The position numbers and the translations under genes were made by a program. Shown here in pieces: positions 1-56,154 of a stretch of 56,154 nt of DNA (the stretch's first letter is position 1; each line of letters begins with the position of its first letter). Source of the stretch: a bacterium (GTDB lineage Bacteria; Krumholzibacteriota; Krumholzibacteriia; LZORAL124-64-63); contig WJIQ01000238.1 of the NCBI GenBank assembly GCA_014730255.1, positions 1-56,154 on the forward strand, given 5' to 3'. The notes below the pieces were generated by a model. It saw only the letters and a list, made by a program, of their open reading frames with translations, did no database searches and was not told the DNA's origin.

Positions 1-46
1 CCTTTTAAGCAGAGGGTGCCTGGTTCGAGTCCAGGGCGGCCTACCA
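1..46 (+). tRNA. tRNA-Lys(UUU), 5'-truncated by the window edge
   Basis: Anticodon loop CTTTTAA at 2-8, T-arm CCTGG-TTCGAGT-CCAGG, acceptor 3' strand GCGGCCT-A followed by encoded CCA at 44-46. Confidence 0.92.
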
Positions 47-90
47 ATAAAGACAGGGGGTCACGCGGACGGCGTGACCCCTCCTTTATT
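46..90 (+). terminator. Intrinsic terminator after tRNA-Lys, possibly bidirectional
   Basis: Stem GGGGTCACGC/GCGTGACCCC (57-66/72-81), flanked by AATAAAG and CTTTATT. Confidence 0.75.
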
Positions 91-169
91 CTGGTGCCAG
101 CGCCGCCCGGTCGATCCACGGCGCCATTCGGGCCGTGCCGACCATCTCCGCCATGACGATCCTGTGTCC

Positions 170-799
170 ATGATACGGTTCCTGATGCAGACCCTGCTGA
201 TCGCGACCGCCACGGCCTGGGCGCCGCCCCCGGACGCCGTGCGCCTCGAGGTGCTGCTGGAGAAGACCATCTTCCAGGTGGACGTGATCGCCCTGGACCT
301 GTGGCTGGGCCCGACCAGCGTCGCGCAGGTTCGGCGGCTGTGCGCCACGCCGGAAGAGGCCGCAGCGGATGCCGGCCGTGCCTCGCGCGACTCCCTCGCC
401 GCCATCATCGCCAGCAGCCGCGACGCCCGGGTGCGGGTGGTGTTCCAGCGCGACGTGAGTCTCGATCGCTTCCTCGACGGCGTGATCACCGACATGCGCC
501 GGGCCCAAGGGGCCGGGCTGCTCGGTGCGGAGGGCTTCCAGCACGTGGCGTCCGGCCTGCCGGTCTGGTTGGCGCCCCTGCGCGCGGAGGGACTGCACGA
601 GGGCGACCGCTTCCTCTATCGCATCGCCGGCGATACGCTGCGCACACGTGTCGAGCGCGCGGGCGGCGCGGTGGTGATCGACCAGACCGACGTGGGCGTC
701 GAGCACCGCCGCGCGCTACTCGGCAGCCTCGTGGCACCGGGCGGCGGCTTCACCGACCAGCTTCTCGACCAGCTCCCGCGCCGGGTCTGCGCGCCATGA
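170..799 (+). CDS. Exported hypothetical protein, possible chalcone-isomerase-like fold
   Basis: ATG at 170 gives a signal-peptide-like N-terminus (MIRFLMQTLLIATATAWA). The RVVFQRDVSLDRFLDG and EGDRFLYRI segments resemble CHI-fold lipid-binding proteins. Stop overlaps the next start (ATGA). Confidence 0.55.
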   Translation: MIRFLMQTLLIATATAWAPPPDAVRLEVLLEKTIFQVDVIALDLWLGPTSVAQVRRLCATPEEAAADAGRASRDSLAAIIASSRDARVRVVFQRDVSLDRFLDGVITDMRRAQGAGLLGAEGFQHVASGLPVWLAPLRAEGLHEGDRFLYRIAGDTLRTRVERAGGAVVIDQTDVGVEHRRALLGSLVAPGGGFTDQLLDQLPRRVCAP

Positions 800-1536
800 G
801 GCGGGTGGTGGGCCCGGAGATCCTCGACTCCCTGCCGGCCGACCACCCCGCCGCGGTGGCCAACCGCCGCGACCTGCGCCGCATCAACGCCCTGCAGGGC
901 AACCCGCGCTGGATCGCCCGCACCCTCGCGCCGCGGCTGCGGCCCGGCGACGAGGTCCTGGAGGCCGGCGCGGGCGACGGGACCCTCGGCCGTGAGCTCT
1001 GGCGTCGCCTGCCGGTCCTGCGCCGGTGCCGCTACACGGGGCTGGACCGCCAGACCACGCGACCGGACGGCTGGCCCGGTACCTGGGACTGGATCGGGGC
1101 CGACCTCCTCGACCACCCCCTCGCGCCGTCTCCGCGCGTGGTGGTGATCAGCTTCCTGCTTCACCAGTTCGACGACGACCAGCTCGCCGACCTCGGCCGC
1201 CGCCTCGCCCCTGCCGAGTTCTGGGTGGTCTGCGAGCCGCACCGCAGCGGTCACGCGCTGATGGGCCTGGGCCTGCTGCGTCCGCTTCTGGGGTTGCACC
1301 GTGTCTCCTGGCAGGACGGCCGCACCAGCATCCGCGGCGGATTCCGCGGCCAGGAGTTGCCGGCGCTGCTCGGCGCCGGAGCGGCCGGCCGCACCACGCG
1401 CGTGACCATCGACCCACGGGGTGTCTACCGGATGGTGTCGGTGGCGCCGCGCGACCGATCCACGCGACCAGGGGGTGATCAGCCCCATCGAACTGGGCGA
1501 TGGGCCCGTGGCCGCTCGAGCGACGAGACGCCGTGA
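796..1536 (+). CDS. Class I SAM-dependent methyltransferase
   Basis: Motif I VLEAGAGDG, then YTGLD and SFLLHQF. The N-terminal PEILDSL...DLRRIN is typical of methyltransferases found near type III PKS genes. ATGA-coupled to the upstream gene. Confidence 0.8.
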   Translation: MRRVVGPEILDSLPADHPAAVANRRDLRRINALQGNPRWIARTLAPRLRPGDEVLEAGAGDGTLGRELWRRLPVLRRCRYTGLDRQTTRPDGWPGTWDWIGADLLDHPLAPSPRVVVISFLLHQFDDDQLADLGRRLAPAEFWVVCEPHRSGHALMGLGLLRPLLGLHRVSWQDGRTSIRGGFRGQELPALLGAGAAGRTTRVTIDPRGVYRMVSVAPRDRSTRPGGDQPHRTGRWARGRSSDETP

Positions 1537-1566
1537 GTCGTCCGGTGGCCGAGACGAAGGTCATCC

Positions 1567-4500
1567 TCAGCTCGTCCGCAGGTTCAGGGGCCGGTTCATG
1601 TCGCGGCGGACCTGGTCGAGGAACGCCTTGAACTCGTCGTACTTCTCCAGGGGCACGACGCTGCCGTCGAGGACGAGGCGACGCTCGATGCGCAGGCCAC
1701 CGTCGGTGCGCTCGTAGCTGGTCTCGAAGCGGCAGTGGCCCGACTCGAGGCTGCGGCCCTCGGGCACGGCGGCCAGGCGCTTGCCCGGCGGCAGCACGAG
1801 GTCGATGGTCTCCGTCTCGTCGACGTTCAAGAGGCGCAGGTTGATGGGCGACCGGCGGGACTGGTCGGCCACGATCACGCCCGACCACTCGCGCAGCTGG
1901 GTCCGCCACGGCACGGTCACGCTCAGGAAGCCGGGCTGCCACTGGACCAGCTCGGGGATGGTGAACCTCTCGTGCACCCGCACCGTGTCGGCGCCGGGGG
2001 CGAGGCCCGCGACCTCGCGGTCGTCGACACGCACGCCGGGGAAATCGGTGGCCAGCTCGCGGACCAGGCGGCTGCAGAGGTCGTCGGGGCCGAGGCCGGA
2101 CAGCGCCCGGCGCAGGCCGACCACGCGGTCGACCTGGCTGACGTCGATCGCGCGGGTGACCTCGGCATGGCCCTCGCCGTCGATCGCCAGGCGGGTGCGG
2201 GTGGTGGTGGGCCGGCGCGGGCCGTCGGCCGGATCGATGATCACCAGCTCGCCGCCGAAGCGGCTGGCCACCAGGGCGGGCACGCCGACGAGGTACCGTG
2301 GCACCTGCCCGGGCTCGGACATGCGCAGGGTGGGGTCGAACCACCGGTAGTCCTGCAGGCCGCTGCGCCGGGCGACGATCGCGTGATTGAACCTTGGCGA
2401 CGGCATGTAGCCCGGACGCGCCGGGGCGTTCGGGGTGACCAGCGCGAAGTCGAGGTCCTCGATGCCCTCGGCGCGGGCCATGGCGATCATCAGGCAGCTC
2501 TTGTCCTTGCAGTCGCCGAAGCCGTCGCGCAGGACCGTGCTCGCGCGCCGCGGGATGTACGCCGACTGGTAGAGCGGGATCGACTCGTAGGTGATCTCGT
2601 TGGCCACGAAACGGTAGATGGCGGCGATCTTCTCGTCGTCGGTCGTCAGGCCGTCGCACAGCTCGGCCGCGCGCCGCCGGATCTCCACATCGGGCTCGGC
2701 CTGGCCCGAGGCGAGGTCGTGGAACCAGCGCGCGACCACGGACCAGTCGTCGAGCGTGGAGACGTCGACCCAGGGCAGGTAGTAGCGGGGGTCGGCGGCG
2801 CCGGGGTCCCGGGCGTAGGCGGGCAGATCGCGGTAGCGCCACCGCCGGACGTTCAGGTTCTCGCCGATGTCGACGGTGACGGGCTGGTCCGCGCGCCCGG
2901 CGACCGACTCGGGGTCGTTCCAGGTGCGCAGCTCGATGGACATGTCGCGCGGCAGCACCAGCTCGTAGACCGCCTCGACCGTGGGCGAATGCGGGGCTGC
3001 GAAGAGCTGCTGGTCCCAGATGTTGCCGGCGAGCTTGCCGGTCACGATGGTCGGGTACTGGTAGCGCAGGTGGACGATGTCGCCCGGGGCGAGGCCCTTG
3101 AACATGATCTTGCCCCAGAACAGCTCGCCCTTCTCGATCGCGCCGTCCGGCTTGATCACCTCGTAGTCCACGAAGGTCAGGCGCGACCGGTCGTAGGTGC
3201 CGAGATCGACCACTTCCCAGTCCTCGACGCCGTCCTGGTCGAGGACCTGGACGACGGTCGTCTCGTCGAGCAGGCTGGCCTGGCCGTCGAAGACGAACCG
3301 GCGGTTGACGTGGTGCAGGCGCACCGTGGAGTGGCCGGCGTACGCGTCCGGTTCGACGCGGAGCTCGTCGATCTCGTCGGCCTCGAGGTCGTCGAAGAAC
3401 TCGCGGTACGGCTTCTGGCCCCGCCAGCTGCGCACCTGGTCGCGCAGGTCGAGGTCGCCGGGGGCGACCAGCAGCGCGGTGGCGAGGATCTCGGCCGCGG
3501 CGCGCTCGCGGGCCGTGGCGATGTCCCGCCAGGCCTTCGCCCACTCGCGCTCGACCTCCTTGTCGTTGCGCAGGTGGCGGTTCCGGCGCAGGGCGTCGAT
3601 CAGCTCGGGGTTCTCGCGCCAGAACGCCTCGCCATCGAAATCGATTCCCCGCAGGATCGTCAGCGCTCTCAGGTGGATGAAGACGGCATTGAGCGGGAAG
3701 CTATCCAGCAGGACGTCCAGCTCCTCGGCGGCCTTCCGGGCCTCGCCGTCGGCCATCAGGGCGCGTACGTAGAGGGTCCAGGCCTGTTTCGAGTCCGGCG
3801 CCAGCCGGGTCAGCCTCTCGGCCATGTCGCGGGCGTCGGCGAAGTCCTCCTTGTCGAACGACTCGGCGAGGCGGCGGACGTTGGCCGCGCTCGGTCCCAT
3901 GCGCTCGACGGCCTGCTCGCGATGATCGGAGGCGGCGCTGCGGTCACCCATCTCGGTGGCCCACTCGGCCAGCGCGAAATAGGGGAACGACTCGCGCGGA
4001 AGCCGCCGCGCGGCCTTCTCGGCGGCGTTCTTCAGGTCGTGCCAGCGTCGGTCCTGCTGGTAGGCCTGCAGCTTCAGACGGTGGGCCACCGCGCTGTCCG
4101 GCGCCCGGTCGAGCACGTCGCGGGCACGCTCGAGGGCCCGGGAGGCGTACCTGCGCTTGAGGTCCTCGAATCCGAGGTAGATCTGCGGCCGGGCGAGCTC
4201 CGGAGCCAGCTCGGCGAGCCGTGACATGCGCTGCTCGTGGCGCGAGCGCTGGCCGGCCTGCTGCCGGGCGTCGGCCACCGCCAGGGCGAGGACCGCATGG
4301 TCGGTGAAGCGGGCGTCCAGCCCGTCGCAGTGCTCGAGCAGCTCGTCGGGCGTCATGGTGCGCCGGGCGAGGGTCAGGCGCCACAGCGCCAGGCGCGGGT
4401 CGTCCGGGTGGGCCTCGGCCGCCGCGACCACCGCCTGGTGGCGGGCGCCGGTGACCGGTTCGGCCGTGACCTCCCGCATGACCGACATGCCGTTCTTGCC

Positions 4501-5475
4501 GGCGGCGATCTCGAGGTCGTCGATGGCCGAGCCGTCGAGGTGGCTGAGCGCGAGCCCCACGGCGTCGCCCTCCTCGCGCTGGGAGACCTTGACCGCGAGG
4601 CGATTCCAGCCGCGCGGCAGATCGACGTGCCAGTGCAGGCGCTCATGCCCGGAGATCTCGGTGCTGGCGTCGGCGAGGACCTCGTCGTTCAAGGTGACCT
4701 GCACGTCGCCGGAGAAGCTGAGGCTCAGGAGATACCGGCCGGCCTCGGGAATGTTCACCGCGGTGCGGACGTAGCTGGTCGTGTACTCGTCCTGGTAGAA
4801 GTAGTGGCTCGGCGCGACGATCCCGCTCGGGGGCATCAGATCGGGCCGGAACCACTTGACCGGCTGGCCGAACTTGCCGTCGAACCGCTCGAGCGGATCG
4901 AACGCCGCGCGCCGGACGAACGTCTGCCCGTGGCCGGACCCGGACGTGTTGTCGAAGGGACCGATGACGCCCCAGTCGGTCACCCGGTTCAGCTCGCGGG
5001 TGAGCTTCTCGACCTCGCCGACCTCGCCCGCGGCCAGGAAGAGGCTCTGCTGCAGGGCCAGCGCCTGCCGCCGGTCGATGGTATCGAGGTCGTCGTCGCG
5101 ACCGAGGGGGGCGAGGGCGCGGGCCAGGTCACCGATGAGCTCGCGGTCCTCGAGGTCGAGGTTCCAGAGGGCATGCCGGACGATCTCGACGTCCGCCGGA
5201 TCGCGGGGCAGGTCGTCGAGGTAGCCCAGGAGCGTGCGCGCGGCGGCCAGGGAGCGTCCGAGGGCCAGCTCGGCCAGCAGGCGGCCCTGCAGCGCGTCGG
5301 TCGCCTCCGGGTCGTCGGCCGCGGCGAAGAGGTCGGCGGCCTCGACGAGGCGATTCTCCCAGAGCGCGTCCCAGCCGGCACTGGTCGTCGAGGCGAGGGT
5401 GGACAGCGGACACAGGACGGCGGTCAGCGCCAGGCACACCACGGCGGCGCGCGCGCAAGGGCGACGGCGGAGCAT
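1567..5475 (-). CDS. Secreted TPR + DUF3857 + transglutaminase-like (TGc) + DUF3858-type protein, 1302 aa
   Basis: Signal peptide, TPR-like helical region, catalytic-triad motifs GDCKDKS, FNHAIV and WFDPT, C-terminal RIERRLVL...YDEFKAF typical of the family; GGAGG SD upstream. Confidence 0.85.
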   Translation of the reverse strand: MLRRRPCARAAVVCLALTAVLCPLSTLASTTSAGWDALWENRLVEAADLFAAADDPEATDALQGRLLAELALGRSLAAARTLLGYLDDLPRDPADVEIVRHALWNLDLEDRELIGDLARALAPLGRDDDLDTIDRRQALALQQSLFLAAGEVGEVEKLTRELNRVTDWGVIGPFDNTSGSGHGQTFVRRAAFDPLERFDGKFGQPVKWFRPDLMPPSGIVAPSHYFYQDEYTTSYVRTAVNIPEAGRYLLSLSFSGDVQVTLNDEVLADASTEISGHERLHWHVDLPRGWNRLAVKVSQREEGDAVGLALSHLDGSAIDDLEIAAGKNGMSVMREVTAEPVTGARHQAVVAAAEAHPDDPRLALWRLTLARRTMTPDELLEHCDGLDARFTDHAVLALAVADARQQAGQRSRHEQRMSRLAELAPELARPQIYLGFEDLKRRYASRALERARDVLDRAPDSAVAHRLKLQAYQQDRRWHDLKNAAEKAARRLPRESFPYFALAEWATEMGDRSAASDHREQAVERMGPSAANVRRLAESFDKEDFADARDMAERLTRLAPDSKQAWTLYVRALMADGEARKAAEELDVLLDSFPLNAVFIHLRALTILRGIDFDGEAFWRENPELIDALRRNRHLRNDKEVEREWAKAWRDIATARERAAAEILATALLVAPGDLDLRDQVRSWRGQKPYREFFDDLEADEIDELRVEPDAYAGHSTVRLHHVNRRFVFDGQASLLDETTVVQVLDQDGVEDWEVVDLGTYDRSRLTFVDYEVIKPDGAIEKGELFWGKIMFKGLAPGDIVHLRYQYPTIVTGKLAGNIWDQQLFAAPHSPTVEAVYELVLPRDMSIELRTWNDPESVAGRADQPVTVDIGENLNVRRWRYRDLPAYARDPGAADPRYYLPWVDVSTLDDWSVVARWFHDLASGQAEPDVEIRRRAAELCDGLTTDDEKIAAIYRFVANEITYESIPLYQSAYIPRRASTVLRDGFGDCKDKSCLMIAMARAEGIEDLDFALVTPNAPARPGYMPSPRFNHAIVARRSGLQDYRWFDPTLRMSEPGQVPRYLVGVPALVASRFGGELVIIDPADGPRRPTTTRTRLAIDGEGHAEVTRAIDVSQVDRVVGLRRALSGLGPDDLCSRLVRELATDFPGVRVDDREVAGLAPGADTVRVHERFTIPELVQWQPGFLSVTVPWRTQLREWSGVIVADQSRRSPINLRLLNVDETETIDLVLPPGKRLAAVPEGRSLESGHCRFETSYERTDGGLRIERRLVLDGSVVPLEKYDEFKAFLDQVRRDMNRPLNLRTS

Positions 5476-5579
5476 GAGGGACCTCCCGGGGCTCGGAAAC
5501 GGGTCATGTGAATATGGTTAACGATAATCAGCGAACTGTGGGCAGGTTAACAGATCGCCGTGAGCGCCGTCAATTCGAG

Positions 5580-5626
5580 GGATGCGTTCTCCTAGACTAG
5601 GAGAAGTAGTCGATCCGCGTGCAGCC
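5580..5626 (-). promoter_or_regulatory. Putative bacterial SECIS-like stem-loop
   Basis: Minus strand after the TGA: GGAT...TTCTCCTA-GTC-TAGGAGAA...ATCC. 8-bp upper stem, apical loop starting with G, 29 nt between TGA and loop. Confidence 0.55.
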
Positions 5627-5905
5627 TCACCCGTCCCAGAGACGGTCGTAGGCGTCGAGGCGCGCCTCCACGAACTGCCGCGCCTTCTCCTGGCTTCCCA
5701 GGCGTCGGACGGCCAGGTGCGTGGGGGTGGCCTCCTCGACCGCGACCAGCAGCCCATCGAGCCGCCCCACCCGGAGCATGCCTGCGATCCCGGTGTCGTG
5801 CGCCTGGCTCTCGTCGAACCCCCGGCCCAGCCGTCGCCACTCCTTGCGCGCCACCTTCACCGCCGGTTCTCTAGTCAGCGCCTTCCGGAATTCCTCCACC
5901 GTCAT
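5597..5905 (-). CDS. Small hypothetical protein; candidate selenoprotein (102 aa if TGA at 5627-5629 is read as Sec, otherwise 92 aa ending at 5627)
   Basis: Strong SD (GGAGGTG) before ATG at 5905. The frame continues past TGA as GGC TGC ACG CGG ATC GAC TAC TTC TCC TAG, giving ...RLWDG-U-GCTRIDYFS*. Confidence 0.7.
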
Positions 5906-6020
5906 GCCATCACCTCCCAGGGTCTGCCCGACACGCTAACCCCTCTCCCTGAAACCCAGCCACCCCTGGAACGCCGGAGCCCCTGACTTCCCAGCCAGGG
6001 GCCCCGACGCACCTCCAAAA

Positions 6021-6100
6021 GGTTCCGGTGGTGTCCGGGGCCCGAACTCCGCAGGGCCCGCAGGGCCCGAGGACATCGGGCCACGGACACCACCGGAACC
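6021..6100. repeat. 25-bp inverted repeat (REP/REPIN-like or long hairpin)
   Basis: GGTTCCGGTGGTGTCCGGGGCCCGA (6021-6045) matches the reverse complement of 6076-6100 at 24/25. The spacer contains a tandem GCAGGGCCC duplication. Confidence 0.8.
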
Positions 6101-6105
6101 GCTCC

Positions 6106-8025
6106 CTACATGGACCGCGACTCCTCCCAGACCTTCTCGAACTCCGCGAGCGTCTCGGCGAAGACGTCCATGGCCGCCTCGATCGGCGCGGGCGTCTCGA
6201 GGTCGACGCCGGCGTTGCGCAGGATCTCCAGCGGCGGCGCGCTCGAGCCGGCCTTCAGCATCTCGTCGATGTACTGCTCGGCCGCCTCGTCGCCGTGCTC
6301 GGAGATGCGATCGGCCATGGCCAGGCCGCTGGTCAGGCCGGTCGCGTAGGTGAAGACGTAGAAGTCGTAGTAGAAGTGGGGGATGAACATCCACTCGCAC
6401 TCGTCGTTCTCCGCCATCGCGAACCCGGGACCGTAGTAGGTCTCGATCAGTTCCTTGTACTTGGCATTGAGCCACTCGGCGGTCAGCGGGTTGCCGGCCT
6501 CGGCGTGCTCGTGCAGCTGCAGCTCGAAGTCGGCGAACAGCGTCTGCCGGAAGATCGTCAGGCGGATGCTCTCGAGCCTCTGGTTCAGGAGCAGCATCGT
6601 CATCTCGGGGTCGTCCTCGTACTGCTCGAGCAGGTAGTCGGTGAGCAGGGCCTCGTTGCAGGTCGAGGCGATCTCGGCCAGGAACGTGGTGTAGCCGCGG
6701 TACTGGTGCGGCTGGTGCTTGCTGCTGAAGTAGCTGTGGATGGCGTGGCCGTACTCGTGCGCGCAGGTCGACACGGCATAGAGCGTGTTGTCGAAGTTCT
6801 GCAGCACGTACGGGTGCAGCTCGTGCGCGAGGGCGCCGTTGCTGTAGGCGCCCGAGCGCTTGTCCTCGTTGGGGTAGACGTCGGTCCAGCCATTGGCCGG
6901 ATCCATGCCCATGGCGGCGACCTCGACGTACTCGTCACCCAGGGGCTTCAGCGCCTCGGCGATGATCCGCGTGCCGTCCTCGTAGGTCATCTCCTTCTCG
7001 ACGTCCTCGAGCATGGGATTGTAGAGGTTGGCGAAATCGAGCGCGTCCTCGAGGCCGAGCACCTTGCGGCGCAGCTCGACGTACCTGTGCAGCGTGCGCG
7101 GCAGGTTCTCGCGGATCGTCGTGACCAGGTTCCTGTAGGTCTCGGTGGAGATGTTGTCCGGCGAGAGCGCGGCCTCGAGGCAGGTATCGTAGCCGCGGGC
7201 CTCCTTGGTCGCGATGTGGTTCTTGACCACGCCGTCGAGCAGCGAGGCGAACGTGTTCTCGTAGGTGCGCAGGGTGCCGAAGAACCCCTCGGCCGCCTGC
7301 TTGCGCACGGCATAGGTGGGCGCGGCGCGCAGGGTCGAGAAGTTGTTCAGGGTCAGCGGACGCTTCTCGCCGTCGAGCCCGACGATCTCGGGGAACTCGA
7401 TGTCCACGGACAGCAGGGACTGGAAGGCGTTGCTGGGCGTGCCGCGCATGCGCCCGTTGATGGCCATCAGCCGCTCGCCATCGGCGTCGAGCGTGTGGGC
7501 CTCCTGCCGCCACATCTCCTCGAAGTAGTACCGCCAGCTCGCCAGGTCGGGATCCTGGTCCATCCACGCCTCGAGGGTCTGGCGGGGGATGGTCAGGAGC
7601 TCGGGCTCCATCCAGGCGAGGTTCTGGCTGAACTCGGGGCCGAGAGCGCGCACGCGGCCCATGCGGGTCCGCTCCTCGTTGACGCCCTGGTCGATGTCGA
7701 ACCTGAGCTGGGCGTAGATCATCAGACGGCGGAAGCGGTTGCCCATCTCCTCGACGCGGCTCTGTGCGGCCTTCAGGTTCTCCGGCGACTCGCCGAGGCG
7801 GCCCTGGTACTCGGTCAGTGTCGGGATGTCCTCCTTGAAGGCCGCCAGCTCGGCCTCCCAGGCCTCGACGCTGGGGAAGATGTGATCCCACTGCCACTGG
7901 TAGTCGGTCGGGACCTCGGAGCGGGGGGCGGCGGCGTCGGGCGTGTAGGCGGCCGCGGACGAGGCCAGCAGCAGGCACGCCAGGAGCGCCACGAGGGCAC
8001 GGAAGCCACGGGCAGGCTGAGACAT
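6106..8025 (-). CDS. pepF: Oligoendopeptidase F (M3B) with signal peptide
   Basis: HEYGH zinc motif, KRSGAYS, FLAEIAST, IPHFYYDFYVFTYATG; GGAGG SD before ATG at 8025; N-terminal ALLACLLLASSAAA. Confidence 0.92.
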   Translation of the reverse strand: MSQPARGFRALVALLACLLLASSAAAYTPDAAAPRSEVPTDYQWQWDHIFPSVEAWEAELAAFKEDIPTLTEYQGRLGESPENLKAAQSRVEEMGNRFRRLMIYAQLRFDIDQGVNEERTRMGRVRALGPEFSQNLAWMEPELLTIPRQTLEAWMDQDPDLASWRYYFEEMWRQEAHTLDADGERLMAINGRMRGTPSNAFQSLLSVDIEFPEIVGLDGEKRPLTLNNFSTLRAAPTYAVRKQAAEGFFGTLRTYENTFASLLDGVVKNHIATKEARGYDTCLEAALSPDNISTETYRNLVTTIRENLPRTLHRYVELRRKVLGLEDALDFANLYNPMLEDVEKEMTYEDGTRIIAEALKPLGDEYVEVAAMGMDPANGWTDVYPNEDKRSGAYSNGALAHELHPYVLQNFDNTLYAVSTCAHEYGHAIHSYFSSKHQPHQYRGYTTFLAEIASTCNEALLTDYLLEQYEDDPEMTMLLLNQRLESIRLTIFRQTLFADFELQLHEHAEAGNPLTAEWLNAKYKELIETYYGPGFAMAENDECEWMFIPHFYYDFYVFTYATGLTSGLAMADRISEHGDEAAEQYIDEMLKAGSSAPPLEILRNAGVDLETPAPIEAAMDVFAETLAEFEKVWEESRSM

Positions 8026-8055
8026 GGATAACCTCCGTTGGGACGGGACAGGAAG

Positions 8056-8079
8056 GAGCCCGGCCGTGGGGCCGGGCTC
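8056..8079 (-). terminator. GC-rich hairpin between the lipoprotein gene and pepF
   Basis: GAGCCCGGCC-GTGG-GGCCGGGCTC, a perfect 10-bp stem with only a weak pyrimidine tail. Confidence 0.4.
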
Positions 8080-8101
8080 GCCGGGGGGATGCGCGGGCCG
8101 A

Positions 8102-9217
8102 TCAGTCGAGCGGTCGGCCGAACTTGTCGAACACCACGTCGGCATGGCGTTTGGTCTCGGGTAGGGGGAGCTCCTCATGGACCCACTGGTACTCGCCGTC
8201 GACCTCGGTGAAGTGCAGCACGCGGCCCTCGATGCCCACGGCATAGAGGTCCGTGCCGCTCGAGCCCCAGATGTCGAACAGGACCAGGCCGTCGTCGTAC
8301 AGGATCTGCGCGCCGTTGTAGGGCGGGTCGACGCGGCTGATGCGACCGTCGTTGGTCACCGCCCACAGCGTGTCCGCGTTGCCGGTGTAGCAGCCGTAGA
8401 TCGTCGCGTCGATGGCCGGGCTGAAGCGCTCGATCCAGGACAGGCCCTCGCCCTCGACCTGGCGCAGCTGGAACAGCCGGCCGCCGTCGGTGGCGAGGAA
8501 GTTGCCGCTGACCCGGTCCTTGCTGGTGCCGGCGGTGATCCACTCGCGGCCGCCGAGGATCCGGCGGAGCTGCCAGTCGGTCTCCGGATCCTCCATGAGG
8601 ATGACGCCGTCGGCGCCGGCGACGCCGTACTCGCCGATGACGGTCAGCGACTCGATGACCTCCTCGGGGTCCTCGTCGCTGTCGAGGTAGAGGGTGTCGA
8701 GCACGGTCTGCTCGTTGTCGCGCTGGTAGATCTCCGTCGCCGCCGCGGCCCAGCCGCTGCCGCCGAGGAGCCGCAGGGTCGGCAGATTGTCCGTCCGACC
8801 GCAGGCGTGGATCACGCCGTCGAACGTACCGATGCTGAAGAAGTCGGCCTCGGTCCCGGTGTCCATGGCGGCCCAGCCGCCGCCTCCCTGCTTGCGCAGG
8901 ATCACGCCGTCGTGGCCGGTGACGTAGATGGTGCCGTCGCCATCGCCCCAGACGTCGGTCAGCGCGACGGTCGTGCCGCTCTCCTGCCGGGTCCAGCTGG
9001 TGCCGTCCCAGTGGTAGATCAGGCCGGGCTGCCCCACGACGTACACGTCGTCCGGGCCCGTGCCCCAGACGCCGAGGAACCAGAGACCGATCTCGGGCTG
9101 GGGCTGGTCGGGGTACGTCGGGTCGGAGCTGTCGTCGCCGCAGCCGGCGGCCAGGATCAGCGTCAGGCTCATCACCGCGATCGCGGTTCGCGCGAAGGAA
9201 GCCCGGGAACCAGTCAT
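8102..9217 (-). CDS. Lipoprotein with beta-propeller-like W-G repeats
   Basis: Lipobox LAAGC; repeats GVWGTGPDDVYVVG, DVWGDGDGTIYVTG and DIWGSSGTDLYAVG. Confidence 0.75.
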   Translation of the reverse strand: MTGSRASFARTAIAVMSLTLILAAGCGDDSSDPTYPDQPQPEIGLWFLGVWGTGPDDVYVVGQPGLIYHWDGTSWTRQESGTTVALTDVWGDGDGTIYVTGHDGVILRKQGGGGWAAMDTGTEADFFSIGTFDGVIHACGRTDNLPTLRLLGGSGWAAAATEIYQRDNEQTVLDTLYLDSDEDPEEVIESLTVIGEYGVAGADGVILMEDPETDWQLRRILGGREWITAGTSKDRVSGNFLATDGGRLFQLRQVEGEGLSWIERFSPAIDATIYGCYTGNADTLWAVTNDGRISRVDPPYNGAQILYDDGLVLFDIWGSSGTDLYAVGIEGRVLHFTEVDGEYQWVHEELPLPETKRHADVVFDKFGRPLD

Positions 9218-9323
9218 CGGGGCCACTCCCTGGGAATAATGGATCTCGCTGCGTCGAGGGCCGGCCGTCGGCGCGCCGGACGGGGCGGTCGCGGCGGGGT
9301 GGCCGGGTCGAGACGTCTGCGTA

Positions 9324-9352
9324 AAAATAGTGAGTGAGCCGGCGAAAGTCCA
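9324..9352 (-). promoter_or_regulatory. Putative sigma70 promoter for the lipoprotein gene
   Basis: TGGACT-17 nt-TATTTT on the minus strand in an AT-rich patch. Confidence 0.35.
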
Positions 9353-9434
9353 CAGACAACCGGCGGTTGCACCTTGCCGCCGCCCGGGCGCTTGACGACA
9401 TTGGCGGCGGACCCGCCCCACAGGAGTTGACGCC

Positions 9435-10379
9435 ATGACGCAAGCGACGAGCACCGAGCACCACGTCGCCGAGATCCAGCGCCTGCGCCGCGAGCTCGAT
9501 GCCGTGATCCTGGCCCACTACTACCAGGAATCGGCGATCCAGGACCTCGCCGACCACGTCGGCGACAGTCTCTTCCTCGCCCAGCGCGCGGCCGAGACCG
9601 ATGCGGAGGTGATCGTCTTCTGCGGGGTGCACTTCATGGCCGAGACGGCGAAGATCCTCAACCCGGACAAGCTCGTCCTCTTGCCCGACCTCTCGGCCGG
9701 GTGCAGCCTGGCCGACGGCTGTCCGCCCGACGAGTTCGCCGCCTGGCGGGCGCAGTACCCCGATCACCAGGTGGTCAGCTACATCAACTGCTCGGCCGAG
9801 ACCAAGGCCCAGAGCGACATGATCTGCACCAGCAGCAACGCCGTGAAGGTGGTGGAGAGCTTCCCCGCCGATCAGCCGCTGATCTTCGCGCCCGATCGGT
9901 TCCTCGGGCGCTGGGTCGCCCGTCAGACCGGCCGCGATCTGGTCCTCTGGCACGGCAGCTGCGAGGTTCACGAGGTCTTCAGCGCCATCCGTCTCGAGCA
10001 GCTGCGCGAGCAGCACCCCGAGGCGGTCGTCGCCGCGCACCCGGAATGCCCCGAGATCATCCTCGACCAGGCCGACCACATCGGATCGACCAGCAGCATC
10101 CTGGCATTCGCCAGGCAGACCCCGGCCCGGGCCATCATCGTGGTGACCGAGGCGGGGATCCTGCACCAGATGCAGAAGGAGAATCCGGAGAAGCTGCTGA
10201 TCCCGGCCCCGGGCGCGGACGAGACCTGCAACTGCAACCTCTGCCCGTATATGCGCAAGAACACCCTCGAGAAGCTGCACGCCTGCATGCGCGACCGCGA
10301 GCCCTCGCTGGAGCTCGATCCCGATCTGGCGGCGCGCGCGCTCGTCCCGCTGGAGCGGATGCTCGCGCTCAGCCGCTGA
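9435..10379 (+). CDS. nadA: Quinolinate synthase A
   Basis: [39 protein letters not shown] and CPYM motifs with the three Fe-S cysteines; AGGAG SD. Confidence 0.97.
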
Positions 10380-10380
10380 G

Positions 10381-11517
10381 TCAGTCGCCGGTGTAGTCGG
10401 CGGACTGGCGGCGCGACAGCGAGATCCGTCGCCGGTTGGGGTCGACCTCGAGCACCCGCACGGAGATCTCGTCTCCCTCGTTGATGACCTCGCGGGGATG
10501 CAGCAGGCGCCGCTCCGACAGCTCGCTGATGTGCACGAGCCCCTCGATGCCCGGCTTCAGCTGCACGAAGGCCCCGAAGTCGACCAGCCGGGTGACCGTG
10601 CCCGTGACGTCCGTGCCGACCTCCATCGAGGCGGCCTCGCTGGGCCACGGATCGTCGGCCAGCGACTTCATCGAGAGGCTGATGCGCTCGCGGCGACCCT
10701 CACCCGGGTTCTGGATCTCGACCACCTCGACGCGGACGTCCTGCCCCTCCTGGAGCACCTCGCCGGGGTCGGAGATCCGGTGATGGCTGATCTGCGAGAT
10801 GTGCACGAGGCCCTCGACCCCGCCGATGTCCACGAACGCGCCGTAGGGCATCATCCGGGTGACCTGGCCGTCGAACACCGCCCCGCGCTCGAGCGCGGCG
10901 CGGGTCGACGCGGCCGTCTCCTCGCGCTCCTGCTGGAGCAGGGCGCGGCGCGAGAGCACGATGTTCCGACCATCGGGCGAGATCTCCAGGATCTTGAAGC
11001 GCTGCGTCGTGCCGACGAACGGCTCGGGATCCTCGACCCGCCGCAGATCCATCTGGCTGAACGGACAGAACCCGCGCCGTCCGCCGAGGTCGACGGTGAA
11101 GCCGCCCTTGTTGGTCGCGGTCACCTTGCCCTCGACCGGCACGCCGGCGGACAAGGCGTCCTGGAGCATCTGGAGAGCCTGCTCGCCCGCCGCGGCGGGG
11201 CTCATGGTCATGGTGAGCGCGAGGCCGTCGGCCGACTTCACGACGTAGGCCGTGACCTCGTCGCCCTCGGCGACGGTCAGCTGCCCCTCGTCGTCGCGGA
11301 GCTGATCGACCGGAAGGGGGAGCTCGCGGCGGACGCCGATGTCGACGAACACCTCGCTCGGTCCGATCTGGACCACCCGGCCGGTCACCTGGTCTCCCTC
11401 GTTCGGCTCGGGCTTGCCGGCCTCGCTCTCGGCGAGCATGTCGCTGAATTCCTGGCTGGCGGCGCTGTCCTGGTTCTCGTCGTCCTGGAAGTCCTGGTTG
11501 ATGGGATCGTCGTGCAT
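10381..11517 (-). CDS. S1 RNA-binding protein (short ribosomal protein S1 homolog, about 4 S1 domains)
   Basis: S1 repeats GAFVDIGGVEGLVHISQIS, FGAFVQLKPGIEGLVHISELS and GFCPFSQM; acidic N-terminus; ATG at 11517. Confidence 0.88.
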   Translation of the reverse strand: MHDDPINQDFQDDENQDSAASQEFSDMLAESEAGKPEPNEGDQVTGRVVQIGPSEVFVDIGVRRELPLPVDQLRDDEGQLTVAEGDEVTAYVVKSADGLALTMTMSPAAAGEQALQMLQDALSAGVPVEGKVTATNKGGFTVDLGGRRGFCPFSQMDLRRVEDPEPFVGTTQRFKILEISPDGRNIVLSRRALLQQEREETAASTRAALERGAVFDGQVTRMMPYGAFVDIGGVEGLVHISQISHHRISDPGEVLQEGQDVRVEVVEIQNPGEGRRERISLSMKSLADDPWPSEAASMEVGTDVTGTVTRLVDFGAFVQLKPGIEGLVHISELSERRLLHPREVINEGDEISVRVLEVDPNRRRISLSRRQSADYTGD

Positions 11518-11666
11518 GGTCGATTCCTGTGGGTCTTGGGGCGCTGGGATATGGAACGAACACCGCGCCCGGAGGGTGCGGCACGGACAGGATAACCCAT
11601 CGGTCAACCCGTGGCGTGTTTTTTTTAGGTTGCCGCGTGGCCGGAAACGGGCGAATCGAGGTTCGC

Positions 11667-12482
11667 CTAGCTGTCCTTCCAGAACTCCTCGACGAAGATC
11701 TGACCGGGGTCGCGGCGGGCGTGCTTCTTCAGGCCGAGGTCGTCGAGGTAGCGGAGCATGCTCTGGATCATCATCGGGTTGCCGCAGAGGAAGACCGACG
11801 TGTTCTCGGGCGAGACCTCGTGACCGAGCGCCCGATGGACGGTGCCGTCGTCGAAGAACCGGTTCACGTAGCCGGTCGGCCCCTTCCAGGCCGGGTCGCG
11901 TTCGGGCATGTCGATGATCGGCAGGTAGGTGAAGCTGTCGTAGCGTGCGGCGAGGCCCTCGACCTCGCTGCGGTAGCCGAGATCGTACGAGACCCGGCTG
12001 CCATGGACGACCACCGTCTTGCGGCCGCTGTCGAACTCGTACCGTGACCGCAGCATGCTGATGTAGGGCGCCAGCCCCGTGCCGGTGGCCACGAGCACCA
12101 CGTCGTGATCCTCGGGGACCTCCTGCATGGTGAACATGCCCACGACCTTGCGACCCAGGAACACGCGGTCGCCGGTCTGCAGGGCGAACAGACGCGGCGT
12201 CAGCGCGCCCGATCTCACCATCGCGACGTAGAACTCGAAGTAGCGGCCCTGCAGGCTGCTGGAGGCGATGGAGTACGCCCGCTTGATGATCTTGTCGGGA
12301 TCGCTGGGCGGGTCCTCCGGATCGGCGGTGTGATGGCGCGGCGCCGACCCCGGCAGGCCGAGGATGGTGTACTGGCCCGCCTGGAAGGGCTGCATCTCCT
12401 CGTCCGGAGAGACCTGCAGGACGAGCAGTCCGTGATTGATCTCGTACCGCATGGTGACCGTGGCGTTGAGCTCGGCGGGCAT
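11667..12482 (-). CDS. fpr: Ferredoxin--NADP+ reductase
   Basis: RAYSIAS FAD motif, ATGTGLAPY, FLCGNPMMI, C-terminal EEFW. Confidence 0.92.
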   Translation of the reverse strand: MPAELNATVTMRYEINHGLLVLQVSPDEEMQPFQAGQYTILGLPGSAPRHHTADPEDPPSDPDKIIKRAYSIASSSLQGRYFEFYVAMVRSGALTPRLFALQTGDRVFLGRKVVGMFTMQEVPEDHDVVLVATGTGLAPYISMLRSRYEFDSGRKTVVVHGSRVSYDLGYRSEVEGLAARYDSFTYLPIIDMPERDPAWKGPTGYVNRFFDDGTVHRALGHEVSPENTSVFLCGNPMMIQSMLRYLDDLGLKKHARRDPGQIFVEEFWKDS

Positions 12483-12633
12483 CGTCGTCTCCGTCTCCTG
12501 GTCTCGGTGTGGTGAATCCTGGTTCGCCCGACAGGAGGCCGGCCGGGCGGCCGCCTACGATAACACCCGGATCCCGGGCCCAAAAGGTCGAATCTCCGCC
12601 CCGCCTGCGGGGAAACGAGGGCGAAGATTTATG

Positions 12634-12680
12634 TTGACGCTTTCGGTAATGTTTTTACTTTGGGACCTGAACAGTCTTGT
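12634..12680 (+). promoter_or_regulatory. Sigma70-like promoter of the suf operon with an adjacent Rrf2/IscR-like operator
   Basis: TTGACG (12634) - 16 nt - TACTTT (12656), followed by the GAC-N7-GTC palindrome at 12664-12676. Confidence 0.55.
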
Positions 12681-12752
12681 TATCGCGGCCGGGCCGGGCG
12701 CCTCGACGGGGCGCGGGCCCACCGTCGGAACCGAACAGCGAGGCAGGACCCC

Positions 12753-13259
12753 ATGTTGAGGATCACCAAGGCGGAGGATCAGGCCGTGCGGCTGGTCATG
12801 CAGCTGGCGACCAGTGGCGAGCAGCTCACCCTCGGGCAGCTCGCCGAGCGGGAGGCCTTGCCTGAGCCGACCGTCGCCAAGCTCCTCGGGCAGCTGCGGC
12901 GCGGCGGCGTGGTCGAGGCGATCCGGGGACGGCACGGCGGCTACACGCTGGCCGGCACCCCGGACGAGATCTCGGCCGGTCAGGTGCTGCGGGCCCTCGG
13001 GTCCGATCCGGCGCCTGATCATCCGTGCGTGGTCGATCCCAGCAACGGCGGCGACTGCCCGCGCACCGAGGACTGCGGACTGAGGGCGGTCTGGCGACAT
13101 CTCCAGATCCAGGTCAACGGTCTGCTCGAGAAGACGACGATCGCCGATCTGCTCCGCGTCGAGGACAACGTCGGCGGACGCCTGCACCAGCTCTGGCCGC
13201 GCGAGGACGGCGGATCGTCCGAGACCCCGGCCCCCAACGCCTACTCCGAAGGAGCCTGA
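12753..13259 (+). CDS. Rrf2 family Fe-S cluster regulator (IscR-like)
   Basis: Winged helix with RGRHGGYTLA; three cysteines in C..DCPRTEDC followed by W-x-H; first gene of the suf operon. Confidence 0.9.
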   Translation: MLRITKAEDQAVRLVMQLATSGEQLTLGQLAEREALPEPTVAKLLGQLRRGGVVEAIRGRHGGYTLAGTPDEISAGQVLRALGSDPAPDHPCVVDPSNGGDCPRTEDCGLRAVWRHLQIQVNGLLEKTTIADLLRVEDNVGGRLHQLWPREDGGSSETPAPNAYSEGA

Positions 13260-13264
13260 ATTCC

Positions 13265-14038
13265 ATGAGCGATTCCCGCAACACGCCCATCTTCTCCTGC
13301 CACGACGTGCACGTGTCCGTCGAGGGCAAGGAGATCGTCAAGGGTGTCGACCTCGAGGTCGGCGCCGGCGAGAAGCATGCCCTGATGGGGCCGAACGGCT
13401 CGGGCAAGTCGACCCTGGCCGCCGCGCTGATGGGGCATCCCGGCCTCGAGGTCACCGGCCGGATCGAGCTCGCCGGGGAGGACATCAGCGAGCTCGAGGC
13501 CGACGAGCGCGCCCGGCTCGGCCTGTTCCTCGGGTTCCAGTACCCGGTGGCGGTGCCCGGCGTCACGGTCGCGAGCTTCCTGCGCGCGGCGATGTCCGCG
13601 CGCCAGGGGCGTGACGTGCCGGTCAAGGAGTTCCGCCTGAAGATGCAGGCGGCGTTCGAGGCCCTCGGCGTGCCCCGCGACTTCGCGGGCCGGTACCTCA
13701 ACGACGGGTTCTCCGGGGGCGAGAAGAAGCGCCTGGAGATCATGCAGATGGCGCTGCTGGAGCCGCGCATGGCCCTGCTCGACGAGACCGACAGCGGCCT
13801 GGACATCGACGCGCTGAAGATCGTCTCCGCCGGCGTCAACGAGGCCACCGGGTCGGAGACCGGCGTGCTGATGGTCACGCATTACCAGCGCATCCTCGAC
13901 TACATCAAGCCGGACGTCGTGCACGTCTTCATGGACGGGCGCATCGTCCGTACCGGCGGCCCCGAGCTCGCCCACGAGCTCGAGGAGCGCGGGTACGACT
14001 GGCTCGCCGACACCACCACCGCCAGCGCGGGAGGTTGA
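13265..14038 (+). CDS. sufC: Fe-S cluster assembly ATPase SufC
   Basis: Walker [39 protein letters not shown]. Confidence 0.97.
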
Positions 14039-14040
14039 CC

Positions 14041-15448
<1,408 letters not shown>

Positions 15449-15456
<8 letters not shown>

Positions 15457-16744
15457 CACCGCAACCGATGGAACGAGCGCGGCCCTGGACAGCCGTCGGC
15501 CGTTGCTCGCGACCGAGGACGTCGCGGCCTTCAGCCGGACCCTCGGCGAGGCGCCGATGGGCGCCCAGTGGCGCCAGCGCGCCGCCGAGGTGGCGGCCAC
15601 GATCGACTACCCCGATCGGGTGCGCCATCTCTGGAAGTACACCGACCCGGGTCGCCTCGCGCCGCAGCGTTCGCTGCTGCAGGTCCCGCAGGAGGTCGCG
15701 CCGTTCGACCTGCCCGACACGCCGGCCGTGCTGATCCAGCCCGGTCGGGCGCCGCAGCCCAACGCCGCGGCCATCGCCAGCGGCATCGAGGTGCGCGCCC
15801 TGCTGCACCAGGACGCCGACGTCGAGTGGATCGGCCGGGCCGTGCCCGCCGACCACGGGTACTTCGAGGCGATGAACGCGGCGGCGTTCAACGCCGGCGT
15901 GCTCGTGCGCATCCCGCGCCGCCACGTCGCCGAGGCGCCGCTGCGTCTGGTGATGGCCGCCGAGGCCGGCCGGGACGTGCTGCCGCGCGTGCTGGTCATA
16001 GCCGAGGAGTCGTCGCAGGCGACCGTCGTCGAGGACCACACCGGCGGTGGCGACGGCGCGGTCGTGATCGGCGTGACCGAGCTTCTCGCCGGCGACAACG
16101 CCGACCTGCACCACGTGCTGGTGCAGCGCTGGCAGGACGGCACCGTGGGGCACCTGACCCATCGCGCGGAGGTCAGCCGCGACGGGAAGTACCTCGGGGC
16201 GATCGCCGGCTTCGGCGGCGACGTCGCCAAGGCCGATCTCGGCGGGATCCTCGCCGGCCCGGGGGCTCGCAGCGAGATGATCGGCGTGACCCTGCCGGAC
16301 CGGCGGCAGCGCCTGGACCATCACACGCTGCACCGGCACACCAGCGGCCACACCTGGAGCAACATCGACTTCAAGGCGGCCGTCTCCGGCCGGGCACGGT
16401 CGGCCTACACCGGCCTGCTCCGCATCGAGGCCAACGCGCCGAGCAGCGAGGCGTACCAGGAGAACCGCAACCTCCTGCTCTCGGAGCGGGCGCACGCCGA
16501 CACGATCCCCGAGCTCGAGATCCTCACCGACGAGGTCAGCTGCAGCCACGGCGCGACGGCGGCCCCCATCGATCCCGAGCAGATCTTCTACCTCCAGTCG
16601 CGCGGGATCCCCGCGGACCGGGCGCTCCGCCTGGTCGTGCGCGGCTTCGTCGAACCGACCCTGCAGCAGGTTCCCGGGGGCCTGCGCGCCGAGCTCGAGG
16701 AGCTCGTCGAGGAGCGGCTGGCGCGCCTGGAGGGGAGTGCCTAA
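15449..16744 (+). CDS. sufD: Fe-S cluster assembly protein SufD
   Basis: [35 protein letters not shown]. The TTG start overlapping the sufB stop is uncertain. Confidence 0.92.
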
Positions 16745-17060
16745 CGTGGCCTGGACGAGGCTCATCGCACTCGACGAGGTGCCGGTGGGGACCGCGCGAG
16801 CGGTGCGTGCCGGGCCGGACGATCTCCTGGTCTGCCGGACCGGGGCCGACGCCGTGCACGTCCTGGAGGACGTCTGCAGCCACGACGACGCCCCGATCGG
16901 AGATCAGGAGATCGCCGACGGCATGGTGACCTGCCCACGCCACGGGGCCCGCTTCGACTGCGCCACCGGAGACGTGCGCCGCAGCCCGGCGCCCGTGGGG
17001 ATCGAGGTCTTCCCCTCCCGCATCGAGGCAGGGTGGATCGAGGTCGAACTGGAGGACTGA
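16737..17060 (+). CDS. Rieske [2Fe-2S] ferredoxin
   Basis: CSH and CPRHGARFD Rieske ligand motifs; lies within the suf operon. Confidence 0.9.
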   Translation: MPNVAWTRLIALDEVPVGTARAVRAGPDDLLVCRTGADAVHVLEDVCSHDDAPIGDQEIADGMVTCPRHGARFDCATGDVRRSPAPVGIEVFPSRIEAGWIEVELED

Positions 17061-17062
17061 GG

Positions 17063-18319
17063 ATGCCGCAGGGATCGCACACCGACCTCGCCGGATCGCC
17101 GGCGGGAGGGCTGTTGCGAGACCGCTTCCCGCTGCTGGAACGTCGCATCGGCGATCGTCCGCTGTGTTATCTGGACACCGCGGCCACGAGCCAGAAGCCG
17201 GAGGCCGTGCTCGCCGCCCTCGATCGCTATCACCGCCGGAGCAACGCCAACGTGCACCGGGGCCTGAACACCCTGGCCGCCGAGGCCACCGAGGCGTACG
17301 AGACCTGCCGCCGGCGCGTGGCCGGTCTGGTCGCCGCGCCGACGCCGGAGTCGGTGGTGATCACGCGGGGGGCGACCGCCAGCCTCAACCTGCTCGCCCG
17401 GGGCCTCGAGCACGAGCTCGAGCCCGGCGACGAGATCCTGCTGACCGAGATGGAGCACCACGCGAACCTCGTGCCGTGGCAGATGCTCGCCCGCCGGCGC
17501 GATCTCACGCTCCGGTTCGTTCCGGTCACCGACGACGGCGAGCTCGACCTCTCCGGCCTCGACGCGCTGATCACCGACCGCACGCGCCTCGTCGGCCTGG
17601 TCCATACGAGCAACGTGCTCGGGACGATCAACCCGGTGGCGGAGATCGCCGGGGCCGCGCGCGAGCGCGGCGCGCTCGTGGTCGTCGACGCGGCCCAGAC
17701 CATCGGCCATGCGCCCCTGGCGTTCGACGACCTGGGCGCCGACGCGCTCGTCTTCTCGGCCCACAAGGCGTACGGCCCCATGGGCCTGGGTTTCCTGGTC
17801 GCCCGTCCGGCATTGCTCGAGCGCCTCGAGCCCATGGAGGGCGGCGGCGAGATGATCGAATGGGTGCACCTCGAGTCGTCGACCTGGGCGGCGATCCCGC
17901 ACCGCTTCGAGGCCGGCACGCCCAACGTCGCGGCGGCGGCCGCGTTCCCGGCGGCGATCGACCTCGTCGAGGAGGTCGGGCTCGAGACCATCCGCGACCA
18001 CGAGCGGAGCATCACCGCCCATGCCCTCGAGGCGCTCGAGGCGCTCGGCGGCCTGACGATCTACGGTCCGCGCGACTCCGCCGCTCGTGGCGGCCTGGTC
18101 TCGTTCTGGGATCCGGACGTGCACCCGCACGATCTGAGCACGATCCTCGATCAGGCCGGCGTCATGGTCCGGGCGGGCCACCACTGCGCGCAGCCCCTGC
18201 ACCGGCGACTCGGCGTGCCGGCGACCACGCGCGCGAGCTTCGGACTCTACACCCGCCTCGACGAGATCGACGCCCTGATCGAGGGCCTCGTGGCAGCCAG
18301 AAAGGTGTTCGGACGCTGA
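17063..18319 (+). CDS. sufS: Cysteine desulfurase SufS
   Basis: YLDTAATSQKP, EHHANLVPWQ, PLP lysine in SAHK, RAGHHCAQP. Confidence 0.96.
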   Translation: MPQGSHTDLAGSPAGGLLRDRFPLLERRIGDRPLCYLDTAATSQKPEAVLAALDRYHRRSNANVHRGLNTLAAEATEAYETCRRRVAGLVAAPTPESVVITRGATASLNLLARGLEHELEPGDEILLTEMEHHANLVPWQMLARRRDLTLRFVPVTDDGELDLSGLDALITDRTRLVGLVHTSNVLGTINPVAEIAGAARERGALVVVDAAQTIGHAPLAFDDLGADALVFSAHKAYGPMGLGFLVARPALLERLEPMEGGGEMIEWVHLESSTWAAIPHRFEAGTPNVAAAAAFPAAIDLVEEVGLETIRDHERSITAHALEALEALGGLTIYGPRDSAARGGLVSFWDPDVHPHDLSTILDQAGVMVRAGHHCAQPLHRRLGVPATTRASFGLYTRLDEIDALIEGLVAARKVFGR

Positions 18320-18834
18320 TGGACGGACCGATGGACTCCCTGTACCGCGAGGTGGTGCTCGACCACCATCGCAACCCCCGGGGCTCCCGCCCGCTCGACG
18401 ACTACGACGTGCAGGCCTCCGGCAAGAACCCCAGCTGCGGCGACGAGGTCACCCTGCAGGTGCGCTTCGACGGCGAGCGCATCGCCGGCGTGGGCGTCCT
18501 GAGCCAGGGCTGCGCCATCTCGACCTCGAGCGGCAGCATGATGGCCGAGCTCATCGAGGGCCGCTCGCTCGACGAGGTCGAGACGATCGCCGATCGCTTC
18601 AAGGCCGTCATGCACGGCGACGACATCCCGACCGACGTCGACCTCGGCGACCTCGAGGCGCTCGAGGGCGTGCGGCAGTTCCCCGTGCGGATCAAGTGCG
18701 CGCTGCTGCCGTGGATCACGCTGCTCGACGCGCTGATCGCGCATCACCAGGGCCGCGAGCCCGATGTCATCTCCACCGAGGGCCTGACCGAGGATGGCCG
18801 GCCCATGGACGTCACCCTGGAGGACCGACGATGA
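18319..18834 (+). CDS. sufU: SUF system scaffold/sulfur-transfer protein SufU
   Basis: LYREVVLDH, NPSCGDE, GCAIS, RIKCALLPW. Alternative start at 18331. Confidence 0.93.
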   Translation: MDGPMDSLYREVVLDHHRNPRGSRPLDDYDVQASGKNPSCGDEVTLQVRFDGERIAGVGVLSQGCAISTSSGSMMAELIEGRSLDEVETIADRFKAVMHGDDIPTDVDLGDLEALEGVRQFPVRIKCALLPWITLLDALIAHHQGREPDVISTEGLTEDGRPMDVTLEDRR

Positions 18835-19154
18835 ACGAAGCGAAGCCCACGCCCGAGGGGGTGCTCGACGCCCTGCGTCCGGTGATCGATCCCGAGCTGA
18901 ACATCTCGATCGTCGATCTGGGGCTCGTGCGCGGCGTCAGCATCCAGGACGACACCGGCCACGTCGACGTCGACCTGACCCTCACCAGCCCCATGTGCCC
19001 GCTCGGTCCGGAGATCATGGCCGCCACCAAGAACGCGGCCGAGAAGGTCCCGGGCGTCAGCGGCTGCGAGGTCCAGCTCGTGTGGTCGCCGATGTGGGAT
19101 CCGCACGTGGACGCCTCGGACGACGCCAAGGCCGAGCTGGGCATCTGGGACTAG
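18831..19154 (+). CDS. sufT: DUF59 / SufT metal-sulfur cluster assembly factor
   Basis: VIDPELNISIVDLGLV, TLTSPMCP, LVWSPMW. Confidence 0.9.
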   Translation: MNEAKPTPEGVLDALRPVIDPELNISIVDLGLVRGVSIQDDTGHVDVDLTLTSPMCPLGPEIMAATKNAAEKVPGVSGCEVQLVWSPMWDPHVDASDDAKAELGIWD

Positions 19155-22100
19155 GGGCCCAGCCGCTTGACCAGCCCGCCTCGCTGCCGGTCGACCGTGA
19201 ACCCGAGCCCGGCGAAGAACCCGCGCAGGCTGAAGTGCGTGCGCAGGACCTCGTGCCCGGCGTCGGCCAGGCGACGCGTGAAGTCGTCGAGGAGGTTGCG
19301 GGCCAGCCCGCGCCCCTGCAGCGATCGCGTGATCACCACGCCGTCGAGGTGGGGTTCGCCGGAGGCGTCCAGGCGCCAGACCACCCCACCGGCCAGCTGC
19401 TCGTCCGTGTCGACCACCACGAGGTGGTGGTCGACCTCGCTGAACTCCAGCGGGAAGTTCGCACGCAGGAACTGCCGGTAGAGGCGACCCATCTCGGCCG
19501 CATCGCGCGGTTCGCGCACGGTATAGACGACCCCCCGGTCATCCTGGATCTCGGACTGCAGGACGACGTGCTCACGGGCGCGGTCGCCGATGGGCTGGAC
19601 CGCGGGCCGCGAGGTGCCGGCCATCCGGGGGAAGGCCAGCCGCGCCAGCACCTCGCGCTGCTCGGTGCTCTCGAGGGCGTCCTGCAGGTCGCTCAGCTCG
19701 ACCGTGCGCATCGCTCGCAGCTCGGGGTGCCGGAAGAGCTTGGCCAGCAGCCGGTCGCACGCCTCGCGCGCCGCCTCCGGCGCCGAGGCGAGGAACGTGT
19801 CGCGGAACAGCGTGAGCACGCCCAGCTCGCCCTCGCGATCGAGCCGGTAGAGGCGGATCAGAGCCTCGATCTGATCGCCGCGCGCCCGCGCCGACGCGTC
19901 GGGATTCTCCGCGCGCCAGGTGTGAAAGCGCTCGGTCGCGCCCTCGACGGCGAGGTTCGGCACGTAGCGTTCGCGGAGCAGCTCGGCGTGGCGCCGCACC
20001 TCGACCGCGAGGTCGGGGGCGGCCTCGGGCAGCGGCTCGCGCTCGAGGGCGGCCGCGACGTCGTCCAGGAAGGCTGCGCCGTCGTGTTGCCCGAGCGCCT
20101 CGGACACCGCCTCGAGCAGCCAGCGATCCTCGAGCATCCCCTGCACGGCCGGGTAGTGGCGATCGGGCAGGCGCAGGAAGTTCTTCAGGAGCGGGCGCAC
20201 CAGGTCCAGCGGCCCGGTGCAGTCCCGCCAGCCGGCCAGGCTGATCATCAGGCGCCCGCGTTGCCAGTCGCGCTCGGGCACGCTGACGTTCGACGGGGTG
20301 ACCATGCCGGGCACGATCTTGCGGCCGGAATGCTTCCACGCGGTCAGGACCGTGGCCATGCCGGCGACCATCAGCCGCCGCCACCCGCCGCGCCCGAGCT
20401 CGGCGGCGTCGGCCGTCGTGGTCGCGTGACGACGGATGTGGTCCCAGACGGTCAGCCCGCTGGCGAAGGCCAGCGAGGCGGCGCCCAGGTCGCCACGCAG
20501 GGCGCCCAGACGCGGCAGGACCGGCGCCTCGGCCGGCCACGAGCGGATCGCGGCCACCAGGTTGAACGTGCGCGCGACCGCGGGGTCGTCGAGGTCGGTG
20601 CGTAGGATCACCAGGAGGTCGAAGTGCCGGCCCGTCTCGGTGTTGACGCTCACCCGGTAGCGCGAGGGGAAGGGCTGCGAGAAGGTACGACTGACCCAGA
20701 TGCCGCCCTGGGGAACGGTCGAGAGGTCGAGCCGCGCGTCGAACGCCACGGCGACCGACTCGGCCAGGAACGTCGTGTCCTCCAGGACGCGGCGCAGCGA
20801 GGCGATCTCCCCGTCGTCGAGGCCTTCCTGGAACACGAGCACGTCCGTCCAGTCGACGTCGCGCTGGGACTCGGCGAGGTGCTGCAGGTGCCAGTCGGTC
20901 AGCGCCCGCCGCATGGCGACGGCGTGGTCGGCGAGCTCGGGGTCACGGTCGAACAGCTGCCAGCAGATCAGCTCGCGCCGCACCGTGGCGACGTTCTCGG
21001 GGTGGTGGCGCGCGAAGTCCACGAGGAGCTGCAGCAGGTCGGCGAAGATGCGCCGGATCTCGGGCGTCGCCGGCCATTCGAGGTGGCGACGGTAGGCGTG
21101 AAGCCGGCGTCGGAAGCTCAGCAGGCGACGAGGCTCGCGCGCCCCGCCGGCGATGGCCGCGATGCTGTCCTCGCAGAGGAACGGACGCCCCGAGGTGACG
21201 AACGCCGGCAGGTAGCGGCCATAGTCGGGCTCGGGGTCGTCGAGCACGAGGATGCGGTAGGCCTCGCAGCGGATGGCCAGCTCGGGATGGCCGGCGAGCG
21301 CCTCGAGGCGGCGTCGCAGCAGCAGCGCCTCGCGCGGCGGCGCCTTGGGCAGGCGCGCCTCGATGGCCAGGACCGCCTCGCGCGCGGGCTCGAGGTCGCC
21401 GAACAGGGCCGTCTGCACCAGGTCGTCGATCTCGCCGAGCCGGTCGTCGCGGCGCGGCGGGCAGATCTGGCGACCGCTGGTCGCCTCGCGCGCCGGCAGC
21501 AGGACCTGCTCGTCGACGCCCACGAACCGCGCGTCCCATCCTCCGCGACAGGGCAGGAAGCTCTGCAGGCTGGGGTTGCCGACCCACAGCAGGGGCTGGC
21601 GCGCGAACTGGCCGAGGTCGAGGCCGCGCTCGTCCGCGAGCGGGCGGTACTCGAGGTCGCCCAGCCGGAGCCAGCCCGGCCGGCGTCCGTCGTCGATCTC
21701 GAGGCGGGCGCCGGTCCGGCGGTTCACGATCGCGTCGCCGTCGACGGCGAGCTCGTCCTCGAGCACGTTCAGGTCGCGCAGGACCCAGTCCGGGATCAGC
21801 AGCGTACGGTCGCGCCAGGTGAGCGTCGGGCGGCGATAGAGCTGCGCGAGCAGGTCGGAGAAGTTGGCCGCGATCTGCTTGCGTCGCAGCGATCCCTTGG
21901 GCGTCAGCTCGCCCTCGTCGGCGGAGAACTCGCGATCGAGGACCGCGAAGTTGACGACCCGTTCGTAGGCGGCGAGGTCGAGGTTGGCCTGGCTGACCAC
22001 GCGGTGGTAGTACGCGTCGCGCTCGGCGTCGCTGCGGCCGGCGATGACCGGGTCGTCCGGGTCGGGCACGATCAGGAGCACGTTGTAGGGGCGGCCGTCG

Positions 22101-23701
22101 CCGGCCAGGAAGGTGCTCTTGATGCCGGGTACGCCGGCGAACCGGGACTCGACCTTGCGCGGGGCGACGGTCTGGCCGCGGTTGTTCTTGTAGATGTCCT
22201 TGATGCGATCGACGATGCGCAGGTGCCCGTCGGGGAGGGTCTCGAAGAGGTCGCCGGTGCCGAGCCACTGGTCGTCGGCCGCCGGATCGCCGGTCGACAG
22301 GTCGCCGGGCTCGTCGTCGGGCGGCAGGTAGCGCGCGACGTACGGGCCGGCCACCTGCAGCTCGCCGTCCTCTCCGATGCGGACCGCGACGCCGGGCAGC
22401 GGCCGGCCGACCGAGTCCTCGCGGTACTCGCCGGGCGGGGTCATCGTCAACCCGCCGGTGCCCTCGGTCATGCCGAAGCCGCTGCACAGCTCGACGCCCT
22501 GGCCATGGAACCACCGGAAGGTGTCCGGCGCGAGCCAGCCCGCGGCGGACAGGCCCCAGCGCAGGCGGCCGCCGGTGACGTCGCTGAGCGCGGTGGCCGG
22601 GTCGGCCTCGGTCCGCTCGCGGATCTGCTGCCAGCGCAGGGGCACGGAGATCAGGCCCGTCGGGTGCAGGCGCTGCATGCCGCCGAACAGCGCGTCGGCC
22701 GACGGGTTGCCCGCCAGGGCGTAGGTTCCGCCCCAGTAGAGCATGCCCATCAGCTCGAGGTAGCGGCCGAAGGTGTGGTAGAGCGGCAGGAAGGCGACGA
22801 GCAGCTCGTCGCGGCCGACCGCCGGCAGCGCCGCCGCGCGGGCGAATCGCTTGCTCACCAGGTTGAAGGGCGTGAACGCGATCCCCTTGGGCCGGCCGGT
22901 CGACCCGCTGGTGAACAGCACGGTGCAGGTGTCGTCCAGGCCGAGGCGCGGGCGGATGGCGAGGCGGCGGCCGATCTCCTCGGCGGACAGGTCGGCCAGG
23001 TCGTGGGCCAGCAGGCGGACCCGCTCGTCGTCCGACGCGTGGCCGCTGAGCAGGTGGATCGTGAACGGCCGACCGACCCGATCGCGGATCTCCAGCGCCC
23101 GCTGCAGACGGTCCGGGGTGTCGACCACGAGGTCGGCGACGGCCAGGCGGTCGCAGATCCACGCCAGCGTGGCCGTGTCCTCCTGGATGTTCAGCGGCGC
23201 GACCGGGATGTCGTGGACCAGGCAGGCGAGGTCGACGATGATCCCGTCCAGCGTGTTGGCCGACAGCAGGGCGACCGGCGCGCGGGGGCGGTCCAGCGGC
23301 CCGGGTCCCAGGAGCCTGGCCGCCACGCCGCGGGCGCGCTGGGCGGTCTGCTGGTACGTCAGCGCCGGCTCGTCGGGGCGCCCGAGGTCGTGCAGGTAGG
23401 TGACCTCGCCGCGCGTGCGGACGCGCCAGTCGAGCAGCGCGGCGAGGCCGAAGTCGCTCCGCCGCAGGGCCCAGAACACGAGGTCGGCCCACGCATGGCG
23501 CGCCTCGCGATCGGGCAGCGAGATCAGGAACGCCGACTCGCCCGTGGTCTCGAGGAACCGCCGCCAGAGGTCGTCCGACCCCAGGTCGGACGCCCGGGCC
23601 GTCGAGGCCGCCGCCGCGAGCTGCGGCGCGAGCTCCGGATCGGGATCGGCGGCGTCGCGCCAGAGGTCGAGCAGGCGTGCGAGCTCCTGGTCGGGCCTCA
23701 T
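19151..23701 (-). CDS. 1516-aa multidomain protein: AMP-binding (long-chain acyl-CoA synthetase-like) + central region with kinase-like segment + C-terminal GNAT
   Basis: FTSGSTGRPKG, FLPLYHTFG, GFGMTE, TGDL, IVDRIKDI and ELTPKGSLRR; GNAT motif A VVITRSLQGRGLARNLL and GFFAGLGF. The ATG overlaps the hemG stop (ATGA). Confidence 0.88.
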   Translation of the reverse strand: MRPDQELARLLDLWRDAADPDPELAPQLAAAASTARASDLGSDDLWRRFLETTGESAFLISLPDREARHAWADLVFWALRRSDFGLAALLDWRVRTRGEVTYLHDLGRPDEPALTYQQTAQRARGVAARLLGPGPLDRPRAPVALLSANTLDGIIVDLACLVHDIPVAPLNIQEDTATLAWICDRLAVADLVVDTPDRLQRALEIRDRVGRPFTIHLLSGHASDDERVRLLAHDLADLSAEEIGRRLAIRPRLGLDDTCTVLFTSGSTGRPKGIAFTPFNLVSKRFARAAALPAVGRDELLVAFLPLYHTFGRYLELMGMLYWGGTYALAGNPSADALFGGMQRLHPTGLISVPLRWQQIRERTEADPATALSDVTGGRLRWGLSAAGWLAPDTFRWFHGQGVELCSGFGMTEGTGGLTMTPPGEYREDSVGRPLPGVAVRIGEDGELQVAGPYVARYLPPDDEPGDLSTGDPAADDQWLGTGDLFETLPDGHLRIVDRIKDIYKNNRGQTVAPRKVESRFAGVPGIKSTFLAGDGRPYNVLLIVPDPDDPVIAGRSDAERDAYYHRVVSQANLDLAAYERVVNFAVLDREFSADEGELTPKGSLRRKQIAANFSDLLAQLYRRPTLTWRDRTLLIPDWVLRDLNVLEDELAVDGDAIVNRRTGARLEIDDGRRPGWLRLGDLEYRPLADERGLDLGQFARQPLLWVGNPSLQSFLPCRGGWDARFVGVDEQVLLPAREATSGRQICPPRRDDRLGEIDDLVQTALFGDLEPAREAVLAIEARLPKAPPREALLLRRRLEALAGHPELAIRCEAYRILVLDDPEPDYGRYLPAFVTSGRPFLCEDSIAAIAGGAREPRRLLSFRRRLHAYRRHLEWPATPEIRRIFADLLQLLVDFARHHPENVATVRRELICWQLFDRDPELADHAVAMRRALTDWHLQHLAESQRDVDWTDVLVFQEGLDDGEIASLRRVLEDTTFLAESVAVAFDARLDLSTVPQGGIWVSRTFSQPFPSRYRVSVNTETGRHFDLLVILRTDLDDPAVARTFNLVAAIRSWPAEAPVLPRLGALRGDLGAASLAFASGLTVWDHIRRHATTTADAAELGRGGWRRLMVAGMATVLTAWKHSGRKIVPGMVTPSNVSVPERDWQRGRLMISLAGWRDCTGPLDLVRPLLKNFLRLPDRHYPAVQGMLEDRWLLEAVSEALGQHDGAAFLDDVAAALEREPLPEAAPDLAVEVRRHAELLRERYVPNLAVEGATERFHTWRAENPDASARARGDQIEALIRLYRLDREGELGVLTLFRDTFLASAPEAAREACDRLLAKLFRHPELRAMRTVELSDLQDALESTEQREVLARLAFPRMAGTSRPAVQPIGDRAREHVVLQSEIQDDRGVVYTVREPRDAAEMGRLYRQFLRANFPLEFSEVDHHLVVVDTDEQLAGGVVWRLDASGEPHLDGVVITRSLQGRGLARNLLDDFTRRLADAGHEVLRTHFSLRGFFAGLGFTVDRQRGGLVKRLGP

Positions 23702-25128
23702 GCCGCGGCCCTCGCGTGCAGGTGATCGCGCACGCGGTCGGCGACGCGCGAGGCGTCCTTCATGCAGGCGTTGACGGCGATCCCGTGGTAGCTGCTGCCG
23801 GCGAGCACCAGGCCGGGCGTGCGCGCGAGCGCGTCCTCGAGCCGGGCCAGGCGCGCGAGGTGGCCCACCTCGTACTCGGCGATGGCCTCGCGCCAGGGGA
23901 AGACCCACGAGCGGATCGGCTGGCCGCGCAGGCCGTAGAGGTGATCCAGCTCGGCGCACGTGCGCCGGACGACCTCCTCGTCGGGCAGGTCGAGCCAGGA
24001 CTCCTCCCCGCTCATGCAGCGCAAGAGGACCGTGCCCTCGGGCGCGCGCGCCTGCCAGATGCTGCTGGTCCAGAGCACGCCCAGCAGCGGTCGCTTCTCG
24101 GTGCTCGGGGTCAGCATGCCGAAGCCGTCGAGGGGGTGGACGACATCCTCGCGCCGGAAGGCCACCGCCGTGACCACGATCGGATTGTAGCGGATCCCCG
24201 CCAGCAGCTCGCGCACCTCCGCGTCGGGGTGGTAGTGGCAGGCGGCATGCGCGGGGGCGGAGTCGACGACCGCCGCGAACGGTCCGAGGCGCTGGTCCCC
24301 GGTGGTGATCCACCAGCCCTCGTCGCCCGGCTCCAGACGCTCGACCGCCCCGCCGGTGCGGACCTCGCCACGCAGGCCGTCCGCCAGCGCGCGCGGCAGC
24401 GTCTGCATGCCGCCGCGGAAGCTGGTGAGCACCCCGCTCGGTCCGCCGGTCTCGCCCTCGCGCGCCTTGCCCTCGCGACGACGCTGGCGGCCCAGGGCGA
24501 TCATCGCCCGGAACAGACCGCCGTGATCGTGCTCCAGCTCGACCATGCGCGGGAACGCCGCGGCCAGCGACACGCGCCGGCACTCGCCGCCGGTGATGCC
24601 GCGGACCATGGGATCGAGCATGGTGTCGGCGAACGCGCGGCCGAGCCGCCGCTGCCCGAATTCCCACACCGTCTCGTCGGTGTCCGGCGCCTCGGCCGCA
24701 CGGCCGAGGTCCGCCCGCCGGGGGACGAGGATCTCGCCGAGCATGCGCAGCTTGGCCGGCCAGGAGAAGAGGTCGCTGGCGAGGAACGCTCCCGGGGAGG
24801 TGGGAATCTCGCGCACCTTGCCCCGCACGTACAGGAAACGCCGGCGCGCGGCGTCGCTCGAGCGGATCAGCTGATCGCCGAGGCCGGCGGCGCGCGCGAG
24901 CTCGAGCGTGGCGGGTTCACTGTCGAGGAAACCGTTGGCGCCCTGTTCGACCCGGAACTCGCCGTCGACGGTGGTCCGGAGGTTGCCGCCCACCTCGGAC
25001 GCGGCCTCGAGGACCGTGACCTCGGGGACCGGAGCGGTGGGGTCGTCCGGGTTCTCCAGGCGCCAGGCGACCGCCAGGCCGGCCACCCCGCCGCCGATGA
25101 TCGCCACGCGCGGACCGACGTCAGGCAT
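23698..25128 (-). CDS. hemG: Protoporphyrinogen oxidase (FAD-dependent HemY/HemG type)
   Basis: IIGGGVAGL dinucleotide-binding motif, EQGANGF, SFRGGMQ, GFGML, AGSSYHGIAVNAC. Confidence 0.93.
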   Translation of the reverse strand: MPDVGPRVAIIGGGVAGLAVAWRLENPDDPTAPVPEVTVLEAASEVGGNLRTTVDGEFRVEQGANGFLDSEPATLELARAAGLGDQLIRSSDAARRRFLYVRGKVREIPTSPGAFLASDLFSWPAKLRMLGEILVPRRADLGRAAEAPDTDETVWEFGQRRLGRAFADTMLDPMVRGITGGECRRVSLAAAFPRMVELEHDHGGLFRAMIALGRQRRREGKAREGETGGPSGVLTSFRGGMQTLPRALADGLRGEVRTGGAVERLEPGDEGWWITTGDQRLGPFAAVVDSAPAHAACHYHPDAEVRELLAGIRYNPIVVTAVAFRREDVVHPLDGFGMLTPSTEKRPLLGVLWTSSIWQARAPEGTVLLRCMSGEESWLDLPDEEVVRRTCAELDHLYGLRGQPIRSWVFPWREAIAEYEVGHLARLARLEDALARTPGLVLAGSSYHGIAVNACMKDASRVADRVRDHLHARAAA

Positions 25129-26218
25129 GAGCCACCTCCCGCGACTCGACGAGTCCGAACGCCCGGAAGGCGAGGCGATCGGCGAGCGACTGCAGCCATC
25201 CGGGGTCGAGGTTCAGCGCCGGCGTCCGCTGGAACGTCTCCGCGCCCGCGGCACGCACCGCGGCGGCCAGCTCGTCGTCCAGCTCGTCCAGGGTCTCGAT
25301 GTGCTCGCAGTTGAAGCTCACCGGAACGACGGCGAGATGACGCACGCCGCTCGTGACGAGCTCGATGCAGGTCTCCTCGGTGGGAGGACCGATCCAGCGG
25401 ACCGGCCCCACCTTGCTCTGGAAGACGAGCCGCGGCTCGGCCCCGCCGGTCGCCAGCGAATCGACCGGCCACGTGTCGTCGAGGCCCCGCCGGAGCCGCG
25501 CGTGGACCGCGCGCACCGTCGCCCGGGTCTGCCGCACGTAGGCGTCGCCGCCGCGGTGGAACCGCTCGGGCAGGGAGTGGGCGGTGTAGACCAGCGCGCA
25601 GCGGGCGGGATCGCGGTCCGCCTCCCGCCAGGAGTCGATCACCGCCCGGCCATGGCGGGCGAGCAGATCGACGTAGCCGGTCAGGAGCGGCCACTCGCGC
25701 AGCACGTGGCGCGGCGGCGACCAGCCGACGGCCGCCAGCACGCGATCGAGCTCGCGGAGGCTCGAGCCGGTGGTCGCCACGCTGTACTGCGGGTACGTGG
25801 GCACGACGAGCAGCTGCCGGGCGCCGGCCGCGCGCAGCGTCTCGACGGCCTCCTCGCTGAAGGGATGCCAGTAGCGCATGGCCACCGCGGGGGTGACCTC
25901 GACGCCGCGCTCGCCGAGTCGCCGGGCGAGCTCGGCCGCCTGCTTCGCGGTCCAGTCGAGCTGGGGCGATCCGCCGCCGTGGCCGAGGCCGCGATACTTC
26001 GCGCGGACCTCGTCGACCCGCCGGGCGACGATCACCCGCCCCAGCGGTCCGGAGAGCCATCGCGGCAGCGGCAGCACCATCGGGTCGGCGAAGAGGTTGC
26101 GCAGGAACGGCGCCACCGATTCCTCGCGGTCGGGGCCACCGAGGCCGAGGAACACGAGGCCCGTCGGCGCGTCGGCCGCGAGCCGGGTGGCCGGCTGCAG
26201 GGGCGGTGCGAAGCGCAT
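25121..26218 (-). CDS. hemH: Ferrochelatase
   Basis: LGGPD, GGGSP, MRYWHPF, YPQYSVATTGS, AHSLP, FQSKVGP, EHIETLDELD; AGGAG SD before ATG at 26218. Confidence 0.95.
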   Translation of the reverse strand: MRFAPPLQPATRLAADAPTGLVFLGLGGPDREESVAPFLRNLFADPMVLPLPRWLSGPLGRVIVARRVDEVRAKYRGLGHGGGSPQLDWTAKQAAELARRLGERGVEVTPAVAMRYWHPFSEEAVETLRAAGARQLLVVPTYPQYSVATTGSSLRELDRVLAAVGWSPPRHVLREWPLLTGYVDLLARHGRAVIDSWREADRDPARCALVYTAHSLPERFHRGGDAYVRQTRATVRAVHARLRRGLDDTWPVDSLATGGAEPRLVFQSKVGPVRWIGPPTEETCIELVTSGVRHLAVVPVSFNCEHIETLDELDDELAAAVRAAGAETFQRTPALNLDPGWLQSLADRLAFRAFGLVESREVAHA

Positions 26219-26232
26219 GCGCGGGCTCCTTC

Positions 26233-27603
26233 CTAGACCGTCCGCGAGTAGCGAGGCCGGTCGTCCTCGGGATCGTCGAGGTAGGCGTCGAATTCCATGG
26301 CGACGTTGCGCAGGAAGAACCGGCCGAGGTCGGTCACGTGCAGGCCGGCCTGGTCGAGCGTGATGAGCCCCTCGCCCGCCAGCGGCTCCAGACGCGCCTC
26401 GATGCCCCCGATCAGCTCGGGCACCGTCGCGCCCCAGGACTCGCGGGTGACCTCCCAGGGCAGCTCCAGGTTGCACATCAGGTGCAGGATCACCGAGCGC
26501 CGCATGCGGTCCTCCGCGGACAGCTCCAGGCCGCGGACCACGGGCAGCTCGCCGCGGGCGACGGTCTGCTCGTACGGGTCCACCAGGGGCGTGTTCTGGG
26601 CGAACCGGTCGCAGACGTCGCCGATGGCGCTGTTGCCGAAGGCGAGCATGTCCAGCGTCGGACGGGTGGAGTAGCCCATGAAGTTGCGGTGCAGCCGGCG
26701 CTCGGCCAGCGCGACCGCCAGCTCGTCCTCCGGACGGGCGAAGTGGTCCAGGCCGATCCAGACGTAGCCCGCCTCGGTGAGCGTCTCGACCGCCTGCTGG
26801 TAGAGCGCGAACCGCTCCGGCCCCGAGGGCAGGGCGGCCTCGTCGATGGCCGCCTGGTGCGGCTTGGCCCACGGCACGTGCGCGTAGCCGAAGACGGCCA
26901 GCCGGTCCGGATCCAGGTCGAGGACGCGCGCGAGCGAGTCGGCGAAGATCTCGGGCGTCTGGTGCGGCAGGCCGTAGACCAGGTCGAGGTTGACGCTCTC
27001 GAAGCCGGCGTCGCGCGAGGCGTCGACCCAGCGGCGAGTGACCTTCTCGGGCTGCCGGCGGCCGATCGCCTCCTGCACGGCCGGGTCGAAGTCCTGCACT
27101 CCCATGCTGATGCGATTGAAGCCCAGCTCGCGCAGCAGGTAGGGCTGCTCGCTCTTCGCCGCCCGGGGGTCGCATTCGAGGGAGAGTTCGCCGGTGAGCT
27201 CGAAGCGGTCGGCGAGCAGCTGCCAGGTGCGCCGGATCTGCGCGTCGGTCTGGTAGTTCGGCGTGCCGCCGCCCCAGTGCATCTGGCTGACCCGCCGCCG
27301 GCCGATGCGCGCGCAGACCAGGTCGAGCTCGCGCTCGAGGTGATCGAGGTAGCGGTCGACGTCGGACCGGCACTCGGGCACGGCGGCGTTGCAGCCGCAG
27401 TAGTGGCAGCGCCTGACGCAGTAAGGCAGGTGCACGTAGACGCTGGTCTCGCGGTCGGGCGCGGCGGCCAGCGCATCGAGCGCGGCCCGCCACTGGTCGG
27501 CACCGAAGTCGCTGGTCCAGGCCGGCACCGTCGGATAGCTGGTGTACCGGGGCCCGGGGCGGTCCAGACGCGTGAGCAGGTCGGGGGAGACGTCGACGCG
27601 CAA
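26233..27603 (-). CDS. hemN: Oxygen-independent coproporphyrinogen III oxidase (radical SAM)
   Basis: GPRYTSYP, CVRRCHYC, HWGGGTP, IGLDHFA, LHRNFMGY, FDAY; TTG start. Confidence 0.96.
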   Translation of the reverse strand: MRVDVSPDLLTRLDRPGPRYTSYPTVPAWTSDFGADQWRAALDALAAAPDRETSVYVHLPYCVRRCHYCGCNAAVPECRSDVDRYLDHLERELDLVCARIGRRRVSQMHWGGGTPNYQTDAQIRRTWQLLADRFELTGELSLECDPRAAKSEQPYLLRELGFNRISMGVQDFDPAVQEAIGRRQPEKVTRRWVDASRDAGFESVNLDLVYGLPHQTPEIFADSLARVLDLDPDRLAVFGYAHVPWAKPHQAAIDEAALPSGPERFALYQQAVETLTEAGYVWIGLDHFARPEDELAVALAERRLHRNFMGYSTRPTLDMLAFGNSAIGDVCDRFAQNTPLVDPYEQTVARGELPVVRGLELSAEDRMRRSVILHLMCNLELPWEVTRESWGATVPELIGGIEARLEPLAGEGLITLDQAGLHVTDLGRFFLRNVAMEFDAYLDDPEDDRPRYSRTV

Positions 27604-27604
27604 A

Positions 27605-28645
27605 TCAGTCCTCCGGCTGGTGGCGGTGCACGGTGTCGATCAGGAGGGCGAGCGCCTCGGGCGGCGTCTCGGTCAGGATGCCGTGGCCGAGGTTGAAGAC
27701 GTGGCCGGCCGCGCGGTCGCCGGACCGGCACACGGCCTCGGCCCGGCGCACGATCTCCGTCTCGCTGCCGTGCAGGACCACCGGGTCCAGGTTGCCCTGC
27801 AGGGGCGTCCGGGGCGCGCGCTCGGCGGCGTCGGCGAGGTCGCAGGTCCAGTCCAGCGACAGCGCGTCCGCGCCGGTCTCCAGCAACCAGGGCAGGTTGG
27901 TCAGACCACCCTTGCTGAACAGGATGCGGGGTACGCCCAGGGGGGCGAGCCGCGCCATGATCTTCGCGATGCCGGGCACGGCGAAGCGGCGGTAGTCGTC
28001 GGTGTGCAGGATGCCCGCCCAGCTGTCGAAGACCTGCACCGCCGAGCAGCCCGCCTCGACCTGCATCTCCAGGTGCCGTGCGACCTGCTCGGCCAGCTTG
28101 TCGAGCAGGGCGACGGCGACCTCGGGACGGCTGTAGATCAGGGCCTTGATGTGGCGGAAGTCCTTGCTGCCGCCGCCCTCGACCAGGTAGGAGGCGAGGG
28201 TCAGCGGGGCGCCGCCGAACCCGATCAGCGGGATCTCCGGCCTCTCGGAGGTGACCAGCCCGATCGCCTCGGCGACGAAGCCCAGTTCCTCGCGGGGCTC
28301 GACCAGCTCGAGCGCCTCGAACGCCCGCTCCTCGCGCAGGGGCGCGGTGAGCTTCGGGCCGCCCTGGGAGAAATCGAACTCCGCGCCCATGGGGCCGAGC
28401 GGGGTGAGGATGTCGCTGAAGATGATCCCCGCGTCGAGGTCGAAGCGGCGCAGGGGCTGCAGCGTGACCTCGGCCGCGAGCTCGGGCGTGGTGCACATCG
28501 TGTGGAACGAGGCGGTCTCGCGCACCTTCCGGTACTCCGGGAGGTATCGGCCCGCCTGCCGCATGACCCAGATCGGGCGACGGGAGGGGCGCCGGCCGGC
28601 GAGGACGGCGAGGAAGGGGGAGGATTCCGGGGTCGGCCGGGTCAT
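27605..28645 (-). CDS. hemE: Uroporphyrinogen decarboxylase
   Basis: PIWVMRQAGRYLPEY, IFSDIL, QVFDSW, QGNLDP, FNLGHGI; ATG at 28645. Confidence 0.96.
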   Translation of the reverse strand: MTRPTPESSPFLAVLAGRRPSRRPIWVMRQAGRYLPEYRKVRETASFHTMCTTPELAAEVTLQPLRRFDLDAGIIFSDILTPLGPMGAEFDFSQGGPKLTAPLREERAFEALELVEPREELGFVAEAIGLVTSERPEIPLIGFGGAPLTLASYLVEGGGSKDFRHIKALIYSRPEVAVALLDKLAEQVARHLEMQVEAGCSAVQVFDSWAGILHTDDYRRFAVPGIAKIMARLAPLGVPRILFSKGGLTNLPWLLETGADALSLDWTCDLADAAERAPRTPLQGNLDPVVLHGSETEIVRRAEAVCRSGDRAAGHVFNLGHGILTETPPEALALLIDTVHRHQPED

Positions 28646-28707
28646 CGTTGTATCCTTGCTCGGGGTGATGGAGTTGCGACCAAAGATAGCCTCTTTGGTG
28701 GCGCGAG

Positions 28708-29907
28708 TCACGGACGGTCCGCCGGGTTCCGGCGCGCGCGGCGATGGAGGACCACCTGGCCGGCGATGGCGACGGTCACGAGCGCGGCGGCGAACCAGTA
28801 TGGAGCGGCCAGGCCGAGGCCCCGGTCGACCAGCACGCCGGCGATCAGGGGAGGCAGGAACCCGCCGGCACCGATCAGGCCCTCGTGGATCCCGGCGCGC
28901 TGGCCGCGCGTCGCGGGGTTCTGCAGGCTGGCGGTGATGCTGGCCTGGTAGGCCACGCCGCAGCCGAGGCCCACCAGCGGGGCGGTCAGGATCAGGCCCG
29001 CGAACCCTCCGAGCCAGGGCAGGATCACCAGGGCCGCCAGGTGCCCGAGCTGCGGAACCCAGAGACGGGCCTCGGTCCAGCGCACGCGGTTCAGCCGGCC
29101 CAGGACCCAGAACAGCAGCGTCTGGCTGCCCAGGATGGCGCCCAGATACCAGCCGTACAGGTCGGCCTGCCAGCCGCGGTGCTCGAAGAACTGCGGCAGG
29201 TGGTAGGTGAGGATGCCGAAGGAGCCGTAGGCGGCGGTGTTGGCCAGCCAGCTCATGGCGAGCAGCGCGGCCGGCTGCGCGGGCGCCGCCGGCAGCGGCG
29301 CCGTGGCCGGGCCGGTCGGTTCGTCGCCCGGCGCGCCGGTCTGCGGACCACGCTCGCGCGGCAGGGTCAGGGCGGCCGCGATCACGCAGCCGGCGCCCGT
29401 CAGGTAGGTGGCCTGGAAGCCGGCGGTCGACAGCAGCAGGCCGCCGACCACGAAGCCCAGGCTCTTGCCCGTCGACCAGGCGAGGTTGAACCGGCCGAGC
29501 ACCACGCCCTGGTCGGCCGGCGGCGTGCGATCGCCGATGGTCGCCTGCACCGGCGGCCAGTAGAGCGCCTTGCCCAGGCCCATGAGCACCTGCAGGCCGA
29601 TGAGGACCTCCAGCCACGGCACGAGCCAGGCGGCGACCGCGCAGGCCACGAGGGAGAATGCCCCGGCCGTCGACAGGAGACGCCGCGGCACGCGGTCGCT
29701 CAGGCGACCGATGGTCGGCGCGGCCACGATGTACGAGGCCGCGCCGACGGCGGCGATCGTGCCGAGGGCCACGCTGCCGCCGCCGAGCGCGAGCACCTTG
29801 AACGGCATCGCCGCCATGATCAGGAAGAAGCCACCATCCATGCCGGCCGGCGAGAGGAAGTAGCCGACCGGCAGGGACCGTCCGCGGGTGGCTCGGCGCG
29901 CAGGCAA
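28708..29907 (-). CDS. MFS transporter
   Basis: About 12 hydrophobic segments; motif A GRLSDRVPRR. The TTG start is uncertain. Confidence 0.85.
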   Translation of the reverse strand: MPARRATRGRSLPVGYFLSPAGMDGGFFLIMAAMPFKVLALGGGSVALGTIAAVGAASYIVAAPTIGRLSDRVPRRLLSTAGAFSLVACAVAAWLVPWLEVLIGLQVLMGLGKALYWPPVQATIGDRTPPADQGVVLGRFNLAWSTGKSLGFVVGGLLLSTAGFQATYLTGAGCVIAAALTLPRERGPQTGAPGDEPTGPATAPLPAAPAQPAALLAMSWLANTAAYGSFGILTYHLPQFFEHRGWQADLYGWYLGAILGSQTLLFWVLGRLNRVRWTEARLWVPQLGHLAALVILPWLGGFAGLILTAPLVGLGCGVAYQASITASLQNPATRGQRAGIHEGLIGAGGFLPPLIAGVLVDRGLGLAAPYWFAAALVTVAIAGQVVLHRRARRNPADRP

Positions 29908-31308
29908 CTACTGGTACTCCGCGCCGAGGAAGATGATCGAGAAGAGGATCGCCCCGACCGCCAGCGGCGCGACGTAGCGCAGGGACTGGCGGATCAACGG
30001 GCCGATCCAGCCGAGCCGCCCGTGCCCCTCGGCGAGCTCGTCCTCGATGTCCCGGGCAGCCATGATCCAGCCGACGAAGATCGCCACCAGCAGGCCGCCG
30101 ACCGGCAGCAGCCAGTTGGCCGCGAGGTAGTCGAACGAGGAGAAGAGACCGACCGTCGAGTCCTTGCCGAACAGGTTCAGGCGCGACAGGGTCTCGCTCG
30201 CGCCCAGGCTCAGGGCGCTCAGGATGCCGAAGGCGCCGATCACGACGCCCATGGCCACCGTGGCGAAGCGCCGGTTCCAGCCCAGCTCGTCGATGGCGTA
30301 GCTCGAGACGACCTCCATGAGGCTGACCGTCGAGGTCAACGCCGCGAAGGCGACCAGCACGAAGAACAGGCCCAGGACGATGCTGCCGAGCGGCAGCTGC
30401 ACCAGGACGGTCGGCAGGGTCGTGAACAGGATCGTCGCCGACTGCGTGATCTCCAGGTCGAAGGTGAAGATGATCGAGAACATGATCACGCAGGCCAGGA
30501 TGCCCATCATCGAGTCCAGGATGCAGATCTCGGTGACCGAGCGCGGGATGCTGCTCTTCCGCTGCATGTAGCTGCCGTAGGTGAGCATGGCGCCCATGCC
30601 CAGGCTGAGCGAGAAGAACGCCTGGCCGACCGCCTCGAGGATCGAACTGGCCTCGAGGTCGCCGAAGTTCGGCCGGAACAGGAACCGCATGGCGTCGCCG
30701 AAGCCGCTCGTGGTGGTCGAGTAGATCACCAGGAAGAGGATGATGGCGAAGAGCAGCGGCATGAGCACCTTGGCCACGCGCTCGATGCCCTTCTTGACCC
30801 CGAAGAACACCGCCGAGACGGTCGCGGCCATGAAGACGAGGTGGTAGCCGATCTGCTTCGGCCCGCTGGCCAGGAACTCGTTCAGGAAATGGTCCTGCAG
30901 CGCCGTGGCGTCCCGCGCCAGGACCGCCAGCTCGCCCTGGATCGACATGAGCACGTAGTGCAGGGTCCAGCCGGCGACGACGCTGTAATAGGAGAGGATG
31001 ATGAAGCCGGCGGTCACGCCGAGGAATCCGAGGCCCGCCCAGAGCCTGCCGCCGGGGCGGTCGGTGCCGAGCTTCAGGAAGGCGCCCACGGGACTGCGCC
31101 GGGCGCGCCGGCCGACGATCACCTCGGCCGCCATGATGGGAAAGCCCACCAGCACCACCGCGGCGATGTAGATCAGGACGAAGGCGCCGCCCTCGTTCTG
31201 ATGCGTGACGTACGGGAATTTCCAGAGGTTGCCCAGTCCGATGGCGCTGCCGGCGGCCGCCAGGATGAAGCCCAGCCGCCCGCTCCACTGACCGCGTTCT
31301 TGCTGCAT
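29908..31308 (-). CDS. Sodium-dependent transporter (NSS/SNF family)
   Basis: AAGSAIGLGNLWKFPY, GGAFVLIY, GQAFFSLSLGMG..TYGSY. Confidence 0.95.
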   Translation of the reverse strand: MQQERGQWSGRLGFILAAAGSAIGLGNLWKFPYVTHQNEGGAFVLIYIAAVVLVGFPIMAAEVIVGRRARRSPVGAFLKLGTDRPGGRLWAGLGFLGVTAGFIILSYYSVVAGWTLHYVLMSIQGELAVLARDATALQDHFLNEFLASGPKQIGYHLVFMAATVSAVFFGVKKGIERVAKVLMPLLFAIILFLVIYSTTTSGFGDAMRFLFRPNFGDLEASSILEAVGQAFFSLSLGMGAMLTYGSYMQRKSSIPRSVTEICILDSMMGILACVIMFSIIFTFDLEITQSATILFTTLPTVLVQLPLGSIVLGLFFVLVAFAALTSTVSLMEVVSSYAIDELGWNRRFATVAMGVVIGAFGILSALSLGASETLSRLNLFGKDSTVGLFSSFDYLAANWLLPVGGLLVAIFVGWIMAARDIEDELAEGHGRLGWIGPLIRQSLRYVAPLAVGAILFSIIFLGAEYQ

Positions 31309-31387
31309 GCCGACACCCTTTCCGGTCGCCTCCGCGGCGCCATGCCGCGACGGAATCCGGGCAGACTAGGGCAAATACGAGCCTCTT

Positions 31388-32329
31388 TCAAGAACTCGCC
31401 GTCCGGTCGCCGAAGCGCTCGACCAGGAGGCCCTCGCGCAGGCCGGCGGCCGAGATCGTCGGCGCGACCGACGACCACCGCGCGGCGATGCCGGCCAGGA
31501 TGACGGTTCCGGCGAGGATGACGGCCGCACGATCCGGATGCAGGCCGTCCAGCGCGCGCCGGTCCGTGAGCGACAGCGGCGTCAGACGGGCGATCTGCGC
31601 GTCGATGACCGCGGCCGGCAGCGGCTGGCCGTGGATCCGGTCGCCGTCGGCGATGGCCTCGCCCCGGTACAGCGCCAGGACGCTGCCGGGAGTGGCGCCG
31701 ATGCCCAGGAGACGGCGGACCGGGCCCGGATCGGGCACCTCGGCGAGCCTGGCGTCGACCGCCGCGCGCGCCCGGGCGACCGTCGCGCCGTCGACCGGCC
31801 CGTCGAGCCCGAACGCACGGGTCAGCGTGATGGTGCCCAGGTCCAGGCTCTGGCGGCCGAGCAGCTCCGGGCCGCGGCCCCAGGCCACCTCCGTGCTCCG
31901 GCCGCCGATGTCGCAGGCGAGGTCCAGGCCGGTCCCGTCCGGGGCCGGGAGCAGGGCGACGGCGCCGCGGTAGGCCAGGCGAGCCTCGTCCTCGCCGCTG
32001 ACGATCTCCAGCTCCAGACCGGTGGCGGCCGCGACCTCGCGGACGAACCGATCGGCGTCGCGGGCACGCCGCAGGACGGCGGTGCCGGCGGCCACGCGGG
32101 CGACCACGCCGTGCTGCCGACCGATGCGGCAGAAGTCCGACAGGGCCGCCAGGGTGCGGCGCCGCCCCTCGTCGGGCAGTCCGTCGCGACCGACGTCGCC
32201 GAGGCCGAGGCCGGTGATCCGGACGTCCTCCCGATCCCGCTGCCAGGTGCCGTCGTCGCGGCGATGGGCGATGGTCAGCTTCACCGAGTGGCTGCCGACG
32301 TCGATGGCGGCCAGGGGGGCGTCGGTCAT
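31388..32329 (-). CDS. ppx: Ppx/GppA family phosphatase (short form)
   Basis: AAIDVGSHS, SGEDEA, DIGGRSTE, DRAAVI, GLREG. Confidence 0.88.
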   Translation of the reverse strand: MTDAPLAAIDVGSHSVKLTIAHRRDDGTWQRDREDVRITGLGLGDVGRDGLPDEGRRRTLAALSDFCRIGRQHGVVARVAAGTAVLRRARDADRFVREVAAATGLELEIVSGEDEARLAYRGAVALLPAPDGTGLDLACDIGGRSTEVAWGRGPELLGRQSLDLGTITLTRAFGLDGPVDGATVARARAAVDARLAEVPDPGPVRRLLGIGATPGSVLALYRGEAIADGDRIHGQPLPAAVIDAQIARLTPLSLTDRRALDGLHPDRAAVILAGTVILAGIAARWSSVAPTISAAGLREGLLVERFGDRTASS

Positions 32330-32343
32330 GTCGGGACCCCACG

Positions 32344-32374
32344 AAAAAGGCCCGACACGATGGTCGGGCCTTCT
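32344..32374 (-). terminator. Intrinsic terminator after tRNA-Met
   Basis: AAGGCCCGAC/GTCGGGCCTT stem, with a U-tract on the minus strand. Confidence 0.75.
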
Positions 32375-32381
32375 CGATATG

Positions 32382-32458
<77 letters not shown>

Positions 32459-32481
32459 CCCAGAACTCGCTTGGGTGGGCC

Positions 32482-32510
32482 AAAGTAGGCCGCGCCCAGG
32501 CAGATGTCAA
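32482..32510 (-). promoter_or_regulatory. Sigma70 promoter of tRNA-fMet
   Basis: TTGACA-17 nt-TACTTT; the -35 box overlaps the ftsB stop codon. Confidence 0.7.
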
Positions 32511-32875
32511 GGTTCTGTTCGGCCGTCTTCCGGCTCGATCACGAGCCGGATCACCTGCTCGCCCTCGCGCCGCATGTTGTAGCGCTCGCGCGCCAGCGTC
32601 TCCAGGGCCTCCGGATCCTCGCGCAGCGCCTCGAGCCGCGCCTCCAGGTCGAGGTTCCCGGCCTCGAGGGCCGCGCGCTCGGCCACCAGCGCGTCCCGCT
32701 GCCGCACCAGGTGCCAGTAGGCGCCCAGGCCGTTCTCGCCCAGCAGGGACGAGAGCGCCAGGAGCGCCACGGTGATCACCAGCAACCAGGTCAGGGGCCG
32801 CCCCGACAGGCGTCGCCGCGGTCGCGGCCTCCAGAAGGCCGCGCCTGGCGCCGCGGGGACATCCTTGTCCGGCAT
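32507..32875 (-). CDS. ftsB: Septum formation initiator (FtsB/DivIC family)
   Basis: Single TM, GENGL, coiled coil, LETLARERYNMRREGE; conserved position downstream of eno. Confidence 0.85.
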   Translation of the reverse strand: MPDKDVPAAPGAAFWRPRPRRRLSGRPLTWLLVITVALLALSSLLGENGLGAYWHLVRQRDALVAERAALEAGNLDLEARLEALREDPEALETLARERYNMRREGEQVIRLVIEPEDGRTEP

Positions 32876-32905
32876 CCGTGCCGTCCTTTCGCGCGATCGG
32901 GCCAG

Positions 32906-34289
<1,384 letters not shown>

Positions 34290-34354
34290 CGCGGTTGGCG
34301 TCCGGTCGAACGCGTTGTTGACCCGGTGCGTGAAGCCTGCGATTTTCTTACGCC

Positions 34355-34936
34355 ATGTTCGACAAGCGCGCCGATCTCCGCACCATCCGTCGCTGCAAGC
34401 GGGGCGAGGAGGACGCCTTCCAGGAGGTCCTCGATCGCTACCGCACGCCCATCTACAACCTCTGCTGGCGGATGACCCGCAACGACGAGGACGCGCGGGA
34501 TCTGGCGCAGGAGGTCTTCATCAAGGTCTTCCGGCTGCTCGACCGTTACGACGAGCAGTACGCGTTCAGCAGCTGGCTCTTCCGCATCGCTACCAACCAC
34601 TGCATCGATCACCTGCGGCGCCAGCGCCTGCGCTTCCTCTCGGTCGAGCGCGATGGAGCCGGCGAGGAGGAGGAGGCGGAGATGCAGATCCCCAGCGAGG
34701 GACCGGAGCCCGATGTCGTGCTGGAGCGGCGCCAGGCGCTGGAGAAGCTGGAGGAGGTGATCGCCGAGCTGCCGCCGCACTACCGGGTGATCACGCTGCT
34801 CCGCCACGACCAGCAGCTGTCGTACGAGGAGATCGCCGAGTCGCTGCAGCTGCCGCTCGGCACGGTGAAGGCCCGCATCCATCGGGCCCGGAACATGATC
34901 CAGCAGATGCTCGAGTCCAGGAAGTACGAGATATAG
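34355..34936 (+). CDS. ECF RNA polymerase sigma factor (SigW/RpoE-like)
   Basis: Region 2 DLAQEVFIK...FSSWLFRIATNHCIDHLRR; region 4 LSYEEIAESLQLPLGTVKARIHRAR. Confidence 0.94.
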   Translation: MFDKRADLRTIRRCKRGEEDAFQEVLDRYRTPIYNLCWRMTRNDEDARDLAQEVFIKVFRLLDRYDEQYAFSSWLFRIATNHCIDHLRRQRLRFLSVERDGAGEEEEAEMQIPSEGPEPDVVLERRQALEKLEEVIAELPPHYRVITLLRHDQQLSYEEIAESLQLPLGTVKARIHRARNMIQQMLESRKYEI

Positions 34937-34964
34937 TGCAACCCGACCTCGGGGCGATCCGTAT
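34937..34964 (+). promoter_or_regulatory. Putative ECF promoter upstream of the anti-sigma gene
   Basis: TGCAAC-17 nt-CGTAT, starting at the first base after the sigma stop codon. Confidence 0.5.
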
Positions 34965-35125
34965 GAGAACTCGACAGCACGATGAAGGACCGTGGCGGGC
35001 GGACATGTCGTTGTCGGGGGATACGTCGTCTGCCGCGGTCGAGGGAGCGGGGGCGCTGGGCGCGCCCGCTCCCGACCACAGCCAGGAGCGCCGATCACCG
35101 ACCACCGGCGAGGAGAACGAGACCC

Positions 35126-35647
35126 ATGAGTAGCCAGCATTCCGGTCAGGCGCCCCACCTGTCCTGCGGTGAATGCCAGTCGCGGCTGCAGGACTATCTC
35201 GACGACGCGCTCGCGCGTCCGGACTCGATGCAGGTGTACCTGCACGTCCGCGAGTGCGCCGATTGCGCCGAGGCGCTGGCCAGGCTCGAGACGCTGGTCG
35301 CCCGCCTCGAGAGCCTGCCCGGGCGCGAGGCGCCGGCGGACTTCGACGCGCGCGTCCTCGCGTCCGTGCCCTATGAATCGTACCGTGCGATGGCCGCCCT
35401 GCGGGCGCCGCGCGTGCCGACGTTCCTGGCATCCGACAGCCTGCCGGCCTGGATCCGCCGGCCGGTGGTGCGGATGGCCGGGGCCGGGCTCGCGGCGGTG
35501 GCCGCGGCCGCGTGGTCGACCATCCTGCCCGAACCGACGCTGCTGATCGCCGCCGCGCTGGGGCTCGTGCCGGAGCTGCTGGTCCGGCTGCAGGCCGGCG
35601 GGCGGCTCGTGGCGCAGGCGCTGGCCCAGGGGCGCGAGAGGACCTGA
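35126..35647 (+). CDS. Zinc-binding anti-sigma factor (zf-HC2)
   Basis: C...LQDYLD...HVRECADC (HxxxCxxC) with C-terminal TM segments; GAGGAG SD before ATG at 35126. Confidence 0.85.
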   Translation: MSSQHSGQAPHLSCGECQSRLQDYLDDALARPDSMQVYLHVRECADCAEALARLETLVARLESLPGREAPADFDARVLASVPYESYRAMAALRAPRVPTFLASDSLPAWIRRPVVRMAGAGLAAVAAAAWSTILPEPTLLIAAALGLVPELLVRLQAGGRLVAQALAQGRERT

Positions 35648-35648
35648 G

Positions 35649-37115
35649 ATGAGCCCACGGGGCGCACAGGGAGCGATCTCGAGGCTGCGCGCGATCATCG
35701 CGGGTGCCGTTCTGACGTTGATCGCCATGGGCGCCATGCCCGTCGTGGCCCAGACCACGGAGACGTCGCAGCCCGCCCCGCCGCCGCCCCCGCCCGGCGA
35801 GCGGGAACTGGCCGAGCGCCTGGCCGAGAAGGAGGCGCTCAAGCAGCAGATCCGCGAGTATTCCGCCCTGGTGCAGGCCCTGCGCGAGACCCTGGCCGCG
35901 CGCGAGACCTCCGCGCCGCGCGCCGAGGAGATCGAGCGCACCGTCCAGGAGCTGAGCCTGGCCATCGGCGAGATCACCGACCAGCTGGCCGACCTCGACC
36001 TCGACGTGGTCGAGAACCGCGTGCGCCTGCGGGACGGCCGCGGGGGCGAGGTCACCCTCGAGATCCCCGAGGACCTGCCCGAGCAGCTCAGCGCCGGGCT
36101 CTCGTCGATCACGCGGATGTTCCTCGAGGAGCTTCCCGACACCGTCCGCATCGACGAGATCGAGACCGGGTTCAACTGGTCGTTCGGCGACCGCGGCATC
36201 CAGGTGCTGCCGTCGGAGCGGCCGGCGAAGCGCCGGGTGATCGAGGGCGGACTGGTCAAGATCCGCGACGACATGGAGATCAAGGCCAGCGAGGACGTCG
36301 ACGGCGACGCGGTCGCCATCATGGGCGATGCGACGGTGGCCGGCCGGGTGACGGGCGACCTGGTGGTCGTGCTCGGCGACGTCGAGCTCGCCGAGACCGC
36401 CGTGGTGGACGGGCAGGTCATCACGATCCTCGGTCGCCTCGACCGCGCCGACGGGGCCGAGGTCGGCAGCGTGACCGTGGTCAGTCCGGGCGACGCGGGC
36501 CTGTCCGGCGGCTGGTCCGCCGGTTCGAGCGGCTGGGTGGCCTTCGGCTCCTACCAGCTCCTCTTCCTGATCCTGGTGGCCTGCGCGCTGCTCCTCCTGG
36601 CGCTCACCCCCCGGGCCCGGCTCGAGGCGCTCGTCGAGACGGCCGAGCGACGCCTGCCCGCCAGCCTCGGCCTGGGACTGCTGGCGGTGTTCGTCGGGCA
36701 CGTGCTGGTGGTGGGCCTCGCCGGCATCCTGGTCCTGACCGTGATCGGCATCCCCGTGGCGCTGCTGGTGCTTGCGGCGCTGCTGGTGCTCGACCTGGCC
36801 GCCATCGCCACCGGCGCGGTGCTGGTCGGTCGCTGGTCCTGCCGGCAACTGGGACTTCCGTGCGGGTATCCGTGGCGTGAACTCCTGCTCGGCCTCGTCG
36901 TCCTGCACGTCCCGGCGTTCCTCTCCTCCTTCCTCGGCGCCGTGGCCGCGCCGGTGGGGCTCGTGCTGGCGCTCGGCTGGATCGGGGCCATGGTCAAGGC
37001 CGCCGTCCTCGCCATCGGCCTCGGCGCGCTGCTGCTCGGGCGTTTCGGCGCCTCGACGACCGCGCCTCCGGCCCCGCCGGCCGCCGCACCGCTGGTCGAG
37101 AACCCCGGGCGTTGA
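35649..37115 (+). CDS. Membrane protein with bactofilin/polymer-forming-like repeats
   Basis: Signal peptide, coiled coil, repeats DGDAVAIMGDATVAGRVTGDLVVVLGDV...VDGQVITILG, multi-TM C-terminus (VLTVIGIPVA). Confidence 0.75.
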   Translation: MSPRGAQGAISRLRAIIAGAVLTLIAMGAMPVVAQTTETSQPAPPPPPPGERELAERLAEKEALKQQIREYSALVQALRETLAARETSAPRAEEIERTVQELSLAIGEITDQLADLDLDVVENRVRLRDGRGGEVTLEIPEDLPEQLSAGLSSITRMFLEELPDTVRIDEIETGFNWSFGDRGIQVLPSERPAKRRVIEGGLVKIRDDMEIKASEDVDGDAVAIMGDATVAGRVTGDLVVVLGDVELAETAVVDGQVITILGRLDRADGAEVGSVTVVSPGDAGLSGGWSAGSSGWVAFGSYQLLFLILVACALLLLALTPRARLEALVETAERRLPASLGLGLLAVFVGHVLVVGLAGILVLTVIGIPVALLVLAALLVLDLAAIATGAVLVGRWSCRQLGLPCGYPWRELLLGLVVLHVPAFLSSFLGAVAAPVGLVLALGWIGAMVKAAVLAIGLGALLLGRFGASTTAPPAPPAAAPLVENPGR

Positions 37116-37306
37116 CTGCCGATCGCATCGGGCCATTTCACCCGGTCCATCGCGCCATCCGACCCACCCCGGCCTCCCGGAGGCCGCGGCCGCCGGGCCG
37201 GGCTTGAGCCCGTCCGGCATTTCGTGATATCATAAAACATGACATGGCGACGATTTGGGCCCGGCCGACGGTCGTCGAGGCGTCCCGGGACGCCCGATGC
37301 CCGGCG

Positions 37307-37323
37307 CTGGTATGGCACGTGCG
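37307..37323 (+). promoter_or_regulatory. Putative sigma54 promoter
   Basis: CTGGTATG-GCAC-GTGCG with exact GG-N10-GC spacing; an AT-rich palindromic patch lies at 37225-37244. Confidence 0.4.
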
Positions 37324-37438
37324 TGATTTGGCGTGACGGACGGCCACGATGGACCCGACGACCCGAGGATGTCCCATGACGGCGCGACAGGGAGCGAGCA
37401 TCCACATGATCGAACGCCGGGCAGCAGGAGGGCGAGCG

Positions 37439-38458
37439 ATGGAACGGCGGGCGCCGTGGGCCGTCCTGGTGCTGCTCGCCCTCGCGGCCGCCGCGCAGGC
37501 CGCCCCCCTCGCGGTGTCCCGGCCGCTCGAGGTCGCCGGACCGACGGGCCTGCGGGCGACCATCCACGGGGCCGACGAGATCGGCAGCCGCTGGCTCGTG
37601 CACGAGGACGGGCGCACGTTCCTGCGCCACCCGGACGCCGGCGAGGTCGAGCTCGCCGTCGACGAGGACCCGTCCGCCCTCGTCCCCGTGGACGTCGATG
37701 CGGTGGCCGCCGCCCTCGAGGCGGTGCAGGGGTTCCGGACGGAGCTGCGGGTGCGGGTCTTCGTGCTACCGTCGCTGCCGGCCGGGGTCATGGGCAGCTT
37801 CGCGCGGCGCGACGCGATCTTCCTGGCGCCGCAGTTCGGCCGGCCGGCGGCCGAGACCCTCGCGTACCTCGTCGCGCACGAGCTCGGCCACGTGCTCTGC
37901 TGGCACGCGGTCGACGGGCGCCCCGCCCGCTGGGAGCGCTACCGCGAGCTGCGCGGCCTCGGCGAGCAGGACGACCCCGCCTCCGTGCCCCATGCCGAGC
38001 GCCATCGCGAGATCATCGCCGAGGACTTCCGCTTCCTGTTCGGCGGCGAGCTGGCGACTATCTCGGGCACCATCGAGAACGCCACGCTGCCGCTGCCGGA
38101 CATGGTTCCCGGCCTGCGGGACCTGCTGGTCGAGTACCTGGCCAGCGCCGGCCACGAGGACCGCCTGCAGGCGAGCACGGTCTACCCGAATCCCTGCCGG
38201 GAGCAGGCGCGCGTCGAGCTCAGCCTCGCGACCGGGTCGGACAAGACCATCGGCGCGGCCCCCGTGCTGGAGATCTACGACGTGCGCGGCCGGCTCGTGC
38301 GCCGCGTCCGCGATGGCGGCATCGCCAATGGCCGGGCGACCGTCACCTGGGACGGCCGCGGCAACGATGGGCGGCGCGCGGCGAGCGGCCTCTATCTCTA
38401 CCGGATCCGGGCCGGGCGCGACCTGGGGTCGGGCCGCCTGCTGCTGATCGACCGCTGA
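37439..38458 (+). CDS. Secreted zinc metallopeptidase-like protein with C-terminal FlgD-Ig/CTD-type domain
   Basis: Signal peptide (LLALAAAAQA), HELGH, EIIAEDFR; C-terminal VYPNP...LEIYDVRGRLVR...WDGRGNDGRRAASGLYLYR; AGGAGG SD. Confidence 0.82.
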   Translation: MERRAPWAVLVLLALAAAAQAAPLAVSRPLEVAGPTGLRATIHGADEIGSRWLVHEDGRTFLRHPDAGEVELAVDEDPSALVPVDVDAVAAALEAVQGFRTELRVRVFVLPSLPAGVMGSFARRDAIFLAPQFGRPAAETLAYLVAHELGHVLCWHAVDGRPARWERYRELRGLGEQDDPASVPHAERHREIIAEDFRFLFGGELATISGTIENATLPLPDMVPGLRDLLVEYLASAGHEDRLQASTVYPNPCREQARVELSLATGSDKTIGAAPVLEIYDVRGRLVRRVRDGGIANGRATVTWDGRGNDGRRAASGLYLYRIRAGRDLGSGRLLLIDR

Positions 38459-38556
38459 TCTCCGCCTCGACTGCCCCGGCTGGACGAATCCTGTCCCGGT
38501 GACGACCATGATGGTACCGTCGGCGACCATGAGCCACGCCATCTCCGGAGCCGGTC

Positions 38557-39597
38557 ATGCCCAGGACGCCAGTCGCCATCGCTCGCCGGGTCGCCATCGG
38601 GCTGCTGCTCGTCATGGCGACCTCCGCGGTGGCCGTGCCCGAGGACGACGACGATGCCCTCGTGGCCATCGACGCCCTGCTGGAGCGTGGCGATGCGGCC
38701 GCGGCCCTGCGGCGGGTCGAGACGCTCCTGGAATCGGGCTCGCTGGAGCGGCGGAACCTCTGGCGGGCCCGCCAGAGGCTGGGCGCCGCCCTGGTCGCCG
38801 TGGGGCGGCCGGACGAGGCGGTGGCGCCGCTCGAGGCGGCGATCCGGGAGGTTCCGGACGATCCCACGCTCCACCTGACGCTCGGACGCGCGCTGCGTGA
38901 TCTGGGGCAGCGCGGCCGTGCGGTCGCCGAGTTCCAGGACGCGCTCGCGCTCGGGGGCGTCGAGCCGCTCTGGCGCCTGGAGTATGCCGCCCTGCTGCGT
39001 GAACTGGGGGCTGCCGCCGAGGCGGCCCGCGAGATCGCGCGCGCTCGCCAGGACTGTGACGGCTGCACGGCGGCCCTCGAAGCGGCGGCCGACCTGCACC
39101 TGGCGCGCGGCGACCACGCGGCCGCCGTGGGCCCCCTGCGCGAGCTGTTCGGGCGCGGGGCCCGACCCGAGCTGCGGGCCAGGCTGCTGGCCGCGCTCTG
39201 GAACGTGGGCGACGCCGCGGGTGTTGCCTCGGTGGTGGATACCATGGCGACCGAGACGCTCACCGGCGACGAGCTGATGATCGTGGCGCAGGCCGACCGC
39301 GCGCTCGGAGCGGCCGGGCGAGCGTGCGACTGGGCGCACGAACCGCCGGTCGGGTTGCCGGACGGGTGGCGTCCGCCGGCGCGATTCTGGGCACTGACGG
39401 CGGAGATCTGCCTGGGCGCGGGGCAGGCGACGGCCGCGCTCACGGCCATCGATCGCGCCCTGGCGCTGGACGACTCGGTCGCGATCCATCATCACAATCG
39501 CGCCGCGGTGCTGCTCGAGCTCGGCCGCGAGCGCGAGGCCCGCGCGGCGCTGGCCGTCGCCCGGCGGCTGGACCCGAACCTGGGGGACCGACCATGA
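38557..39597 (+). CDS. Exported tetratricopeptide repeat protein
   Basis: Signal peptide and several TPR-like units (RLGAALVAVGRPDEAVAPLEAA; HHNRAAVLLELGREREARAAL). Confidence 0.8.
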   Translation: MPRTPVAIARRVAIGLLLVMATSAVAVPEDDDDALVAIDALLERGDAAAALRRVETLLESGSLERRNLWRARQRLGAALVAVGRPDEAVAPLEAAIREVPDDPTLHLTLGRALRDLGQRGRAVAEFQDALALGGVEPLWRLEYAALLRELGAAAEAAREIARARQDCDGCTAALEAAADLHLARGDHAAAVGPLRELFGRGARPELRARLLAALWNVGDAAGVASVVDTMATETLTGDELMIVAQADRALGAAGRACDWAHEPPVGLPDGWRPPARFWALTAEICLGAGQATAALTAIDRALALDDSVAIHHHNRAAVLLELGREREARAALAVARRLDPNLGDRP

Positions 39598-40424
39598 TCC
39601 GCCCCGTCGTGCCACTGCTGCTGGCGGTGTGCCTCGCCTCGGCGACCACCGCCGGCGAGCGTCCGCCGCCGGACGGGGCGTGGCGACCCCACCAGCTGTC
39701 CCGCTGCGCGCGCCCGGCACCGCCCTACCCCGCCGCGCGCGAGGCCATCGCCGAGGCGCACGAGCTGTTCGAGCTCGAGGCCGGTGGCGACGCGATCGTG
39801 GTGCTGGAGGACGCCCTCGCCGATCATCCGCGCAGCCCCTGGCTGCGCCTGATGCTGGCCCAGATCTACGTCCTGGCCGGCCAGGGGGAGGAGCACTGCG
39901 AGCCCTTCGGAGGCCCGGCCCGGGCCACGGGCGACTGGCCCGCCGACCAGCGCCGCTATCTCCGGCGCGCGGACCGGCTGCTGGCCGATCTGGCCGGCAG
40001 CTGGCCGGACGACGGCCTGGTCTGGTTCCTGCGCGCCGACGCCGCCCGCGCGGCGGGCGACGTGGACGCCGCGAGCCGGTACGACGCCCAGGGGCGCGAG
40101 CGCTGCACCCGCCTGGACACGCTGGAGTTCGTCACCGCGCTCCGCGACCTCGGCCGCAAGCCGGCCGAGCTGCTCACGCCGATCGTCCCGGAGTATCCCG
40201 CCGAGTGCCTGCAGAAGCGCATCACCGGCGAGGTGCTGCTCGATGTCCTGATCGACCCCCACGGCCGGGTGGCCGAGACCGTCCCGGCCCGGCGCGCGGA
40301 TCGGCGCCTGATCGCCGCGGCCAGCGAGGCGGCCGCCGCCGCGGGCTACCAGGCGGCGCGGATCGGCTACTATCCCATCTGGTCGTGGATCCAGGTCTCG
40401 GTCAACTTCTCGCTGGACAACTGA
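39594..40424 (+). CDS. Exported protein with TPR-like N-terminus and TonB C-terminal domain
   Basis: PEYPAECLQKRITGEVLLDVLIDPHGRV...VSVNFSL; ATGA-coupled to the TPR gene. Confidence 0.75.
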   Translation: MIRPVVPLLLAVCLASATTAGERPPPDGAWRPHQLSRCARPAPPYPAAREAIAEAHELFELEAGGDAIVVLEDALADHPRSPWLRLMLAQIYVLAGQGEEHCEPFGGPARATGDWPADQRRYLRRADRLLADLAGSWPDDGLVWFLRADAARAAGDVDAASRYDAQGRERCTRLDTLEFVTALRDLGRKPAELLTPIVPEYPAECLQKRITGEVLLDVLIDPHGRVAETVPARRADRRLIAAASEAAAAAGYQAARIGYYPIWSWIQVSVNFSLDN

Positions 40425-40551
40425 CGGGTTGATTTGGCCAGCTAAGTGCCATTAATTTAATCGGCAGCCACCGCTGCCCCGACGGTGGCCCCCACCGGAC
40501 TCGTCTGGAAGGTCCGCGACAATCTGCGTCGGCCGACGGGAGGTCGGAGTC

Positions 40552-41982
40552 TTGAGGACTCGGTTCCGCAATCGTTACCTGGTGTTCGCGTACATGATCG
40601 TGCTGGCCATCGCCTTCGTGGTCGGCTGCACGACGCGCGAGGACCCGTCCGAGGAGCTGGTCGTGTGCGGCAACCACACGTGCGGCCAGCTCACGATGGT
40701 GACCATCGACACCAACGGCCCCGGTGGGTATCAGTACCTGGAGCCGGCGATCTCGCCCGACGGCACGCGCGTGGCGTTCAGCGCCGACTGGGCGTCCATC
40801 CCGAGCCTGCCCGAGGACGAGGTGTCCGACCCGATCCTCAACCGGCAGATCCTCGTCATGCCCCTGCCGGCCGATCCGTGGTCAGAGGAGATGAACTCGC
40901 GCAATCCGGTGCCCGACATCCAGGAGCTGGGGGCCGAGCTGGTGCTGACCCGCCAGTTCATCAGCCGCATCGGTGGCGGCCAGGACTTCGTCGACGACCC
41001 GACCTCCGGCGTCATGACCAAGGCCTCGCCCAACTGGATCGACGACAGCACGCTCCTGATCCAGACCCGCTTCGAGCGGCGCGACCGCCTCGTCTCGGTC
41101 GACATCTCCGACCTCGGCAACGCCCAGGTCACCCCGCTCTTCTACGAGCCCCAGGACACGCTGACCACCGGCTTCCGCTTCTGGTATCACCACGATCCGT
41201 CGCTCAGCCCGGACAAGCGCTGGTGCGTCTTCACCCGCTTCGGCTGTGACGACGAGAGCAACGTCGAGGATGCCAACTGCGACGACGAGCAGCTCTGGGT
41301 GATCGACATGACGACCACCGACGATCCCGTCGCGGTGACGGCGTTCCCGATCACCAGCGGTGCGGTGTCCATCGAGGATCCCAGCTGGAGCCCGGACGGA
41401 CGCACGATCGTCTTCGCGGCGACGACCGACCTCGTCGGCGACGGAACGGGATTCGTGGGCGAGCTCTTCCGGGTCGACTTCGATCCCGAGGCCGCCGAGA
41501 CCGGCGTGGTGCCGCTCGACCAGAACCTGCGCCGGATCACCACCACCGAGGTCTCCATGGGCGATCCGCTCGTCGGTCTGCACAACTACGCGCCGGTCTT
41601 CTCCGCCGACGGCCTCGACGTGATCTTCACGTCGTCGCGCCGGGCGCCGGGGTCGACCCAGCGCGGGCGGAACCTGTGGCGGGTGCCGGCCGACGGCCGC
41701 CTCGAGCCGGAGATGGTCTTCTTCTCCCGGTACGACGACATCCACCCGACCTTCGACTGGGAGACGGGGTCCTTCCTGTTCAGCAGCCGCATGGGCTTCC
41801 CGACCGAGATGCTCGACGCCATCGAGCAGGAGACCATCGACTTCTTCACCAACGTCTACAACGACACCGCCCGCGTGCCGCTGACCGAGGTCGAGATCCT
41901 GCGACGCGCCGCGGACGACCGGGAGGAACTCGAGCTGTTCGAGGGCAAGATGGGCCACCTTTACATGTTCCGCGGCCTCTGA
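40552..41982 (+). CDS. TolB-like (PD40/WD40 repeat) lipoprotein
   Basis: Lipobox VVGC; EPAISPDGTRVAF, DPSWSPDGRTIVF, APVFSADG; TTG start with GGAGG upstream. Confidence 0.8.
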   Translation: MRTRFRNRYLVFAYMIVLAIAFVVGCTTREDPSEELVVCGNHTCGQLTMVTIDTNGPGGYQYLEPAISPDGTRVAFSADWASIPSLPEDEVSDPILNRQILVMPLPADPWSEEMNSRNPVPDIQELGAELVLTRQFISRIGGGQDFVDDPTSGVMTKASPNWIDDSTLLIQTRFERRDRLVSVDISDLGNAQVTPLFYEPQDTLTTGFRFWYHHDPSLSPDKRWCVFTRFGCDDESNVEDANCDDEQLWVIDMTTTDDPVAVTAFPITSGAVSIEDPSWSPDGRTIVFAATTDLVGDGTGFVGELFRVDFDPEAAETGVVPLDQNLRRITTTEVSMGDPLVGLHNYAPVFSADGLDVIFTSSRRAPGSTQRGRNLWRVPADGRLEPEMVFFSRYDDIHPTFDWETGSFLFSSRMGFPTEMLDAIEQETIDFFTNVYNDTARVPLTEVEILRRAADDREELELFEGKMGHLYMFRGL

Positions 41983-41989
41983 TCGGACC

Positions 41990-42664
41990 GTGACCTCCGG
42001 CCGATCCATCGACGAGCAGCAGCAGCGACGGATCATGGCGCGCGTGGGAGCCCGGCTCTACGCGCGCCGTCTCGTCGTCGGGGCCGAGGGCAACCTCAGC
42101 GCCCGCCTCGCCGACGACCGTTTCCTGACCACGCCGAGCGGCCGCTGCAAGGGCGACCTCGTCGAGGCCGACCTGGTGGTCGTCGACCTCGAGGGCCGGC
42201 CCGCACGCCCACAGTCGCCGCTACCGAGCAGCGAGTGGCGGCTGCATCGCGAGATCTACCGCCTCTGCCCCGGAGCCGGTGCGATCTGCCACGGACATCC
42301 CCCGCATGCGACCGCCTGCGCCGTCGCCGGCCGGGCGCTCGATGCGCGCCTCCTGACCGAGACGGCGATGCTGCTCGGCCCGGTGCCCCTGGCCGTCCCC
42401 TCGGTGCCGGGCACCGACGAGGTGGCCGACTCGGTGCGTCCGTTGCTGCCGGCCGCCCGCGCGATCCTGCTCGCCAATCACGGCGCGGTGGCCTGGGGGC
42501 GGGATCTGGAGGAGGCGCTGCATCGTCTGGAGAGCGTCGAGCGGCTGGCCGAGGTCACCATCCTCGCCGCCGTGATCGGTGGTGGCCGTCCCCTCGACGC
42601 GGAGTTCCTGCGGCGCGCCGGTGCCGTCGATCCGGATCAGGCGCCGGACGGCGATTCGCGGTAG
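41990..42664 (+). CDS. Class II aldolase/adducin family protein
   Basis: EGNLSAR, TPSG, SSEWRLH, CHGHPP, LANHG. Confidence 0.9.
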   Translation: MTSGRSIDEQQQRRIMARVGARLYARRLVVGAEGNLSARLADDRFLTTPSGRCKGDLVEADLVVVDLEGRPARPQSPLPSSEWRLHREIYRLCPGAGAICHGHPPHATACAVAGRALDARLLTETAMLLGPVPLAVPSVPGTDEVADSVRPLLPAARAILLANHGAVAWGRDLEEALHRLESVERLAEVTILAAVIGGGRPLDAEFLRRAGAVDPDQAPDGDSR

Positions 42665-43881
42665 ATCGCCTCGAGGCGATCGACGACCGCATCCCAGCCG
42701 AAATGGGCCTCGACGTGGGCACGGGCGCGCTGCGCCCGCCGCTCGGCCTCCTCGGGGTCGTCGATGGCGCGCAGGAGCGCCGGCGCGAAGTCCTCCGGGC
42801 GCGCCGCCCAGCCGACGAGGTCGTCCTCCTCGCGCACGATCCCCTCGGCGCCGATGGGCGTCGTGACCAGCGGGATGCCCCGGGCCATCGCCTCGAGGAT
42901 CTTGATCTTGATCCCGCCGCCGGCCTCGAGGGGCGCCGCGAACACGGCGCTCGCACGGAAGAGGGCCGCCAGGTCGTCGACGAAGCCGGTGGCCGTCACG
43001 CCCGCAGGGGGAGCGTCCTGCGCGGCGAGGAAGCCGTCGCTGCCCGGCCCGGCGAGCACCAGGCGCCAGTCCGGCCGGCGGGCATGCACCTCCGGCCAGA
43101 TGTCGGCGCACAGCCGGCGCGCCGCGTCCCGGTTCGGCGGATGGGCGAAGCTACCGACGAACAGGACCTGCTTCGGACGCGCCTCGGGACGCTGCGGGAC
43201 GATGGCCCGCGTGTCGATGCCCAGCGGTACGGTCACCACACCAGCCGCGCCGGCCGCGGCGAGCAGTGCGCGGTCCTGGTCGGTCACCGCCAGGAGGACG
43301 TCGGCCGCGCGGCCGGCGTCCCGGGCCAGACGGTCCCAGCTGCGCGCCGCGGCCTCGAGGCGCCAGCGGGTGACGCCGCTGGCGGCCGCCGCCCGCCGTC
43401 GTCGCGGCAGGGCGCCGTGCTCGTGGCTGTCGAGCACCAGCCGGGGCCGCGTGCCCGGACCGCGATGGCGGCGGAGGCTCGCGGCCACGGCGGTCAGCTG
43501 CAGGTACTCGACCTGCACGACATCGGGCGCGAACTCGTCGACGAGCTCGCGCGCACGGCGCAGCAGCGGCGGGTGGTCGTATTTCAGGGCGTAGGGCGGA
43601 CGTCCGGAGAGCCAGGCCCGCAGGGTGCTCACGGTGCGCCGGGCGGCCAGCTCCAGGCGCGCCGGCCCGCGCGCGGTCGCGTCGGTGAAGGCGACGGTCT
43701 CCACCCGGACGTCGTCACCGAGGCCGAGGTCGTCGATGGAGCGCTCGGCCGGCCGCCGCAGCGCGAGCACGGCGACCTCGTGGCGTCGAGCCAGCGCCAG
43801 GATCATCTGGCGCACGGCCGTGCCGCCACCGTGGCCGACGCGCCGGTGGGGGAGGTAGGGAGTGACGATCAGGATGCGCAC
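42637..43881 (-). CDS. Glycosyltransferase family 4
   Basis: FVGSFAHPPN, GFVDDL, GIKIKILEAMARGIPLVTTPIGAEG; GTG start. Confidence 0.9.
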   Translation of the reverse strand: MRILIVTPYLPHRRVGHGGGTAVRQMILALARRHEVAVLALRRPAERSIDDLGLGDDVRVETVAFTDATARGPARLELAARRTVSTLRAWLSGRPPYALKYDHPPLLRRARELVDEFAPDVVQVEYLQLTAVAASLRRHRGPGTRPRLVLDSHEHGALPRRRRAAAASGVTRWRLEAAARSWDRLARDAGRAADVLLAVTDQDRALLAAAGAAGVVTVPLGIDTRAIVPQRPEARPKQVLFVGSFAHPPNRDAARRLCADIWPEVHARRPDWRLVLAGPGSDGFLAAQDAPPAGVTATGFVDDLAALFRASAVFAAPLEAGGGIKIKILEAMARGIPLVTTPIGAEGIVREEDDLVGWAARPEDFAPALLRAIDDPEEAERRAQRARAHVEAHFGWDAVVDRLEAIYRESPSGA

Positions 43882-43896
43882 CGGTCGCGTCGCCGC

Positions 43897-44181
43897 TCAG
43901 CGGATCACGTATCCGCGCGCGACGGCCAGCTCTTCCTTGATGCGCTCCATCTCGATGTCCCACTCGGTCGAGCCCTCCTCGACGCGCGCCCGGTTCTTCT
44001 TCAGCCAGGCGGTGGCCTCCTCCTCGATCTCGCCCTCGATCGCCAGATCCTTGATGATCAGGTTGGCGATGAGGAACTCGAACCGGTCCTCGTCGAGTTC
44101 GAGGTCCACGAGCTCGTCGTCGAGCAGGACGTTGGCGATCTCGCGGGCGATCACCGTGACGCGTTCCTCGGTCAGGCGCAT
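43897..44181 (-). CDS. DUF507 family protein
   Basis: MRLTEERV...IEEEA...IKEELAVARGYVI pattern; tandem paralog pair. Confidence 0.75.
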   Translation of the reverse strand: MRLTEERVTVIAREIANVLLDDELVDLELDEDRFEFLIANLIIKDLAIEGEIEEEATAWLKKNRARVEEGSTEWDIEMERIKEELAVARGYVIR

Positions 44182-44196
44182 GCGCGGCCTCCTGCG

Positions 44197-44478
44197 TCAG
44201 AGCACGAAGCCGCGCTTGCGGGCGACCTCGCGCTTGAACTTGCGGCGAAGCTCGCCGACGTCCAGTTCCTGGGTCCGGATCTGCGAGGCGTGCTGCTCGA
44301 GCAGCTTGTCCACCTCGGCCTCGATCTCCTCCTCCTCGCGCATGTTCGCGAAGATGGTGTCGGCGATGGATTTCCAGACCGTGTCGACGTGCGCGGTCAG
44401 GTGCACCTGCCCGTTCTCCTGCATCATGGTCAGGATCCGGTCGGCGAGGTACTCGATCTTGCTGGGGGACAACCGCAA
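44197..44478 (-). CDS. DUF507 family protein
   Basis: MRLSPSKIEYLA...EEEIEAEVDKLL...FKREVARKRGFVL; TTG start with GGAGG SD. Confidence 0.78.
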   Translation of the reverse strand: MRLSPSKIEYLADRILTMMQENGQVHLTAHVDTVWKSIADTIFANMREEEEIEAEVDKLLEQHASQIRTQELDVGELRRKFKREVARKRGFVL

Positions 44479-44684
44479 CGTCTCTGCCTCCAGGGGCCGG
44501 GGGTTCGCTGATCATACAAGGCGGACCGTGCGTTCTTGGCAAGTGAAAACCACCAGGGTACATTGGCCGCCGCGCCGACGATCGCGGCCGGCCAGCGCGG
44601 GAACCGCGACCGGGGTTCCGGCGTAGGAAAGGGCCGGTCGCCCACCGGACCGAGAACGGTCGAACGCAACGCCGAGGAGGATCG

Positions 44685-45668
<984 letters not shown>

Positions 45669-45696
45669 CCGGTCCCCGCCGGGACGGCCGCCGAGC

Positions 45697-46644
45697 ATGA
45701 CGGGAGCGGAGCGTACCTTGCCGCGAACCGACGATGCCAGCCAGCGCACGACGATCCCGCCGGAGATCCTGGCGGCGGTCCGGCGCATCGAGATCCGCAC
45801 GCGGCGCCTCGTGGACGAGGTGTTCAGCGGCGAGTACCACTCGGTGTTCCGTGGCCGCGGCGTGGAGTTCCGCGAGGTGCGGGAGTACACCCCGGGCGAC
45901 GACGTCCGGGCCATCGACTGGAACGTGACCGCGCGCACCGGCGACCCGTTCGTCAAGCAGTTCGAGGAGGAACGCGAGCTCACGGTGGTCCTGGTGGCCG
46001 ACGTCTCCGGCAGCGGCCGTTTCGGCTCGGGCGAGCGCACGCGCGCCGAGATCGCGGCCGAGCTGTGCGGCGTGCTCGCCTTCGCCGCGACGAGCAACAA
46101 GGACAAGGTCGGCCTGCTCCTGTTCTCCGATCACGTCGAGAAGTACATCCCGCCGGCCAAGGGCCGCAGCCACGTCCTGCGCATCATCCGCGAGCTGCTC
46201 ACCTTCCGTCCCACCGGGGTCGGCACCGACCTGGTCCCGCCCCTGGAGACCGTGGGCCACGTGCTCAAGCGCAAGGCGACCGTCTTCCTGGTCAGCGACT
46301 TCTGGGCGGGCGACTTCACCCGCAGCCTGCGCACCGTCGGCCGCCGTCACGACTGCGTGGCGGTGCGGCTGCGGGACCCGCGCGAGGCGGCGATCCCCGA
46401 CGTCGGACTCGTGCAATGGCGCGACGCGGAGACCGGCCGGACCGTCCTGGTCGACACCTCGTCGGCGGCCGCGCGCGCCCAGATGCAGGAGCGCGTCCGC
46501 CGACACGATCAGCGTCTCGAGCGCGGGCTGCGCCAGTCCGGGGTCGACCTCATCGACGTCGACGTGACCGGCAGCTACGTCGATCCGCTGCACCGGTTCT
46601 TCGCCGCGCGCGTGGGGCGCCGCCGCCGGGGAGGTGGCCGGTGA
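45697..46644 (+). CDS. DUF58 domain protein
   Basis: GEYHSVFRGRGVEFREVREYTPGDDVRAIDWNVTAR, FEEERE, DVSGS, VSDF. Confidence 0.94.
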   Translation: MTGAERTLPRTDDASQRTTIPPEILAAVRRIEIRTRRLVDEVFSGEYHSVFRGRGVEFREVREYTPGDDVRAIDWNVTARTGDPFVKQFEEERELTVVLVADVSGSGRFGSGERTRAEIAAELCGVLAFAATSNKDKVGLLLFSDHVEKYIPPAKGRSHVLRIIRELLTFRPTGVGTDLVPPLETVGHVLKRKATVFLVSDFWAGDFTRSLRTVGRRHDCVAVRLRDPREAAIPDVGLVQWRDAETGRTVLVDTSSAAARAQMQERVRRHDQRLERGLRQSGVDLIDVDVTGSYVDPLHRFFAARVGRRRRGGGR

Positions 46645-47678
46645 GGACGGGCGCGCGCGCCATCGCGATCCTGATGCTGCTGGCCGCCGCCGCGGCCGGT
46701 CAGGCGCCGCCCGGCGGAGCGGCCATGCCGATGCCGCCCGCGCCGCCGGACACGGCGGTCGCGCGATTCTCGTGGTCGGGCGAGCCGCCACGGGCGCTGA
46801 CGGTCTGGCCGGACGAGGCCCTGTTCGGCCAGGAGGTGATCGCGATCCTCGATCACGCGCCTGGGGCCTCGCCGCCGCCGGTCGACTCGCTGCGGGTGGA
46901 CGTCCCGTGGCTCGAGCCTGTCGCCGAGGCGGGCGCGGTCGGCGAGCTGCCGCTGCCGCCGCCGGAGGGACCTCGGCAATACGCCCGGTACCGGATCTAC
47001 CGCGAGGGTCCGTGGCGGGCCGCCTGGGACGACCGCGAGCCGGGCCCGGTGGCCACGGTCACCGGACGGGTCGACGACCCGCGGGCCATCGAGCCGGTGC
47101 GCGATCCGCGGCCCATCGGAGGCGTGCCGCTCTGGGTCGTGATCCTCGCCGCGGGCGTGCTCACGCTCCTGGCGATCGCGCTGCTGTTCCGCCGCTGGCG
47201 CCGCCGTCGCGTGGCGCTCGCGATCGCGCACCGCCAGCTCGCGCCTCCGGCTTGGATCGAGGCGGCGATCAGGCTGCGGTCGCTCGAGCAGGAGGCGCTG
47301 CTGGACCGCGACCACCTCGACGCGGTCGCGCGGGTGCTGCGTCGCTATCTGCACGGGCGGTTCTTCATCGCCGCCGAGGAGATGACGGCCGACGAGGTGC
47401 GCGCGGCCGCGCGGCGGGCGGGCTGGGCCGGGGAGACCCTGGACCGGTTCGCCGACCTGCTGGCCGCGTGCGACGACGCCCGCTACGCCCCCGACCTCAT
47501 CGGCTCGCGGCGGCTGCGTGACTGCCTCGCGACGACCCTCGATCTGATCGAGGCCGTCCGCATCGAGCCGATCTGGACGCCCGTGCCGGCGAGTGAACTG
47601 GCCGAGGCGAAGGCCGCCTGGTCGTGGTTGCGCGAGCGGTATCCGGCGACGGCCGCGGCGAGGGGGGTGCGATGCTGA
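46641..47678 (+). CDS. Bat-operon membrane protein (conserved hypothetical)
   Basis: GTG overlapping the DUF58 stop; signal peptide, one TM, RRYL...AEEMTADE...CDDARYA pattern typical of this operon slot. Confidence 0.75.
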   Translation: MRTGARAIAILMLLAAAAAGQAPPGGAAMPMPPAPPDTAVARFSWSGEPPRALTVWPDEALFGQEVIAILDHAPGASPPPVDSLRVDVPWLEPVAEAGAVGELPLPPPEGPRQYARYRIYREGPWRAAWDDREPGPVATVTGRVDDPRAIEPVRDPRPIGGVPLWVVILAAGVLTLLAIALLFRRWRRRRVALAIAHRQLAPPAWIEAAIRLRSLEQEALLDRDHLDAVARVLRRYLHGRFFIAAEEMTADEVRAAARRAGWAGETLDRFADLLAACDDARYAPDLIGSRRLRDCLATTLDLIEAVRIEPIWTPVPASELAEAKAAWSWLRERYPATAAARGVRC

Positions 47679-48658
47679 CCCTGGCCCACCCCTGGCTCCT
47701 GCTGCTGGTGATCCCCGTGATCGCGCTGTTCTGGTGGCGCCGCCGCCGCCCCGGCCCGACGGCGGCCCTGCGGCACCCGCACACCCCGGTGTTCGGCCCG
47801 GCGCCCCGGAGCTGGCGCGTCCGGCTGGCGCACGTCGCGCCCTACCTGGTGCTGGCGGCGGCCATCCTGATGGTGGTCGCCCTCGCGCAGCCGCGACGGA
47901 GCTTCCACAGCGAGACGGTCGAGGGCGAGGGCATCGACATCATGATCGCCCTGGACATCTCCGGCAGCATGCAGGCCATGGATTTCGCCCCGCGCGACCG
48001 GCTGGCCGCGGCCAAGGACGTGATCCGCGACTTCATCGACGGCCGTCCCAACGACCGCATCGGCCTGGTGGTCTTCGCCTCGCGCGCGTTCACCCAGTGC
48101 CCGCTGACGGTCGACCGGCAGGTGCTCAAGGGGTTCCTCGACGAGATCGAGGTCGGCCTGATCGAGGACGGCACGGCCATCGGACTGGGCCTGGCCACCG
48201 CGGTCGGCCGCCTGCGCCACAGCGATGCCGAGAGCCGCACCGTGATCCTCCTGACCGACGGCATGAACAACGTGCCGACCCTCGAGCCGGAGACCGCCGC
48301 CGAGCTGGCCGCCACGCTGGACGTGCGCGTCTACACCGTGGCCATCGGACGCGAGGGTCTGACGCCGTTCCCGGTCGACACGCCCCTCGGACGGCGCATG
48401 CAGCAGATCGAGACCCACATCGACGAGGAACTGCTCCGGGACATCGCCGCGCGCACTGGCGGCATCATGGATCGCGCCACCGACCCGGAGGCGCTCGCGC
48501 GCATCTTCGCCCGCATCGACGAGCTGGAGACCAGCCGCTACGAGACGCGCGTGGCGACCTGGCACCGGGAACTGATGGTCTGGCTGCTCGCCCCGGCGCT
48601 CGTGCTTCTCGGCCTGGCCGGCCTCGTGCAGGAGATCTGGTTGCGGCGCCTGCCCTGA
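47672..48658 (+). CDS. batA: BatA-like VWA domain protein
   Basis: HPWLLLL N-terminus, ALAQP, MIDAS DISGSM, DRIGLVVF, GTAIG, LLTDG. Confidence 0.88.
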   Translation: MLTLAHPWLLLLVIPVIALFWWRRRRPGPTAALRHPHTPVFGPAPRSWRVRLAHVAPYLVLAAAILMVVALAQPRRSFHSETVEGEGIDIMIALDISGSMQAMDFAPRDRLAAAKDVIRDFIDGRPNDRIGLVVFASRAFTQCPLTVDRQVLKGFLDEIEVGLIEDGTAIGLGLATAVGRLRHSDAESRTVILLTDGMNNVPTLEPETAAELAATLDVRVYTVAIGREGLTPFPVDTPLGRRMQQIETHIDEELLRDIAARTGGIMDRATDPEALARIFARIDELETSRYETRVATWHRELMVWLLAPALVLLGLAGLVQEIWLRRLP

Positions 48659-48682
48659 GGCGCCCGAAGGGAGTGGACGGAC

Positions 48683-50515
48683 ATGCATTTCGCGGCCGGA
48701 GAGTGGCTGATCCTGCTCGCCCTGGTGCCGCTGGCCTGGCTGCTGGTCAAGGCGGCCGATCGGCGCGCCGACCGGCGCGCGCGCACCCTGCTGGGGCCGA
48801 GTCCGCAGCGGCAGCGCGAGCAGTGGCACCCGCTGGTGCGGGGCTGGCGCCGCTTCTTCTACCTGGCGGCGCTCGCCCTGCTGGTGCTGGCGATCGCCCG
48901 GCCGCAGTGGGGGGCCAGCGAGGTGACGGTGACCCAGCGCGGCCGTGACGTCGTCATCGCCCTGGACATCTCCAACTCCATGCTCGCCGAGGACACGACG
49001 CCCAATCGCCTCGAACGGGCCAAGGCCGAGCTGACGACCTTCCTGCGCGACCAGAGCAGCAGCCGCATCGGGCTGGTGCTCTTCGCCGGGGCCGCGTTCG
49101 TGCAGTGCCCGTTGACCAGCGACCACGGCACCTGCGAGATCTTCCTGGACATGGCCGCGCCGGACATGATCTCCGCCCAGGGGACCGCGCTCGCGTCGGC
49201 GCTCGAGGTCGGCCGCGAGCTGCTGATGTCCGGACGCGACCCGTCGGCGCCGGCCAGCACGCAGGCGATCCTGCTGGTCACCGATGGCGAGGACCTCGAG
49301 GGCGACTGGGAGGACGAGGCCCGGGCCTGCGTCCAGGCCGGCATCACGGTCGTTCCGGTGGGCATCGGCGAGGAGACCGGGGGGTTGATCCCGGTGACGG
49401 ACGACCAGGGCCGCCCCGACGGTTTCCTGAAGGACGAGGACGGCCAGCTGGTGCTCTCGCGCATCGACCTCGCCTCGCTCGATCGTCTGGCCGCCCTCGG
49501 CGGCGGGTCGACCTTCCGCGTGGGGCTCGATGGCCTGGCCGGCCAGCGACTGCGGACCGTGCTGGAGCGCCTGGACGAGCGCGAGTTCGAGGAGCGTCAG
49601 GTGACCGCGTGGCAGGAGCGCTACCACTGGCCGCTCTGGCTGGCGCTGATCTGCCTGGCGCTGGCGGTCGTGCTGCGCCCGCGTGCGCGGATCGCCGCGC
49701 CGGGAGTGGTCCTCGTGCTGCTGCTGGCCTCGGTGCCCGGGTCGGTCGAGGCGGCCGACGTGATCCGGCCCGAGAGCGCGGATGCGGCCGCGCGTGGTCG
49801 CGAGCACTACGCCGCGGGCCGCTGGGAGGAGGCGCTCCAGGAGTTCGAGGCCGCCCGCGCCCTGGCGCCCGACGACCCTCGCCTGGCGCTGGCGGTGGGC
49901 GAGACGCTGGCGCGTCTGGAGCGCTGGCCGGAGGCCGAGCGCGAGTTCGCGCGTGCCCGGGCGCTGACCGATCGACAGGACCTGCGGGCGGAGAGCCTGT
50001 ACAACTCGGGCACCGCGGCGCTGGCCCGCGGCAGCGCCGACACGGCCTCGACCTTCCTGCGGGAGAGCCTGCGCCTCGACCCCGCGCAGGAGGATGCGTT
50101 GCGCAACCTCGAGGCGGCGCTGATGCAGCAGCAGCAGCAGCAGGACGGGCAGGACCAGCAACAGGATCAGGACCAGCAGCAGGGCCAGGACCAGCAACAG
50201 GGCCAGGACCAGCAGCAGGAGAACCAGGGCGAACGCGGCGACCAGGACCCGGAGCAGCAGAAGCCGCAGGACCAGCAGGAGTCCCCGCCGCAGCAGCCCG
50301 GACCACCCGATCAACCGCAGGATCCGCCCGAGCCGGACCAGGGCGAGCAACCGCCCCCGGCGCAGCAGGATCCGGCGGAGATGGACCGTGAGCAGCTCGA
50401 TCGCGAGCAGGCCCTGCAGATCCTGCGGGCCCTCGACCGCGACGAGAAGGAGCTGAAGCGGTCGATCCAGAAGCGGCTCGAGGGCGGGCAGAACCGGAGC
50501 GGGAAGCGGTGGTGA
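48683..50515 (+). CDS. BatB-like VWA domain fused to BatC-like TPR and Q-rich tail
   Basis: ARPQWG, DISNSM, VTDGE, ERYHW; then TPR (LYNSG, ALRNLE), poly-Q linker, QALQILRAL and C-terminal KRW. Confidence 0.87.
   Translation: MHFAAGEWLILLALVPLAWLLVKAADRRADRRARTLLGPSPQRQREQWHPLVRGWRRFFYLAALALLVLAIARPQWGASEVTVTQRGRDVVIALDISNSMLAEDTTPNRLERAKAELTTFLRDQSSSRIGLVLFAGAAFVQCPLTSDHGTCEIFLDMAAPDMISAQGTALASALEVGRELLMSGRDPSAPASTQAILLVTDGEDLEGDWEDEARACVQAGITVVPVGIGEETGGLIPVTDDQGRPDGFLKDEDGQLVLSRIDLASLDRLAALGGGSTFRVGLDGLAGQRLRTVLERLDEREFEERQVTAWQERYHWPLWLALICLALAVVLRPRARIAAPGVVLVLLLASVPGSVEAADVIRPESADAAARGREHYAAGRWEEALQEFEAARALAPDDPRLALAVGETLARLERWPEAEREFARARALTDRQDLRAESLYNSGTAALARGSADTASTFLRESLRLDPAQEDALRNLEAALMQQQQQQDGQDQQQDQDQQQGQDQQQGQDQQQENQGERGDQDPEQQKPQDQQESPPQQPGPPDQPQDPPEPDQGEQPPPAQQDPAEMDREQLDREQALQILRALDRDEKELKRSIQKRLEGGQNRSGKRW
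50126..50221 (+). repeat. (CAG)6 plus four 18-bp tandem repeats (QDQQQx)
   Basis: CAGGACCAGCARCAGGRN units at 50150, 50168, 50186 and 50204. Confidence 0.85.
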
Positions 50516-53112
50516 GCATGGGCGGCGTGACCGGATCCCGGCTGGTGATCGTGACCCTGCTGCTGCTCGCGCCGCTGGCCGGGCGCGCCGAACTGACCTG
50601 CCGCGCGACCGTCGACCGCGACGAGGTCGCGCCCGGCGGCCAGGTCGTCCTCACCCTCGAGGCGAGCACCGACGCGGGTGATCAGCCGCGGCACACGAGG
50701 CCCCGGATCGCCGGCGTCGAGGTGGTGCCCGGGGGGTCGAGCCAGAGCGTGCGGATGACCAACGGCCGGACCGAGCACACCGTGGCCGTGACCTATTACC
50801 TGGTCGTCCGCGGCGACGAGGACGTCCGCATCCCGGCGATCGAGTTCACGACCCGCGACGAGCGCTGCCGCACCGACCCCATCGACATCCGCGTCCGCGC
50901 CGCGGCCTCGCGGCGGGCGCCGCGCGGCGCCCCTCCCGCCACCGCGCCCGACGGGCGTGGGGGACCGGCGGCGCGCGGCTCCGGACCGCAGGCGGGCCGG
51001 TCCGGCGACGCCTACTTCATCACCCTGACCGTCGATCGCGACGAGGTCTGGGTCGGCCAGCAGGTGGTGGCCACCTTCCGCTTCCACCGTCGCCGCAATC
51101 CCTGGAACCAGCCCTCGTACACCGCGCCGCGGACCGAGGGATTCTGGCGCGTCGACCTGCCGCCGGAGCGGAACTATCGCACCACCATCGGCGGCACGGT
51201 CTACGACATCACCGAGATCCGCTACGCGCTGTTCCCCACCCGCGCGGGCGATCTGCAGATCGAGCCCGCGCGGCTGGAGATCGCCGGTGACCCGTTCGAC
51301 CGGCTCCTGGGCCGTCGCGGTCGCGGCACCGTGCGCCTGGAGACCGACCCGATCCCGATCACGGTCGAGGATCTGCCGACGCCGCGCCCGGCGGCGTTCA
51401 GCGGCCTCGTGGCCGACCGCGTGCGGTTCACCGCCACGGTCGACCGGGACACCGTCCCGCGGGGGGAGCCGCTGGCGCTCCGCCTGGCCGTCGAGGCCGA
51501 CGGTTTCCTGAAGAGCTTCGAGGGCGTGCCGCTGCCCGAGCCGGACGGCGTGCAGCTGCACGACGCGTCGGAGAACTACCGCGAGGACGTCAGCGGACCG
51601 CGCTACCAGGCGACCTTCGCGCAGGAGAAGGCCGTCGTGCCTCTGGAGGAGGGGACGCTCGACCTGCCGCCGCTCGAGCTGGTCTACTTCGACACGGGCC
51701 AGGGGCGCTACGCGACGGCCTCGACCCGCTTGCCCGCGGTCGTCGTCACGCCCAGCGACCGGCCCGTGGTCGGCGACGACCCCTCGGGATTCCGCCGCAC
51801 CGAGATCGAGCGGCTGGGCAACGACCTGGCGTTCATCCACCCCCTGACCGGACCGGCGGAGGGGCGGCGCCTCCCCGCGGTCGGCGGCGCCGTGTGGTGG
51901 TCGGTCCTGATCGTCCCCTGGATCGTGCTGGCGATCGAGCGCTGGCGCCTGCGGCGTGCGGACGCCGCCCGCCGCGACCCCGTCGGCCAGCGTCGCCGCC
52001 GGGCGCTCGGCAACGCACGCCGGCTGCTGGACGCGGCCGCGCGCGATGGGGACGTCGACGAGCTGGCGCGGGCGATCCGCACCTTCGTGGCCGATCGCAC
52101 GGGGCGCACGCCGGCGGCGATCACCGCGTCCGACGTCGGCCGCCTCGCCGCCATGGCGGGTAGCCGGGACGCCGGCGACCGTCTCGTGAGCATTCTCGAG
52201 ACCTGCGACCAGGCCCGCTTCGGCGGCCAGGATCGTCCCGACGTGGCCACCCTGGCCGCCGAGGCGCGTCGCCAGCTGCCACGGCTGGTGACCGCGGAGC
52301 GGTCCGCGCCGGCGGAGACGGCCGCGCGTCTCGTCCTGCTCGCCGTGCTCGTGCTGCCGGCCGGCGAGGCCGCGCTGGCCCAGCCGGCGGCCTCCGCCCC
52401 CGGCGTCGACCCCGCCCGCCTGATCGCCGAGGGCAACGAGGCCTACACCGACGGCGACCTCGAGCTCGCGCTGCGCCGCTACCGCGAGGCCCGCGACCTC
52501 GGCGCCGACGCGGCGACCCTGCACTACAACCTGGGCAACACCTACGCCCGCCGGGGGGAGCTCGGCCGGGCGATCGCGAGCTACGAGCGCGCGCTGCGCC
52601 GCACCCCGCGCGACGGCGACGTCCGCCGCAACCTCGCATGGGTGCGGTCGCACACGCGGGATCTCGAGCTCGCCGGGCAGGGCCTGCCGCCGGTGATCGC
52701 GCAGCTCGACCGGGCCGCCCACTGGCTCTCGGTGCGGGAGTGGGGGCTCGGCCTCGTCGTCCTCTCCTGGCTGCTGGCCGGCGCCGTGGCCTGGTCGTGG
52801 CGCCGTGCCGAGATGGACGGCGGCTGGCGCCGCCTGGTGATCGCCGCGGCCGTCGGCTGGCTGGCCGTCGCCCTGGTCACCGCGACGCGCTGGTACGAGG
52901 AGGAGTGGCGCGAGGCCGCCGTCGTGGTCGTCGACGAGGTCGAGGTCCGCAGCGGTCCGGCCACCACGTTCGGGGTCGTCTTCCGCATCCACGATGGACT
53001 GGCGCTGACCGTCCGCGGCGAGCGTGACGGCTGGAGCCGCATCGGCCTGGGCGGCGACTGGGTCGGCTGGGTCCCGTCGGGAACCCTCGAGCGGGTCGAT
53101 CAGGGCCGGTAG
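50512..53112 (+). CDS. BatD-like protein fused to BatE-like TPR + SH3b module
   Basis: BatD repeats (ATVDRDEV, VWVGQQV, YALFP); then GNEAY...YNLGN...YERALR...NL, two TMs and VRSGP...HDG...GWVP. The start could be 50509, 50512 or 50518. Confidence 0.85.
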   Translation: MSMGGVTGSRLVIVTLLLLAPLAGRAELTCRATVDRDEVAPGGQVVLTLEASTDAGDQPRHTRPRIAGVEVVPGGSSQSVRMTNGRTEHTVAVTYYLVVRGDEDVRIPAIEFTTRDERCRTDPIDIRVRAAASRRAPRGAPPATAPDGRGGPAARGSGPQAGRSGDAYFITLTVDRDEVWVGQQVVATFRFHRRRNPWNQPSYTAPRTEGFWRVDLPPERNYRTTIGGTVYDITEIRYALFPTRAGDLQIEPARLEIAGDPFDRLLGRRGRGTVRLETDPIPITVEDLPTPRPAAFSGLVADRVRFTATVDRDTVPRGEPLALRLAVEADGFLKSFEGVPLPEPDGVQLHDASENYREDVSGPRYQATFAQEKAVVPLEEGTLDLPPLELVYFDTGQGRYATASTRLPAVVVTPSDRPVVGDDPSGFRRTEIERLGNDLAFIHPLTGPAEGRRLPAVGGAVWWSVLIVPWIVLAIERWRLRRADAARRDPVGQRRRRALGNARRLLDAAARDGDVDELARAIRTFVADRTGRTPAAITASDVGRLAAMAGSRDAGDRLVSILETCDQARFGGQDRPDVATLAAEARRQLPRLVTAERSAPAETAARLVLLAVLVLPAGEAALAQPAASAPGVDPARLIAEGNEAYTDGDLELALRRYREARDLGADAATLHYNLGNTYARRGELGRAIASYERALRRTPRDGDVRRNLAWVRSHTRDLELAGQGLPPVIAQLDRAAHWLSVREWGLGLVVLSWLLAGAVAWSWRRAEMDGGWRRLVIAAAVGWLAVALVTATRWYEEEWREAAVVVVDEVEVRSGPATTFGVVFRIHDGLALTVRGERDGWSRIGLGGDWVGWVPSGTLERVDQGR

Positions 53113-53459
53113 ATCGCCTCGGCGGTCTCGCTCTCGCACACGGTCACGTCCACGAGCTGCGGCAGGTCGCCGCGGAGCTGGTCGTAGATGTACACGGCCA
53201 GCAGCTCGGCGGTGGGATTCTCCAGGCCGGGGATCTCGTTCAGCACCCGGTGATCGAACCGCTCCTTCAGGCTCGCGAAGGCGGCCTTGACCTCGGCGTA
53301 GTCCTGCACCCAGCCCAGCTCCGGGTCCAGCTCGCCCTCGAGGCCGAGGACGACCCGGTAGCTGTGCCCGTGCATGCGGCCGCACTTGTGGCCGGCGGGC
53401 ACGTTGGGAAGGTAGTGGGCCGCGTGGAAGTGGAACGCCTTGGTGATCCTCGCGCGCAT
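53100..53459 (-). CDS. queD: 6-carboxy-5,6,7,8-tetrahydropterin synthase
   Basis: FHAAH, KCGRMHGHSY, FDHRVLN, ENPTAE, CESET; GGAGG SD before ATG at 53459. Confidence 0.94.
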   Translation of the reverse strand: MRARITKAFHFHAAHYLPNVPAGHKCGRMHGHSYRVVLGLEGELDPELGWVQDYAEVKAAFASLKERFDHRVLNEIPGLENPTAELLAVYIYDQLRGDLPQLVDVTVCESETAEAIYRP

Positions 53460-53536
53460 GGCTCCTCCGCTCTGGCGGGCGCATTCGCAGCCTGAATGGC
53501 GGTTCCGGCACAACGGCCGGGCCGCCGCGGTGGCGA

Positions 53537-53566
53537 AACGTAAGCCTCCCCCGAAAAAACTGTCAA
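53537..53566 (-). promoter_or_regulatory. Putative sigma70 promoter of queD
   Basis: TTGACA-18 nt-TACGTT. Confidence 0.45.
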
Positions 53567-53635
53567 ACCCGGAGCGGCGCCTGCCGAAGAAGAGGGCAGG
53601 ACGACGGCGCGAACCACCAGCCGTGAAGGATCGTC

Positions 53636-55501
53636 GTGCCCGACCACACGAACGACCTCCAGCAGCTCCTCGGGTCGCTCGAGCGACTCAAGGACCGCGT
53701 GCAAGAACTGGACGCCCGGGCGGCGACCGGGGACACGGACCAGGCCTCCGGCCCGGCCGACCCCGGACGCGACCCCATGAGCCTGCTGCGCGCCTCGATC
53801 GACGAGATCGACGGCATCACCCAGGCCATCGACGTTCCGGGCGCGTTCACGCGGTTCGCCGCGCGCAGCGGCCTGCGCCTGCTGGTGCTCAAGCGCTGGC
53901 GTAGCGGCCTGCAGGTGGTGGCCGAGCGGAACGTGACCATGCCCGTCGAGGCCAAGCAGAAGCAGCCCAGCGGCAAGGCGCCCATCCCCTGCGACGAGGA
54001 CGACATCTTCGACGTCGTCGGGCGCGAGCGGCAGGTCTATGCCGGGCCGGTGCCGGTCAAGGCGTTCCCGCTGGACCTGACGCTGATGATGGGTCGCGGG
54101 GCGCAGAACCGGTCGGTGGTCATCTTGCCGCTGCCGGCCCGGGAGCGGTGGTCCACGTTCATCTACCTCGACGGTGACGAGAACCAGCGCGCGATGATCT
54201 CCGTGGCCGAGTTCCTGGCCCGCCACGCGGTCGATCGGCTGCGCCTGTTGCAGCTCGGCGAGGCCCCGGCCGAGGGGCAGGTGGCGGCCGTGCTCAAGCG
54301 CGAACTGCACCGTCGCGAGCAGGACCGCGGCCCGTCGGCCCCCGCCTCCGGACCACCCAGCCTCGGACCGCGCGAGCCCGCGCGGCGCGCGGATCCCCCG
54401 CCGGAGGGACCCGATCTGGAGATCGAGTGGCTCACGCCGTCGGACGAGGCCGAGGCGGAACCAGCGCGGCCGGTGAGCCGTGGCCAGCCCATGGACCTCG
54501 ACCCCAGCGAGCCGGTGCCCGACGCCGTGCCGCGCAGCGCCCGCATGGCGTGCCAGGCACGCGCCGAGGCCGACGCGATCGTCCAGGCCTGGGAGGACGT
54601 GGTGCTGGGCTCGAGCGGCGCGCATCACGCGGTCGACGAGGTGCGACCGGTGCCCGCGGCGCCCATGGCGCCCGAGGACATCCTGCACCAGAGCGGCGAT
54701 CTGCCGGCGATGCCCAAGGCCGCCCTGCACATCCTCTCGGTGATCGAGGACCCGCACACCACGGCCACCCGGCTGGAGAAGGCCGTGGCCATGGATCAGG
54801 CCCTGACCGCCAAGATCCTGCGCATCGCCAACAGCCCGTTCTACGGCGCGGTGCGCGAGATCAAGACCGTCAGCGAGGCCATCGTCCGCCTGGGATTCGT
54901 GACCATCCGCAACTGGACGCTCGTGACCGCGACCAAGTCGGTGTTCCTCGGCGCGGGCGCCGGCGTCCTGTTCCACAAGATCTGGCGCCAGTCGATCCTG
55001 ACCGCGATGGCCGCGCAGCTCGTGGCCCAGACCGTGCGCAAGAGCGAGCCGGAGACCGTCTTCGTCGGCGGCCTGATGCAGAACATCGGTCAGCTCGTGC
55101 TCGCGCGCAGCCAGCCCGAGCTCTTCCAGCAGGTCCTGAGCATCTCCGCCGAGGAGCAGCTGCCTTATTACGTGGTCGAGCAGGAGCTCCTGGGCTTCGA
55201 CCATGGCGATCTCGGCGCGCTCTTGATCAACGAGTGGAACCTGAGCGAGGACCTCGAGCAGGCCGTGCGCTGGCATCACCGCCTCGATCATCCGGACATC
55301 GTGTGCGCGGACATCGCCGCGATGGTCGCCCTCGGCGAGGAGCTGGCCGCCTGCTCCGGCAGCAGCGACGCCGACGAGGACCAGGAGCAGCCGAGCGAGC
55401 TGAGCCCGGCCGCCAGCCGGCTCGGCCTGTCCCTCGACGCGGTCGATCGCCTGCGCCGCCAGGCGCGCGAGCTGAGCATCGACCCCGGACTGTTCGCCTG
55501 A
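53636..55501 (+). CDS. HDOD domain protein with uncharacterised N-terminal domain
   Basis: LPAMP, DQALTAKILRIANSPFYG, VSEAIVRLG, GFDHGDLGALLINEWNL, VRWHH; GTG start. Confidence 0.85.
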   Translation: MPDHTNDLQQLLGSLERLKDRVQELDARAATGDTDQASGPADPGRDPMSLLRASIDEIDGITQAIDVPGAFTRFAARSGLRLLVLKRWRSGLQVVAERNVTMPVEAKQKQPSGKAPIPCDEDDIFDVVGRERQVYAGPVPVKAFPLDLTLMMGRGAQNRSVVILPLPARERWSTFIYLDGDENQRAMISVAEFLARHAVDRLRLLQLGEAPAEGQVAAVLKRELHRREQDRGPSAPASGPPSLGPREPARRADPPPEGPDLEIEWLTPSDEAEAEPARPVSRGQPMDLDPSEPVPDAVPRSARMACQARAEADAIVQAWEDVVLGSSGAHHAVDEVRPVPAAPMAPEDILHQSGDLPAMPKAALHILSVIEDPHTTATRLEKAVAMDQALTAKILRIANSPFYGAVREIKTVSEAIVRLGFVTIRNWTLVTATKSVFLGAGAGVLFHKIWRQSILTAMAAQLVAQTVRKSEPETVFVGGLMQNIGQLVLARSQPELFQQVLSISAEEQLPYYVVEQELLGFDHGDLGALLINEWNLSEDLEQAVRWHHRLDHPDIVCADIAAMVALGEELAACSGSSDADEDQEQPSELSPAASRLGLSLDAVDRLRRQARELSIDPGLFA

Positions 55502-55597
55502 TCCCGACGAAATCGGCCCGCCGGTTGATCCGTGGCCTGCGAGCGCGTACTCTCGTGGGTCCACGGCACCCGCCGCGACCACCGAGGTGAGCCATCC

Positions 55598-56154
55598 ATG
55601 ATGCAGATCGTCAAGGGGAGCACGGGCTGGATCGAGATCATCTGCGGCCCGATGTTCTCAGGCAAGAGCGAGGAGCTGATCCGCCGGCTCCGCCGGGCCC
55701 AGATCGCCCGCCAGCGTATCCAGTGCTTCAAGCACACCCTGGATGCGCGCTACGACACCGCGAGCATCGTCAGCCATAGCCAGCAGAGCCTGCCCTCGGT
55801 GGCGGTCTCCTCGGCGGCCCAGGTCTTCGCCGGCGTCGACGATCGGACCGAGGTCGTGGCCATCGACGAGGCGCAGTTCTTCGACCACGACCTCGTCGAC
55901 GTCTGCGCGCGGCTGGCCAACCGCGGCAAGCGGGTGCTCGTGGCCGGCCTGGACCTCGACTACCGCGGCGAGCCGTTCGGGCCGATGCCGCCGCTGCTGT
56001 GCCAGGCCGAGTACGTGAGCAAGCAGCTCGCCATCTGCATGGTGTGCGGCGATCCGGCGGGCTTCACCCAGCGGCTGACGCCGAGCCGGGACCAGATCCA
56101 GGTCGGGGCCACCGGCATGTACGAGGCGCGGTGCCGCCACCACTTCGAGGCGCC
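55598..56154 (+). CDS. tdk: Thymidine kinase, 3'-truncated by the window edge
   Basis: Read manually because it is absent from the ORF track (no stop): [53 protein letters not shown]. Confidence 0.95.

Follow-up and report, generated by a model that had tools for sequence, protein, structure and literature searches.

A widespread family of single-chain acyl-CoA synthetase–GNAT fusion proteins and its lineage-specific place behind haem biosynthesis genes in one genus of Krumholzibacteriota

Introduction

Why should an operon for haem biosynthesis end in a gene for a protein of 1516 residues that joins an acyl-CoA-synthetase-like domain to a GNAT-type acyltransferase domain? This question is raised by a contig of the Krumholzibacteriota (GenBank WJIQ01000238.1), of which a stretch of 56,154 nucleotides, here called the window, was analysed. 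A sequence-only reading of this DNA had suggested that the single polypeptide activates a carboxylic acid, either a fatty acid or a porphyrin propionate, and passes the acyl group on through its GNAT domain, possibly in the service of haem modification or of an acylation-based regulatory system.

Results and Discussion

The fusion gene is the last gene of a hem operon

The gene of interest (the fusion gene) occupies the fifth position after hemE, hemN, hemH and a gene for protoporphyrinogen oxidase (PPO), and a convergent operon ends next to it:

27605..28645, minus strand: hemE, uroporphyrinogen decarboxylase, first gene of the operon (TIGR01464, 371.6 bits)
26233..27603, minus strand: hemN, oxygen-independent coproporphyrinogen III oxidase (TIGR00538, 484.6 bits)
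25121..26218, minus strand: hemH, ferrochelatase (TIGR00109, 225.9 bits); ATG at 26218 behind GGAAGGAG
23698..25128, minus strand: PPO of the HemY/FAD type (TIGR00562, 227 bits with a cut-off of 97.85; PF01593)
19151..23701, minus strand: whole coding sequence of the fusion of acyl-CoA synthetase, middle scaffold and GNAT (1516 aa, protein P0002), supported by the reading frame, Pfam matches and homologues
18696..19154, plus strand: SufT-like Fe-S assembly gene, last gene of the convergent suf operon

On the minus strand, the frame with its stop at 19151 extends without interruption to 24667 and would give 1838 residues from its first GTG; its portion before 23701 runs through the PPO gene, which uses a different frame. 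The ATG at 23701 (context ...GGC ATG A...) yields the protein of 1516 residues, shares four nucleotides with the TGA of the PPO gene and is preceded by GAGGG at a distance of 7 nt. A chance reading frame can be dismissed because the middle region alone retrieves 166 homologues at E ≤ 0.001. Since the stop codons of the SufT-like gene and the fusion gene overlap, the minus-strand operon ends with the latter. The gene is thus real and has the length, the overlapping start and the terminal operon position that had been proposed for it. The label 'hemG' given to the preceding gene needs correction as to the type of enzyme: HemY-type oxidases are distinct from flavodoxin-like HemG, and the protein encoded here is an FAD-dependent amine-oxidase-like (PF01593) member of the HemY type.

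An adenylation domain and a GNAT domain flank a long middle region

An intact adenylation domain, a long centre and a terminal GNAT domain had been predicted from the letters alone, and this anatomy is borne out by Pfam, with domains at 21830-23428 and 19190-19459 that agree with the spans proposed then. All of the following segments lie on the minus strand, and the median identity of all eight across phyla is 33-60%:

23429..23701, minus strand: N-terminal extension, residues 1-91; poorly conserved, median identity 33% to 55 homologues from outside the genus
22334..23428, minus strand: AMP-binding large subdomain, residues 92-456; TSGSTG..K (264-272) and SGFGMTE (407-413) invariant in 60/60
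21830..22333, minus strand: C-terminal subdomain of the adenylation domain, residues 457-624; AMP-binding_C_3 (508-624), FadD11-like; TGD (482-484) and DRxKD (498-502) invariant
21476..21829, minus strand: middle region D1, residues 625-742; small, beta-rich, without family match
20852..21466, minus strand: middle region D2, residues 746-950; all-helical
20210..20851, minus strand: middle region D3, residues 951-1164; alpha/beta, protein-kinase-like fold suspected (a lead only)
19622..20209, minus strand: middle region D4, residues 1165-1360; all-helical
19154..19621, minus strand: GNAT domain, residues 1361-1516 (Pfam 1415-1504); CoA-binding motif QGRGLA (1462-1467)

The Pfam family AMP-binding matches residues 92-456 with an E value of 7e-48 (163.7 bits, curated cut-off 29.9) and AMP-binding_C_3 matches residues 508-624 with 1.3e-9 (39 bits, cut-off 20.8). 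Core motifs of the ANL superfamily are the P-loop TSGSTGxPK, GxGxTE, TGD and DRxKD; in the fusion protein, T264-G269, K272, S407-E413, T482-D484, D498, R499, K501 and D502 show no variation among the 60 aligned full-length homologues. Judged from these matches and motifs, the N-terminal domain is an AMP-forming acyl-CoA synthetase of the ANL superfamily, similar to ACSL and FadD11. The best NCBIfam match is indeed FadD11 (E 4e-40 over residues 378-624), at 137.8 bits against a cut-off of 950, and all 25 families listed, including FadD11, FadD, FadD3 and MenE, stay far below the NCBIfam cut-offs. The closest solved structure is 6oz1 (E 5.9e-21), deposited as 'Oxidoreductase', which we take to be the adenylation domain of a carboxylic acid reductase.

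The A10 region is unusual. It reads ELT[PA]KGS[YF]RRK, with K602 and R607 present in 60/60 and K608 in 59/60 sequences. In a HMMER alignment to 6oz1, the lysine of 'darK', presumably the catalytic A10 residue, pairs with S604, and the invariant K602 lies two residues earlier. Because the canonical lysine position is thus taken by serine and the invariant lysine is shifted, full adenylation competence is not certain. A phosphopantetheine carrier domain (PP-binding) was matched neither in P0002 at E ≤ 0.01 nor within residues 625-1414 at E ≤ 10; CoA is therefore likely to take up the acyl group in the first step.

At the other end of the protein, residues 1415-1504 match Acetyltransf_10 (E 1.2e-5, 25.7 bits, cut-off 23.6) and Acetyltransf_1 (E 3.4e-5, 24.5 bits, cut-off 20.7). 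GNAT proteins bind the pyrophosphate of CoA via a Q/R-x-x-G-x-G/A motif, to which QGRGLA fits, and R1464 and G1465 are each retained in at least 90% of 70 sequences. By profile, the closest solved relative is Tetrahymena GCN5 (E 2.1e-7), and the only NCBIfam hit to the part of the protein comprising the middle region and the GNAT domain is a weak match to RimI inside the latter. As the domain fits the generic models Acetyltransf_1/7/10 and not those for long-chain N-acyltransferases, its donor may be acetyl-CoA rather than what the first domain makes.

The middle region is probably a folded scaffold

Some 790 residues separate the synthetase from the GNAT domain. Residues 625-1414 match no Pfam family at E ≤ 10, the region has no NCBIfam match, and profile comparison with PDB sequences gave nothing at E < 0.1 for it, all significant matches (down to 2.1e-7) falling on the GNAT domain. 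An AlphaFold2 model of residues 625-1516 has a pLDDT of 87.7 and a pTM of 0.85, so the middle region and the GNAT domain appear as one packed body and not as a loose linker with an attached domain. On this model, the scaffold probably consists of a beta domain, a helical domain, a degenerate kinase-like domain and a second helical domain, the kinase fold being a lead only. The lead comes from the order beta1-3/helix/beta4-5/helices in the model, and from the nearest named Atlas clusters of residues 951-1224, which are Kdo, APH, ABC1, RIO1, WaaY and Pkinase with scores of 0.92-0.94 that reflect language-model features, eight of the ten best belonging to one clan. Alignment by hhalign to kinase profiles built from genes of the relatives returned probabilities of 6% against 26 Ser/Thr kinase domains and 0.2% against 21 APH domains, neither of them significant, while the control comparison of Ser/Thr kinases with APH gave 96%. 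In the non-significant alignment, 'HRDLKPxN' pairs with 'VPGxVxPxN', such that the position of the catalytic aspartate is variable; within D3, N1138 is invariant (70/70) and D1145 is kept in at least 90%. A family search for ABC1 proteins in the relatives matched only the catalytic loops of Ser/Thr kinases.

The architecture is conserved across phyla

We found the same architecture in 217 species genomes and in 433 clusters at 50% identity, covering Krumholzibacteriota, Gemmatimonadota, Acidobacteriota, Eisenbacteria, Calditrichota, Ignavibacteria and others. The 120 homologues listed all have the same domain order and a constant length, and so do the best 150 of the 433 clusters, apart from fragments. 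Searches for a stand-alone or split middle region yielded nothing except fragments from short contigs and stretches beginning at a conserved methionine inside the protein, and an apparent split gene at one locus (L095) proved to be a frameshift. No paralogue of five segments was detected in the window's own genome when HMMs were run against 24,525 six-frame reading frames (next best E 0.049). Records of the fusion protein carry generic names only, and a full-text literature search for the family returned nothing but the Pat/AcuA-Acs systems that act in trans. It is highly probable that the protein belongs to a widespread, uncharacterised family of single-chain proteins of about 1500 residues, and that its linkage to hem genes is specific to one lineage.

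A candidate self-supplying acyltransferase

What might such a protein do? The best explanation overall, to which the domain content lends slightly less than an even chance, is a self-contained acyl-activating acyltransferase. The synthetase domain would convert a carboxylic acid, probably a fatty acid, via acyl-AMP to acyl-CoA, the GNAT domain would use this acyl-CoA for the N-acylation of an amine acceptor, and the role of the middle scaffold would be to bind or choose the acceptor, or to connect both active sites. Self-supply of this kind is plausible, if not quite probable, from the arrangement of the domains. The earlier proposal that activation of an acid and transfer of the acyl group follow each other on one chain hence survives as the best reading, shorn of its haem or porphyrin substrate. 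By analogy, a protein lysine is the favoured acceptor because the GNAT domain resembles GCN5 and Pat, and we regard this assignment as possible but rather doubtful.

Parallels to the individual steps exist. The synthetase domain shares its best matches, FadD11 and 6oz1, and the AMP-binding_C_3 subdomain with ACSL/FAA1/FadD11-type synthetases and the adenylation domain of carboxylic acid reductases, but differs from them by scores below the equivalog cut-offs, by the A10 lysine shifted by two residues and by 890 extra residues. Unlike carboxylic acid reductases and NRPS modules, the fusion protein has no carrier domain, and it also lacks the reductase domain of the former. The coupling of an adenylating enzyme to an acyltransferase, leading from a free fatty acid to an acceptor, is reminiscent of Aas (2-acyl-GPE acyltransferase/acyl-ACP synthetase) and of FadD33 (MbtM) together with MbtK, the GNAT that acylates a lysine side chain in mycobactin synthesis. 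However, Aas combines a PlsC-type acyltransferase with ACP, domains that the fusion protein does not contain, and MbtM and MbtK are separate proteins that work with a carrier protein, whereas the fusion is a single chain without one. In AAC(6')-APH(2''), a GNAT and a kinase-like fold reside in one chain and are both active on one drug. The fusion resembles it in joining a GNAT to a suspected kinase-like fold, but this fold is a lead only and seems to lack a conserved catalytic aspartate, and the order and size of the domains differ.

An alternative that we consider unlikely is a self-regulating acyl-CoA synthetase, in which the fused GNAT domain acylates a lysine of the enzyme's own A10 loop (K602 or K608) and thereby switches adenylation off, while the middle region senses a metabolite. 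The strict conservation of the unusual A10 loop and the GCN5-like character of the GNAT domain would fit, and Pat and AcuA exert such an effect on Acs in trans. A regulator of 900 residues fused 1:1 to an enzyme of 620 residues would, however, be uneconomical compared with trans systems that work catalytically, and no deacylase occurs as a conserved neighbour among the loci surveyed. The regulation of AMP-forming CoA ligases by GNAT-catalyzed acetylation of an active-site lysine is well documented (PMC4053389, PMC11255334, PMC11619455), and this known link between GNATs and such ligases is a feature that the fusion protein has in common with Pat/PatZ.

The acceptor could also be small. The kinase-like module might bind an amine metabolite, an amino acid, a polyamine or a lipid head group, in the manner of APH/Kdo-type small-molecule kinases with their substrates, and the protein would then be the synthase of an N-acyl lipid or signal; this, too, we judge to be improbable rather than probable. 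The proximity of residues 951-1224 to the small-molecule-kinase-like clusters Kdo, APH and WaaY, besides ABC1/RIO1, is in line with this idea, as are a gene for a FadL-type outer-membrane fatty-acid channel 2-7 kb downstream in 11/80 loci and the ACSL/FadD11-like C-terminal subdomain, which suggests long-chain acids. On the other hand, the nearest relatives of the GNAT domain are protein acetyltransferases, not the known synthases of N-acyl amino acids or ornithine lipids, and the conserved neighbours at the surveyed loci include no gene for lipid synthesis.

Salmonella Pat and E. coli PatZ/YfiQ share with the fusion protein the succession of a synthetase-related N-terminal part and a C-terminal GNAT domain of the protein-acetyltransferase kind. 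In type I/II Pat, the GNAT is preceded by a large, catalytically silent acyl-CoA-synthetase-like domain of the NDP-forming superfamily. A Pat-like protein acetyltransferase, with a synthetase domain confined to sensing or oligomerisation and without a part in donor supply, would have this architecture, yet is very unlikely here. The synthetase of the fusion is AMP-forming, the five Pfam matches of the protein include no CoA_binding, Succ_CoA_lig or ATP-grasp domain, and a scaffold of about 790 residues without family match is inserted. With catalytic motifs invariant in 60 sequences from many phyla, a dead synthetase domain is not expected.

The hem linkage is confined to one genus

The linkage to hem genes, including the four-nucleotide overlap with the PPO gene, is present in the window and in 4/4 relatives of the same genus with flanking sequence (5/5 genomes). 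A survey of the neighbourhoods of homologues for hem genes, as had been suggested, gave a clear answer. Hem-linked loci amounted to 4/16 in a first survey, all from the window's genus, and to 4/80 in a wider one; hemE, hemN, hemH or PPO genes lie near the fusion gene in none of ten other genera of the same family and in none of 75 loci outside the genus, which stem from many phyla and 51 of which include at least 3 kb of upstream DNA. All four sister genera examined carry an intact hemE-hemN-hemH-PPO unit on a different contig without the fusion gene. The surveyed homologues outside the genus are therefore not linked to these hem genes, although the protein does not come out as an ordinary ligase or as a member of a characterised family; a role in porphyrin metabolism is not supported, and the initial caveat that the coupling could be incidental turns out to be the better reading at the level of the family. 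From this comparison of gene orders, the hem position is a lineage-specific operon rearrangement that says little about the function of the family. In the window's genus, co-expression with haem synthesis has a real basis in the DNA and may matter functionally.

Other neighbours vary as well. In other genera of the family, the fusion gene lies directly upstream of a gene pair for an OR-C-type cytochrome bd-like oxidase (10/75 loci) and/or is divergent from ccoNO-ccoI-DsbD_2 (5-6/75 loci), and in one other lineage (L071, L072) a hemC-hemD fusion is found 2 kb upstream on the opposite strand. The oxidase neighbours, all in one phylum, may reflect a single ancestral arrangement. Unrelated genes (UPF0047, S9-like, LplA, sensor kinases) flank the fusion gene in Acidobacteriota, Calditrichota-like and other lineages. 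Genes for citrate synthase, aconitase or isocitrate dehydrogenase adjoin it in none of the 80 loci. No neighbour is common to more than 17/80 loci, so the protein looks self-sufficient. A haem- or porphyrin-modifying enzyme, or one regulating the hem pathway from within its operon, is most improbable: the conserved PPO overlap, the oxidase neighbours and hemC-hemD speak for it, but hemE, hemN, hemH or PPO genes are absent near the 75 loci outside the genus, and sister genera keep the four-gene hem unit elsewhere.

Conclusions

The self-contained acyl-activating acyltransferase remains our preferred reading. Within the Krumholzibacteriota, it is conceivable, though improbable, that the protein controls the haem-dependent respiratory apparatus by acylation or acts in its maturation. 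It is similarly far from likely that the enzyme senses the supply of fatty acids or acyl-CoA and acylates a protein of haem synthesis or of a terminal oxidase, or makes a lipid that these need. If true, this would explain the separate placements behind hemE-hemN-hemH-PPO, before the cytochrome bd-like oxidase and back-to-back with cbb3 assembly genes. That a tight, translationally coupled place in an operon is a genus-level rearrangement calls for caution in deducing function from gene neighbours, and the haem context should therefore stay out of the annotation of the family.

An enzyme of 1500 residues, all parts of which are conserved in half a dozen or more phyla, most of them uncultured, is without a name; half of the chain is covered by no family model, and our literature search yielded no paper on it, so that it marks a clear annotation gap. 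Should the protein acylate lysines with acyl-CoA of its own making, it would constitute a new type of bacterial protein-acylation enzyme and would tie the availability of fatty acids directly to protein modification.

Architecture of the fusion protein

The reading frame of the fusion gene is open on the minus strand from 24667 down to the stop at 19151, and its portion above 23701 overlaps a gene at 23698-25128 that is read in another frame. From the ATG at 23701 (start region GAGGGccgcggcATGAgg) it encodes a protein of 1516 amino acids, termed P0002 here. The upstream gene, ending in TGA, runs 4 nt into the fusion gene, whose ATG has a Shine-Dalgarno-like GAGGG 7 nt ahead of it. The fusion gene is real and intact, and Pfam placed its domains where the sequence-only reading had seen them, which confirms that observation.

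In the adenylation part, Pfam detected AMP-binding (residues 92-456, E 7e-48) and AMP-binding_C_3 (508-624, E 1.3e-9). The motifs TSGSTG..K (264-272), SGFGMTE (407-413), TGD (482-484) and DRxKD (498-502) are invariant across 60 aligned full-length members. The top NCBIfam match was FadD11 over residues 378-624, far under the cut-off of that model, and the best solved relative was chain 6oz1_A (E 5.9e-21), deposited as 'Oxidoreductase', which we take to be the adenylation domain of a carboxylic acid reductase. In this alignment, the lysine of the chain's 'darK', presumably the A10 catalytic lysine, is matched by S604; the invariant lysine of the family, K602, stands two residues before, within ELT[PA]KGS[YF]RRK. 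At the other end of the protein, GNAT models match residues 1415-1504, the CoA-binding motif QGRGLA (1462-1467) is conserved, and Tetrahymena GCN5 was the best solved relative in profile searches (E 2.1e-7).

The middle region (residues 625-1414) matched no Pfam family at E ≤ 10, no NCBIfam family, no PDB sequence and no paralogue in the window's own genome. The Pfam searches showed no carrier domain in the protein. An AlphaFold2 model of residues 625-1516, built from a 70-sequence alignment, was confident (mean pLDDT 87.7, pTM 0.85), and the latter value indicates one packed body.

Domains in the AlphaFold2 model
625-742: beta-rich domain
746-950: helical domain
951-1164: alpha/beta domain
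1165-1360: helical domain
1361-1516: GNAT

In the model, residues 951-1164 run through three strands, one helix, two strands, two helices, short hairpins and then helices, an order that we take to be the topology of a protein-kinase-like fold. By language-model features, the nearest clusters of residues 951-1224 were Kdo, APH, ABC1/RIO1, WaaY and Pkinase (0.92-0.94), eight of the ten best sharing a clan; two clusters of unnamed hypotheticals (0.92) came nearest to the middle region as a whole, and kinase-like clusters scored 0.83. Profile-profile comparison with 26 Ser/Thr kinase domains of relatives gave a probability of 6% (P 0.006) and did not confirm homology; in the sole aligned stretch of this non-significant comparison the hinge was paired and 'HRDLKPxN' fell on 'VPGxVxPxN'. 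With 21 APH domains it was 0.2%, the kinase-versus-APH control reaching 96%. Asn1138 is kept in 70 of 70 aligned sequences and Asp1145 in at least 90%; if the fold is kinase-like, the catalytic aspartate is not conserved. We regard a 'degenerate kinase-like domain' at 951-1164 as a lead.

Distribution of the family

With the middle region alone (residues 625-1414) as a query, 166 proteins were retrieved at E ≤ 0.001. Among the 120 matches listed, nearly all had 1450-1590 residues with AMP-binding and AMP-binding_C_3, and most had the GNAT; sources that named them used generic labels ('AMP-binding protein', 'long-chain acyl-CoA synthetase', 'GNAT family N-acetyltransferase'). When 1.84 billion representatives were searched with a profile, the number of matching clusters was 433 at E ≤ 0.001, falling to 332 at 1e-10 and to 220 at 1e-30. 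The best 150 of the 433 were fragments or full-length proteins whose middle region spans about 640-1440.

A relative was encoded in 217 of 272 candidate stretches (one genome per species). The 80 loci kept, all from metagenome-assembled genomes and labeled according to record titles, comprised Krumholzibacteri- (17), Acidobacteriota groups (Holophagales, Thermoanaerobaculia, Aminicenantes and others; 18), Gemmatimonad- (6), Eisenbacteria (3), Latescibacterota (1), Calditrichaeota (1), Ignavibacteriaceae/Kapaibacterium (2), Bacteroidota (1), Myxococcales/Deltaproteobacteria (2), entries labeled Fibrobacter(aceae) (8) or Eubacteriales (1), and plain 'bacterium' (20). The window's genome has one copy; the gene was detected in 19 of the 24 same-family genomes versus 1 of 16 from other families of the class, and the closest named relatives are metagenome-assembled Krumholzibacteriia genomes with 72-77% identity. 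Over eight segments from the N- to the C-terminus, median identity of 55 non-genus members to the window was 33, 52, 60, 41, 45, 42, 36 and 40%; all eight are conserved between phyla. The Myxococcales homologue, L095, shifts frame at 9960-10030, where the adenylation part gives way to the middle region, probably through an assembly indel and not because the gene is split.

Genetic environment

In the window, the fusion gene follows four genes that all exceed their NCBIfam cut-offs. The gene previously called hemG does encode a protoporphyrinogen oxidase (PPO), its type being corrected to the FAD-dependent HemY type.

Genes flanking the fusion gene in the window
13025-19154, plus strand: suf operon (sufC, sufB, sufD, Rieske gene, sufS, SufT-like gene)
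23698-25128, minus strand: PPO (TIGR00562; PF01593)
25121-26218, minus strand: hemH, ferrochelatase (TIGR00109)
26233-27603, minus strand: hemN (TIGR00538)
27605-28645, minus strand: hemE (TIGR01464)
28708-29907: MFS transporter gene
29908-31308: SNF transporter gene

The stop of the fusion gene overlaps that of the convergent SufT-like gene, the last of the suf operon; sufD and sufS of this operon are separated by an inserted 107-aa Rieske [2Fe-2S] gene (16737-17060). A short inverted repeat, CCAAAGA...TCTTTGG, is present in the 62 nt from the MFS stop to the hemE start (28646-28707) and might act as the MFS gene's terminator or, alternatively, as a hem operon operator. A 1302-aa protein encoded at 1567-5475 (minus strand) matches only transglutaminase-core and DUF3857, near its C-terminal third.

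For 16 homologues in related genomes, surrounding DNA of up to 20 kb was searched with the window's own hem proteins. The hemE-hemN-hemH-PPO unit lay directly upstream in four, all of the window's genus; one more locus of this genus and a 4-kb contig had no upstream DNA, and the remaining ten loci, each from a different genus other than the window's, lacked hem genes over the 2.3 to 10.5 kb available upstream. Among the 80 public loci, which overlap this sample so that counts are not additive, hem genes precede the fusion gene in four, again from the window's genus, and none of the four hem genes was found (E ≤ 1e-8, at least half the query) within the DNA examined at the other 75, of which 51 have at least 3 kb of upstream DNA. 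Four sister genera (G012, G015, G016, G013) carry a contiguous hemE-hemN-hemH-PPO unit on a contig other than that of the fusion gene, and the 12.5-15 kb retrieved around this unit contain no sequence similar to the fusion gene. In one sister genus (G023, contig C29, 38340-39812) the PPO match falls into two pieces, residues 3-296 and 290-467, which may reflect a frameshift or a split gene. Two other genera have the order SNF transporter - MFS transporter - fusion gene, and the window's genus has SNF - MFS - hemE-N-H-PPO - fusion gene; this is most simply explained by a move of the four-gene unit, in the ancestor of the genus, to the place between the MFS and fusion genes. PPO stop and fusion start overlap by 4 nt in all four same-genus relatives (GTGA, ATGA, GTGA, GTGA; ATGA in the window), and since this junction is conserved, co-translation with PPO is likely within the genus, but recent. 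The haem context is a genus-level rearrangement.

When all ORFs of the 80 loci were clustered all-against-all, no neighbour was common to more than 17, and recurrent neighbours were lineage-specific. A histidine kinase and an OmpR-type regulator lie directly upstream (17 loci each), and PrsW protease (12/75) and Rrf2 regulator genes (13/75 non-genus loci) are convergent downstream. Directly downstream on the same strand are a Cyt_bd_oxida_I-cytochrome c fusion (10 loci) and a partner of about 370 residues (9 loci). Divergent upstream genes encode DsbD_2 (6 loci), a CcoI-like ATPase (6) and fused CcoNO (5). In ten loci titled Holophagales, Thermoanaerobaculia or other Acidobacteriota, UPF0047 follows after 14-18 nt and then an S9-peptidase-like protein of about 900 residues, which looks like a lineage-specific operon. 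Four loci have a lipoate-protein ligase (LplA) gene upstream in the same orientation, 11 have FadL at 2-7 kb downstream, and L071 and L072 have a hemC-hemD fusion on the opposite strand, 2 kb upstream.

Neighbours at individual loci
L024:3015-4601, minus strand: truncated CydA-like protein with C-terminal c-type cytochrome domain
L024:1882-3018, minus strand: partner of about 370 residues, no Pfam match
L029:9385-15356, plus strand, divergent from the fusion gene: DsbD_2, CcoI-like P-type ATPase, single-gene CcoN-CcoO fusion (about 790 aa)
L084:12279-12698, plus strand: UPF0047/YjbQ
L084:12700-15444, plus strand: protein of about 900 residues, weak prolyl-oligopeptidase/esterase match
L093:5958-6959, L106:6171-7157, L110:6912-7892, L078:5060-6061, plus strand: LplA
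L071:2217-3995, minus strand: HemC (porphobilinogen deaminase)-HemD (uroporphyrinogen-III synthase) fusion, 592 aa

The bd-like pair also occurs downstream in L023, L027, L030 and 10 of 75 public loci, across several Krumholzibacteriota genera, and fits the little-studied OR-C1a/OR-C1b oxidases (bioRxiv 10.1101/2021.01.16.426971). The DsbD_2/CcoI-like/CcoN-CcoO arrangement recurs in L028, L027, L069, L073, L076, L079, L085 and L115. Twelve Krumholzibacteriota loci have a BPL/LplA-family gene at 1-6 kb on the downstream side, and L071 has a multihaem cytochrome c gene downstream of the homologue. Citrate synthase, aconitases and isocitrate dehydrogenases, searched with the window genome's own proteins, were found within about 10 kb at none of the 80 loci, so an association with citric-acid-cycle genes does not apply to the members of the family closest to the window. 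The oxidase and hem neighbours are intriguing but confined to one phylum, where a single ancestral arrangement could have given rise to them; on the whole, the fusion protein does not depend on a fixed partner.

Proposed function

The protein combines two catalytic domains with intact signatures in constant order, a conserved compact scaffold between them, no carrier domain and no obligatory partner gene. By its defining features P0002 is classed as an ANL enzyme plus GNAT, and no named equivalog fits. The first domain would convert a fatty acid, suggested as substrate by the likeness to ACSL/FadD11, via acyl-AMP to acyl-CoA; the GNAT would spend an acyl-CoA on an amine acceptor, and the scaffold may couple the two sites or present the acceptor. 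We favour a protein lysine as the putative acceptor, given the proximity of the GNAT to GCN5 and the overall logic shared with Pat-type enzymes. Two features chiefly speak against this acyl-activating and acyltransferase reading: the GNAT has the character of a generic acetyltransferase, and the A10 lysine is shifted.

That the synthetase is instead regulated in cis by its own GNAT is rather unlikely, and a small molecule or lipid as acceptor seems improbable to a similar degree. In working logic P0002 resembles the Pat/PatZ protein acetyltransferases; it falls outside that group because its N-terminal domain derives from a different superfamily and looks active, and a Pat-like enzyme whose synthetase domain only senses is highly improbable. 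A full-text literature search returned trans-acting Pat/AcuA-Acs systems only and no description of the present fusion. The haem-related role first proposed from the operon context is the least probable of all, homologues at the loci examined outside the window's genus showing no linkage to hemE-N-H-PPO. P0002 belongs to a widespread, unstudied family of such fusions.
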